Assembly (NCBI GenBank): GCA_002269645.1
Contig: NIVC01004609.1
Location: 1 to 40,633 of the forward strand
Reading direction: 5' to 3'
Length of the DNA stretch: 40,633 bases
Source: Macrostomum lignano
Taxonomy: Eukaryota
In this document: positions 1-40,633 of the stretch, piece after piece
Layout: each line of letters starts with the position of its first letter
Numbering within the stretch: the stretch's first letter is position 1
The notes under the pieces: generated by a model
Databases searched by the model: none
What the model was told of the DNA's origin: nothing
What the model saw: only the letters and a program-made list of their open reading frames with translations
Translations under genes and position numbers: made by a program

Positions 1-173
1 GCTGAAAAGATCCCCCACCTCCGCGCTGAACTTCCCACGCATTTTTTATTGGCAACACAGGAGCGCCGATCTCGTCTGCTCAGTGCTATGAATTCTGCAA
101 CTTATTCAAATAAGAAGCTTCGAGAAAGAAGTTTCGAAACTGGACAGCCGACAGGATAATTGAAGGTCAAGAA

Positions 174-269
174 ATGCCTGGCAGGGAGATCCACTGCGAG
201 CTGCAGCGATCCTCATTGCTCTGACTTTGCTACTCTGTACTGATGGAGTTCAAGGCTGGTATCAGCTAA
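174..269 (+). CDS. Exon 1 (signal peptide) of a CUB-LDLa-TM membrane protein gene; needs one extra base in the G run at 184-186 to join ATG 174 to the hydrophobic frame
   Basis: The frame 164-268 reads ...DPLRAAAILIALTLLLCTDGVQGWYQL and ends at a perfect GTGAGT donor (270), phase 1, compatible with the acceptor at 4424 (A+CC=Thr). ATG 174 is out of frame by one base; restoring one G gives MPGRGDPLRAAAILIALTLLLC. An upstream exon is the alternative explanation. Confidence 0.55.
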
Positions 270-402
270 GTGAGTATCTTTGTGCTGCTGTCATTATTGA
301 TTAATTATGAATTTGAATTATATTTTTATGCTTCAAAATAAAATTTCGCTAGTTTAATGAATCATAATTCTAAAGGAAAATTTAACTGTCATTAAGATTA
401 GG

Positions 403-1987
403 GAGCGACTCAATCAGTGAGCGACTCAATCAGTGAGCGACTCAATCAGTGAGCGACTCAATCAGTGAGCGACTCAATCAGTGAGCGACTCAATCAGTGA
501 GCGACTCAATCAGTGAGCGACTCAATCAGTAAGCGACTCAATCAGTGAGCGACTCAATCAGTGAGCGACTCAATCAGTGAGCGACTCAATCAGTGAGCGA
601 CTCAATCAGTGAGCGACTCAATCAGTGAGCGACTCAATCAATGAGCGACTCAATCAATGAGCGACTCAATCAGTGAGCGACTCAATCAGTGAGCGACTCA
701 ATCAATGAGCGACTCAATCAGTGAGCGACTCAATCAGTGAGCGACTCAATCAATGAGCGACTCAATCAGTGAGCGACTCAATCAGTGAGCGACTCAATCA
801 GTGAGCGACTCAATCAGTGAGCGACTCAATCAGTGAGCGACTCAATCAGTGAGCGACTCAATCAGTGAGCGACTCAATCAGTGAGCGACTCAATCAGTGA
901 GTGACTCAATCAGTGAGCGACTCAATCAATGAGCGACTCAATCAATGAGCGACTCAATCAGTGAGCGACTCAATCAGTGAGCGACTCAATCAGTGAGCGA
1001 CTCAATCAGTGAGCGACTCAATCAGTGAGTGACTCAATCAGTGAGCGACTCAATCAATGAGCGACTCAATCAATGAGCGACTCAATCAGTGAGCGACTCA
1101 ATCAGTGAGCGACTCAATCAGTGAGCGACTCAATCAATGAGCGACTCAATCAATGAGCGACTCAATCAGTGAGCGACTCAATCAATGAGCGACTCAATCA
1201 GTGAGCGACTCAATCAGTGAGCGACTCAACCAGTGAGCGACTCAATCAGTGAGCGACTCAATCAATGAGCGACTCAATCAGTGAGCGACTCAATCAGTGA
1301 GCGACTCAATCAGTGAGCGACTCAATCAATGAGCGACTCAATCAATGAGCGACTCAATCAGTGAGCGACTCAATCAGTGAGCGACTCAATTAGTGAGCGA
1401 CTCAATCAGTGAGCGACTCAATTAGTGAGCGGCTCAATTAGTGAGCGACTCAATTAGTGAGCGACTCAATCAGTGAGCGACTCAATTAGTGAGCGACTCA
1501 ATCAGTGAGCGACTCAATCAGTGAGCGACTCAATCAATGAGCGACTCAATCAATGAGCGACTCAATCAGTGAGCGACTCAATCAGTGAGCGACTCAATCA
1601 GTGAGCGACTCAATCAGTGAGCGACTCAATCAGTGAGCGACTCAATCAATGAGCGACTCAATCAATGAGCGACTCAATCAGTGAGCGACTCAATCAGTGA
1701 GCGACTCAATCAGTGAGCGACTCAATCAGTGAGCGACTCAATCAGTGAGCGACTCAATCAGTGAGCGACTCAATCAATGAGCGACTCAATCAATGAGCGA
1801 CTCAATCAGTGAGCGACTCAATCAGTGAGCGACTCAATTAGTGAGCGACTCAATCAGTGAGCGACTCAATTAGTGAGCGGCTCAATTAGTGAGCGACTCA
1901 ATTAGTGAGCGACTCAATCAGTGAGCGACTCAATTAGTGAGCGACTCAATCAGTGAGCGACTCAATCAGTGAGCGACTCAATCAGTG
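403..1987. repeat. 16-bp minisatellite (GAGCGACTCAATCAGT)n, ~99 copies, intronic
   Basis: The 16-nt period is directly visible, with variants ATCAAT and ATTAGT. Confidence 0.98.
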
Positions 1988-2000
1988 GGGCATTTAAACG

Positions 2001-3068
2001 TTAAATTGACGACTTCAAGGAAGACGAAGCTCTTGGATACTCGGCGGTCAGCAGCGGCAGAGAAGCCACCAGCCAGCCGCCGCCGTCGCCGCCGTCCACC
2101 AGGCGACTCCAGACGCACCGCCAGGATTCCAATCGGCCGGCCGAGCAGCTGAGCTCCGCCCAGCCCAGCTCCAGCTCTGAGGCCGTCGATTTTCCTTCTT
2201 CAGCGCTGGCGTCGTCGCCGGCGGTGCCGGTCAGCCGGTAGGCGCGCAGTTTGAGCGCGCAAGTGTGCGCCGCGCCATGCGGCATGGCCAGCCGGGCGAT
2301 GTCGCGCCACGAAGCCACTGGCGTCGGCAGACTGGAGGCTGGCGCCGGTTTCCAACGCAGGCGCTGTTGGCGCCGCTGCCGCAGAAGCGCCGGCCGGCTC
2401 CACCAGTCCGCCAGCAGCTCGCCAGTGGCGCGCAGCACCAGCTGCAGGCGGAGCTGCACTCGCTGCGCGGCTTCGCCGCCGTTTCGGCGCCAGAAGCGCA
2501 GCTGCCCGACCGACAGCCGGCCAGACCGACGCCCGATGCGCAGCGCCAGGCGCAGGAGGTCCAGGCCGGCTGCTTCGTCGGCCTCGCTGTCCGCCTCCGC
2601 CGGCGCCTCCAAGTGGCGCCAGAACATGACGCCGTCGCCGCGGAGGCTGCCGGGCGGCAGGCGGCGCAGCGGCACGACAATCCGGCCGAGTAGGCGGCGC
2701 CGAGGCTCGGCGCCAGCGCTGTTGCATTCGTCGCGCACCTCCAGCAGCAGTGCCAGATGCCGCTGATCAGCAGTGAGCAGCGACTCATCGAATTTGTTGA
2801 ACTCGAAGGCCTCCAGCCAGACCGGCCGGTTGGTGAGGATTCGAGCCCGGGTACGCAGCTGGTTGGTCTCGGCCTGGACCGGCAGGAACCGGAGAGTCAC
2901 GTAGGGGCAGAGCTGGCCGTCGTTTGGCTGCAGTCCGACTGCCCTGAGCAGCTTCACCGTGAGCTTCCGCTGCGGCTTTGAGTAGTGAAAGCTGAGCAGC
3001 AGCTTGCCGAGCCCCGCGTCCTCGCCTGTACGGAGCGGCAAAGCTTGAGAATCTGTTGCGGTTGTCAT
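2001..3068 (-). CDS. Synaptotagmin-like tandem C2-domain protein (C2A clear, C2B degenerate), intronless ORF nested antisense in intron 1 of the CUB-LDLa gene
   Basis: 355-aa GC-rich ORF. GKLLLSFHYS...KLTVKLLRAVGL...CPYVTLRFLP...RPVWLEAFEF...LLEVRD...LLGRIVVPLRRL matches the synaptotagmin C2A pattern; the second half has weak C2B-like strands. There is no N-terminal TM in the ORF, so upstream exons are possible. Confidence 0.75.
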   Translation of the reverse strand: MTTATDSQALPLRTGEDAGLGKLLLSFHYSKPQRKLTVKLLRAVGLQPNDGQLCPYVTLRFLPVQAETNQLRTRARILTNRPVWLEAFEFNKFDESLLTADQRHLALLLEVRDECNSAGAEPRRRLLGRIVVPLRRLPPGSLRGDGVMFWRHLEAPAEADSEADEAAGLDLLRLALRIGRRSGRLSVGQLRFWRRNGGEAAQRVQLRLQLVLRATGELLADWWSRPALLRQRRQQRLRWKPAPASSLPTPVASWRDIARLAMPHGAAHTCALKLRAYRLTGTAGDDASAEEGKSTASELELGWAELSCSAGRLESWRCVWSRLVDGGDGGGWLVASLPLLTAEYPRASSSLKSSI

Positions 3069-3252
3069 TCTCTGGCTCTGCTCATGCAGTTAGCAAAACT
3101 TCATTGAATTTTGATATCAGTGTTCAGAGAGTGTACATGCCAGACAGGATTAGAAAGTCAAAGGGCCGTTGTAAACCCTGTGTGAGCGTGTGCATGAGTG
3201 CGTGCCTGAGTACAGCATTGGCGCGCACAGAAAAGATTGTAATTTTTACCGC

Positions 3253-3587
3253 ACAAAGACTCAAATCTTAACAAAAGCATTAGAGTATAACCAATCCATG
3301 GCACACGATGTCTCAGGACTCGATCGGACTGAAACAAAGACTCAAATCTCAATAAAAGCATTAGAGTATAACCAATCCATGGCACACGATGTCTCAGGAC
3401 TCGATCGGACTGAAACAAAGACTCAAATCTCAATAAAAGCATTAGAGTATAACCAATCCATGGCACACGATGTCTCAGGACTCGATCGGACTGAAACAAA
3501 GACTCAAATCTCAATAAAAGCATTAGAGTATTAACCAATCCATGGCACACGATGTCTCAGGACTCGATCGGATTGAAACAAAGACTC
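3253..3587. repeat. 81-bp tandem repeat, ~4 copies
   Basis: ACAAAGACTCAAATCT recurs at 3253, 3334, 3415 and 3496. Confidence 0.95.
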
Positions 3588-4062
3588 CAAGCGGCGCTCA
3601 CCGAAAGTGTCAATCAGCTGCAATTCTTCCAGCTGACGCTGCATCGCCGCGTCCTGCCTGTTGGCTCCGGCTGAGCTGGCCAGGATGAAGCTGAAGATGC
3701 TGAGAGACGGGAAACAGTCGCACTACTGATAAATACTAGATTTTGGCAGCGGAGGAGCTTGAGCTGTCCCAGCTGCACTTGATGCACCGCGGGAGAGGTC
3801 GCGCCTCTACAAGCGTTTATATTATTCGAATTTTTTAGCCGAGAGCAATGCTAAAGTAGCGAGGTCACATCGCTACACAGTTGAGATTACGTAATCGAGG
3901 TCAAATTCAGCACCCAGAGAGCCGTTTGGGGGGGGGTTACAAAAACACAAGCTACCAGCTGTTGAAATTATAAGTTTTTCGAGAGATGAAACACTGTGCA
4001 CGCTGTCTTTGCAATGGTGCATGAATCAAATATTTCTAAAACGTAAACTCTAGAAACATAAT

Positions 4063-4376
4063 GGGGTAGGGCAGCTCAGCGGTGAACGCGTCGTCGGACT
4101 CTCGCGCCGCGACCCCTGGTTCGAATCTGTGCGCGGCCTCATCAATTCGGGCAATTCACAGCCATGAGAACCAACCGCCAAGGCGCAGAGAGTGTGCATG
4201 CTTAACAGGGTTAGATAGTCAGTTAGATAGTACACTCCTGTGTGAGTGTGTGCCTGTGCGTATGACTGCGTACGTATCCGCGCGCTTGTGTGCCTGCTCA
4301 GGGGAGTCGGTGGAATGGGCAGTAATGCCTCTCGCCGGTTGTGTGACAAAGTCGTGCTGCCTCTAATAACATAAAA
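4063..4376 (+). mobile_element. tRNA-derived SINE (full-length copy)
   Basis: Head has an A-box-like AGCTCAGCGG and a B-box GGTTCGAATC (4118-4127). The body (CACTCCTGTGTGAGTGTGTGCCTG...GGGGAGTCGGTGGAATGGGC...TGCCTCTAATAA) recurs at ~8470-8630 and ~15970-16126. Confidence 0.75.
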
Positions 4377-4424
4377 TCGTTCAGCTGAGCCCTTAACTGA
4401 TTTTTCTTTTGTTGTTCCTTGAAG

Positions 4425-4637
4425 CCGATCTTCTCAACTCGTGCAGCGGCGTACCGGCGCCCACGGAGACGGGAATCGTCAGCGCGCAGGGATACACGGA
4501 GGGCAACCTGGCGGATTGCCACCTGCTGTTAGAGTCCATGCCTGGCAGGCAGCTGGTGCTCTCCATAGAGAATCTTCAGGTGCGAAATGTGCACCTGTTC
4601 CACAGGCGCTGCGACAACTACATACAGATTCTGGCAG
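4425..4637 (+). CDS. Exon 2 of the CUB-LDLa-TM gene (N-terminal half of the CUB domain)
   Basis: Polypyrimidine tract + AG at 4423-4424 and GTTAGT donor at 4638. Reads DLLNSCSG...TGIVSAQGYTEGNLADCHLLLESMPGRQLVLSIENLQV...RCDNYIQILA, a CUB pattern. Confidence 0.8.
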
Positions 4638-4759
4638 GTTAGTTCACACGGACCTGTGTATCACTGTTCACTTGTTCCTCTCTCTTGTTAATTTTATCCT
4701 TGCTATCTTTCCCTTATTCTTTTCCTATTGCCTCAAATCCTGTCTGCTGATTCTCATAG

Positions 4760-5300
4760 ACCTCTCTCCCCCCTCTCCTCCTCCCTCTCTCCTCCTCCCC
4801 CTATCTCCTCCTTCCATTTCTTATCCTTCCCTCTCTCCTCCTCCCCTCTCTCCTTCCATTTCTTATCCTTCCCTCTCTTCTCCTCCCCTCTCTCCTTCCA
4901 TTTCTTATCCTTCCCTCTCTCCTCCTCCCCTCTCTCCTCCTCCCCCTCTCCTCCTCCCCTCTCTCCTTCCCTCTCTCCTCCTCCCCTCTCTCCTCCTCCC
5001 CTCTCTCCTTCCCTCTCTCCTCCTCCCCTCTCTCCTTCCCTCTCTCCTCCTCCCCTCTCTCCTCCTCCCCTCTCTCCTTCCCTCTCTCCTCCTCCCCTCT
5101 CTCCTTCCCTCTCTCCTCCTCCCCTCTCTCCTTCCCTCTCTCCTCCTCCCCTCTCTCCTTCCCTCTCTCCTCCCCTCTCTCCTTCCCTCTCTCCTCCTCC
5201 CCTCTCTCCTTCCCTTTCTTATCCTCCCGTCTCTCCCCTCCTCCCCTCTCCTCCTCCCCTCTCTCCCCTCCCCTCTCTCCTCCCCTCCCCTCTCCTTCCC
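4760..5300. repeat. CT-rich low-complexity microsatellite (CCTCTCTCCTCCTC-like), intronic
   Basis: Near-pure pyrimidine repeat. Confidence 0.95.
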
Positions 5301-5523
5301 ATGCTTCATGCTCTGCTCACTAATACCCCAAATCATTTTGTCTCTGATCTCTTTCCACTCTCCCACCCTCTTCTTCAATATTCATTTCTCTCTTTCCTTT
5401 CGATTTCTTTCTCTCTTCTCGCGTTCTTGACTAACTTTTATTCCTCTAAGAAGTATCTGATATTGCAACAGAATGAGTACAAGCAGCACCCTAGCTATTT
5501 AAAGTGACTGGCGCCACTGACAG

Positions 5524-5688
5524 GCCAGCGGTCCAACAGCACCACCAAAGCCCTGAGCCGCAAGATCTGCTCGCACGTGCGCGACCAGCAAGTGTTCATT
5601 GTGTCCGAGAAATTCGTCCGGATTCAGCTGCACACAACCGGGCCTCGATATGTGCACTTCCGGTTGGTGTACACCAACGCTCTGCCGG
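5524..5688 (+). CDS. Exon 3 of the CUB-LDLa-TM gene (C-terminal half of the CUB domain)
   Basis: Acceptor CTGACAG|5524 and donor GTGGGT at 5689, phase 1 on both sides. Reads QRSNSTTKALSRKICSHVRDQQVFIVSEKFVRIQLHTTGPRYVHFRLVYTNALP. Confidence 0.75.
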
Positions 5689-5715
5689 GTGGGTGCCAGA
5701 ATTCTGTGATCCATT

Positions 5716-6575
5716 ACAGAGACTTATGTAGAGTTAGAGTGACAGACTTATGAAAAGTTAGAGTGACAGACTTATGGAGAGTTAAAGTGACAGACTTATG
5801 GATAGTTAAAGTGACAGACTTATGGATAGTAAAAGTGACAGATTTATGGAGAGTTGGAGTGACAGATTCAATGAGGGTCAGACTGTGTGACAGATTTAAT
5901 GAGGGTCAGAGAGTGTGACAGATTCAATGAGGGTCAGAGAGTGTGACAGATTCAATAAGGGTTAGAGAGTGTGACAGATTCAATGAGGGTCAGAGTGTGT
6001 GACAGATTCAATGAGGGTCAGACTGTGTGACAGATTTAATGAGGGTCAGAGTGTGTGACAGATTCAATGAGGGTCAGAGTGTGTGACAGATTCAATGAGG
6101 GTCAGAGTGTGTGACAGATTCAATGAGGGTCAGAGAGTGTGACAGATTTAATGAGGGTCAGAGAGTGTGACAGATTCAATGAGGGTCAGAGTGTGTGACA
6201 GATTCAATAAGGGTCAGAGTGTGTGACAGATTCAATGAGGGTCAGAGTGTGTGACAGATTCAATGAGGGTCAGAGTGTGTGACAGATTTAATGAGGGTCA
6301 GAGAGTGTGACAGATTTAATGAGGGTTAGAGAGTGTGACAGATTTAATGAAGGTCAGAGAGTGTGACAGATTCAATGAGGGTCAGAGAGTGTGACAGATT
6401 CAATGAGGGTCAGAAAGTGTGACAGATTCAATGAGGGTTAGAGAGTGTGACAGATTTAATGAGGGTCAGAGAGTGTGACAGATTCAATGAGGGTCAGAGA
6501 GTGTGACAGATTCAATGAGGGTCAGAAAGTGTGACAGATTCAATGAGGGTTAGAGAGTGTGACAGATTCAATAGA
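5716..6575. repeat. Compound minisatellite: 24-bp units (GTGACAGACTTATGGAGAGTTAGA) grading into 28-bp units (GTGTGACAGATTCAATGAGGGTCAGAGA)
   Basis: Periods of 24 and 28 nt read directly; both share a GTGACAGA core. Confidence 0.95.
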
Positions 6576-6580
6576 TTCAG

Positions 6581-6736
6581 TCGCTCCCCCACCGTCCACT
6601 CCAGCCTCGAAGTGCAAGCCGGACATGTTCAAATGCAAGAACAAGCGCCTGTGCGTAGGCAAGAGCCTGGTGTGCGATCGGCACAACAACTGCGGAGATT
6701 ATAGCGACGAGAATCACGAGCTGAGGCAGTGCCAGA
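6581..6736 (+). CDS. Exon 4 of the CUB-LDLa-TM gene (LDL receptor class A domain)
   Basis: CKPDMFKCKNKRLCVGKSLVCDRHNNCGDYSDE is a 6-Cys LDLa motif. Acceptor at 6580 (or 6574), donor GTGAAT at 6737, phase 1. Confidence 0.85.
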
Positions 6737-6812
6737 GTGAATCATTGATAAATTTTGAAAGAAAATTTTACTTCTAAGAAGTCTTGTAAAGATATGAGCA
6801 ATTCAATGCTAA

Positions 6813-7368
6813 TAACTCCGCCATTGAGCCATAGCATCTCAGCAACTCCCCATTGAGCCATGGCATCTCAGCAACTCCCCATTGAGCCATGGCTTCTCAG
6901 CAACCCACCATCGAGCCATGGCATCTCAGCAACTCCCCATTGAGCCATGGCTTCTCAGCAACTCACCATCGATCCAGGGCATCTCAGCAACTCCCCATTG
7001 AGCCATGGCATCTCAGCAACTCCCCATTGAGCCATGGTATCTCAGCAACTCACCATCGAGCCATGGCATCTCAGCAACTCCCCATTGAGCCATGGCATCT
7101 CAGCAACTCCCCATTGAGCCAGGGCATCTCAGCAACTCCCCATTGAACCATGGCATCTCAGCAACTCCCCATTGAGCCATGGTATCTCAGCAACTCCCCA
7201 TTGAGCCATGGTATCTCAGCAACTCCCCATTGAGCCATGGCTTCTCAGCAACTCACCATCGAGCTATGGTATCTCAGCAACTCCCCATTGAGCCATGGTA
7301 TCTCAGCAACTCCCCATTGAGCCATGGCATCTCAGCAACTCCCCATTGAGCCATGGCAGCTCAGCAAC
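6813..7368. repeat. 29-bp minisatellite (GAGCCATGGCATCTCAGCAACTCCCCATT)n, ~19 copies, intronic
   Basis: The 29-nt period is directly visible. Confidence 0.97.
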
Positions 7369-7440
7369 GCAAAATCTAGAACATACACATAGAAGGAATT
7401 TCTGCAGCAGTAGTAACTTGCGCTCTTGACCTGCCCGCAG

Positions 7441-7601
7441 TTGTCACCTACTATCACGTGAACCTGGCCGTGTCCCTGGCTTGCAGTCTGATTGTCCTGC
7501 TGACGTTGGGATTCGCCATTTTCTACTGCACAAGACCCCGCGAGCCGCGCTGGTATCGGCTGAGGAAAGCTGCGGCTGAGGAAGGGACAATGAAGGGATG
7601 A
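7441..7601 (+). CDS. Exon 5 of the CUB-LDLa-TM gene (transmembrane helix and short basic tail)
   Basis: Acceptor CCTGCCCGCAG|7441, phase 1 (A+TT=Ile). Reads VTYYHVNLAVSLACSLIVLLTLGFAIFYCTRPREPRWYRLRK...KG*. The stop lies at the edge of a microsatellite, so further exons are possible. Confidence 0.7.
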
Positions 7602-7980
7602 TAAAGGGATGATGAAGGGCTGATGAAGGAATGATGAAAGGATGGTTCATGGATGATGAATGGATGATGAAAGGACGAAAGGATGATGAAGAGGTGATGA
7701 AAGGAGGATGAAAGGATGATGAAGGGATGATGCATGGATGATGAAAAAACGATAAAAGGATGATGAAGAGGTGATGAAAGGAGGATGAAAGGATGATGAA
7801 GAGGTGATGAAAGGAGGATGAAAGGATGATGAAGAGGTGATGAAAGGAGGATGAAAGGATGATGAAGGGATGATGCATGGATGATGAAAGGACGATAAAA
7901 GGAGGATGAAGGGATGCTAAAGAGATTATGTAAGGTTTGATGAAGGGATCATGGAGGAATGATGAAGGGATGAAGAAAAG
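7588..7980. repeat. GATGATGAAGG-like purine-rich low-complexity repeat
   Basis: Repeated GATGA/AAGG units. Confidence 0.9.
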
Positions 7981-8469
7981 ACAACTATATAAGGATTATG
8001 AATCATGGGCGGATGTAGTGGCAAGTTTTGAAGGGATGAAAGATCTTAAAAAAACTGTGAACTCAGATTTTTCTGGTTTTTACTTTTTTCTTTGATTTTT
8101 CTTATCAATTATTCAATCAAAATTAGAATCTGCCACTCAGTGCACAACATATCACATGTGTATACTTCGTATTATTTATATTGCTGTACTTTTAATTGGT
8201 CGAAATTTACTAAAAATAAAACTAGTAAACACATGCTTTATCAACTATGGTGAATAAAAAATCGATAACGCTCTTTACTGTTGTTTTTAGTATCTGGTGA
8301 TATCCTCCAGATAATATACCGGTACATGGGGAATTAAGGATAGAGATTATACAGAGTCATTATCGTTATTTTAAATCAAATAACTGAAGGTTGATGATGA
8401 TGAAGGGACTATGAAAGAATAGTGTATTATAGTGCCAGCACCACAGATATCAGCACTGTAAACATCAGC

Positions 8470-8630
8470 GTGTGAGTGTGTGCCTGTGCGTATGACTTCG
8501 TACGTATCCGCGCGCTTGTGTGCCTGCTCAGGGGAGTCGGTGGAATGGGCTGCAATGCCTCTTGCTGGTTGTGTGAAAATGTCGCTGAAAGTGCACCAAG
8601 GTGCACACAGCCCCTGCCTCTAATGAAAAT
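8470..8630 (+). mobile_element. 5'-truncated copy of the tRNA-derived SINE
   Basis: Near-identical to the 4235-4370 body and ends in CCTGCCTCTAATGAAAA. Confidence 0.75.
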
Positions 8631-8896
8631 AGCTAACGATACGTGTGCTTTTCTTCTGCGTGAAAGCTGGAAAGTATTGCCAATAGAGTCAAATTAAAAA
8701 AAAACTGGTTACATTCCTAGCTTAGCGTGTCATACTAAAAGTGCGGAGCACGCGGATTTCAGAGTTACTAAAGTAAAAGTCAATGTGCGAATAGCATGCT
8801 TTGCTAGTGTGCGCTCAGAGAGGAAGTGTAAGAAAGTGAGACATAAATGTTGAATTATTTAATTAAAAACATGAAAACGTATTTGCTTGTCTCCAA

Positions 8897-9288
8897 AACC
8901 ATAGACAATCTACCATTATCTGCCTCCAGAACCATAGACACAATCTACCATTGTCTGCCTCCAAAACCATAGACACATTCTACCATTGTCTGCCTCCAAA
9001 ACCATAGACACAATCGACCATTGTCTGCCTCCAAAACCATAGACACAATCGACCATTGTCTGCCTCCAAAACCATAGACACAATCGACCATTGTCTGCCT
9101 CCAAAACCATAGACAAAATCGACCATTGTCTGCCTCCAAAACCATAGACACAATCGACCATTGTCTGCCTCCAAAACCATAGACAAAATCGACCATTGTC
9201 TGCCTCCAAAACCATAGACAAAATCGACCATTGTCTGCCTCCAAAACCATAGACAAAATCGACCATTGTTCCCTTTTGTCTATGGTTT
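8897..9288. repeat. 35-bp minisatellite (CCAAAACCATAGACACAATCGACCATTGTCTGCCT)n, ~11 copies, capped by an inverted core copy
   Basis: 35-nt period. TTTTGTCTATGGTTT at 9274-9288 is the reverse complement of the unit core. The same unit recurs at 10256-10330. Confidence 0.93.
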
Positions 9289-9589
9289 CCGGCATTCATA
9301 CTTGCGGTAACAATTTAATTGTTTGTCGGCTTTTTTCGATTGTTGCCGGATTTCAGACGAATGTATTTGGCTATCAAAACAAGGAACAACAATAGCAACA
9401 CGGCGAAAGTGTTTCATAGTCACAAAAAGTTCTTAAGAACAAACCGATCGAATCAATTGTTTTACTTTCCGTAAAAGTTGAATGTGCAGTTGTGGAACTG
9501 ACCACCACAGAGGCTTCTCGGCAGGTCTTGGCCGCCCTCGGGTGCTTTCATCAGCTCGCCTCTATCAGACCCAGTTGTCACACTTTCGA

Positions 9590-9886
9590 TGGTGGATTCC
9601 GCATCGTCGTCAATCTTGGTGACTTTGGACCCACGTGAAGCTTCCGTTGCGTCTCGGTCGATTTCGGCACTGAGTCACTCTCAAGTCGGTCCAACATTTC
9701 CAGATCTTCGCTACCTAGCTCAGGCAGCCCGTTGGAACTGGACGACGCATCCAGGTTGTCCATCTCCAGAACGTAGCGCGTGCTCGACTCTCGGGTGACA
9801 AAAGCCAACTCGTCCGTGGAGAGTCCACATATTTCTCCGCCAGGAATGTTTGCGTAGCGAATCATAGCTACTTTTCCTATTTGCAC
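9590..9886 (-). mobile_element. Possible Crypton/DUF3504-type (tyrosine recombinase transposon) N-terminal fragment
   Basis: LPELGSEDLEMLDRLESDSVPKSTETQRKLHV resembles the acidic-helix + PK[S/N]T..[Q/A]T..xV motif upstream of DUF3504 in Crypton-derived proteins. Recognised by eye only; no catalytic domain is seen. Confidence 0.3.
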
Positions 9887-10791
9887 TCCGAATAGGAGAA
9901 TTAATTCAAGCTCAAAATCAACTTGAGAATAAACTCATGGCAGCCAGGCTAGCTGTCTTCACTGTCCTTTAAATTTGCCATAAACGATTAATTATCTCTA
10001 CAACCCTTTCATTTAGAGAGCAACTAAATTTGCCATAGACGATTGATTATCTCTACAACCCTTTCAAAGCGCATTCCGGCAACAATCGCATTTCATACTC
10101 AGCATCCGCACTATGTCTGGGCCATAGACAAGGGAAGTCAAAAGGGTACAATAATGACATGTACCTAGCAATTGCGTAAGCTGAAGCCGCGGCTACAATC
10201 TACGCGGCTTCAGCTTACGCAATTGCTGCCGAAAAAAATCGGTATATATCGTTACATTGTCTGCCTCCAAAACCATAGACACAATCGACCATTGTCTGCC
10301 TCCAAAACTATGGACAATCTACAAACCATACCGTTTATGCATATGCTGTATAAATTATTATATATATTAATAAATTATCCGTGATTATTGGAGGCCAGGA
10401 AAAAAGCAAAATGACACATTTATTCATGAATTGATTAACTGCCCTTAATATAGGGAACCATTGATATTTTACGCGAGATGTGCATTTAAAAATGTAGCAA
10501 TCTCAGCGATAAGTGATTGTTTTTCTTGCTCTCCGGTGTCAAAAATAATTAAACGATTTTTCTAAGTGTTAATTAGAAGATTGCATGCAGTCGCGGTGCT
10601 TATCAACGAAAGTGATCTTTTGTGCATTGCTCTTAGCTATCACTGTTAATGGATTACAGCAGCTAATAAAGAAATGTTCTGCATAGGGAGTGCCTAAGAA
10701 GTCAAACTACGGACGTTTTACTAAATTAGCTACGCAGAGCTTGCTAAAATCTGGCAGTTCAGTCGAGAGTTCAATAACCATCGATCCAATT

Positions 10792-12040
10792 CTATTGAAG
10801 CTTGGTATGAAAACACGATCTGTAACACTTTAGGATCAGTTGTTTTGTGTAGAACTCTCGCTGGTTGAGTGCAAAAATAATGCATATACAAAGCCTCTGA
10901 TGACTCGGACATCCTGCTCCAGCGTACCAACCAAGCGCGATCATGTTTGCAGCCGTGAGCAGGATGTAGCTGATGAAGCAGATTGCATTCTTGTGACTCG
11001 CTATAAACCTTCCAAGTCTTCTGATCGTTGAGGGCGCATCCGAGGGCGCAGATGAGGGAAGCGCTTTCAGAGCGGAAATGAAGGTGAACGCGATGAGGAT
11101 GAGCATTTGTATCATGAGGAACAGACCGACTAGCGGGATCGTGTTCATGGACTTCGGAGCCGACTGGGACGCGATCAGCACGTATAGAAGAATTATTAGT
11201 CATGGACATGATGATGGCAATGGACAGGTTCACCGGGTCGCTCTTGTCACCAGCCAGGAACATGATGCTTGCGAGCAGCGACAGCAGCTCGAACGGGACA
11301 ATCACCAGCACAGCGTAGTACATCCACCTGCGCTTCAGGTGGAATTGTAAATCCACCATATAAAAGTTGAAGTCAAGTGACTTTTCTTTGGACTGTTCAC
11401 CAGTCACTTTCTCCAGATCCCACTCGCCGACCCGGGAAAGTTCCAGCCCATCGTACGTGGAGCTGTTGTAGTAAACAGACACCGATAGGTTAAAATGCGT
11501 GACGTCGGACGTTCCTGTGCTGACTTGAATAGCGCACAGCTGACTGTCGAAGGGGAAGTATCTCCCATCGATGGCGCATGCGAACTGCACCACTGCGAAT
11601 GTGTAAATGCTAGCTTCTCCGGTTGGAAACAATAGAGCATCGGCGAACATTTCGCCCTTGGAGTTGAGGAACTCGACGTCCGGTAGCCAGAGGCTGTTTC
11701 TGTGGAGACGCAGCTGGTGCGGGCTGCCCGGCGATGACGAGTTCCAGGCGAGTCGAGGGTCAGTCCAGGAAATCCAAATCCAGCCAGAGAACTCCAGCAG
11801 CTCCTTTTCGTCCAGGCCGTAGATGGTGTTCAGATAAATCAACACCCTGACGTCTGTTTGGTAGCCGAAGTAGCTCGGAGACAGCAAGACGTGGCACTGC
11901 GGCAGCGCGTGCGGTCTGATGGACTCCGCCAGTGCGCGGCACGCAGGCACGTCAGCGTTTGTTGCCGGGTCGATGGCGCTTGAGCGCATGATACTGTGAA
12001 CTAGTAGAAGCAGAGGCAGAATACATTTACAGGTTCGCAT
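10792..12040 (-). pseudogene. Cys-loop LGIC-like paralog A; 10-nt insertion in M2 (11189-11198) causes a frameshift
   Basis: Signal peptide, WTDPRLAW, WLPD, C-x13-C loop (CAIDGRYFPFDSQLC), GEW and M1 are present. AGAATTATTA is inserted relative to the other five copies. M3/M4 continue in ORF 10792-11181. There is also an in-frame 7-aa deletion (DLRNTKF) versus B. Confidence 0.85.
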
Positions 12041-12339
12041 CTTGCTGGCGCTCGTCTCGCAGTATGCAATAAAAATTTAGAAATTTGAGGCCTTCAGCCG
12101 CCAACAGAGTTCGACTAGCGTTTTTTACACTTACTCAGATTAATAATAATATTGCTTGGTACAATTGCAGTTTATTTCATAGTTACTACTCATAGTAAGC
12201 CTAAAGACAACATCCATACAACATTAAAATAAATGACACTTTCCTGTCATTAAGCAATGTAATTGACAGCTTCTTATTATCTGAACACTCGGATAGCAAA
12301 TGCAGAGTTTTCTGGTCCCGAATATTGAGGACGTTCTAC

Positions 12340-12760
12340 ATCTCTACCGATAGAAGAGTTCGAACCATGAACTGGGTTGCGACACAATGAGGACTGCGAG
12401 ACCAAAGATCCCTTAGGAGAACAGCTGACCTGCTCAAAGTGCCATGTGGGGAGTAGAAAGTGAAGTTCAGTTACTTTTTAAGTGCAGTTGGAACTTTTAC
12501 TGTATCGTGCTTCTCCGTGATAAACTTGAACAGGAAATCCCAGATAAAGTTCCGAATTAAAAAAACCTTACTGCAGAAGATTAAATATTTTACCTAATGA
12601 CTCAAGAAGACATGATGGAAATGCTACCTAGAAAACTGCATCAAAGACATGACACAAGCTAGAAAGCAACTTCATGAGGCTTCAGATTGTTACAGAAGAA
12701 AACAAGCATGAATAACACGAGATTTCACTCCCGTTAGGTCGAAAAGTATTTTTATTCACT
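12340..12760 (+). mobile_element. Non-LTR retrotransposon (LINE) 3' remnant
   Basis: Clearly homologous to 24115-24490 (e.g. ACAATGAGGA.TGCGAGACCAAAGATCCCTTA; CCGTGATAAACTTGAACAG), which encodes a LINE C-terminal Cys/His motif. Confidence 0.6.
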
Positions 12761-13369
12761 AGCTTTTTGAATTTTTGCCTCGAGTAATATCATTAAATAC
12801 CAGTACCCTCAGCGTGTTTTCAATAATAATCGTAGAAATAGTAATAATATTAGTATATTTAGATTTTGACTTAGCTGCAGGGCTGTCCCGGAGGGGACAC
12901 AGCGGGAAGGCGCGGGCGCCCATTCCGCTAAGTATATTTAGATTAATAATAAGAATGTTAATGATGATGCTATTGTTACGTAAACTGCGCCCAACCTAGG
13001 ATGGTGCATGCTTAAATACAAATTACCTCAAAAACTAGAGGTTCTAGTTGATGGAATTTTCCAGAACGGCATCTGTGACACCCAGTTAAGCAAAAAACGA
13101 TGAGGCTGCGAATGAAGGGCAATTTCTAGCTATGGTTAGCCTTAAAATAGGCAGTTTGCTCTCCTGGCTACTATTTCTGTGTTTTTTGAAGGCTATTAGG
13201 CACGGGTCTATGAGAGTTTCCTGCAGGAAGTTTTTCCGCGGAGGTTTTCCCGCAGGGTTTTTCCAATTGGATTTGAAATCTAGTCTTAGGCTAGTTCTAA
13301 TCTAGTCCAGCATTGTCTATAGACTGGATTTGACTTGAGATTCCGACAGGAAAAACCATGCGGGGAAAT

Positions 13370-13620
13370 CTCGGCGGGGAAACCTCCAGCGGGGAAACCT
13401 CCAGCGGGGAAACCTCCAGCGGGGAAACCTCCAGCGGGGAAACCTCCAGCGGGAAACCTCCAGCGCGGAAACCTCCAGCGGGGAAACCTCCAGCGGGAAA
13501 CCTTCAGCGCGGAAACCTCCAGCGGGGAAACCTCCAGCGGGGAAACCTCCAGCGGGGAAACCTCCAGCGGGGAAACCTCCAGCGGGAAAACCTCCAGCGG
13601 GGAAACCTCCAGCGGGGAAA
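13370..13620. repeat. 14-15-bp tandem repeat (GCGGGGAAACCTCCA)n
   Basis: About 17 directly visible units. Confidence 0.95.
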
Positions 13621-14069
13621 TATCGGCGGGCAAGCCTCGGCGGGAAAACTTCCGGCGGGAAATTCTCGTGTTCCCTTAGGCACATCTTTTAGACCCAGGG
13701 TCAGTTGACTTATCTTCTCAACATACGCATTAGCGATAATAGCTGCTTTAATGAGGCTGCACTATTGCCTTGAAGCACAATCGTAGTAATGTGGAATCTC
13801 TACATAAATGTACACATGATGAATCTTTATGAAAATAAAAAAAATTAATTATATCACGTTCTACGAAATAAATGAGGAAGCATTGAGGAAAATAGCGTTG
13901 TGAAAAGAACCCATGGCATAGTAATCCAGCGCATAGTGAATCTTGGCTGAAGGGATGAGATGTTTTTCTCTTAATTTCAAAGTCAAGAGATGTTGCAGCG
14001 TCTGATTCACAGCCAAACCATAGAACAATAAAACCAGTTGGTTCTTGCGCGCAAAGAAATGAATTGAAG

Positions 14070-15224
14070 TCAGATGTATACAAACACAATAATATTAATG
14101 ATAGTAAGGCTGATGTAGCTTATAAAGCAGACAACATTTTTGTGCTTTGACAGAAACAAAATCAGTTTCTTCAGTTTAGATGGCGCCTCCGAGGTCGCAG
14201 ACGAATAAGTGACTTTTAGAGCAGCGATGAAGGTGAACGCGATGAGGATGAGCATCTGAGCCATGAGGAACAGGCCGACTAGCGGGATCGTGTTCATGGA
14301 CTTCGGAGCCGACTGGGACGCGATCAGCACGTACAGAGTCATGGACATGATGATGGCGATGGACAGGTTCACCGGGTCGCTCTTGTCACCAGCCAGGAAC
14401 ATGATGCTTGCGAGCAGCGACAGCAGCTCGAACGGGACAATCACCAGCACAGCGTAGTACATCCACTTGCGCTTCAGGTGGAACTTGATGTTGGCGACAT
14501 AAAGGCTGTCACCAGCGGCCACATATCGGGAAAGCTCATGAGTAACGCTTATCAGCTCCCACTCGCCGACCTGGTACAAATCCAGGCCCAGGTTCTCTGA
14601 TTTGTTGTAGCTGATAGACACCGACAATTTGAACCCGGAAGTGTCTGACGATATGGTGCCGAGTTGGGTGGCGCACAGCTGAGTGTCGAATGGGAAGTAT
14701 CTCACATCGATGGCGCAGGCAAACTGAACAACTGCGAATGTGTAAATGCCGACTTCCCCAGTAGGAAAAATTACTGCGTCAGTGAACTTGGTGTTTCGGA
14801 GGTCAAACATCTCGCCCTTCGAATTAAGGAAGCCAACGTCTGGTAGCCACACGCTGCCCCGGTCGACTCGCAAGTACTGTGGGCTGCCTGGTGCTGAAGA
14901 ATTCCAGGCCAGCCGAGGGTCAGTCCATGAAATCTGGAACCAAGCGGAGAACTCCAGCAGCTCCTTCTCGTCCAGGCCGTAGATAGTTTTCAGCAAGATG
15001 TGCACGCTGACGTTCGTTTGGTAGCCGAACTGGCTGGGGTACATCAACGTGTGGCACTGCGCCAGCGACTGCGGACCGATGGACTCCGACAGCGCTTGAC
15101 ACGCAGCAGTGGCCGCATCAGTGCTGGCTGCTGAGTTTGACTCTGAAACAGTCGCAAGCAAGAGCAGCACAGGCAGCAGTAATGTTGCTGTTGAAGACAT
15201 TTTGTTGCCACCGGGATGGTTCAT
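14070..15224 (-). CDS. Cys-loop ligand-gated ion channel-like subunit, paralog B (intact, intronless, non-alpha nAChR-like, minimal M3-M4 loop)
   Basis: 384-aa ORF with signal peptide, WTDPRLAW, WLPDV, Cys loop CAIDVRYFPFDTQLC (C-x13-C), VGEW, LKRK pre-M1 and four hydrophobic helices. The P..MNTIPLVG M2-M3 linker is nAChR-like. Confidence 0.93.
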   Translation of the reverse strand: MNHPGGNKMSSTATLLLPVLLLLATVSESNSAASTDAATAACQALSESIGPQSLAQCHTLMYPSQFGYQTNVSVHILLKTIYGLDEKELLEFSAWFQISWTDPRLAWNSSAPGSPQYLRVDRGSVWLPDVGFLNSKGEMFDLRNTKFTDAVIFPTGEVGIYTFAVVQFACAIDVRYFPFDTQLCATQLGTISSDTSGFKLSVSISYNKSENLGLDLYQVGEWELISVTHELSRYVAAGDSLYVANIKFHLKRKWMYYAVLVIVPFELLSLLASIMFLAGDKSDPVNLSIAIIMSMTLYVLIASQSAPKSMNTIPLVGLFLMAQMLILIAFTFIAALKVTYSSATSEAPSKLKKLILFLSKHKNVVCFISYISLTIINIIVFVYI

Positions 15225-15782
15225 ATGCTTATTAACGGTAGATAAGTATTGAACTCAAATATTTGCGTTTGTCGAGCTTTTATCTTGCGTCTTGTGAGAG
15301 TTTTTTGCTTTCCCGAGTTAATTCATGCTAAACTGCTCTGCTCTCAGTGCTATATATGGATAGAGATGAGGGATTAACGCGTTGGTTCTAAACTTTTATT
15401 TGCTGCATTTTCATCTCCACAAGCTTCCTCGAGAGGTTTGGCTTGGTAAAACATTTCCGCATTTCCATTTCAGAGCTGCAGATCTCGCTCTCGTTGTCAA
15501 GGTAAATAATTAACTGCATGCTGGTTGTTCTAGACTAGGGGGGGGGGCACTCAGCTCGTCACGGCTTGTTTCACCCATCAATTAATGACATTTCTATTGG
15601 CAAATAATGAGTCCTTAGTTTTCGCAGTATTTTTTAGTCTGCTGAGTACATCTATCTCCATGAACATTAAAGGACGATTCTCTATGGAATAGCCTTTTTT
15701 TCGCAGTTGCAAACCAGTTTTGCCCAATTGTCCAAATATATGGAGAATATGATTACATTGGATCAAATTCTGTTAATTCCCG

Positions 15783-16126
15783 ATAGTCAGTGGGCCGTAG
15801 CCTGGCCCGTGTCAGCGGTCCAGGTTCGATTCCAAGTGCAGTCACATTAATTTGGGGCTAAATTGGAATCGCGGCTTGGCTCTGCTCGTGCAATTAACGG
15901 CCTTGAGGGCCGACCCCAAGGCACAGTGAAGTGTACATGCCTAACGATAAATAAAGTTAGGGCCGCTGTACACTCCTGTGTGAGTGTGTGCCTGCGCGTA
16001 TGACTGTGTACGTATCCGCGCTTGTGTGCCTGCTCAGGGGAGTCGGCGGAATGGGCAGCAATGCCTCTCGCCGGTTGTGTGACAATGTCACTTAGGTGCA
16101 CACAGCGCCTGCCTCTAATAAAAATG
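15783..16126 (+). mobile_element. tRNA-derived SINE copy with a different head/middle but the same 3' body
   Basis: TAGTCAGTGG A-box-like element, GGTTCGATTCC B-box (15823-15833), and a shared body at 15970-16126 ending CCTGCCTCTAATAAAAA. Confidence 0.7.
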
Positions 16127-16449
16127 TTCCCAATAGTGGATAGTGGATTGAACTGAGTCTTCCCTTTGGGGACAGGCGGGGCTGGTGTATGTTCATGTTA
16201 TGTTAGTATAAATGACACGAGATATGAATTATGAACGGCGACAGAAAAGAGTTCCGGGCTTAACGATGAAGATCTGCTCAGGATGGCGCAGAGCTCATTC
16301 TCTCGTCATATATGATCCCAGTGTCTTAGCAATATTTGCACTGGCATCGGGTTCTGCTCTCAAGACACTAAATGCTACTGTCACAGTGTTCTTAGGACGA
16401 GTCTATTTGCCAAGTTTGGTTATGTCCAAATAACAGCTGTGTTGCGGCA

Positions 16450-17690
16450 GCCATCCGATCAAAAGAAATGCTCCGTTTGAATGGAGATGTCTTGTCAGGT
16501 CTGGTTAAAGTTCTTCAAGCAAAGACTATTGACAACTATAAAGAATTACTTGTTGAAAGGAGTACTTTTCTGTTCACTCACTGAACTCAATGCATACTTA
16601 TCTTCTACGCAATTTCCACTAGCTTTTACGGGATCACCTGCATTACAACTCATCATCTACTTTCCTACTTTTGCCGATATAAACTTAAAAGTATCAACTG
16701 AAAAGACGTGTTCCCAAGCCAAAACGTGTACACTCAAAGTGGCCGATTTTTTAAAGCTTTCTACTCATTTGGTGAGTAGTATGGATTTAAAATTCAGAGC
16801 AAGTGCCGCTCATATGAACCCAGTCATCATGCAGTGCGTCTTCGCTTTTCTATAGCTTTTTTCAAACCTGATTAATTATTTACGTCGCCCGAATAGGTAA
16901 AATATAAAGATTGCTATACACTGTAATTGATCGTATTACTCATTAAAGGTATTGCTCTATTGCCCACAGTGCCACCTGTTGAAGGTACCGACAGCGTCGG
17001 GGTGATGACGGAATTCTGGAGAGACTAGCTGAGGATGTCCAGCAGTTGAGGCTTGCCTACTGCCGAGGCTTGATCAGCGAACTCAGAGAAACTTGCACAG
17101 GGTGTCCATAGTCACCGGGTGCCACCCTGGAAGGATCCGCCTGAGTAAAGACCAGTGACCAAAGAAGTCAGAGCTGATGCAGAGATGTGCTGGTGAAATT
17201 TGGAGGCTTGGCAAGGCTGCGCTGAGGCGCAGCGCTGGTTGGCGCACAGGGCTGTATTGAATGCACTGGCGCTTATGAATATCTCGATGGTCCGGAGGGT
17301 TGGTGACTTGATTATCGTTTGCGAAGGTGCGCAAGAAAAAGTTAGCCGATGGTCTTGACTTTTGACGCAGCAAAAACTCTTACGGCTCTTACGGCTTGTA
17401 CATCTATTTCCACTGGATTCTGTTGCTAAGGTCCAAGCATAGCGCTCGTAATTTTTAATCCATTTACCATATGCCAATTATTCAATGTGCTGGTCAACAG
17501 TCAGCCTCATCCATAGCAGACTGCGCCAAAGCAAACCTACTGGTCAAACATGCAGCAGTTTTCAAACACACGCCCACAGACTACAGGGCCAGATCACATG
17601 TTACAAACATCAGAGCCACCAAGCTGAACAAGTGGGCAGAAGCTGAACTACTGTTAGATGATTTTCTACGGCAAACTTAATGAATAATGT
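16450..17690 (+). mobile_element. Possible highly degenerate LINE RT/C-terminal remnant
   Basis: Fragmentary motifs only: NLKVSTEKT (RT-like), VTGCHPG, and CAGQQSASSIADC (C-terminal Cys-motif-like), with many stops. Confidence 0.25.
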
Positions 17691-17744
17691 GACAAATAGG
17701 AAATTTAAATATTTGACCAGCGAGCACTGTGAATATAATTATAG

Positions 17745-18538
17745 CAGGGGTTGGCAAACCTTTTAACGTCAAGGGCCAGATAGAGAACCCAGAGACTGAC
17801 TGTGGGCCCGGAGGAGGGGAGAGAGGAGAGGAAATAAAGAAGAGAGAAGGGAGGTAAGAGAAAGGAGAGGTGAGATAATAAAGGAGAAGAGAGGAGTGGA
17901 GAAGGAGGAGAGAGAAAAGAGAGGAGAGGAGGAGAGAAAATGAGTGAGAAGAGAGGAGAGAGAGGAGAGAGAAGAGAGGAGAGAGAAGAGAGGAGAGAGA
18001 AGAGGAGAGGAGGAGAGGAGATGAGGAAGGGAGGAGAGGAGATGAGGAGAGGAGGAGAGGAGATGAGAAGAGAGGAGAAGAGAGAAGATGAGAGGAGAGA
18101 GGAGAGGGAAGACGAGACGAGAGGAGAGGAGAGAGGAGAGAAGATATGATAGAGAAGAGAAGAGAGGTGGGGAGAGATGAGAGGAGAGAGAAGAGAACAT
18201 AGGAGAGAGGAAGAGAGTAGAGAGGAGATTAGAGAGAAGAGTGCTGAGAAGCGATATAAACATTGGGTGGGCCGGATTGCTTGTGGGCCGGATTGCTTGT
18301 GACGGATTTCTTGATTGCTTGTGGGCCGGATTGCTTGTGACGGATTTCTTGATTGCTTGTGGGCCGGATTGCTTGTGACGGATTTCTTGATTGCTTGTGA
18401 GCCGGATTGCTTGTGACGGATTGCTTGATTGCTTGTGGGCCGGATGCAGCACATTGTAAAGTTTCAAAGGACCCGAGGGTCGGATAGAGAGGCTCTGCGG
18501 GCCGCATGTTGCCCGACATGCAGAGTTTGCCGACCCTG
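17745..18538. mobile_element. hAT/Charlie-type non-autonomous DNA transposon (MITE) with internal GA microsatellite and 38-bp tandem repeats
   Basis: Left end CAGGGGTTGGCAAAC (17745) and right end GTTTGCCGACCCTG (18525-18538) form imperfect TIRs. Subterminal GGGCCG(G/C)A motifs are present. No intact 8-bp TSD is visible. Confidence 0.7.
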
Positions 18539-18636
18539 CATGAATTAGAGACTGGGAGAGTAATGGCTGGCGTACGTGCTTGTCATCAAGCAGAAAACCA
18601 GAATGAAAGTCTTCAGCTTCATTTAGCTTCAGCTTC

Positions 18637-19781
18637 ATGTCTTCACTGGCGCAACTCCGGATTCTTCTGAGCCACGCAGTCTTGCTGGTATCAGCCAGCA
18701 CTGAATGGGCTGCCGACGCTGAAGTGGCCGCCTGTCGCGCTCTGTCGGAGTCCATCGGTGCGCAGTCGCGTCAAGCTGTCACCGAAGCACTGTGGCTACG
18801 ATACAAATATTGAGTTGTTGTCTTGATGCTCCATGTGAAGACTATATATACATGTACGGCCAGGACGAGAAGGAGCTGGAGGAGTTCACCGGCTGGATTC
18901 AGATGACCTGGACTGACCCCCCGGCTAGCCTGGAGCTCAACGGAAAGTCCACTGAAGCAGCTACGGGTGGAGAGGAACAGCTTGTGGTTGCCGGATGCTG
19001 GATTCTGGAATACGCGGGAAAGCTGAGAGCTTTATGACGCACGAAATGCAAAGTTCCAGGACGCCACAATGTTCCCCACTGGTAAGGGTAAGATCTATAT
19101 CTTCTTTGTAGTCCGATTTGCCTGCATCATACAAGTCGCCAAGTTTCCATTCGACGCGCAAGTCTGCTCAAGTTTCCAAGTCTGCTCCATTCAAATCGGC
19201 ACGATATCTTCGGACTTGACGGTGTTCAATATTACAGTGCAAAATATATTTAAAGAGAATATTGATTCGGTACAGTCTTCGTCAACTGTCAGTGAATGGG
19301 ACTTGAAAAATATTTCTCAAACGGACATGATCGACTCTATTGGTGGGCAGCAATTCAAAAGTGTGAGGCTTCTCCTTCAACTGGAGCGAAGGTTCATGTA
19401 TTATTGGTGATTGTCTCGTTCCAGCTGCTGTCGCTGCTCGCAAGCATCATGTTCCTGGCTGGTGACAAGAGCGACTCGGTGAACCTGTCCATCGCCATCA
19501 TCATGTCCATGACTCTGTACGTGCTGATCGCGTCCCAGTCGGCTCCGAAGTCCATCCTCATCGCGTTCACCTTCATCGCAGCCGCTCAGAACAAAACAGA
19601 TAGATCAGCTGCTCACAAACCGGAGGCTGAGCATAGAAAGCGAGGCTGGAAGACAGTTCTATTGCAACACAGAAACGTGGCTGCTACATTGCAGCAAGTG
19701 TCTGCAATGCATGCGCATTTTTGTTTATATCACCAAGTAGCTATTAAGGACAATTTTAACTCCAAAACTTTCTGCAATTAG
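18637..19781 (+). pseudogene. Cys-loop LGIC-like paralog C, degraded pseudogene
   Basis: ATG 18637 MSSLAQLRILLSHAVLLV...AACRALSESIG; then YGQDEKELEEFTGWIQMTWTDP, FACIIQVAKFPFDAQVC, SEWDL and the pore cassette lie in several frames, with multiple frameshifts and stops. A 48-nt deletion removes MNTIPLVGLFLMAQML. Confidence 0.88.
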
Positions 19782-20602
19782 TGGTGAATGTTTCAATGAG
19801 AAATCATGGTGACAGAATTTTGCAAAACAAATGCTTCAACTCAGTCAACTCAATCTTTGAAGTTTGGAAATAATTTTTCGAATGCACGACTCCAATGGCT
19901 TATTTATACTTTAGCTAATATGCTCGTAGTTAGCGCGCATCTCATTTGTACTGTTTCTTAACTTAGTACAAAGTCGAATAAAGCATTAACTAACTAATAT
20001 TGCAATAATACACGTTTTACTGATACGACCCCCATTAGTAAAATAACTAATTCATGCAAGGACCCGTCAGAACCTGCTGCATGTTTTCTTATGTAACAGA
20101 TAAAGTTTATTTGTTCACGTAAAATGGTAAAGAGCTGCTTGTTAATTTGCAGCAGTTTTTTAGATCAAAATAGATCAAGATCAAAATACTATACTGTAAT
20201 TGCAAACTTTGATTGGTTGATCGGACACGTGGGCCATATTGGAACAATTGAAACAATATAACATGCAAAGAACCAGCTATTACAGCACAGCGATGACAAT
20301 CAACGTAGGTAGGATTTACTGCACGCGGTGCATACTCTCGTAGTGTTGTATTTTTGGGTAAATGAACGAACCGAGAATTCAATTGTCGGTGCAATCAAGC
20401 TTAAATTGTAGTGGTATAGTAGTACTCGTAGTAGTTGACGGCACAGTAGCAAATACTTGCTAAATGGCTGAGAGTTCCTCAATAGTACTATTTCAAGTCA
20501 AACAGTTCCTAAAAAAGTGAATATCGATATCCGATCTCACTTTTGTCAGAAATTGACAAACTTTTTGCTCTATTTAAGAAAAAATCGTGGCTAAGAGTGC
20601 AG

Positions 20603-21752
20603 CTACTTATCGGCGCTCAGGTGGGCGGGCCAGACATAGATGAAAACGAGCGCGTTCACCCCGCTGAGCAGCAGGTAGGCGCAGCTGCACACAACAGCCC
20701 GGTGGCGAAACAAGAAGGTCCAGCAGCTTTTCGTCACCTTTGCACTTTCACGACTCGCAACCTGCTGTCTGCCAGGGAAAGCAGCGATGAAGGTGAACGC
20801 GATGAGGATGAGCATCTGAGCCATGAGGAACAGACCGACTAGCGGGATCGTGTTCATGGACTTCGGAGCCGACTGGGACGCGATCAGCACGTACAGAGTC
20901 ATGGACATGATGATGGCGATGGACAGGTTCACCGGGTCGCTCTTGTCACCAGCCAGGAACATGATGCTTGCGAGCAGCGACAGCAGCTCGAACGGGAAAA
21001 TCACCAGCACAGCGTAGTACATCCACCTGCGCTTCAGGTGGAACTGGATGTTGACTACCGGGTAGATAGCGCCATTTGCAGTAAGAAAGTATGAGTTATG
21101 ATCAACAGACTGCAGGATCCATTCGCCAACTTGGTACAGCTCGAGTCCACTGTCTTCCGAGTAGTTGTAGCTCACCCTTGCCGAAAAGTTGAGTGCAGCT
21201 ACGTCAGATGTAACTGTAGCCAGTTGGGTTGCGCAAACCTGGCTGTCAAACGGGAAGGATCTCACATCAAGGGCGCATGCGAATTGGACAACGCAAAATG
21301 CGTAAATAAACGCTTCTCCTGATGCACTAAGAACTACGTCAGAGAATTTCGCGTTTCTAATGTCGAACATCTCGCCCTTGGAATTCAGAAAGCCGATGTC
21401 AGGAAGCCACAGACTGTTCCTGTCGATGCGCATGTACCGTGGACTGCCTCTAGCTGATGAGTTCCAGGCCAGCCGAGGGTCGGTCCATGCCAGCTCAATC
21501 CAGGCAGAGAACTCCAGCAGCTCCTTGTCGTCCAGACCGTAGATGGTCTTCAGTAGAATTTTAACAGCGACGCTGTTTTCGTAGCCGAAATGGCTCGGCG
21601 ACAGCATGACGTGGCACTGCGGCAGCGACTGCGGTCCGATGGACTCGGCCAGTGAGCGGCACGCGGCTACGTTGACGTTCGAGGCCGGATCGATGGTGGC
21701 TCAGAAAACAGTGCAACAGAATGAATCTGGCTGGCTGAATCAGGTGCTGCAT
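20603..21752 (-). CDS. Cys-loop LGIC-like paralog D; signal peptide (ATG 21752) is out of frame with the open 366-codon main frame 21700-20603 (pseudogene or sequencing error)
   Basis: The main frame has ACRSLAESIGPQSLPQCH, WTDPRLAW, CALDVRSFPFDSQVC, GEW and M1-M4. There is an in-frame TGA at 21701-21703, and MQHLIQPARFILLHCFLS lies in the adjacent frame. Confidence 0.8.
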
Positions 21753-22328
21753 TCTACAGTAAGTATCTTCAGAACGTCTGACAATTGGATTTCTCTAAAT
21801 GGATCGAATGCAAAGCTGCTGGGAAGTGGGAAGCTTCGGTAGCTTTAAACGGTGACAAATATAGTTAAGAGTTTGCCGCCCAGCAGATTCGCACCAATCA
21901 GGAAACTTTGCCCTCCTCATCTTCTATTCAGTGCTTCGCTTTTATCAAGCGTTCTTAATATGCTACTTAACTTAAACCATAAAAGTAGCTTCATCACTCT
22001 TCACCACTTGCATTGCTACTAATAGTAGTAGAAACTATTGTTTCAAAACTGTTCTACAGCGTATTGTACAAAAAATTAAAGCCTTCCATATTGCGAAAAT
22101 CCCATTTAAAGTGAGTTATAAGCTATACAACTTGAAGATTTGAGATTGGCTCTAACCTCCTTTGCTAGATAGAAAGAAAAAGGATGCTGGATAGTTTTTG
22201 CGTCAACTGGCTTCGCAGCGAATCAGAGCTAACGAATTTATACGAATAAAAATCAGGTCTCAAGGCAAGGAAACTCCAAGGTTATAAATTTTTTTAAAGT
22301 CGTGGATATTCAGTAACAAATCGTAGCC

Positions 22329-23488
22329 ATGCTCACCTGTCTTAGGTCTGTAATCTTTCGACTGTTGCTGGTAATGGGGAGCAGCGCTTTTTTACGCTTG
22401 ATCGCCATCAGTCCAGCCTCCAACGCAGACAAGGCAGCATGCCGGGCTCTGGCGGAGTCCATCGGGCCGCAGTCGCTGCCGCAGTGCCACGTCATACTGT
22501 CTCCCAAAAACTTTGGCTACAATACGAACGTCGAGATAGTCATATCGATCAAGACCATTTACGGACTGGGAGAGAACAAGCTGCTGGAGTGGTCCGGTTG
22601 GACCTTCATCAGCTGGACTGACCCAAGACTGGCTCGGAACGTATCCGAAAGCCAATTGGATCAACTGCGAGTGGAGCGGAACAGCCTGTGGCTGCCAGAC
22701 ATTGGCTTCTGGAACAGCAAGGAGGAGAGCTTGTACGACATTCGAAATTCTGGCCTCTTGGAAGTGACGGTATTTCCCTCCGGCCTCGTGTACGCCTACG
22801 TGTACCTGGTGATTCGGTCTGCATGCGCAGTTGACATCAGACTATTTCCATTTGATCAGCAGCTTTGCACTATAGAGTTGGGAACCATCACTTCTGACTC
22901 GAGTGTCTTCAATTACACACTCTTAAGCACCTTATCGATCAACAAGATAGACGGAGTGTCCTACCAAGTTGGGGAGTGGAATTTGAACGAGCTATCGCAG
23001 CACAATCGCACTAATGTTATTAATGGTCAATCGTTTCCTTGCACCGAGATCAAGTTCCACCTGACGCGCAGGTGGATGTACTACGCTGTGCTGGTGATTG
23101 TCCCGTTCGAGCTGCTGTCGCTGCTCGCAAGCATCATGTTCCTGGCTGGTGACAAGAGCGACCCGGTGAACCTGTCCATCGCCATCATCATGTCCATGAC
23201 TCTGTACGTGCTGATCGCGTCCCAGTCGCTCCGAAGTCCATGAACACGATCCCGCTAGTCGGTCTGTTCCTCATGGCTCAGATGCTCATCCTCATCGCGT
23301 TCACCTTCCTGACCGTTGTTTCTCCAAGGCAATCAAGGCGAAGTGAACGAAGCCCTAAGATCTTTTTCGACTGCGTTGAGTTCTGTATTAAACAGAAAAA
23401 TAGTATTTGTTTTATCAGCTACCTTGTTGTCAGTGGACTTAACGCAGCAGTGTTTCTGTTTCTTCTACCATATCAAGACAGAAAATAA
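22329..23488 (+). CDS. Cys-loop LGIC-like paralog E; 1-nt deletion at ~23228 (GG to G) splits the ORF (sequencing error or recent pseudogene)
   Basis: ORF 22329-23243 has signal, ECD with CAVDIRLFPFDQQLC, M1 and M2; ORF 23240-23488 has M3 and M4. E reads CAGTCGCTCCG where the other copies read CAGTCGGCTCCG. Confidence 0.85.
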
Positions 23489-23699
23489 GATAACGAGAAT
23501 GATTAATATCAAAGATTTGGTTTGGCAACAAAATAAATTTGACCATCTTTAAATTTAAACGATAGATCTTGTGCACTTGTTAATCTAATCACGAAGAGGC
23601 CCATAGATGCCCACGTAGTTTCATAATGCTTTTAGAAGTATTAGTTGGCCTTGGAATAACTCACTCTAGTACAGTCGAAGTTGAAAGCATGTTCTTGAC

Positions 23700-24490
23700 G
23701 CCTCTGAGGCCTGGGGGCTGTTGTTTTCTAGAACCTGGGCTCGAAGTCTAATCGAGAGGATCAATTTCAGATCTTGCAAATCATTCTCCAAGGCTGACTG
23801 CAATACCCAAAATTGAATTATTCAGTACCGGGCCTCACTAGCAAATCACTCAGACTCCATCATCTCGAGACAGTGAGGTTGGCATTACAGCTAAAATGAA
23901 TACTGAAATAATGCGAAATTTTCAAAATGGACGAGTAACGAAATCAATCAGAACACACAAAGCTACTCGAAGTAGTTTTGAACTAGAATTTACGAGGCAC
24001 TGAAAGCAAAGAGTAGAGAACTCTGAAAATTTAACTCACTACTCAGCCGAAAAGCGTCCTAGAAATTTGCAATCCAGAATTGAAGCGCACCCTGTCACAG
24101 TTTAGATTAGCAAACCATAAACTGGCCTGCGAAACAATGAGGATTGCGAGACCAAAGATCCCTTACGAGAACAGGACCTGCCCAAAGTGCCATATGGGGG
24201 GTAGAATGTGAAGTTCACTTCCTGTTTAAGTGCTGTTGGAACTTTTTAGTGGCTCCCCGTGATAAACTTGAACAGTTGAAAGTCTCGGATAAAGTTTCGG
24301 ATTTTAGAAACCATACGGCAGAAGAAAAAGTATTTTACCGAATGACTCAAGTAGATAGAGGCATAATGGAAATTTTTGCAAGATTATCAAAGACAAGCTA
24401 GAATGCAACTGCCCTGAGGCTTCAGATTGCCTTGATAAGAGTACTTTGTGCACTAGACTTCACTCCCCCGTTACGTCCAGAAAAATTATT
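23700..24490 (+). mobile_element. Non-LTR retrotransposon (LINE) 3' remnant
   Basis: Translates (with shifts) EAWG...IERINFRSCK and PELKRTLSQFRLANHKLACETMR...PYENRTCPKCHM-GVECEVHFLFKC, the typical FR...H.L..E...R.C..C...E.E.HFL..C C-terminal motif of LINE ORF2. Confidence 0.7.
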
Positions 24491-25271
24491 GACTGCTTTT
24501 TGCATTCATTATTTCGTTGTATTTTGCAACTCAACGGTTTCACTACAAGTTGGACACACAAAGCAGCTCAATATTTGCCAATTGCATCCATGGATTTCTG
24601 AGAATGTTTGCTGCAGACAACGCTAGGCTAATGTTTAACAATCCACTTTCAGAATTAATCAATAAATGTATTTGTCGCTATACAGTCCAATTTATATTGT
24701 TGGCGAAGACCCCAGCTGTTCAGTGGTGAAATTCATAAAGAATTGCATCTCAAGATATTTACACTTGCACTAATCATTTGCTAGCTAAGCCGCCTTTAAT
24801 GTGTTGATTAAATTGAATTGAACTGTGTTGTCTGGCACTCTAGCAGCTTCATCAGTGAGTGCAGTTTCTATGGCGGCTGCTTAAATATTTAGTCACGCAG
24901 TTGCTAAGCCATTATTTGCTCGAGAAGCAACAAGTGTACTTCTGTTATTTGCTTTTTGTCAAGCGTTCGGTTATTACTGATAATCAAATTTAACACGAAT
25001 GCAAAATAGCTATCAGCAAGTCAAAACCCGTTGCAATAAAGAATAATTTTATTTGAGAAACTACGAAAACATGATAACTTTTCAGAGTCGCTTTACTTTG
25101 AAGGAGGGTTACCATATTGAATTCAATGTTTGTAGAACGTCAATTATATATACTCTATTCTATGCGAATAATCCCAGCACTATCAATGTGCCATCTTTCC
25201 CAAACATAAAGCCGTAAAATTATTTGTGCATCTGCTCAAGCTGAAAGGCCAAATAATTAAAAGTTAGGGGG

Positions 25272-25386
25272 TTACGTATCAGATTAAACATGCCTTTTGA
25301 GGGAGTTATTTGTATAAATCACGAGGGCCTGAGGCCCGAGGGATTTATGAAAATAACTCCCGAAAAAGGCATGTGTAATCTCGTAT
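25272..25386. repeat. Imperfect palindrome with ~40-bp arms and a GGGCC-TGA-GGCCC centre
   Basis: 25281-25320 (AGATTAAACATGCCTTTTGAGGGAGTTATTTGTATAAATC) versus the reverse complement of 25342-25381 (AGATTACACATGCCTTTTTCGGGAGTTATTTTCATAAATC). Confidence 0.9.
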
Positions 25387-25389
25387 AAA

Positions 25390-25485
25390 CCATAGACATA
25401 AAGACTTGACGGGATATTATTGAATATTACCAAATAAAATCCCGGGGAACGCAAATATTGTCACGGAAAGTCTTTATTTCTATGG
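25390..25485. mobile_element. 96-bp mini element with 16-bp TIRs CCATAGA(C/A)ATAAAGAC
   Basis: CCATAGACATAAAGAC (25390-25405) and GTCTTTATTTCTATGG (25470-25485) match at 15/16 positions in inverted orientation. Confidence 0.55.
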
Positions 25486-25625
25486 ATTATGAAAAATTTT
25501 TGTGTCGTGATGTCTGTGTTATACATCTTAAGAATCCGTCTTGCAGTGATTAAACGACTCAATGAAACTTTCTGAGATGCCAAGGCTCATGGCTACTCAT
25601 GCGAAAGTAAATAACAGCAACGCTC

Positions 25626-26807
25626 TTAAGAGTCCAAATGAGGCCATAAAACCAAAAACGCGACAGAGTTTAGTCCGCTAGTCGACAGGTACAGAAATAA
25701 GAGGACTAGGTTCCTTTTTCCGTCAAGACCCTGCCAGTATTGGCTCAAAGTTGAGCTCGTCCCCTCATTGAAATTTATCAAACGCTTTTGATCGACGGCC
25801 GCAATGAAAGTGAAAACGATGAGAATGAGCATTTGTATCATGAGGAACAGACCGACTAGCGGGATCGTATTCATGGACTTCGGAGCCGACTGGGACGCGA
25901 TCAGCACGTACAGAGTCATGGACATGATGATGGCGATGGACAGGTTCACCGGGTCGCTCTTGTCACCAGCCAGGAACATGATGCTTGCGAGCAGCGACAG
26001 CAGCTCGAACGGGACAATCACCAGCACAGCGTAGTACATCCACTTGCGCTTCAGGTGAATGTTTATTTTGTGAAAGGGAAAGCTCTCTTCAATACTGTGC
26101 AATACAGCCTGTTCTTGCTTAACTCCCTCCAGCTCCCATTCACCGACACCGAACAGTCCGATGTCATTGCTCATGAGACGGGCAGACAGCGATATGTTTA
26201 ACTCGTCCGAATATGACACAACCGTGCCGACTCCAACTGAACAGACCTGCCGGTCGAAAGGAAACTTTCGCACATTCAGGACGCATCCAAACTTTATCAC
26301 CAGGTAAATCGGAAGAACCACCGTTCCCGTGCTGTACACTGAAACCGAAATAAATTTCGAATTACGGAGATCAAACATATCGTTGTCCTTTCCATTCCAG
26401 AAACCAATGTCCGGCAGCCAGAGACTGTCTCTGTCGATAACTAGATGGTCTACGGCCTTGTCGGACGAGTTCCAGGCCAGCCGAGGGTCGGTCCACGTCA
26501 GATCAATCCATGCGGACCACTCCAACAGCTCCTTCTCGTCCAAGCCGTACACAGCCATCAATTCGATTGTAACCGAGACGCTGGTGTCGTAGCCGAAACT
26601 CTTTGGCGATAGTATCGCGTGACACTGCGGCAGCGACTGCGGCCCGATGGACTCCGCCAGTGCGCGGCACGCGGCCACGTCAGCATTGGCTGCCGAGTCG
26701 ATGGCGGCCGAGTGGGTAGCTGCGCTGGCTACCAGAAGCAGCACAGCTGACAGTGGCAACTGTCCAATGCAGCTCTGCCATGCTGCTGGAAGGGAAATTA
26801 GTAACAA
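25626..26807 (-). CDS. Cys-loop LGIC-like paralog F; open frame intact from signal peptide to M4, but no in-frame ATG before the signal peptide
   Basis: 393-codon frame (TTG start in the ORF track) with ACRALAESIGPQSLPQCH, WTDPRLAW, CVLNVRKFPFDRQVC, GEW and M1-M4. A strong 3' splice site ends at 26786/26783, and an out-of-frame ATG sits at 26781. Confidence 0.85.
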   Translation of the reverse strand: MLLISLPAAWQSCIGQLPLSAVLLLVASAATHSAAIDSAANADVAACRALAESIGPQSLPQCHAILSPKSFGYDTSVSVTIELMAVYGLDEKELLEWSAWIDLTWTDPRLAWNSSDKAVDHLVIDRDSLWLPDIGFWNGKDNDMFDLRNSKFISVSVYSTGTVVLPIYLVIKFGCVLNVRKFPFDRQVCSVGVGTVVSYSDELNISLSARLMSNDIGLFGVGEWELEGVKQEQAVLHSIEESFPFHKINIHLKRKWMYYAVLVIVPFELLSLLASIMFLAGDKSDPVNLSIAIIMSMTLYVLIASQSAPKSMNTIPLVGLFLMIQMLILIVFTFIAAVDQKRLINFNEGTSSTLSQYWQGLDGKRNLVLLFLYLSTSGLNSVAFLVLWPHLDS

Positions 26808-28177
26808 GCACAGATAGTACAGCGGCTACAACTTTGCGATATTCCAGCAACTGAAAATCTCATTATTGTAGAGCTTACCGTAAATTTTGCTTCTCATAAT
26901 TTCAAAAAACTTTTAATGAATCAGATTCTCTTTCGGTTTTGGGTGCTTTTCATTTTATCGGCTCTTTGGTTTCCCTTTTATAATTTCCCAGATTTACATC
27001 CAATCGAAGATTGCAATTTATTTTAAAAGTCCTACTTTTATAACTACTGAGAGTAGCTATGCATGTTTATATTAATCTGCATTGAATAGGACAAAACTCT
27101 CCTACAGTCTGCTTTTACTGTGATCTCCTTGTCGTGCTGTAAGTCTCATGATTGAGGCAAGGAAATTAAGAACGGAAAATATCTGACGCGTTAAAGGCTA
27201 GCTCACACCGCGCCGTCATTGAACTACCAATGATGTACAGCATTGTATCGCAGTGTATCATTTTGAGGGGCTTTAGGAGGTATATCAATCAGACCTGATT
27301 GTCTCTTGTCACTTAAACTTTCATCATGAAATTTGAGCTTGGCCCCAGCTGATAAACAGACTAACAAGAATCCCATAGAATAAGTAAAATGACTTAAGCA
27401 CTGATTAAGTCATTTTAGGAGCACTAAGACAGACTGTATTGAAACAGCTAGGGGGAGAAAAAATGCTAGATGATTTTTCAATAGTGCACAATGTAGAAGA
27501 AAAGCGCTGGCAAGAGTGAAGGGCGTAGGCAGGGATGGAGAATAGCATACAGGCTCTGCTGAGTACAGTTCATGCAAGAGAAACCCAAAGTGCACAGTGA
27601 CGACCACCTCAGCCCAACCACTATTATATAGCTAGTCTCTCTCTTCAAGCGTTGGCATTGAGGTGGCAAGGCGAGAGAGAGAGAGAGACGGACAGAAAAA
27701 GAGAAAGGAAAGTAAGGAGGTCTCCCCGTAGGCATCTCTCCGCCAGATTGGCAAGCGCGTACACGATCTCATCGTAGCCTGCAGCTCTTTAAAGCTATAG
27801 TCTGAGCCGCGCTAAGGACCCCTCATCAGCGCTTAGCCCTGGTACACACGCATTGCCCACTATCTAACTGTGCAATTTACCGAGGCCAGTCGCAGACCTA
27901 AGTCTCTATCTTAAGCTATCTACTGCAGTCTATAGTGAAACCTAACAAGGTAAAAAGGCCTTCAGTTTTCTTGCGCCGTGGTACGCTGTACGATCGAGCC
28001 ATAACTCTTAACTCTCTGCCCCCATTCGCTTTAAACAGCTATTCATAGGCGCAGTTCAGTTGCTAAGTGGCTTTTTCGCACCAATTGGACAGCCGCATAT
28101 AAACGTGTAGCTCTATCAAGGCATTTTCAAGTTTAAAGCATATTCCCCAGCGAGGCAACCAGCTGAGCAGGCCGGAC

Positions 28178-28482
28178 ATGAGCAACGTACCTGGCAATGA
28201 GGAGTCGGAGGCTGGCTCCCTGTTGCAGAGTCTCATGCTGGCCATGCGGCAGCAGCAACTCATGGAGCTGCAGGAGGCACTAGCTGAGTCGCATCGAGAC
28301 CAGCAGCCTGCACAACCGCAGCCGCAGCAGCAGCAACAGCGCGCGGCTGCTGCTGACTCGGCGTCGGAAGCTGGTGACGAAGTTTACGCAACAAAGCCGA
28401 ACTGCAAGCCTGGCGGATACGCCGAAGAAAGCTTTATTCACCTGTCCGAGGCGGACAAAGAAGAGTTTGGCTGCAGAATTTG
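28178..28482 (+). CDS. Exon 1 of a RING finger (C3HC4) + TRAF/SINA-type zinc finger E3 ligase-like gene
   Basis: ORF ending EEFGCRI-TG|GTGAGT (donor 28483, phase 2); joined to C29592 this gives TGC, the second RING cysteine. Confidence 0.8.
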
Positions 28483-29591
28483 GTGAGTCAACCATATTTT
28501 TGGAGCGAGCCTACCAGGCTGATACGAATGAATCGTGTGCCTATGAAGCTAAACACAGCCGCCATAAGAGAGCCTTCCGTTCAAAAGTTTTGAGCATTTT
28601 CTATTTTGAATCTTTTACTCGCGAAGCTGTTGGCGGTGATGTGAACCGGCCTTTAGCTGGTATTGTGAATGATAAAAGTGAAGTTTACACTTTACTGCCG
28701 AAATTCCGAATTGTAAATAAAGCAAGCATGCCTTTTCTCCGGGATACGAGTAGATGAACAAGTTTCTCAAGAAAGTTTTAAGGGAAGTTCCGGTAATCTC
28801 TTTAATGCTTTAATTCTAAACGGACTTTCTTGGCTGATTGTCTGCTTTAATCCGAAAAGTGAATCACAGCGAAATCCAACTCGTCCAGATAAAACTTGTC
28901 AATCAACCTCGGGTCGGAAGGTCAGACGTTGCAAGTTTTAGTGCTAAACAGTAGAAATACTCCTAAGTCAGTGTCTCAATCAAAACAAATCGACGTGTCA
29001 GAAGCTAGTAAACGTGGAATTTAACAATGGAAAGTCAAAAAAAACAAACCGGAAAGAAAAGCTAATCGTATCGCTAGTCGACGGTGCTCGCAATATTAAC
29101 ACATACACATTGCCAGTGTCAAAGGGCGGCATGCAATGTGCTAAGCCCTGGACCAGTCTTGCGTAACTGCATGCATTCGGAAGTCATTCAGCGTTTTGGC
29201 CTCTGAAAAAAAACGATTCAGACCTGTAACCATAGCAACGTCTCGTGTGCTTAATTTAATGAATGGGCTGCAATCTGTGCAGACTTAAATGCAGTTGGAT
29301 TTGGACCTGCATAGCGGCGACCCCGAAAGTTCGGTCAACCGAAAACTCTCACACTTCCACACCCGGCTTTTTGAGTTGCGTAGAGCAGACCGGTTTAGCA
29401 AACTTTCAACGTCTCTGTTAAGAGCACGCATGAGAGTCGTTCGTTTGGTTTTTCGACATAAATATTATTGCGCAGTTGGTTTCACCAGTGGCCTTTCATT
29501 CGCGTATCATTTTAAATCGTTCATTATTATTCTGCCTTTGGGGCACGCTTGACGATATTAAACTCGCCTGATTATCCACCTTCGAACGCAG

Positions 29592-30729
29592 CTTCAACAT
29601 CATCCGCGACTGCTACGAGTGCCGAAACGCGCACAGATTCTGCTACGCCTGCATCTATGAGTGGAGCGAGCAGTCGGGCCAGGGCTCGAATCTCTGTCCC
29701 GTGTGCCGCTGTCCGGGCGAGTACGCGCACAACGCATCACTAAACGAACGCCTCGGAAAGCGCCGGGTGCGCTGCACGGAGGCGCCGCCAGGCAAGTGCA
29801 ATTGGCGCGGCTGTCTCAGCGACCTAGACGGTCATAAGCACCGGCAGTACGAGTTGCACGAGATCTACACCAGCTCGGAGCTGCCCAGCCTGCGACCCGA
29901 GCGCACGGGTGAGACGGTAAGTGGCCAGCGACTGACAACCACGGAGCTAGTGAAACAGCACAGCGAGGCTAAAACGGCGGCTGCAGCGGCCACCACTCCG
30001 GTGGAAACAACAGCAGCCTCGATCACAGCGGCTGGAGCAGACAGCAGCGGTGGGGCTCGTCTGCTGGGCCGAAGGCAGCAAGACTCGGCCAGGCGGCTAC
30101 CCAGCGCCCAGCAGCGGCAGCAGCTGCAACAACAGGACTCGCAGCCCCAGCAATCGCAGCCACTGCAATACAAGCGGCTCGTCCGACCCCGACCGCCGCC
30201 GCCGAGTGCGGCTCAGCGGCTGCGCGAAAGTCGCGAGCAGCTGTCACTGCTCATGACGCTGCTCACTATTCAGATGCAGGAACGGCAGCAGGCGATGCAA
30301 CAGGCCCAGCTAGAGGCGAGGCGGCGCGAGATCGAGCGACGCAGGCAGCTGGCCGAGATTGACAACCTGAACAGGCGGCTGGCGCAGGTGGCCGCAGACG
30401 TTAACCAACCGACGCCGCAGCAGCAGTTGGGACAGCAGCAGCAGCCGCTGCAACAACCGCAACAGCAAAGACAGTTGGCACAGCAGCAGCAGCCGCAGCA
30501 ACAACGGCTACCGGCTATTGGCGCAAGCGTTCGAAGCAACTCCACAACGACTCAGAGAGGTGGTACTAGCAGAACAGGTGGCGGAGGTGGAGGCAGCTGG
30601 TCAACAACCGCAACAGCAAAGACAGTTGGCACAGCAGCAGCAGCCGCAGCAACAGGCCGCTCCACGGCTACCGGCTATTGGCGCAAGCGTTCGAAGCAAC
30701 TCCACAACGACTCAGAGAGGTGGTACTAG
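29592..30729 (+). CDS. Exon 2 of the RING/TRAF-type zinc finger gene with a Gln-rich coiled-coil tail
   Basis: Acceptor CGCAG|29592. The spliced protein reads CRIC-FNIIRDCYE-C-RNA-H-RF-C-YA-C-IYEW...NL-C-PV-C (C3HC4), then VRC...KCNWRGCLSDLDGH and poly-Q/coiled coil. It is in frame with ORF 29701-30729. Confidence 0.8.
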
Positions 30730-32211
30730 CAGAACAGGTGGCGGAGGTGGAGGCAGCAATGGTCACGCCTGAGACGCATGGCTGGTGCGAATGGCTAATG
30801 CAGCTGTCAGTGACCCAACTCGCACCCGAACTCGAGGATACGGTGTATTGAAAGACTTCGACTTGAATTTTTATATGCACCAAAAATCAGAATTTGTGCT
30901 TTTTTTCTGTGATCCATGAAAACCGCTTTTGCAGACAAATAGGCTGGTTCGACTGTTTTATAGTGCGACTCTCTCTCCACACACACACGTGCATGTATGT
31001 ACAGCGATGCACTGCTATCTGCAGTGCAACAGTAGCTTTCCACTGCATAGATGATTAAGTTTGTTACCTTTCCGCATCGCATTGTCCTAATGCTTTCAAA
31101 TCTGAAACTATTTGCTTGCTTAACCGCTGTCAAAGTGCTATGTATTTTAGTTTTATAAATTTGCCAGGTCTTTATATTTTCCCTATAATATTATATAGAG
31201 TCAAGCTTTCTATAATCGCTATCCAAAAATAGGCTGTCAATCGTGATTTTATTTCTGTAGAACGATAGATCGCATGTCCTAAATAAATGGACGTTCCGTC
31301 CACACAGATAGATAATATACGGTTTAAAAGCTTAAAAAAGGCAAAGTATGGAAGTCTTAAAAGTAGTCATGTATTTTAACTTCGTTAAAATTGTAACGCA
31401 GAAAGAGAATTTAATTACACGCAAATATCTACTACAAAGCTTTCATAGACAGACGGCTTCATTCTTAGCAGAATTTTTAAACCGTCAATTTTAACAAATG
31501 CAAGCGGTATTATACTACTGATTAGAATGAAAGTAGTATCGCTTTTGAATATTGACAGTCACTCTATTAGTCATTTGAGCTGTGGTGCTTTGGACATAGG
31601 CTATAAAATAAACAAAAAAATGGGAAAATGACTGTCGATACGGGACTGGGAGCTAAGTGACATGTTTATCTGACCAGTTTTACTATCCATTTTATATTAG
31701 TCTATGGCACAAACGTGTTAGCATAAAATACTGTGTTTGTTATTGACTATAGTCAAGTTTGCTTGTCTAAAGTCCCGATCATCGTAAAAGCGAGATTTTT
31801 GCAGAGCCCATTTGGGCTTACACACATTGAGTTTAATCCAAGATATGTTTGCCAATTAGTAATGGAGCTTTTGTCTATGGTAGCAAAGGTGTGGTCCAAC
31901 AATTTGGTCCATACCGGCATAACTGACAGGCAGTGAGGACGGAAGCACGAGAGCAAGATCAGCCCCAGAATCGTGGATAATACGCCAGACTGTTGAACAA
32001 ACGCCATTGGCTTTTGATCGAAGCGCATTTTTGACCATGCTAAATAAAATGCTCTTTTTGTTTTTGTTATAATTGAGCCAATTGAATTTTTTGACGTCAC
32101 CCTCTTGGTACAAACTACAACTATAACTCACGATTGGGTTTCAAATTGATGCTTATTGGACCAAATTAAACGTAATAGCAATTTTTCTAGCGAGTTCCGA
32201 GTTGCAGAGAC

Positions 32212-32588
32212 TCAAGGCGACTGCGGATCGGCCACGGTATCCGACTCCTCCGTGACCTCCTCCTCGCTGATGCCCACCTCCTCCTCTTCGTCGTCCATCT
32301 CCTCATCTTCCTCCTCCTCTTCCTCGTCTTCTTCTTCCTCCTCATCTTCGTCGTTACCGCCGCCGTCCTCGGAGGAGGCGAGCGAGGCCGACCGGCTGGC
32401 ACGGACGGCGGGTGCAGCCGGCCTGCACAGCTGCTTGGCAGCGGCGGAGAACTTGGCAGCCAGCTGGGCCTCGAGCCGGCTCAGCAGCTCCTCCTCGTTC
32501 ACTGGCCTGTCCGGGTCAAACCAGCACCGGCTGGCGAGGGCGGCAGAGTCTCAGAGAACAGCGTGGCAGTTGGCAAGCCGGCCATGGG
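32212..32588 (-). CDS. Putative exon or small gene with an acidic (E/D) tract, product unknown
   Basis: GC-rich coding-like frame ...DSAALASRCWFDPDRPVNEEELLSRLEAQL...DEDEEEEE...PQSP*. Candidate acceptor TTGCAG|32588, but there is an in-frame TGA at 32551-32553. Confidence 0.35.
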
Positions 32589-32631
32589 CTGCAATTGGGA
32601 ATTGATGAATTTCGCCTTGCAACTGTGAGCA

Positions 32632-33322
32632 TCCTCTACTGAGCATCCTCTCTACTGAGCATCCTCTCTACTGAGCATCCTCTCTACTGAGCATCCTCTC
32701 TACTGAGCATCCTCTCTACTGAGCATCCTCTCTACTCTCTACTGAGCATCCTCTCTACTGAGCATCCTCTCTACTGAGCATCCTCTCTACTGAGCATCCT
32801 CTCTACTGAGCATCCTCTCTACTGAGCATCCTCTCTACTGAGCATCCTCTCTACTGAGCATCCTCTCTACTGAGCATCCTCTCTACTGAGCATCCTCTCT
32901 ACTGAGCATCCTCTCTACTGAGCATCCTCTCTACTGAGCATCCTCTCTACTGAGCATCATCTCTCTACTGAGCATCCTCTCTACTGAGCATCCTCTCTAT
33001 CATCCTCTTACTGAGTATCATCTCTACTGAGTATCATCTCTACTGAGTATCATCTCTACTGAGTATCATCTCTACTGAGTATCATCTTTACTGAGTATCA
33101 TCTCTACTGAGTATCATCTTTACTATCATCTTTACTGAGTATCATCTCTACTGAGTATCATCTTTACTGAGTATCATCTCTACTGAGTATCATCTCTACT
33201 GAGTATCATCTCTACTGAGTATCATCTCTACTGAGTATCATCTCTACTGAGTATCATCTCTACTGAGTATCATCTTTACTATCATCTTTACTCAGCATCA
33301 TCTCTATTGAGTATCATCTCTA
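32632..33322. repeat. 16-bp minisatellite (ACTGAGCATCCTCTCT)n grading into (ACTGAGTATCATCTCT)n
   Basis: 16-nt period with a variant switch near 33000. Confidence 0.96.
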
Positions 33323-33685
33323 CTAAGTATTATCCTTAATAAATTCAAATCCCATGTACTTACAGCTAGAAAGATTAATATGTCTTAAAAAGTACTTATA
33401 GCAAATTATATAAAAAAGACAGGCAAAACATTGTAAGGCAACAACCAGGTCTCTTAATACGAGCTAATAGATCAACTATATAATTTTCGCATACAAAGAG
33501 TGCAAATTTTCGCGGAAAAATGCAGATCTCCTACTACATTTAAGAGCATAACTAAATGCTCAAAATATTGGTTGGTATGTAGTGTTAGACTCGTTTCTGT
33601 CTGTCACAATTGTTCTTAATATCTCCAGCTGAAATTTCTATAAACATGCGAGTATTCCCTATCTTTTAAAACACTGTGCACTTGC

Positions 33686-34010
33686 GACACCCTGCAGCAC
33701 GTGACTGACACTCCCAATCCGACTTCATGACACCCTGCAGCACATGACTGACACTCCCAATCCGACTTCATGACACCCTGCAGCACACGACTGACACTCC
33801 CAATCCGACTTCATGACACCCTGCAGCACATGACTGACACTCCCAATCCGACTTCATGACACCCTGCAGCACATGACTGACACTCCCAATCCGACTTCAT
33901 GACACCCTGCAGCACACGACTGACACTCCCAATCCGACTTCATGACACCCTGCAGCACACGACTGACACTCCCAATCCGACTTCATGACACCCTGCAGCA
34001 CACGACTGAC
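33686..34010. repeat. 43-bp tandem repeat, ~7.5 copies
   Basis: GACACCCTGCAGCAC recurs every 43 nt from 33686. Confidence 0.96.
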
Positions 34011-34063
34011 AACCCAAACAGCTCTTTAACGCAAACATAAGCCAGCCAGCTGGCAATCGTGCA

Positions 34064-34451
34064 TCACAAGGCCTCTCGGCGGTTTTGCCTAGCCTTGGCC
34101 TGCTGCAGGAACTGGCCGTACTCGGAGGTCATGCCCTTGGCCTGCTGGCTCAACCGATTCGCTTCGTCGACGTCAGTCGGTCCGCCGTCGCCTCGCCGCA
34201 TCATGACGGCCAACAGGCCGCAGCCGGCTCCGTCGCCGGCGTCGCACGCGGTGCCGGCCAGTTTGCGGGCCTCGGCAGCCTGGCCGGCCTGAAGGCATTC
34301 AACAGCAGCGCTGACGCAGGCGAGGCCGACGCCGTCGCGATCGCCGGGACCGAGGCAGGCGCGGCGGAGCAGAGCCATGCCGGCTTCCAAGCTGCCCGCG
34401 CTGCGGCCGCCGTCCAATAGACGGGAGCGGGCCAGGCAAATACAGGAGCGC
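34064..34451 (-). CDS. COA7: COA7-like Sel1-repeat protein, exon 2
   Basis: Acceptor CCGCAG|34451 (phase 2). Reads RSCICLAR...MALLRRAC...ACVSAA...RKLAGTACDAGDGAGCGLLAVMMRRGDGGPTDVDEANRLSQQAK, matching the COA7 C-terminal ACD.G...AC.....M...GDG...D...A pattern. Confidence 0.75.
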
Positions 34452-34524
34452 CTGCGGATTCAAGATTTAGCGCTTGCAAATTATGCCTGTCTGTTAGCCT
34501 TGGTTTGTCTGCCTCCAGTGTTTG

Positions 34525-35020
34525 CGTTTCAGGTGCATTAGTGTCTGTCTGTGTTTCAGGTGTATTAGTGTCTGTCTGTGTTTCAGGTGTATTAGTGTCT
34601 GTCTGTGTTTCAGGTGTATTAGTGTCTGTCTGTGTTTCAGGTGTATTAGTGTCTGTCTGTGTTTCAGGTGTATTAGTGTCTGTCTGTGTTTCAGGTGTAT
34701 TAGTGTCTGTCTGTGTTTCAGGTGCATTAGTGTCTGTCTGTGTTTCAGGTGTATTAGTGTCTGTCTGTCTGTGTCTCAGGTGTATTAGTGTCTGTCTGTC
34801 TGTCTGTGTCTCAGGTGTATTAGTGTCTGTCTGTCTGTGTTTCAGGTGTATTAGTGTTTGTCTGTGTCTCAGGTGTATTAGTGTCTGTCTGTCTGTGTCT
34901 CAGGTGTATTAGTGTCTGTCTGTCTGTGTCTCAGGTGTATTAGTGTCTGTCTGTCTGTGTTTCAGGTGTATTAGTGTCTGTCTGTCTGTGTTTCAGGTGT
35001 ATTAGTGTCTGTCTGTCTCG
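34525..35020. repeat. 27-bp-based minisatellite (TCAGGTGTATTAGTGTCTGTCTGTGTT)n filling the COA7 intron
   Basis: Direct periodicity with extra GTCT units in later copies. Confidence 0.95.
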
Positions 35021-35259
35021 GTGTCTCAAGTGTCATAATCTCTGTCTGTCTCAGTGTCTCAAGTGCCCTAGTGTCTGTGTGTCTCTGTCTTAAGTGTTCC
35101 AGTGTCTCAGTGTTTCAATATCTGCCTGACTCGGTGTCTCAGCTCAAAGTCCCTATGTATCATTGTGTAAGTGGCTGTTTATGTACAAGTGTCTGACTAC
35201 GCCTTAGTCTCAATAATCTCAATGTCTCTATGCCTCAGCCAGCCAGCAGACCTACGCAC

Positions 35260-35672
35260 CGATGCAGCAGCCGGTTGCAGGCCCGGTCATAATAAGCATT
35301 AGCCTCGGCCGGGTCGCAGTCCGGATGCGCTGGAGCCCCAACCGGATGGCCATGCGGCCCGTTCCGCTTATAGTTGGCGTACTTGAAGCAGCTCTCCGCG
35401 TGGCCGTGAAGATCGCAGTTGTGCTTGAACACGGCCGCGCCCTCGGCTGGCTGCTTCCGCCACATGGATAGCCACTGGCCGAGTGAGTGACAGGCGTCCT
35501 TGTTACCGTCCTGGTAGCAGGCGTAGCTGAACTGGAAGCCCCGTTCGCGCATCTGTTCAACTAGTTCAGACTCCGTCTTTAGCTCCATCAGGCCGTGATC
35601 GGGGTTGGCAGGATCGTAATCGGCCGCAGCCTCCAATATTGGGTCATCATCTTCTTCCGGCTTCTTCGACAT
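35260..35672 (-). CDS. COA7: COA7-like Sel1-repeat protein, exon 1
   Basis: ATG 35672. LMELKTESELVEQMRERGFQFSYACYQDGNKDACHSLGQWLSMWRKQPAEGAAVFKHNCDLHGHAESCFKYANY aligns by eye with human COA7 (...ECNYHCYHEKDPDGCYRL...[24 protein letters not shown]). Donor CG|GTGCGT is phase 2 and matches exon 2. The spliced CDS is 801 nt. Confidence 0.8.
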
Positions 35673-35755
35673 TGCCTGATGGCGAAGTCGCAGAAGTTTT
35701 GCCGATTGGCCGAATACACAGCAATGAAGAATATGTAGGGACAGACGGAATAAAT

Positions 35756-38700
35756 TGCAGGTTGTTGACATGGCAGGTTGGTGAAATGGCAGTTTGGTAA
35801 AATGGCAGGTTGGTGACATGGCAGGTTGGTGACATGGCAGTTTGGGGAAATGGCAGTTTGGGAAAATGGCAGGTTGGTGACATGGCAGGTTGGTGAAATG
35901 GCAGTTTGGGGAAATGGCAGTTTGGGGAAATGGCAGGTTGGTGACATGGCAGGTTGGTGACATGGCAGTTTGGTGAAATGGCAGGTTGGTGAAATGGCAA
36001 GTTGGTGAAATGGCATGCTAGTGAAATGGCAGGTTGGTGAAATGGCATGCTAGTGAAATGGCAAGTTGGTGAAATGGCATTCTAGTGAAATGGCAGGTTG
36101 GTGAAATGGCATGCTAGTGAAATGGCAAGTTGGTGAAATGGCAGGTTGGTGAAATGGCAAGTTGGTGAAATGGCAGGTTGGTGAAATGGCAGGTTGGTGA
36201 AATGGCAGGTTGGTGAAATGGCAGGTTGGTGAAATGGCAGTTTGGTGAAATGGCAGGTTGGTGAAATGGCAGGTTGGTGAAATGGCAAGTTGGTGAAATG
36301 GCAGGTTGGTGAAATGGCAAGTTGGTGAAATGGCATTCTAGTGAAATGGCAGGTTGGTGAAATGGCAGGTTGGTGAAATGGCAGGTTGGTGAAATGACAT
36401 GCTAGTGAAATGGCAAGTTGGTGAAATGGCATGCTAGTGAAATGGCAGGTTGGTGAATTGGCATGCTAGTGAAATGGCAAGTTGGTGAAATGGCAGGTTG
36501 GTGAAATGGCAGGTTGGTGAAATGGCAAGTTGGTGAATGGCAAGTTGGTGAAATAGCAGGTTGGTGAAATGGCAGGTTGGTGAAATGGCAGGTTGGTGAA
36601 ATGGCAGGTTGGTGAAATGACATGCTAGTGAAATGGCAAGTTGGTGAAATGGCATTCTAGTGAAATGGCAGGTTGGTGAAATGGCAGGTTGGTGAAATGG
36701 CAGGTTGGTGAAATGGCAAGTTGGTGAAATGGCAAGTTGGTGAAATGGCAAGTTGGTGAAATGGCAAGTTGGTGAAATGGCAGGTTGGTGAAATGGCAAG
36801 TTGGTGAAATGGCAGGTTGGTGAAATGGCAGGTTGGTGAAATGACATGCTAGTGAAATGGCAAGTTGGTGAAATGGCATGCTAGTGAAATGGCAGGTTGG
36901 TGAAATGGCAGGTTGGTGAAATGGCAGGTTGGTGAAATGGCAAGTTGGTGAAATGGCAGGTTGGTGAAATGGCAGGTTGGTGAAATGGCAAGTTGGTGAA
37001 ATGGCAAGTTGGTGAAATGGCAAGTTGGTGAAATGGCAGGTTGGTGAAATGGCAGGTTGGTGAAATGGCAAGTTGGTGAAATGGCAGGTTGGTGAAATGG
37101 CAAGTTGGTGAAATGGCAGGTTGATGAAATGGCAAGTTGGTGAAATGGCAGGTTGGTGAAATGGCAGGTTGGTGAAATGGCAGGTTGGTGAAATGGCAGG
37201 TTGGTGAAATGGCAAGTTGGTGAAATGGCAGTTTGGTGAAATGGCAGGTTGGTGAAATGACATGCTAGTGAAATGGCAAGTTGGTGAAATGGCATGCTAG
37301 TGAAATGGCAGGTTGGTGAATTGGCATGCTAGTAAAATGGCAAGTTGGTGAAATGGCAAGTTGGTGAAATGGCAAGTTGGTGAAATGGCAGGTTGGTGAA
37401 ATGGCAGGTTGGTGAAATGGCAAGTTGGTGAAATGGCAGGTTGGTGAAATGGCAGGTTGGTGAAATGGCAAGTTGGTGAAATGGCAAGTTGGTGAAATGG
37501 CAAGTTGGTGAAATGGCAGGTTGGTGAAATGGCAGGTTGGTGAAATGGCAAGTTGGTGAAATGGCAGGTTGGTGAAATGGCAAGTTGGTGAAATGGCAGG
37601 TTGATGAAATGGCAAGTTGGTGAAATGGCAGGTTGGTGAAATGGCAGGTTGGTGAAATGGGAGGTTGGTGAATTGGCATGCTAGTGAAATGGCAAGTTGG
37701 TGAAATGGCAGGTTGGTGAAATGGCATGTTGGTGAAATGGCAGGTTGGTGAAATGGCATGTTGGTGAAATGGCAAGTTGGTGAAATGGCAGGTTGGTGAA
37801 ATGGCAGGTTGGTGAAATGGCAGGTTGGTGAAATGGCAGGTTGGTGAAATGGCAAGTTGGTGAAATGGCAGGTTGGTGAAATGGCAAGTTGGTGAAATGG
37901 CAGTTTGGTGAAATGGCAGGTTGGTGAAATGACATGCTAGTGAAATGGCAAGTTGGTGAAATGGCATGCTAGTGAAATGGCAGGTTGGTGAATTGGCATG
38001 CTAGTGAAATGGCAAGTTGGTGAAATGGCAAGTTGGTGAAATGGCAGTTTGGGGAAATGGCAGGTTGGTGAAATGGCAGGTTGGTGAAATGGCAAGTTGG
38101 TGAAATGGCAGGTTGGTGAAATGGCAGGTTGGTGAAATGGCAAGTTGGTGAAATGGCAAGTTGGTGAAATGGCAAGTTGGTGAAATGGCAGGTTGGTGAA
38201 ATGGCAGGTTGGTGAAATAGCAAGTTGGTGAAATGGCAGGTTGGTGAAATGGCAAGTTGGTGAAATGGCAGGTTGATGAAATGGCAAGTTGGTGAAATGG
38301 CAGGTTGGTGAAATGGCAGGTTGGTGAAATGGCAGGTTGGTGAAATGGCAGGTTGGTGAAATGGCAAGTTGGTGAAATGGCAGTTTGGTGAAATGGCAGG
38401 TTGGTGAAATGACATGCTAGTGAAATGGCAAGTTGGTGAAATGGCATGCTAGTGAAATGGCAGGTTGGTGAATTGGCATGCTAGTGAAATGGCAAGTTGG
38501 TGAAATGGCAAGTTGGTGAAATGGCAAGTTGGTGAAATGGCAGGTTGGTGAAATGGCAGGTTGGTGAAATGGCAAGTTGGTGAAATGGCAGGTTGGTGAA
38601 ATGGCAGGTTGGTGAAATGGCAAGTTGGTGAAATGGCAAGTTGGTGAAATGGCAAGTTGGTGAAATGGCAGGTTGGTGAAATGGCAGGTTGGTGAAATGG

Positions 38701-39208
38701 CAAGTTGGTGAAATGGCAGGTTGGTGAAACGGCAAGTTGGTGAAATGGCAGGTTGATGAAATGGCAAGTTGGTGAAATGGCAGGTTGGTGAAATGGCAGG
38801 TTGGTGAAATGGCAGGTTGGTGAAATGGCAGGTTGGTGAATTGGCATGCTAGTGAAATGGCAAGTTGGTGAAATGGCAGGTTGGTGAAATGGCAGGTTGG
38901 TGAAATGGCATGTTGGTGAAATGGCAGGTTGGTGAAATGGCATGTTGGTGAAATGGCAGGTTGGTGAAATGGCAAGTTGGTGAAATGGCAAGTTGGTGAA
39001 ATGGCAGGTTGGTGAAATGGCAGGTTGGTGAATTGGCATGCTAGTGAAATGGCAAGTTGGTGAAATGGCAGGTTGGTGAAATGGCAGGTTGGTGAAATGG
39101 CATGTTGGTGAAATGGCAGGTTGGTGAAATGGCATGTTGGTGAAATGGCAGGTTGGTGAAATGGCAAGTTGGTGAAATGGCAAGTTGGTGAAATGGCAGG
39201 TTGGTGAA
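35756..39208. repeat. ~3.45-kb 16-bp satellite (GGTTGGTGAAATGGCA)n, ~215 copies with variants
   Basis: 16-nt period; recurring variants (ATGCTAGT, AAGTT, CAGTTT) form higher-order blocks. Confidence 0.98.
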
Positions 39209-40082
39209 AAAGCAATCGCATGCTGTTTAAACAGAATGACATTGAATACAGTCTTCCGTTGTCTCATACTCTTAGAATACCTCTGCCAAAAGAACAAACT
39301 AAATTTTCAGTACAGCTACCAAATCACTTATGATAGAAAAGAATCAGTCTGAATTATTATTTAGAACAAAGCAAACAATATACATTCGGCGCCAATGCGA
39401 GTGATTACATTTTGGCAAAATCATTATTAGAGACATCACAGAATCCGTACAGAAAACAAACTGACTTTTTATTTATTCAAGTCACGCAATATTAAATTCG
39501 CCTGGTGACAGAACATATGAAAAACTTACTTTGATTTGATTAATCATGAAACCATCCCATGTCATTTGATTAGGGAATTAGGGATTCATTAGGGAATTCA
39601 TTAGGGAATTAGTCATGACACCATTTCAAATCATTAGATTAGTCATTACACTATACCAGACCATTAGATTAGTCATGATACTATCCCAAGCCATTGAGTT
39701 TGACACCATCCTAGGTCACTGAAATAGTCACGACACCATCGCAGGTCATTAGATTTTTATCATTGAAATATAGGATTTGCTTGTAGGACGCTACGCAACA
39801 AGATTAATGCAAAGGTGCATTCGGGAATAATCAAAATTTGATCAGTAATAAAAATTTCAGATTATAATTTACCAAAATTAGCACGCAGAGAATGTTGGCT
39901 TGAAGTACAAACGAATTTGATAAGAAATCTCTCTGAATAATTCCACTCACTACTAACAGTAGCGCTAGTATTACTAGACGTTCAAAATGGCAGATGCATA
40001 AGAATATTGTGATCAGGAAGTCGAAAACAACTTTGAAAGTTAATGCTTTTAATGGGCAAAATTTTCAAACGAAGAAAATGAA

Positions 40083-40238
40083 TCATTTCGAAGATTTCGC
40101 CTGACTGTAAAACTCCAGCAGGGCATAGGTCGTATGTAGTTCTCCAGCTTCTTCATAGGCAGCCTAGATAGAAAGCAATAGTCGCGCAGGAATACCATAG
40201 TATGAATGAGGTCTGGCGGGTACTCCGGCTGCTTGCCT
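40083..40238 (-). CDS. WASHC5: WASH complex subunit 5 (strumpellin), last exon; one 1-nt deletion
   Basis: Acceptor CTAATACACTTTCCTGCAG|40238. Reads GKQPEYPPDLIHTMVFLRDYCFLSRLPMKKLENYIR(P)YALLEF, resembling the strumpellin C-terminus [43 protein letters not shown] (recalled, not searched). Confidence 0.7.
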
Positions 40239-40280
40239 CTGCAGGAAAGTGTATTAGAAATTTGTGTATATTTTATTTAC

Positions 40281-40283
40281 TAA

Positions 40284-40369
<86 letters not shown>

Positions 40370-40425
40370 ATAGTAGTAATAGTAGTAGTAGTAGTAGTAG
40401 CAGTAGAAGTAGTAGCAGCAGCAGC
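40281..40425. repeat. (TAG)n/(CTA)n trinucleotide microsatellite in the WASHC5 intron
   Basis: Directly visible. Confidence 0.98.
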
Positions 40426-40435
40426 AAGCACTCAC

Positions 40436-40633
40436 TGCGGCAGCTGGTCCAACTGTGAGCGCACCACTTTGCCCAGCATAGCCAGCAGGTCTTCCTGTGT
40501 GTCGGAGTGAAACTGCCGCATGACGTCACGCAGCCGGCAGTGAACGGCATCCCGTCGATGGTGCCAGCCGTCTGGCTGTGAGAGTTGTGACGGACTTGTC
40601 AAACTGCAGAGCCTGCACAGCACACTGATAGCC
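40436..40633 (-). CDS. WASHC5: WASHC5 (strumpellin) penultimate exon, partial; two 1-nt deletions
   Basis: Donor CA|GTGAGT at 40435, phase 2, compatible with the next exon. Reads LQFDKSV...IDGMPFTAGCVT.MRQFHSDTQEDLLAMLGKVVRSQLDQ versus strumpellin LQYNKNL...[39 protein letters not shown]. Confidence 0.7.

What the first reader, a model, noticed from the sequence alone, without database searches (positions are those of the whole stretch)
10792..26807. Six-member tandem array of intronless, atypical Cys-loop receptors: candidate independently evolved chemosensory (chemotactile-like) receptor family
Seen: six paralogs in 16 kb (A-, B-, C+, D-, E+, F-), each with a continuous coding region containing signal peptide, C-x13-C Cys loop and four TMs, with divergent ECDs and several broken copies. 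Established: canonical nAChR genes are multi-exon and conserved. Octopus chemotactile receptors are tandemly arrayed atypical nAChR-derived channels that lost ACh-binding residues and sense environmental chemicals; bivalves also have large nAChR-like expansions. Inference: this is a birth-and-death sensory receptor family, probably retroposed and then tandemly duplicated, in a lineage (possibly a flatworm) where I know of no described equivalent.
Basis: partly seen in the sequence, partly recalled or inferred. Interest (0 to 1): 0.92.

Follow-up and report, generated by a model that had tools for sequence, protein, structure and literature searches.

The report
Flatworm orphan Cys-loop receptor gene cluster
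A 16-kb stretch of the flatworm Macrostomum lignano genome holds six single-exon copies (one intact, five damaged) of a divergent nicotinic-receptor-like ion-channel gene whose ligand-binding halves have drifted far apart while the pore-forming segment is kept nearly identical by gene conversion; this is a local variation on the receptor expansions already known in related animals, and nothing here shows a sensory role.

Summary
Each has a continuous coding region: signal peptide, C-x13-C loop with FPFD, and four TM helices. B is intact. C is a dead pseudogene. A has a 10-nt insertion and a 21-nt deletion. D, E and F each carry a 1-nt frameshift, which could be real or an assembly error.

The window is Macrostomum lignano, since a neighbouring gene is 97-99% identical to a UniProt protein of that species.

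The proteins fall in a flatworm clade together with the trematode 'AChR-related' subunit Smp_012000. They lack the loop-B Trp, two further aromatic-box Tyr and the loop-C Cys pair. They have a -1' Asp, an unusual pore (0' Pro, 9' Met) and an M3-M4 linker of only about 26 residues.

A block of about 260 nt (pre-M1 to mid-M3) is 98-100% identical at nucleotide level in B, D and E and 92-98% in A, C and F. Its dS is 0-0.03, against 0.8-1.9 in the ECD. This indicates TMD-limited gene conversion.

No hallmarks of retroposition were found. The chemosensory reading is untested. Intronless tandem nAChR arrays are already known in molluscs. Interest is moderate.

The parts
10792..12040 (-). Copy A: pLGIC pseudogene. 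ATG at 12040. A 21-nt in-frame deletion in the ECD. A 10-nt insertion (about 11189..11198) shifts the frame inside M2. The second frame runs on to a stop at 10792.
14070..15224 (-). Copy B: the only intact gene. It is a 384-aa single ORF with signal peptide, N-terminal Cys pair, ECD with Cys loop, M1-M3, an M3-M4 linker of about 26 residues, and M4.
18637..19781 (+). Copy C: heavily degraded pseudogene. At least 3 in-frame stops, several frameshifts, an 18-nt duplication after the Cys loop, and 46-nt and 7-nt deletions.
20603..21752 (-). Copy D: the ORF is intact from the mature N-terminus to the stop. The signal-peptide ATG (21750..21752) is out of frame, with a 1-nt shift near a T4 run at about 21700.
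22329..23488 (+). Copy E: ATG at 22329. A 1-nt deletion at about 23228 (GG to G), inside the homogenised block, shifts the frame. The rest of M3-M4 reads on in the next frame to a stop at 23486..23488.
25626..26781 (-). Copy F: the ORF is otherwise intact (signal-like h-region through M4) but has no in-frame ATG. The nearest ATG (26779..26781) is out of frame. It is preceded by a branch-point/polypyrimidine/AG acceptor-like motif.
11069..11344 (-). Homogenised block in A (end of beta10 / pre-M1 through M1, M2, the M2-M3 loop and half of M3). 92% identical to B; the comparison includes the 10-nt insertion.
14217..14486 (-). Homogenised block in B, used as the reference copy. GC3 is 0.88, against 0.69 in the ECD.
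19405..19582 (+). Homogenised block in pseudogene C. 97-98% identical to B apart from a 46-nt deletion.
20780..21045 (-). Homogenised block in D. 98.9% identical to B.
23052..23308 (+). Homogenised block in E. 98.5% identical to B, with a 1-nt deletion.
25798..26057 (-). Homogenised block in F. 95.4% identical to B; the differences cluster at the M3 end.

Best explanation
This is a lineage-specific cluster of six single-exon paralogs in Macrostomum lignano: one intact gene, one dead pseudogene and four copies with one or two lesions. They encode divergent nicotinic-receptor-like pentameric ligand-gated channel subunits of a flatworm clade whose parasite representatives include the 'AChR-related' subunit Smp_012000.

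Shown:
- The duplicates are old. ECD dS is 0.8-1.9 and no flank homology remains.
- The ECD evolved under purifying selection (dN/dS 0.2-0.46), except loop C, which is hypervariable.
- A segment of about 260 nt encoding pre-M1, M1, M2, the M2-M3 loop and half of M3 has been kept nearly identical (98-100% in B, D and E; 92-98% in A, C and F, counting their indels) by gene conversion.

Inferred:
- The subunits form homo- or heteropentameric cation channels. They have a -1' Asp ring and no PAR anion motif.
- The M3-M4 linker is reduced to about 26 residues.
- Gating is by something other than ACh bound in the canonical way, because the loop-B Trp, the loop-A Tyr, the first loop-C Tyr and the vicinal Cys pair are all replaced.
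- The paralogs therefore supply different ligand-binding domains on one shared pore and gating module.

The physiological role (sensory, modulatory or accessory) is not established.
For: Species: a neighbouring gene is 97-99% identical to an M. lignano UniProt protein.

Family and fold:
- Pfam PF02931 at E = 3e-32.
- phmmer against PDB finds alpha7, alpha3 and beta4 at E about 1e-33.
- The AlphaFold2 model (pLDDT 80) has four TM helices, and Foldseek finds nAChR chains at TM about 0.7.

Clade:
- The exhaustive HMMER search puts M. lignano A0A1I8I4U5 first (47% identity), followed by orphan Logan ORFs and trematode or monogenean 'nAChR subunit' proteins.
- The NJ tree gives 100% bootstrap for this clade, apart from classical nAChRs.
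- The M2-M3 motif (A/T)P(K/R)S(M/V) occurs only in this clade among the 231 proteins in hand.
- The Smp_012000 Cys loop is identical to that of the trematode hits.

Binding site and pore: read from the alignment to human alpha7.

Gene conversion:
- Mean pairwise identity jumps from 0.38 to 0.99 and falls back over sharp borders.
- Block dS is 0-0.03 against 0.8-1.9 in the ECD.
- Pseudogene C also carries the block.
- GC3 is 0.81-0.88 in the block against 0.63-0.69 in the ECD, as GC-biased conversion would give.
- As a control, a nematode tandem pLGIC array conserves the M2 protein sequence but differs at many synonymous sites, with nucleotide identity 0.79-0.89.
Against: - Five of the six copies carry disabling lesions, so the cluster may be largely or wholly decaying.
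- None of the six products is in the 15-billion-protein collection, and there is no transcript evidence.
- The shared pore has a 0' Pro and a 9' Met where relatives have Arg and Leu. A defective module could have been spread by conversion.
- Loss of principal-face residues is also what ordinary non-alpha subunits show.
- dS in the ECD is saturated, so the omega values are rough.
- The tree is neighbour-joining on 336 columns, and the shared block inflates the monophyly of the window copies.
- The 1-nt frameshifts cannot be told apart from assembly errors without reads.
Confidence: 0.6

Rival explanations
1. Chemosensory receptor family, analogous to cephalopod chemotactile receptors. The variable ECDs would detect environmental or prey-derived chemicals in peripheral sensory cells, with the shared pore transducing the signal.
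For: - The genes are clustered, lineage-specific paralogs, and canonical ACh-binding residues are lost.
- Loop C, the lid of the orthosteric site, is only 16% identical between paralogs, with omega about 0.95, while the rest of the ECD is constrained.
- Cephalopod CRs likewise diverged from nAChRs, sit in tandem clusters and show selection in the binding pocket.
Against: - There are no expression, localisation or ligand data of any kind.
- Only one copy is intact.
- Omega near 1 in loop C fits relaxed constraint as well as diversifying selection.
- The parasite orthologs are single conserved genes that retain the loop-B Trp, which suggests an ancestral neurotransmitter-type role.
Confidence: 0.15
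2. Ordinary non-alpha (structural or complementary) subunits. They would co-assemble with alpha-type M. lignano nAChR subunits in cholinergic receptors and contribute only the complementary face.
For: - The loop-D Trp (alpha7 W55 equivalent) of the complementary face is conserved in all copies, while principal-face residues are lost. This is the pattern of beta, gamma and delta subunits.
- The best word-index hits are vertebrate gamma, delta, epsilon and beta subunits.
- A -1' acidic residue is present, as in cationic nAChRs.
Against: - The family is phylogenetically remote from classical subunits.
- The M3-M4 linker of about 26 residues lacks the usual MX/MA region found in heteromeric nAChR subunits.
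- The pore has atypical 0' Pro and 9' Met, which would make an asymmetric pore when combined with classical subunits.
- Six fast-diverging copies are not expected for a structural partner.
Confidence: 0.2
3. Non-functional relic. The whole cluster would be a decaying set of unexpressed pseudogenes, with B merely the last copy not yet hit. The identity of the block would reflect neutral (GC-biased) conversion without selection.
For: - Five of the six copies have frameshifts, stops or no start codon.
- No product is found in protein collections.
- The dead copy C still carries the block, so conversion acts without regard to function.
- The unusual 0' Pro and 9' Met could be a degenerate state.
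Against: - ECD dN/dS of 0.2-0.46 over a long divergence (dS above 0.8) shows selection for most of the family's history.
- B keeps a 384-aa ORF with every structural hallmark.
- D, E and F each have a single 1-nt lesion, two of them at short homopolymers, which are compatible with assembly error.
Confidence: 0.2
4. The near-identity of the TM block is due only to strong purifying selection on the pore, or to an assembly collapse, and not to gene conversion.
For: TM1-TM3 is the most conserved part of all pLGICs. Short-read polishing of repeated sequence can homogenise copies artificially.
Against: - Synonymous divergence in the block is 0-0.03, against 0.8-1.9 next door.
- The borders are sharp.
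- The nematode control shows that protein-level constraint on M2 leaves many synonymous differences.
- The M. lignano paralog A0A1I8I4U5 has a different M1 sequence, so the protein tolerates change.
- Copy-specific indels and substitutions within the block (A, C, E, F) argue against a simple collapse.
Confidence: 0.07

Closest known systems
Flatworm 'AChR-related' subunit clade: Schistosoma mansoni Smp_012000, Fasciola hepatica THD26242.1, and orthologs in Clonorchis, Opisthorchis, Paragonimus, Dicrocoelium and Cichlidogyrus
   Same: - Groups with the window copies at 100% NJ bootstrap.
- Shares the M2-M3 motif AP(K/R)SM, a 'VPF' M1 and a -1' Asp.
- Has no vicinal Cys in loop C.
- Functionally uncharacterised.
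   Different: - The parasite genes appear in the search as one or two divergent members per species and are conserved.
- They have introns.
- They keep the loop-B Trp, a 0' Arg and a 9' Leu.
- Their intracellular loops run to roughly 180 to more than 450 residues.
- The M. lignano copies are clustered, intronless and short-looped, have lost the Trp, and share a converted pore block.
Intronless, tandemly arrayed nAChR expansions of molluscs (Jiao et al. 2019, PMC6896357)
   Same: A lophotrochozoan lineage-specific expansion with intronless genes in tandem arrays. Many members have low or no expression or are pseudogene-like, and sequence diversity is high.
   Different: - It is a different clade. 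The molluscan alpha10-like sequences fall with the classical nAChRs in the tree.
- That study sampled no flatworm.
- It inferred retroposition, whereas no retroposition hallmark is detectable here.
- It reported neither an ICD reduction nor TMD-limited gene conversion.
Cephalopod chemotactile receptors (CRs; van Giesen 2020, Allard 2023, Kang 2023, as reviewed in PMC11526382)
   Same: - nAChR-derived.
- No canonical ACh binding.
- Clustered paralogs.
- A variable binding pocket.
- Expected to be cation channels.
   Different: - CRs are shown to be expressed in sucker sensory cells and to be gated by poorly soluble hydrophobic ligands. Nothing comparable is known here.
- The origin is independent, since the nearest relatives here are flatworm genes. 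No CR sequence was placed in the tree.
Alpo4, the orphan nAChR-like receptor of Alvinella pompejana (PMC10338036)
   Same: An orphan lophotrochozoan nAChR-like subunit without the loop-C Cys pair. No agonist was found despite screening.
   Different: Alpo4 keeps the aromatic cage (F103, W159, Y199, Y205, W65) and has an ICD of about 100 residues (308-412). The M. lignano proteins lack three cage residues and have a linker of about 26 residues.

Membership tests
Cys-loop / pentameric ligand-gated ion channel superfamily | Extracellular ligand-binding domain (PF02931) | tested here: met
   E = 3.4e-32 (B), 5.3e-29 (F), 5.1e-28 (D)
Cys-loop / pentameric ligand-gated ion channel superfamily | C-x13-C Cys loop with the F/YPxD motif | tested here: met
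   All six copies, for example CAIDVRYFPFDTQLC in B
Cys-loop / pentameric ligand-gated ion channel superfamily | Four transmembrane helices and an overall fold matching solved pLGICs | tested here: met
   AlphaFold2 helices at 254-277, 284-305, 315-335 and 362-383. Foldseek top hits are alpha7 and muscle nAChR, TM about 0.7, E about 1e-24. PF02932 is only weak, at 21-25 bits against a cut-off of 28.
Cys-loop / pentameric ligand-gated ion channel superfamily | Pentameric assembly forming a gated pore | not testable with these tools
   Needs expression and biochemistry
ACh-gated nicotinic receptor, agonist-binding (alpha-type) subunit | Vicinal Cys-Cys at the tip of loop C | tested here: not met
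   Aligned to Ala-Gly in B and absent in all copies
ACh-gated nicotinic receptor, agonist-binding (alpha-type) subunit | Aromatic box (alpha7 Y93, W149, Y188, Y195 and W55) | tested here: not met
   Y93 becomes L (W in E and F). W149 becomes I, V or G. Y188 becomes V. Only the equivalents of Y195 and W55 are kept in B..
ACh-gated nicotinic receptor, agonist-binding (alpha-type) subunit | Cation-selectivity signature before M2 (-1' acidic, no PAR) | tested here: met
   The sequence is 'KSDP': -1' Asp and no Pro-Ala-Arg. The interpretation of Asp follows PMC9874803.
ACh-gated nicotinic receptor, agonist-binding (alpha-type) subunit | Activation by acetylcholine | not testable with these tools
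   Needs electrophysiology
Flatworm Smp_012000-like 'AChR-related' clade | Phylogenetic grouping with the trematode or monogenean members | tested here: met
   NJ tree, 100% bootstrap from 200 replicates on 336 columns. They are also top hits of the exhaustive HMMER search.
Flatworm Smp_012000-like 'AChR-related' clade | M2-M3 loop motif (A/T)P(K/R)S(M/V) | tested here: met
   SAPKSM in the window copies. The motif occurs only in clade members among the 231 proteins in hand.
Flatworm Smp_012000-like 'AChR-related' clade | 1:1 orthology, long intracellular loop, and retained loop-B Trp | tested here: not met
   The M. lignano copies are a local expansion, have a linker of about 26 residues, and carry I, V or G at the Trp position. 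They are co-orthologs, not orthologs.
Cephalopod chemotactile receptors | Membership of the cephalopod CR clade | not tested
   No CR sequence was available to place in the tree. The nearest relatives found are flatworm genes, so membership is unlikely by inference.
Cephalopod chemotactile receptors | Expression in peripheral sensory cells and activation by environmental (hydrophobic) ligands | not testable with these tools
   The defining properties are taken from PMC11526382 and the 2025 bioRxiv preprint. There are no such data for M. lignano.
Cephalopod chemotactile receptors | Diversifying selection in the orthosteric pocket | tested here: inconclusive
   Loop C has omega about 0.95 and 16% identity, while the other loops have omega 0.06-0.26. 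dS is saturated and only five sequences were compared.
Retroposed, tandemly duplicated nAChR arrays (mollusc type) | Intronless coding region within a tandem cluster | tested here: met
   The intron at 'PLLG|I' present in the Fasciola and Mesorhabditis relatives is absent here.
Retroposed, tandemly duplicated nAChR arrays (mollusc type) | Residual retroposition hallmarks (poly(A) tract, flanking direct repeats) | tested here: not met
   There is no A-run of 8 or more within 450 nt 3' of any copy, and homology between copies ends at the CDS. Flanking direct repeats were not specifically searched for. The age of the copies (dS above 0.8) could have erased such marks, so retroposition is neither shown nor excluded.

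The most novel reading that the evidence does not exclude
The cluster could be part of a 'variable ligand-binding domain on a constant pore' receptor system. In this reading gene conversion is not incidental. It would be maintained because all paralogs must share one pore and gating module, for example to co-assemble freely. The ECDs, especially loop C, would diversify to recognise many non-cholinergic ligands. That would make it an independently evolved ionotropic chemoreceptor family in a free-living flatworm, built on a metazoan Cys-loop scaffold that almost lacks an ICD.
Probability: 0.15. Interest if true: 0.75.

Novelty: new variant of a known kind. Interest (0 to 1): 0.45.

Why it matters
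Lineage-specific expansions of orphan nAChR-like channels are common in lophotrochozoans, but their function is known only for cephalopod chemotactile receptors.

This locus is a compact and tractable example in a flatworm where RNAi, transgenesis and in situ methods are available (this is my own knowledge of the M. lignano model). It combines three features:
- a metazoan Cys-loop subunit with an almost absent intracellular domain;
- loss of the canonical agonist cage;
- a sharp mosaic of concerted evolution (pore) and divergent evolution (ECD) within one gene.

The mosaic gives a natural experiment on which parts of a pLGIC must stay compatible between co-expressed paralogs.

The family's parasite co-orthologs (the Smp_012000 group) are uncharacterised members of the ligand-gated channel families that have been proposed as anthelmintic targets. 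De-orphanising the intact copy B could therefore inform on them.

If the copies turn out to be unexpressed relics, the locus is only a textbook case of birth-and-death evolution with gene conversion.

Tried and rejected
- **Word-indexed protein searches.** These returned only hits at 17-31% identity, mostly vertebrate nAChRs with some invertebrate ones, and missed the real relatives. The exhaustive HMMER search was needed.
- **Exact look-ups of the window proteins and of P0070.** Nothing was found, so no genomic context for other M. lignano paralogs could be obtained and genome-wide paralog counting was not possible.
- **Alpo4 as a short-ICD relative.** Rejected, because its ICD is about 100 residues.
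- **Retroposition hallmarks.** None were found.
- **Transposon involvement.** Pfam scans of the intergenic ORFs found no TE domains.
- **RNA genes.** Rfam and tRNA scans of the window were empty.
- **Supplementary FASTA of the schistosome LGIC paper.** It is not held. The link to Smp_012000 therefore rests on the identical Cys-loop string in another paper and on the GDR motif.
- **Nematode tandem array (Mesorhabditis) as a second case of TMD-limited conversion.** Rejected, because its synonymous sites differ. It serves as a control instead.
- **Taxa of the Logan contigs that carry the closest non-Macrostomum short-loop relatives (ERR14224704, DRR639838).** These could not be determined.

Full report
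**1. What is in the sequence**

There are no other copies in the window.

B (14070..15224, minus strand) is a continuous 384-aa ORF. Pfam finds the neurotransmitter-gated channel ligand-binding domain at E = 3e-32 and a weak, sub-threshold match to the transmembrane-region model. All copies carry a C-x13-C Cys loop with FPFD.

B aligns collinearly with human alpha7 from beta1 to M3 at E about 1e-33. An AlphaFold2 model (pLDDT 80, pTM 0.71) shows the beta-sandwich ECD and helices M1 (254-277), M2 (284-305), M3 (315-335) and M4 (362-383). Only about 26 residues lie between M3 and M4. Foldseek returns alpha7, alpha3beta4 and muscle nAChR chains with TM about 0.7.

Coding regions are uninterrupted in every copy.

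**2. State of the copies**

- B is intact.
- C is dead: at least three in-frame stops, several frameshifts, and 46-nt and 7-nt deletions.
- A has a 21-nt in-frame deletion in the ECD and a 10-nt insertion in M2.
- E has a 1-nt deletion (GG to G) at about 23228.
- D reads through from the mature N-terminus to the stop, but its signal-peptide ATG (21750..21752) is one base out of frame, with the shift near a T4 run.
- F has a good signal-like h-region but no in-frame ATG. The nearest ATG (26779..26781) is out of frame.

The three single-base lesions could be recent pseudogenisation or consensus errors in a long-read assembly. I cannot tell which without reads.

**3. Organism**

A two-exon Sel1/COA7-like gene at 34067..35690 (minus strand) is 97-99% identical to a UniProt protein of Macrostomum lignano. 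The window is also very rich in minisatellites.

**4.

In a nucleotide alignment of the six copies, mean pairwise identity is 0.35-0.75 through most of the ECD. It jumps to 0.93-1.00 (all six copies; 0.97-1.00 without C) over alignment columns 821 to 1030 and falls back to 0.33-0.5 in the C-terminal part.

The block covers the end of beta10, M1, M2, the M2-M3 loop and half of M3. Its window coordinates are 11069..11344, 14217..14486, 19405..19582, 20780..21045, 23052..23308 and 25798..26057.

Nei-Gojobori estimates give dS of 0.8-1.9 (saturating) and dN/dS of 0.2-0.46 in the ECD. In the part of the block shared by all five alignable copies, dS is 0-0.03.

Four points show that selection on the protein alone cannot explain this:
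- Synonymous sites are identical.
- The dead copy C carries the block.
- Another M. lignano paralog has a different M1 sequence.
- A tandem pLGIC array in the nematode Mesorhabditis keeps the M2 peptide almost invariant yet differs at a third to a half of the codons for identical residues.

GC3 is 0.81-0.88 in the block against 0.63-0.69 in the ECD, as expected from GC-biased conversion.

Copy-specific indels and substitutions inside the block argue against a simple assembly collapse, although confirmation from reads is still needed. The best reading is recurrent gene conversion confined to the segment that remained similar enough to recombine. Orientation is mixed, so the conversion acts between both direct and inverted copies.

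**5. Relatives**

The word-indexed searches found only hits at 17-31% identity, mostly vertebrate nAChRs with some invertebrate ones.

The exhaustive profile search found, in order:
- Three truncated M. lignano models (A0A1I8I4U5 and two near-identical entries), about 47% identical to the window copies.
- Unnamed single-ORF genes on short genomic Logan contigs.
- A set of trematode and monogenean proteins annotated as putative nAChR subunits, from Fasciola, Heterobilharzia, Dicrocoelium, Clonorchis, Opisthorchis, Paragonimus, Schistosoma spp. and Cichlidogyrus.

The Cys-loop string of Smp_012000 printed in a review, CPLDVSFFPFDYQTC, is identical to that of the schistosomatid hits. The pre-M2 'GDR' reported for that gene also matches. 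The parasite clade is therefore the 'AChR-related' Smp_012000 group, which to my knowledge is uncharacterised.

A neighbour-joining tree (336 columns, 200 bootstraps) puts the window copies with the other M. lignano paralog at 100%. That group joins the Logan and trematode sequences at 100%, apart from classical nAChR subunits, with 5-HT3 as outgroup. The M2-M3 motif (A/T)P(K/R)S(M/V) occurs only in this clade among the 231 proteins collected.

The family is thus a local expansion that is co-orthologous to a conserved flatworm subunit. It is neither a 1:1 ortholog of a classical subunit nor a family without relatives.

**6. Predicted properties**

Against alpha7:
- Loop A Y93 is Leu (Trp in E and F).
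- The cation-pi Trp of loop B is Ile, Val or Gly.
- Loop C Y188 is Val.
- The Cys-Cys pair is Ala-Gly.
- The Y195 equivalent (in B) and the complementary-face Trp of loop D (in all copies) are kept.

The trematode orthologs keep the loop-B Trp, so its loss is specific to the free-living branch.

Loop C is the least conserved part (16% identity, omega about 0.95). Loops A, D and F and the Cys loop have omega of 0.06-0.26; no ratio could be computed for loops B and E because their dS is saturated.

The pore encoded by the shared block reads -1' Asp, 0' Pro, 2' Asn, 6' Ala, 9' Met, 13' Leu, 16' Leu, 20' Gln. There is no PAR anion motif. An acidic -1' residue points to cation selectivity (interpretation as in PMC9874803). 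The 0' Pro and 9' Met are unusual, since relatives have Arg and Leu.

A conserved extra Cys pair (C42/C57 in B) lies in the N-terminal helix region and is absent from the trematode proteins.

The M3-M4 linker of about 26 residues contrasts with about 100 residues in Alpo4. The trematode orthologs have roughly 180 to more than 450 residues there.

**7. Origin of the intronless state**

The Fasciola ortholog has introns before the WxDxxLxW motif and at 'PLLG|IFLL'. The second position is shared with the nematode array. The M. lignano copies lack both.

None of the copies has a poly(A) remnant or an A-run in its 3' flank. Homology between copies ends at the CDS. No transposon domain is present nearby.

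Retroposition followed by duplication is possible, but nothing here shows it. With dS above 0.8 such marks would be erased anyway. Mixed orientation also shows that the duplications were not simple head-to-tail events.

**8. Comparison with what is known**

Intronless, tandemly arrayed and partly unexpressed nAChR expansions are described in molluscs and annelids and are attributed to retroposition plus tandem duplication. That study sampled no flatworm (PMC6896357).

M. lignano LGICs have been listed: 48 rows in S1 Table, 15 of them GABA or GluCl type, which by subtraction leaves 33 nAChR-like genes. No comment was made on this family.

Cephalopod chemotactile receptors are nAChR-derived, clustered, gated by poorly soluble ligands and expressed in suckers. 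The M. lignano genes share the genomic and binding-site analogies, but none of the functional evidence exists for them.

I found no paper that describes gene conversion limited to the TMD of a pLGIC array. That search was limited.

**9. Verdict**

The locus is a real, moderately unusual example of a known phenomenon: lineage-specific expansion of orphan nAChR-like channels. Three features are noteworthy: a near-absent intracellular domain, a degraded agonist cage with a hypervariable loop C, and a converted common pore module.

The chemosensory interpretation is one of several open possibilities, and I put it at about 15%. I score interest at 0.45.

Noticed in passing
window 403..1987; 5859..6572; 32626..33324; 35752..39209: There are very long arrays of 16-nt and 28-nt minisatellites, the largest being 216 copies of AAATGGCAGGTTGGTG over 3.4 kb. 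They produce many spurious overlapping ORFs. Tandem repeats appear to fill roughly a quarter of the window (a rough reading of the table, not computed).
   Followed up: partly
window 34067..35690 (-): A two-exon Sel1/COA7-like gene, 97-99% identical to an M. lignano UniProt protein. Its intron (about 34460..35258) is filled with a 27-nt and 62-nt minisatellite. This gene identified the species.
   Followed up: yes
window 2001..3068 (-): A GC-rich (58%) single ORF of 355 aa with a C2 domain (PF00168, E = 3e-9). It seems to be a complete intronless gene next to a 1.6-kb satellite.
   Followed up: partly
window 28178..30772 (+): Gln-rich ORFs (102 aa and 342 aa) with no Pfam match. There is a 160-nt tandem duplication at 30451..30757. 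The N-terminal Cys/His-rich stretch (CRCPGEY...CNWRGCLSDLDGHKH) looks zinc-finger-like but was not verified.
   Followed up: partly
window 12363..12689 and 24113..24429: This is the only non-coding similarity inside the cluster (78% over 337 nt). It is probably a dispersed repeat rather than a shared promoter. Short palindromes lie at 10167..10227, 25281..25381 and 27385..27417.
   Followed up: no
P0070 / P0220 / P0221 (M. lignano UniProt A0A1I8I4U5, HUS3, HYE3): All three models of the nearest M. lignano paralog stop at the same residue inside M1 (...YYAVLILLPFEM). This is the point where the homogenised block lies in the window copies. It suggests assembly or gene-model breaks at a repeated TM segment in that subfamily too.
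   Followed up: no
L004 (Mesorhabditis spiculigera CATQJA010002634.1, 340212..354893): A nematode tandem array of at least six short-linker pLGIC genes that have been fused into one gene model. M2 is almost invariant at the protein level but divergent at synonymous sites. It shares the 'PLLG|' intron position with the Fasciola gene.
   Followed up: partly
L001 (Logan ERR14224704) and L002 (Logan DRR639838): These are single-ORF members of the same clade (387 aa and 398 aa) with short linkers and Phe at the loop-B Trp position. The contigs are genomic, since they end in microsatellites. The organisms are unknown, so the family extends beyond M. lignano in intronless form.
   Followed up: partly
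window 26782..26807 (-), upstream of copy F: The sequence TTGTTACTAATTTCCCTTCCAG lies immediately 5' of F's out-of-frame ATG. It resembles a branch point plus polypyrimidine tract plus AG acceptor, which could mark a 5' intron or a spliced-leader acceptor.
   Followed up: no

What the first reader, a model, noticed from the sequence alone, without database searches (positions are those of the whole stretch)
14480..15060. Acetylcholine-binding aromatic box is absent and ligand-facing positions are hypervariable
Seen, by alignment to alpha7-type loops: the loop A Tyr is L (A, B, D) or W (E, F) in WLPDxxF(L/W)N. The loop B Trp (GSW) is replaced by G/I/V (STGTS, GTISS, ATVTS, GTITS, GTVVS). Loop C has no vicinal CC or flanking Tyr pair and differs in every copy (EQSKEKSLDFNF, ELSRYVAAGDSL, NSYFLTANGAI, HNRTNVINGQS, EQAVLHSIEES). 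The loop D Trp is kept, but the residue two positions later is W/Q/E/F/D. Established: these residues form the cation-pi ACh site. Inference: ACh-insensitive receptors, each with a different pocket.
Basis: partly seen in the sequence, partly recalled or inferred. Interest (0 to 1): 0.72.

Follow-up and report, generated by a model that had tools for sequence, protein, structure and literature searches.

The report
Flatworm nicotinic-like receptor genes without acetylcholine site
The region encodes the ligand-binding domain of one of six tandem, intronless nicotinic-receptor-like channel genes, probably from a Macrostomum-type flatworm, that have lost the key acetylcholine-binding tryptophan; this resembles other orphan invertebrate receptors and is interesting but not unprecedented.

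Summary
Window 14480-15060 (minus strand) is the extracellular domain of copy B. It is the only clearly intact member of a six-copy tandem array of intronless Cys-loop receptor genes. The nearest relative is a Macrostomum lignano protein (47% identity), followed by a platyhelminth-specific nAChR-like clade.

The loop-B Trp is G/I/V, the loop-A Tyr is L/L/L/W/W, there is no Cys-Cys pair or TyrC1, and the loop-D Trp is kept.

"Aromatic box absent" is overstated. The TyrC2 column is aromatic in 4 of 5 copies (F/L/Y/F/F), and B has a Tyr one residue later.

"Hypervariable" is only weakly supported. Pocket positions are modestly more variable than the rest of the domain (0.66 versus 0.48, p about 0.03). 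The binding loops have omega 0.3-0.6. Loop C is about 1, but dS is saturated.

The subunits cannot form a canonical ACh site on their own principal face. They could still be non-alpha-type partners like muscle gamma/epsilon subunits, which also lack the loop-B Trp.

Five of the six copies carry frame, stop or start defects. A 257-nt pore segment is homogenised by gene conversion. I file it as a new member of a known kind.

The parts
14070..15224 (-). Copy B: intact intronless Cys-loop receptor gene (384 aa plus stop). It has a signal peptide, an extracellular domain, M1-M4 and a very short M3-M4 loop.
   Evidence: ORF. Pfam PF02931 at 3.4e-32; PF02932 is below the cut-off at 21.1 bits. Human alpha7 nAChR at 7e-34. 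AF2 pLDDT 81 and pTM 0.72. Foldseek top hits are alpha7 and other nAChR chains.
14940..14942 (-). Loop D Trp (B W95, alpha7 W55), invariant in all copies. The residue two positions later (14934-14936) is W/Q/E/F/D.
14823..14849 (-). Loop A, WLPDVGFLN. The alpha7 Y93 position is L133 (14826-14828); it is L in A, B, D and W in E, F.
14736..14780 (-). Loop E strands. The alpha7 L109/Q117/L119 positions are V/G/Y in B. The L119 position is Tyr in 4 of 5 copies.
14673..14717 (-). Cys-loop, CAIDVRYFPFDTQLC (C-x13-C with FPFD).
14634..14666 (-). Loop B, QLGTISSDTSG. The alpha7 W149 position is I191 (14652-14654); it is G/I/V/I/V across copies. There is a two-residue insertion after it relative to alpha7.
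14565..14621 (-). Loop F region: variable (0.62) and modelled with low confidence.
14496..14543 (-). Loop C hairpin, THELSRYVAAGDSLYV. There is no Cys-Cys and it is 2 residues shorter than in alpha7. It is the most variable segment (0.83). The TyrC2 column is L241 followed by Y242 in B, and F/Y/F/F in the other copies.
14227..14483 (-). Pre-M1 to M3 gene-conversion tract of copy B, directly abutting the finding. The same tract lies at 11078-11344, 19375-19576, 20787-21043, 23055-23310 and 25804-26060.
   Evidence: 95-99% nucleotide identity, against 50-71% in the extracellular domain. dS 0.008-0.16 against 0.9 or more.
10939..12040 (-). Copy A. The extracellular domain is intact but has an 8-residue deletion. 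A 10-nt insertion (TAATAATTCT, 11189-11198) in M2 shifts the frame.
18661..19703 (+). Copy C: degraded pseudogene with several stops and frameshifts. It still carries the conversion tract.
20603..21700 (-). Copy D. The frame is open from the mature N-terminus to the stop. There is an in-frame TGA upstream, and the only upstream ATG is in another frame, so no signal peptide is in frame.
22329..23488 (+). Copy E. It has an ATG, a signal peptide and an intact extracellular domain. A 1-nt deletion (GG to G, at about 23227/23228) in the M2-M3 linker shifts the frame.
25626..26807 (-). Copy F. The reading frame is full length, but there is no in-frame ATG before the signal-like segment.

Best explanation
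The region is the ligand-binding domain of copy B, the one clearly intact gene in a six-copy tandem array of intronless, compact (about 385 aa) nicotinic-receptor-like Cys-loop subunits. The array belongs to a platyhelminth-specific clade and probably comes from a Macrostomum-type free-living flatworm.

Shown:
- The fold, the Cys-loop, the pre-M1 Arg, the M2-M3 Pro and an acidic -1' residue are all in place. The proteins therefore look like working cation-channel subunits.
- On the principal face, the cation-pi Trp of loop B, TyrC1 and the Cys-Cys pair are replaced by small aliphatic or polar residues. TyrA is Leu or Trp.
- The loop-D Trp, an aromatic at TyrC2 and a Tyr at the alpha7 L119 position are kept.
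- The extracellular domains are old duplicates (dS saturated). They are under overall purifying selection with relaxed loops. The pore segment is kept identical by gene conversion.

Inferred:
- The orthosteric pocket has been remodelled from an aromatic cage into a mostly aliphatic or hydrophobic, copy-specific pocket.
- Homomers, or heteromers made only of these subunits, would then be gated by something other than acetylcholine.
- This would resemble orphan lophotrochozoan nAChR-like receptors such as Alpo4, and the cephalopod chemotactile receptors.
For: - Family and fold: Pfam PF02931 at 3e-32; alpha7 is the best solved relative by sequence and by fold.
- Loss of TrpB, TyrA, TyrC1 and Cys-Cys in all copies, seen in three independent alignments.
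- The TrpB loss is derived within the clade. Neodermatan relatives keep W and intermediate relatives have F, while this group and the M. lignano protein have I/V/G.
- Gating and pore motifs are conserved, and -1' is Asp.
- Scaffold omega is 0.16-0.37, so the domains evolved as functional genes.
- Any two copies share only 2-6 of 14 pocket columns, against 45-68% identity elsewhere.
- Precedent: octopus chemotactile receptors are intronless nAChR derivatives with a hydrophobic pocket under diversifying selection (PMC11526382; bioRxiv 10.1101/2025.03.03.641191).
- Precedent: orphan Alpo4 (PMC10338036).
- Precedent: intronless tandem nAChR expansions in molluscs (PMC6896357).
Against: - No ligand, expression or assembly data exist.
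- The same residue pattern occurs in non-alpha subunits of ACh-gated heteromers.
- Pocket variability is only slightly above the background of a fast-evolving domain. It is not significant within strands.
- Omega is below 1 for the loops, and the loop-C value is uninformative because dS is saturated.
- Five of six copies carry lesions in this assembly.
- The shared pore has unusual 9' Met and 0' Pro residues, whose effect on function is unknown.
Confidence: 0.55

Rival explanations
1. They are non-alpha-type (complementary or structural) subunits. They co-assemble with an alpha-type subunit encoded elsewhere. ACh binds at the interface between the alpha principal face and the complementary face of these subunits, which retains the loop-D Trp. 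The variable complementary-face residues tune pharmacology, as beta2/beta4 or gamma/delta/epsilon do in vertebrates.
For: - The loop-D Trp is invariant, and the alpha7 L119 position is Tyr in 4 of 5 copies.
- Muscle gamma/epsilon subunits have Q and a delta-like subunit has L at the loop-B Trp position. They lack Cys-Cys, and gamma/epsilon have E at the loop-A Tyr position.
- Many of the best word-index hits are non-alpha subunits: beta4, gamma, delta and epsilon.
Against: - No alpha-type gene is in the window.
- No member of the whole platyhelminth clade has Cys-Cys or a loop-A Tyr. The clade therefore looks like an independent receptor type rather than a partner set.
- The complementary-face positions homologous to Q57, L109 and Q117 are among the most variable (0.9-1.0).
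- The identical transmembrane domains fit assembly with each other.
- The M3-M4 loop is far shorter than in known nAChR subunits.
Confidence: 0.25
2. The array is mostly a decaying set of retrogene-derived duplicates. The loss of binding residues and the loop variability reflect relaxed constraint rather than new ligand specificities, and few or none of the copies make a working receptor.
For: - A has a 10-nt insertion, C has many stops, D has a stop or frameshift in the signal peptide, E has a 1-nt deletion, and F has no in-frame ATG.
- Loop C omega is about 1.
- The pore has non-canonical 9' Met and 0' Pro residues.
- The conversion tract also reaches the dead copy C.
Against: - Scaffold omega is 0.16-0.37 across saturated dS, so there was long purifying selection on the extracellular domains.
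- All gating motifs are intact in five copies.
- Extracellular-domain frames of about 210 codons remain open in A, B, D, E and F.
- The single-base lesions in D, E and F could be long-read assembly errors.
- An M. lignano relative with the same loop pattern is annotated from an independent assembly.
Confidence: 0.15

Closest known systems
Macrostomum lignano Neur_chan_LBD domain-containing protein (UniRef A0A1I8I4U5 / A0A1I8HYE3 / A0A1I8HUS3)
   Same: It is the closest relative found (47% identity over the extracellular domain). It has the same N-terminal CRALA...CH motif, loop A WIPDVGFWN, loop B GGISSD (Ile in place of Trp), no Cys-Cys, and Phe at the C2 column.
   Different: Only an extracellular-domain fragment is on record and it is uncharacterised. 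Its M1 differs from the homogenised M1 of this array.
Platyhelminth nAChR-like clade with the APKSM/APRSM M2-M3 motif (Fasciola THD26242.1, Paragonimus, Schistosoma, Clonorchis, Dicrocoelium, Cichlidogyrus)
   Same: 33-37% identity. The shared M2-M3 motif, -1' Asp, absence of Cys-Cys, absence of a loop-A Tyr, loop-D Trp and C2 aromatic are all in common.
   Different: The neodermatan members keep the loop-B Trp and a canonical 9' Leu. Many have very long intracellular loops (up to more than 800 aa).
Cephalopod chemotactile receptors (octopus CRT1 and relatives)
   Same: They are nAChR-derived pentameric cation channels encoded by intronless genes. They do not bind ACh. Their pocket is remodelled and hydrophobic, with pocket residues diverging between paralogues (PMC11526382; bioRxiv 2025.03.03.641191).
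   Different: This is not the same clade: no cephalopod sequence is among the closest hits. Positive selection, sensory expression and ligands are demonstrated for chemotactile receptors but not here. A residue-level comparison could not be made.
Alpo4, orphan nAChR-like receptor of Alvinella pompejana (PDB 8BX5 etc.)
   Same: It is a lophotrochozoan nAChR-like orphan without the loop-C Cys-Cys and with a Met ring in the pore. It matches copy B at 1e-26 (PMC10338036).
   Different: Alpo4 keeps the full aromatic set (F103, W159, Y199, Y205, W65), including the loop-B Trp. The present genes do not.
Vertebrate muscle nAChR gamma/delta/epsilon (non-alpha) subunits
   Same: They lack Cys-Cys, lack the loop-B Trp (Q or L) and the loop-A Tyr (E in gamma/epsilon), and keep the loop-D Trp.
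   Different: They have long M3-M4 loops and many introns, are single-copy genes, and are obligate partners of alpha1. Identity is about 25%.
Intronless tandem nAChR expansions in molluscs (Jiao et al. 2019)
   Same: These are lineage-specific expansions of nAChR-like genes by retroposition followed by tandem duplication (PMC6896357).
   Different: The phylum differs. That paper reported intronless nAChR genes only in molluscs among the species it compared. No pore-restricted gene conversion is described in the passages I read.

Membership tests
Cys-loop / pentameric ligand-gated ion channel superfamily | Neurotransmitter-gated ion-channel ligand-binding domain | tested here: met
   PF02931 at E 3e-32 to 2e-26 in five copies.
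Cys-loop / pentameric ligand-gated ion channel superfamily | C-x13-C Cys-loop containing FPFD | tested here: met
   CAIDVRYFPFDTQLC at 14673-14717. C170, P178, F179, D180 and C184 are invariant.
Cys-loop / pentameric ligand-gated ion channel superfamily | Four transmembrane helices with a pore-lining M2 | tested here: met
   The AF2 model has helices at 254-278, 284-305, 315-335 and 362-383. M1-M3 align to alpha7. The PF02932 score is below the curated cut-off (21 versus 28 bits), because the M3-M4 loop is very short.
nAChR alpha-type (agonist-binding) subunit | Vicinal Cys-Cys at the tip of loop C | tested here: not met
   Absent in all copies and in the whole platyhelminth clade.
nAChR alpha-type (agonist-binding) subunit | Loop B Trp (cation-pi partner, alpha7 W149) | tested here: not met
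   G/I/V/I/V here, against W in 22 of 33 other family members.
nAChR alpha-type (agonist-binding) subunit | Loop A Tyr (Y93) and loop C TyrC1 (Y188) | tested here: not met
   Y93 is replaced by L/L/L/W/W. The Y188 column is K/V/T/V/H, or S/A/A/I/S in the alternative register.
nAChR alpha-type (agonist-binding) subunit | Loop C TyrC2 (Y195) | tested here: inconclusive
   The column is F/L/Y/F/F, and B has a Tyr at the next residue. The register is uncertain by one residue because the hairpin is 2 residues shorter.
nAChR non-alpha (complementary) subunit | Loop D Trp present, and Cys-Cys absent | tested here: met
   W95 is invariant and there is no Cys-Cys.
nAChR non-alpha (complementary) subunit | Co-assembles with an alpha subunit to form an ACh site | not testable with these tools
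   This needs co-expression or biochemistry. No alpha-type gene is in the window.
Cephalopod chemotactile receptors | Membership of the cephalopod chemotactile-receptor clade | tested here: not met
   The closest relatives are platyhelminth proteins, and no cephalopod protein is among the closest hits.
Cephalopod chemotactile receptors | Pocket residues under positive or diversifying selection | tested here: inconclusive
   Loops have omega 0.3-0.6. Loop C is about 1 with saturated dS. Only five sequences were available.
Cephalopod chemotactile receptors | Intronless genes derived from nAChRs | tested here: met
   Single uninterrupted ORFs, six copies within 16 kb. Intronless chemotactile-receptor genes are reported in PMC11526382.
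Cephalopod chemotactile receptors | Gated by poorly soluble hydrophobic ligands; expressed in sensory cells | not testable with these tools
   This needs electrophysiology and expression mapping.
Platyhelminth nAChR-like clade | APKSM/APRSM M2-M3 motif, acidic -1' residue, no Cys-Cys, no loop-A Tyr, loop-D Trp | tested here: met
   Clade alignment. The best identities (33-47%) are all to platyhelminth or unnamed Logan sequences.

The most novel reading that the evidence does not exclude
A free-living flatworm lineage may have converted nicotinic-receptor genes into a small family of non-cholinergic, possibly chemosensory, ligand-gated channels, independently of cephalopods. The family would evolve in a modular way: gene conversion keeps one common pore and assembly module identical in every copy, while the ligand-binding domains stay outside the conversion tract and are free to diversify.
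Probability: 0.2. Interest if true: 0.7.

Novelty: new member of a known kind. Interest (0 to 1): 0.4.

Why it matters
If these subunits are functional and not gated by ACh, they would be a second, independent case of nicotinic receptors being turned into receptors for other ligands, after the cephalopod chemotactile receptors. Macrostomum is a tractable laboratory flatworm with RNAi, transgenesis and single-cell atlases, so the idea could be tested.

The sharp contrast between a homogenised pore (dS about 0.01-0.15) and saturated extracellular domains is a clean natural example of modular evolution in a channel family.

The array's relatives include uncharacterised nAChR-like channels of parasitic flukes. 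These keep the loop-B Trp but lack Cys-Cys, and they may be of pharmacological interest.

As it stands, this is a sequence-level inference about an orphan family, and only one copy is certainly intact.

Tried and rejected
1. Exact-match look-up of copy B in public assemblies found nothing on record. The source organism is inferred only from the closest relative.
2. Word-index homologue searches with B and with a family profile found only two family-like proteins, both from unnamed Logan assemblies. They did not return the M. lignano protein. The exhaustive search was needed to find it.
3. A homologue search with a neighbouring ORF (35235-35963), meant to pin down the species, gave no hit. Pfam on the flanking ORFs gave only a C2 domain.
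4. I tried to retrieve octopus CRT1 from the PDB sequence list, using a divergent mollusc subunit as query, for a residue-level comparison. It was not among the 60 hits shown. The chemotactile-receptor comparison therefore rests on papers only.
5. The AF2 tool returns confidence and secondary structure but no coordinates, and pentamers cannot be modelled. I used the predicted hairpin turn (A237-G238) only as a register check.
6. Site-wise dN/dS (PAML M8) was not run. PAML is not available, only five sequences exist, and dS is 0.9 to saturated. I replaced it with regional Nei-Gojobori estimates, Fisher tests and amino-acid variability tests.
7. I rejected strong purifying selection as the cause of the identical transmembrane segment. 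Synonymous sites are also identical, and the dead copy C carries the tract too.
8. I rejected an anion channel. -1' is Asp and there is no PAR motif.
Full report
WHAT IS THERE

The window looks like eukaryotic DNA packed with minisatellites. tblastn with the ORF at 14073-15224 finds six tandem copies of one gene between 10.9 and 26.8 kb.

| Copy | Coordinates | Strand |
|---|---|---|
| A | 10939-12040 | - |
| B | 14070-15224 | - |
| C | 18661-19703 | + |
| D | 20603-21700 | - |
| E | 22329-23488 | + |
| F | 25626-26807 | - |

Each copy is a single uninterrupted reading frame with no introns.

Five copies match the Pfam neurotransmitter-gated ion-channel ligand-binding domain at E 3e-32 to 2e-26. 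The best solved relatives of B are human alpha7 and other nicotinic receptor chains, at E 7e-34 and about 21-28% identity.

An AlphaFold2 model of B, built from a 40-sequence alignment, has mean pLDDT 81 and pTM 0.72. It shows the expected beta-sandwich and four helices. Its best Foldseek matches are alpha7 and other nAChR structures.

The finding's coordinates, translated on the minus strand, give QCH...IKF. That is exactly the extracellular domain of copy B.

ORIGIN AND RELATIVES

No exact copy of B is on record. The exhaustive profile-free search gives a Macrostomum lignano protein as the closest relative, at 47% identity over the extracellular domain only. Next come unnamed intronless genes from Logan assemblies, at 33-38% identity. 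After those come nAChR-like proteins of flukes and a monogenean, at 33-37%. Everything else is at or below about 31%.

All of these relatives share an APKSM/APRSM motif in the M2-M3 linker and mostly an acidic -1' residue. None has a loop-C Cys-Cys pair or a loop-A Tyr. The array therefore belongs to a platyhelminth-specific nAChR-like clade. It most likely comes from a Macrostomum-type flatworm; this last point is inference.

CHECKING THE OBSERVATION

Three alignments agree: HMMER to alpha7, a 40-sequence MAFFT alignment, and a clade alignment.

| alpha7 position | A / B / D / E / F |
|---|---|
| Loop D W55 | W / W / W / W / W |
| Q57 | W / Q / E / F / D |
| Loop A Y93 | L / L / L / W / W |
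| Loop B W149 | G / I / V / I / V |
| TyrC1 (Y188) | no aromatic in any copy |
| Cys-Cys (C190-C191) | absent in every copy |

Two corrections are needed.

- The column that is Y in 24 and F in 6 of 33 other nAChR-family sequences (alpha7 Y195, TyrC2) is F/L/Y/F/F here.
- It is followed by Y/Y/P/P/P, compare alpha7 Y195-P196.
- B has Tyr at the next residue.
- The AF2 hairpin turn at A237-G238 fits either register within one residue.
- In addition, the alpha7 L119 position is Tyr in four copies, and loop A in E and F is Trp.

So two of the five box positions are retained, and a third is aromatic in two copies. What is truly and uniformly lost is the cation-pi Trp of loop B, TyrC1 and the Cys-Cys pair.

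Second, the loss of loop-A Tyr and of Cys-Cys is old and clade-wide. The loss of the loop-B Trp is derived: flukes keep W, intermediate relatives have F or L, and this group plus the M. lignano protein have I/V/G.

IS THE POCKET HYPERVARIABLE?

Variability is measured as the mean pairwise amino-acid difference among A, B, D, E and F.

| Set of columns | Variability |
|---|---|
| 14 alpha7-contact columns | 0.66 |
| Rest of the extracellular domain | 0.48 |
| Loop C | 0.83 |
| Loop E | 0.66 |
| Loop F | 0.62 |
| Loop B | 0.60 |
| Loop D | 0.51 |
| Cys-loop | 0.31 |
| Loop A | 0.20 |

- The pocket-versus-rest difference gives permutation p = 0.03.
- When split by the predicted secondary structure, pocket columns within strands are not significantly more variable than other strand columns (0.61 versus 0.55, p = 0.18).
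- Only the six non-strand pocket columns stand out (0.75 versus 0.40, p = 0.015).
- Any two copies share 2-6 of the 14 pocket residues, against 45-68% identity elsewhere. "Each copy has a different pocket" is therefore true at sequence level.

Nei-Gojobori estimates:

| Region | dS | dN | omega |
|---|---|---|---|
| Whole extracellular domain | 0.9 to saturated | 0.26-0.56 | 0.2-0.45 |
| Scaffold | - | - | 0.16-0.37 |
| Binding loops | - | - | 0.3-0.6 |
| Loop C | saturated | saturated | about 1 |

Nonsynonymous changes are enriched in the loops in some pairs (Fisher odds ratio 1.4-2.3; p 0.015-0.3). This is relaxed constraint in the loops, with loop C evolving near-neutrally or faster. Diversifying selection is neither shown nor excluded.

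STATE OF THE COPIES

Only B has an ATG, a signal peptide and an unbroken frame through M4.
- A has an 8-residue deletion in the extracellular domain and a 10-nt insertion in M2 (11189-11198).
- C has many stops.
- D has an in-frame stop upstream of the mature N-terminus, and its only ATG is in another frame.
- E has a 1-nt GG-to-G deletion in the M2-M3 linker.
- F has no in-frame ATG.

The single-base defects could be long-read assembly errors. The 10-nt insertion and copy C cannot be.

A NEIGHBOURING FEATURE THAT BEARS ON THE READING

A 257-nt segment from pre-M1 to M3 is 95-99% identical in nucleotides among A, B, D, E and F, and 92-94% identical to the pseudogene C. This compares with 50-71% in the extracellular domain and 34-64% downstream, and the boundaries are sharp.

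Synonymous divergence in the segment is 0.008-0.16, against 0.9 or more in the extracellular domain. Identity at synonymous sites, and in a dead copy, means gene conversion rather than protein-level constraint.

The upstream boundary in B (14483) abuts the finding. The most variable stretch, loop C and beta10, therefore sits directly next to the most uniform one.

All copies consequently share one pore. It has -1' Asp, which predicts cation selectivity. It also has a non-canonical 9' Met and 0' Pro.

HOW IT MOST LIKELY WORKS

Shown: these are nAChR-family channel subunits with intact gating motifs (Cys-loop FPFD, pre-M1 Arg, M2-M3 Pro, GEW) but without the principal-face residues that hold the quaternary ammonium of ACh.

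Inferred: receptors built only from these subunits would not be gated by ACh in the canonical way. Their pocket is now mostly aliphatic, with a retained loop-D Trp, a C2 aromatic and a loop-E Tyr, and it would take a different ligand. I put this at about 0.55.

The main rival (0.25) is that they are non-alpha-type partners. Muscle gamma/epsilon subunits have Q and a delta-like subunit has L at the loop-B position. They lack Cys-Cys and keep the loop-D Trp. That is the same signature, and receptors containing them are ACh-gated.

A second rival (0.15) is that the array is largely decaying and the loop changes are drift.

COMPARISON WITH WHAT IS KNOWN

- The closest functional analogy is the cephalopod chemotactile receptors. 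These are nAChR-derived, intronless and not gated by ACh, and have a hydrophobic pocket whose residues are under diversifying selection (PMC11526382; bioRxiv 10.1101/2025.03.03.641191). The present genes are not members of that clade.
- Alpo4 is another lophotrochozoan orphan without Cys-Cys, but it keeps the full aromatic set, including the loop-B Trp (PMC10338036).
- Intronless tandem nAChR expansions are documented in molluscs (PMC6896357).
- A micropublication on schistosome channels notes nAChR-like sequences with GDR or SDR at the selectivity position, which fits the fluke relatives seen here (PMC9874803).

VERDICT

This is a new member of a known kind: divergent, lineage-specific nAChR-like orphans. 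It has an attractive modular-evolution twist that lies just outside the finding's coordinates. Interest 0.4.

Noticed in passing
window 14227-14483 (B); also 11078-11344, 19375-19576, 20787-21043, 23055-23310, 25804-26060: A 257-nt segment from pre-M1 to M3 is 95-99% identical in nucleotides in all copies and about 93% identical in the pseudogene C. Its boundaries are sharp. dS is 0.008-0.16, against 0.9 or more in the extracellular domain. This is a gene-conversion tract that homogenises the pore while the ligand-binding domains stay divergent.
   Followed up: yes
window 14300-14400 (M2 of copy B) and the same tract in the other copies: The shared pore has Met at 9' where nearly all pLGICs have Leu, Pro at 0' where Lys or Arg is usual, and Asp at -1'. 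Relatives outside this array have 9' Leu and 0' Arg.
   Followed up: partly
window 10939-26807: Five of the six copies carry lesions. A has a 10-nt insertion at 11189-11198. C has multiple stops. D has an upstream in-frame TGA and no in-frame ATG. E has a 1-nt deletion near 23227. F has no in-frame ATG. Some of these may be assembly errors.
   Followed up: partly
window 15051-15101 (B) and the equivalent site in other copies: A conserved N-terminal motif, C-(R/Q)-(A/S)-L-(A/S)-E-S-I-(G/R)-P-(Q/H)-(S/A)-L-(P/A)-Q-C-H, has two Cys residues. It is also conserved in nucleotides (dS 0.15-0.56) and is present in the M. lignano relative. Its function is unknown.
   Followed up: partly
window 14076-14230 (B): The M3-M4 intracellular loop is only about 25 residues, against more than 80 in typical nAChR subunits. 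This region and M4 are highly divergent between copies (dN 0.4-1.3).
   Followed up: partly
window 403-1987, 5859-6572, 6814-7368, 8891-9269, 13360-13659, 32626-33324, 35752-39209: There are many long minisatellite arrays with periods of 15-35 bp. They include a 16-bp unit repeated about 99 times and another repeated about 216 times. These arrays generate the long spurious repeat ORFs in the ORF list.
   Followed up: partly
window 2001-3068 (-): A GC-rich 355-aa ORF contains a C2 domain (Pfam PF00168, E 3e-9). It is probably part of an unrelated neighbouring gene.
   Followed up: partly
window 35235-35963 (-) and 29701-30729 (+): Two further ORFs were noted: one with a Cys/His-rich C-terminal part, and one that is Gln-rich. 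Neither has a Pfam hit. A homologue search with the C-terminal part of the first gave no match.
   Followed up: partly
L001 210-1373 and L002 439-1683: Two Logan contigs (ERR14224704 and DRR639055) carry single-exon relatives of 387 and 414 aa, from unnamed organisms. They have the same compact architecture, Phe at the loop-B position and Trp in loop A.
   Followed up: partly

What the first reader, a model, noticed from the sequence alone, without database searches (positions are those of the whole stretch)
14226..26058. Constant-region architecture: a ~220-265 bp M1-M3 pore cassette is nearly nucleotide-identical across paralogs whose ligand-binding domains and M4 tails diverge strongly
Seen: the segment from LKR(R/K)WMYY to AFTF differs by only ~3 nt between B (14226-14482) and D (~20786-21046), and by ~2 nt over ~220 nt between B and F (25839-26058), synonymous sites included. 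Immediately flanking ECD (loops E/F/C) and M3-M4/M4 sequence is so divergent that many residues differ. Even pseudogene C and broken copy A keep the cassette. Identity at silent sites cannot come from protein selection alone. Inference: localized gene conversion homogenises the pore/assembly module while the sensor module diversifies, a variable/constant design that could let any subunit co-assemble into one pore type.
Basis: partly seen in the sequence, partly recalled or inferred. Interest (0 to 1): 0.88.

Follow-up and report, generated by a model that had tools for sequence, protein, structure and literature searches.

The report
Gene-converted pore cassette in channel paralogs
Six neighbouring copies of a flatworm-type ligand-gated ion-channel gene share an almost identical 256-bp stretch encoding the pore helices M1-M3 while the rest of each gene has diverged to saturation, a clear but conceptually familiar case of local gene conversion.

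Summary
Six intronless Cys-loop receptor paralogs (A-F, 10.7-26.8 kb) share a 256-bp segment that encodes pre-M1 through M3. It is 93-100% identical in DNA, while the flanking ECD and the M3-M4/M4 tail are about 45-75% identical. Synonymous divergence is 0-0.14 in the cassette but 0.8 to saturated on both sides (Fisher P 4e-9 to 7e-24).

Protein constraint and codon bias do not explain this:
- Conserved ECD motifs in the same genes keep pS at 0.6-0.8.
- A nematode tandem array with 93% identical M2-M3 peptides has only 82% DNA identity.
- The degraded pseudogene C also carries the cassette core.

Several features fit repeated short-tract interlocus gene conversion: differences cluster at the cassette edges, the four-gamete test fails inside the cassette, the cassette tree conflicts with the ECD tree, and GC3 is raised.

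The "variable/constant design for co-assembly" is not: only B is unambiguously intact, the other five carry lesions or an unresolved start, and no positive selection on the ECD is shown. The same pattern is known from protocadherin clusters and TLR1/TLR6, so this is a new member of a known kind. Read-level verification and a sister-species comparison were not possible.

The parts
10792..12040 (-). Copy A: pLGIC paralog. The ECD frame is open, and a 10-nt insertion (11189-11198) in M2 shifts the frame. The tail is open in the shifted frame.
11078..11343 (-). Cassette A (pre-M1 to M3). It is 93% identical to B including the 10-nt insertion, and shares the ATACAA variant with F.
14070..15224 (-). 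Copy B: the only unambiguously intact gene. It has a 384-aa ORF with an ATG, a signal peptide, the LBD, the Cys-loop CAIDVRYFPFDTQLC, and M1-M4.
14227..14482 (-). Cassette B (residues ~248-332, FHLKR...FTF): the end of beta10 plus M1, M2 and M3.
15045..15088 (-). Second, weaker island of reduced silent divergence at the mature N-terminus (SESIGPQSLxQCH). Pairwise identity is 35-41 of 44 nt and pS is 0.18.
18661..19703 (+). Copy C: degraded pseudogene with several frameshifts and stops in the ECD.
19376..19576 (+). Cassette C. The 5' 28 nt have decayed. There is a 7-nt deletion at 19403/19404 and a 48-nt deletion at 19552/19553. The ~149-nt core between the deletions is 98% identical to the other copies.
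20603..21752 (-). Copy D. The ORF is open from 21700, with an in-frame TGA at 21701-21703. The upstream ATG at 21752 is in another frame, so there is an apparent lesion in the signal-peptide region.
20787..21042 (-). Cassette D: 3 differences from B.
22329..23488 (+). Copy E: intact except for a 1-nt deletion between 23227 and 23228 in the M2-M3 linker. The tail is open in the shifted frame.
23056..23310 (+). Cassette E: synonymous distance to D is 0.
25626..26807 (-). Copy F: uninterrupted 393-codon frame from the signal-peptide core to the stop, but no in-frame ATG (the ATG at 26781 is out of frame). The start is unresolved.
25804..26059 (-). Cassette F. It differs from B at only 3 sites over the first ~220 nt. 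Its private differences cluster in the 3' ~66 nt.

Best explanation
The region is a cluster of six tandem and inverted, single-exon paralogs of a divergent, nAChR-related pentameric ligand-gated ion-channel subunit family. The nearest relatives are flatworm proteins, with Macrostomum lignano closest. The paralogs are old: silent sites in the ECD and the tail are saturated. A 256-bp segment encoding the last residues of beta10 plus M1, M2 and M3 is kept 93-100% identical by repeated short-tract interlocus (non-allelic) gene conversion within the ~15-kb cluster. Inferred step: stronger protein constraint on M1-M3 slowed its divergence, leaving it the only stretch similar enough for heteroduplex formation, after which conversion became self-sustaining. 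On this view the indel-rich loop C/pre-M1 region and the M3-M4 linker act as heterology barriers, which fixes the boundaries at the domain edges. The process is mechanical rather than selected, because it also converts pseudogenes. It is probably GC-biased.
For: 1. dS is 0-0.14 in the cassette, 0.8 to saturated in the ECD, and saturated in the tail, with Fisher P from 4e-9 to 7e-24.
2. Internal control: third-position identity at identical residues is 0.59 in the ECD, 0.96 in the cassette and 0.49 in the tail. The invariant WTDPRLAWN and Cys-loop motifs keep pS at 0.6-0.8.
3. External control: in the Mesorhabditis tandem pLGIC array the M2-M3 peptides are 93% identical, but the DNA is 82% identical and third positions 0.60.
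4. Codon bias alone predicts ~0.68 codon identity, against 0.96 observed.
5. Pseudogene C, whose ECD is riddled with frameshifts, has a 149-nt core that is 98% identical.
6. Variable sites cluster at the cassette edges (13/3/11 by thirds, P=0.008). There are four-gamete violations (site 1143 against 1359-1364, and site 1129 against 1143). A groups with F in the cassette but with B and D in the ECD.
7. Cassette GC3 is 0.81-0.89, against 0.62-0.69 in the ECD. Deviations from the majority base are 25 S>W against 4 W>S.
8. Across species the cassette peptide is at most 47% identical, and the closest relative's M1 start is ~65% identical, so M1-M3 is not intrinsically invariant.
9. No Rfam family matches and there is no excess RNA structure (z=+0.91).
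Against: Everything rests on one assembly, with no reads, population data or orthologous cluster available. The 5' boundary is shared to within a codon by five copies, which is sharper than random tract endpoints would give and so needs the heterology-barrier argument, which is an inference. Part of the GC3 excess may simply be TM codon composition: a relative (L002) has TM1-3 GC3 of 0.59 against 0.47 in its ECD. Unique frame-breaking indels persist in three cassettes that are otherwise homogenised, which is slightly odd if conversion is frequent. A GENECONV-style test restricted to polymorphic sites has little power here, because all copies are homogenised together.
Confidence: 0.8

Rival explanations
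1. Unequal crossing-over or chimeric gene formation. Here the breakpoints of non-allelic crossovers within the cassette, rather than non-reciprocal conversion, spread one cassette and shuffled ECDs against tails.
For: The copies lie in both orientations (A-, B-, C+, D-, E+, F-), consistent with past inversions between inverted repeats. The tail tree is largely unresolved.
Against: A and B are sisters in both the ECD and the tail, so there was no exchange between them even though their cassettes differ in mosaic fashion. Edge-clustered differences and internal four-gamete violations indicate several short tracts. Crossover cannot homogenise an internal block and leave both flanks diverged in all six copies.
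Confidence: 0.08
2. Assembly or polishing artefact: multi-mapped reads homogenised cassettes that truly differ.
For: The central core is the most uniform part, which is also where multi-mapping would be worst. The single-nucleotide indels in E and D could be sequencing errors.
Against: Each cassette keeps private substitutions and indels, and its flanks are unique. A 256-bp block lies within one read length of a unique flank. Reads could only cross-map if the true copies were already at least ~90% identical, so an artefact could exaggerate the island but not create it against 45-75% flanks.
Confidence: 0.04
3. Nucleotide-level purifying selection on a DNA or RNA element embedded in the cassette, for example a shared small-RNA target or a co-regulation element.
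For: Silent sites are conserved. Inverted cassette pairs (C/D and D/E) could form dsRNA if co-transcribed.
Against: No Rfam family matches. The fold z-score is +0.91. Three copies tolerate 1-48-nt indels inside the cassette. The pseudogene is homogenised too. The mosaic variant sharing is typical of recombination.
Confidence: 0.04
4. Protein-level constraint on M1-M3 combined with extreme codon bias.
For: Codon usage in the cassette is strongly biased (TTC 6/6, ATC 8/9, CCG 4/4). TM1-3 GC3 is somewhat raised in a relative.
Against: Codon identity expected from the cassette's own usage is 0.68, against 0.96 observed. The Mesorhabditis control and the ECD-motif control show that constraint leaves silent sites free. 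Cross-species peptide identity is at most 47%. Pseudogene C is included.
Confidence: 0.02

Closest known systems
Regional gene conversion in clustered protocadherin variable exons (fugu and zebrafish; PMC1852091, which cites Noonan et al. 2004)
   Same: Tandem neuronal-receptor paralogs have one coding region over 99% identical at the nucleotide level, silent sites included, next to divergent recognition domains. GC3 is raised in the homogenised part, and the homogenisation is lineage-specific.
   Different: There the homogenised part is EC4-EC6 and the 3' end of large variable exons, within a locus that also has true spliced constant exons. Here the homogenised part is an internal 256-bp block (M1-M3) with divergence on both sides, in stand-alone single-exon ion-channel genes, most of which are damaged.
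TLR1/TLR6 domain-restricted gene conversion (PMC2077338)
   Same: Conversion limits the divergence of the transmembrane and signalling part while the ligand-binding part diverges. Tract limits recur at nearly the same positions.
   Different: That case involves two functional genes and was shown independently in nine mammals. This one involves six copies in a single genome, includes pseudogenes, and has no cross-species confirmation.
Flatworm nAChR-like pLGIC subunits with an acidic Asp at M2 -1' (schistosome SDR/GDR channels, PMC9874803; Fasciola THD26242.1; Macrostomum lignano A0A1I8I4U5)
   Same: The fold is the same, with a Cys-loop FPFD motif and an Asp at the -1' position (SDP here). The M2-M3 motif SQ(S/T)APKSM is shared with relatives from Logan assemblies.
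   Different: The window proteins are only 44-50% (ECD) and at most 47% (TMD) identical to any known protein. They lack the loop-C Cys pair and the Trp-B of ACh-binding alpha subunits. The M3-M4 linker is very short.
Mesorhabditis spiculigera tandem pLGIC array (CAJ0574943.1; locus L001)
   Same: It is a tandem array of pLGIC units with near-identical M2-M3 peptides and more divergent ECDs.
   Different: There is no nucleotide homogenisation: DNA identity is 82% and third-position identity 0.60. That is constraint without conversion, so it serves as the negative control.

Membership tests
Pentameric ligand-gated ion channel (Cys-loop receptor) superfamily | Extracellular Neur_chan_LBD beta-sandwich domain | tested here: met
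   Pfam PF02931 scores E 3e-32 (B), 5e-29 (F) and 5e-28 (D). The alpha7 nAChR structure sequence matches at E 7e-34 over residues 78-337. The AF2 model shows beta strands across residues 71-252.
Pentameric ligand-gated ion channel (Cys-loop receptor) superfamily | Cys-loop: two Cys 13 residues apart with an FPFD motif | tested here: met
   B has CAIDVRYFPFDTQLC. The motif is conserved in A, D, E and F.
Pentameric ligand-gated ion channel (Cys-loop receptor) superfamily | Four transmembrane helices, with M1-M3 contiguous and M4 C-terminal | tested here: met
   The AF2 model has helices at 254-277, 284-305, 313-335 and 362-383 (pLDDT only ~70). M1-M3 align to alpha7. Pfam Neur_chan_memb scores only 21-25 bits, below its 28.1-bit cut-off.
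Pentameric ligand-gated ion channel (Cys-loop receptor) superfamily | Pentameric assembly and ligand-gated current | not testable with these tools
   This needs expression and electrophysiology.
Nicotinic acetylcholine receptor, ACh-binding (alpha-type) subunit | Loop-C vicinal Cys pair and a conserved Trp in loop B | tested here: not met
   In the alpha7 alignment the YECC region aligns to SRYVAAG, which has no CC, and the loop-B Trp aligns to Ile. The ligand is therefore unknown, and I do not file this as an ACh-binding subunit.
Domain-restricted concerted evolution by interlocus gene conversion | A segment is far more similar between paralogs than its flanks, including at synonymous sites | tested here: met
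Domain-restricted concerted evolution by interlocus gene conversion | Mosaic or incongruent history: recombination signal inside the segment, and a segment tree that differs from the flank tree | tested here: met
   There are four-gamete violations, and A groups with F in the cassette against (A,B),D in the ECD. The number of informative sites is small (6).
Domain-restricted concerted evolution by interlocus gene conversion | Independence from protein function: pseudogenes are converted | tested here: met
   The core of pseudogene C is 98% identical although its ECD is degraded.
Domain-restricted concerted evolution by interlocus gene conversion | GC3 enrichment of the converted tract (biased gene conversion) | tested here: inconclusive
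   GC3 is 0.81-0.89 against 0.62-0.69, and deviations are 25 S>W against 4 W>S. However, a relative with no evidence of conversion also shows a smaller TM excess (0.59 against 0.47).
Domain-restricted concerted evolution by interlocus gene conversion | In the segment only, paralogs within a species are more alike than orthologs between species | not testable with these tools
   No orthologous cluster could be retrieved. The only partial hint is that M. lignano P0070 has an ECD as close as the deep paralogs (44-50%), while its M1 start is only ~65% identical.

The most novel reading that the evidence does not exclude
The homogeneity is adaptive rather than a by-product. On this reading, selection favours conversion that keeps every subunit's pore, gate and TM packing surface identical, so that differently tuned extracellular domains can be combined freely in heteropentamers. 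That would be an antibody-like variable/constant architecture in an ion-channel family, possibly with the damaged copies serving as sequence donors. An alternative version is that the shared 256-nt block is used for family-wide RNA-level co-regulation.
Probability: 0.1. Interest if true: 0.7.

Novelty: new member of a known kind. Interest (0 to 1): 0.38.

Why it matters
This is a very clean natural example of an internal, domain-sized conversion island: silent-site divergence drops from saturation to about zero within a codon. It occurs in a receptor class for which I found no such report in the held literature.

In practice it warns that trees, orthology calls and selection scans on flatworm pLGIC families must exclude the TMD, and that short-read assemblies will break or collapse at this block.

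It also flags an unannotated, lineage-specific orphan pLGIC family, with Asp at -1' and no ACh-binding signature, in a free-living flatworm lineage related to parasites for which such channels are drug targets (PMC9874803).

It does not establish a new mechanism.

Tried and rejected
1. A GENECONV-style permutation test on polymorphic sites only gave weak P values, because all copies are homogenised together and the cassette columns drop out as monomorphic. I replaced it with all-column run tests and synonymous contingency tests.
2. A word-indexed protein search with the cassette peptide found nothing. The same search with a family alignment was swamped by generic pLGIC hits. Neither gave orthologous clusters.
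3. An exact-match scan of metagenome contigs for the cassette core gave 0 hits.
4. Rfam scanning of the whole window gave 0 families, and the RNA fold of the cassette gave z=+0.91, so an RNA-element explanation was rejected.
5. I examined the Mesorhabditis array (L001) as a possible second example. It turned out not to be homogenised at the DNA level and was used as a control.
6. I considered SL trans-splicing or an upstream exon to rescue F's missing ATG, because there is an acceptor-like ttcccttccag around 26790. The frames do not fit for the two candidate AG sites, so this is left unresolved (the SL-supplied-ATG idea comes from my own knowledge).
7. The organism was not identified directly. 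The flatworm (macrostomid-like) assignment is an inference from the best hit.
Full report
**What is there**

A self-BLAST and a six-way alignment show six copies of one gene between 10.7 and 26.8 kb: A(-), B(-), C(+), D(-), E(+) and F(-). tblastn finds no further copy in the window.

Each copy is a single uninterrupted coding block. A relative from another species is also a single 1164-nt ORF (L002).

Pfam finds the neurotransmitter-gated channel ligand-binding domain at E 1e-28 to 1e-32, with a sub-threshold hit to the membrane domain. The best solved-structure relative is the alpha7 nicotinic receptor, E 7e-34. An AlphaFold model of B (pLDDT 70) has the beta-sandwich followed by helices at 254-277, 284-305, 313-335 and 362-383. 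The Cys-loop is canonical (CAIDVRYFPFDTQLC).

The loop-C Cys pair and the loop-B Trp of ACh-binding subunits are absent, and the M2 -1' residue is Asp (SDP against GEK). These are therefore orphan, probably cation-selective pLGIC subunits. Selectivity is an inference from the acidic -1' residue, as discussed for schistosome channels in PMC9874803.

**Gene status**

- B is intact (384 aa).
- F has an open frame from the signal-peptide core to the stop, but no in-frame ATG.
- D has an in-frame TGA at 21701-21703, and its upstream ATG is in another frame.
- A has a 10-nt insertion (11189-11198) in M2.
- E lacks one base between 23227 and 23228.
- C has many ECD frameshifts, plus 7-nt and 48-nt deletions in the cassette.

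The single-base lesions could be assembly errors.

**Checking the observation**

The block runs from TTCCACCTGAAGCGC (FHLKR) to TTCACCTTC (FTF), at B 14482-14227. Mean pairwise identity is 0.96-0.99 in the block, against ~0.45 in the adjacent windows on both sides.

- B and D differ at 3 of 257 positions.
- B and E differ at 3 positions plus one gap.
- B and F differ at 3 positions in the first ~220 nt and at about 10 overall.
- A is 93% identical to B including its insertion.
- C retains a 98% identical core.

The longest identical run for every one of the 15 pairs lies in the block (59-208 nt), against a maximum of 26-44 nt in 2000 shuffles.

Nei-Gojobori dS is 0-0.14 in the cassette, 0.8 to more than 2 in the ECD, and saturated in the tail. 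Fisher P for synonymous differences ranges from 4e-9 to 7e-24.

**Why it is not protein constraint or codon bias**

- In the same genes, the invariant WTDPRLAWN and Cys-loop motifs have pN of about 0.17-0.25, but pS stays at 0.6-0.8.
- Third-position identity at residues that are identical in a pair is 0.59 in the ECD, 0.96 in the cassette and 0.49 in the tail.
- A tandem pLGIC array in the nematode Mesorhabditis spiculigera (L001) has M2-M3 peptides that are 93% identical, but its DNA is only 82% identical and its third positions 0.60.
- Drawing codons from the cassette's own biased usage predicts 0.68 identity, not 0.96.
- Across species, M1-M3 is no better conserved than the rest. The best match to the cassette peptide among 150 representatives from a 1.84-billion-protein library is 41-47% identical, and a word search of 5.8 billion proteins finds no copy.
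- The nearest relative is M. lignano A0A1I8I4U5. Its ECD is as close as the window's deeper paralogs (44-50% against 48-52%), but its M1 start is only ~65% identical.

**Why it is gene conversion**

Pseudogene C has a wrecked ECD, yet its cassette core between its two deletions is 98% identical to the other copies. The 28 nt upstream of the 7-nt deletion have decayed to ~68% identity.

Within the cassette, the 27 substitution-variable columns fall 13/3/11 across thirds (P=0.008). This is what is expected if the centre is covered by more conversion tracts than the edges.

The informative sites are mosaic. B and F share A at column 1143, while A and F share the linked ATACAA variant at columns 1359-1364. 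That gives all four gametes, and the ECD tree is ((A,B),D),(F,(E,C)).

Cassette GC3 is 0.81-0.89, against 0.62-0.69 in the ECD and 0.39-0.69 in the tail. Deviations from the majority base are 25 strong-to-weak against 4 weak-to-strong. This fits GC-biased conversion, although a relative shows a smaller TM-associated GC3 excess, so I rate this line as suggestive only.

No Rfam family matches and there is no excess RNA structure.

**Boundaries**

The block equals the end of beta10 plus M1-M3. Both edges abut indel-rich, unalignable sequence: loop C/pre-M1 on one side and the M3-M4 linker on the other.

My reading, which is an inference, has three steps. Stronger constraint on M1-M3 kept it above the homology threshold for heteroduplex formation. 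Conversion then locked it in. The flanking heterology stops tracts at the domain edges, so no design is needed.

**Artefact**

Each cassette carries private substitutions and indels, and each has unique flanks. Cross-mapping of reads could only exaggerate an island that already exists, not create one. This cannot be fully excluded without reads.

**Comparison with known systems and verdict**

The pattern and the arguments (silent-site identity, GC3) match regional gene conversion in teleost protocadherin clusters (PMC1852091) and TLR1/TLR6 (PMC2077338). I found no report of it for pLGICs.

I therefore file it as a new member of a known kind. The co-assembly 'design' is speculative, and it is weakened by the fact that one copy of six is clearly intact and that a dead copy is converted too. 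Interest is moderate.

Noticed in passing
window 15045-15088 (B) and the homologous positions in A, D, E and F (for example E 22453-22496): There is a second, much shorter island of reduced silent divergence at the mature N-terminus (SESIGPQSLxQCH). Pairwise identity is 35-41 of 44 nt and pS is 0.18, against 0.5-0.8 nearby. It may be a second, weaker conversion tract.
   Followed up: partly
window 11189-11198 (A), 23227/23228 (E), 19403/19404 and 19552/19553 (C): In A and E the only frame-breaking lesions lie inside the 256-bp cassette, and C has two more there. Indels are over-represented relative to substitutions in the block. This could be recombination-associated mutagenesis or assembly error.
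   Followed up: partly
window 19404-19552: Pseudogene C's homogenised core is bounded exactly by its own 7-nt and 48-nt deletions. Sequence 5' of the 7-nt deletion has decayed, as if the indel acts as a heterology barrier to conversion.
   Followed up: partly
window 403-1987, 32626-33324, 35752-39209, plus about 12 other arrays: Tandem repeats cover roughly 27% of the window. They include three different 16-bp satellites (99, 44 and 216 copies) and many 11-81-bp minisatellites. Several create long spurious ORFs.
   Followed up: partly
window 26781-26807: Copy F has a good signal-peptide core, but its only nearby ATG is one base out of frame. An acceptor-like ttcccttccag lies just upstream, so an upstream exon or trans-splicing is possible but unresolved.
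   Followed up: partly
window 2001-3068 (-): A GC-rich (58%) 355-aa ORF with a C2 domain (Pfam E 3e-9) looks like an unrelated neighbouring gene. ORFs at 34064-34417 and 35235-35963 (-) look like exons of a Cys/His-rich protein but have no Pfam hit.
   Followed up: partly
window 12363-12689 vs 24113-24429, and 8470-8630 vs 15978-16125: Interspersed repeats at 78-84% identity lie between the receptor copies. They are probably transposon fragments and were not characterised.
   Followed up: no
L001 (Mesorhabditis spiculigera CATQJA010002634.1, 332212-362893): At least nine tandem pLGIC units have been merged by the annotators into two multi-domain gene models (512 and 1215 aa). The M2-M3 peptide is nearly invariant but the DNA has diverged.
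   Followed up: partly
proteins P0070, P0219 and P0220 (Macrostomum lignano UniRef entries): All three closest relatives are gene models of 271-273 aa that stop inside M1 (…LLPFEM), at the position where the window's cassette begins. This may be an assembly or annotation break at a repeated TM block in that genome too.
   Followed up: no
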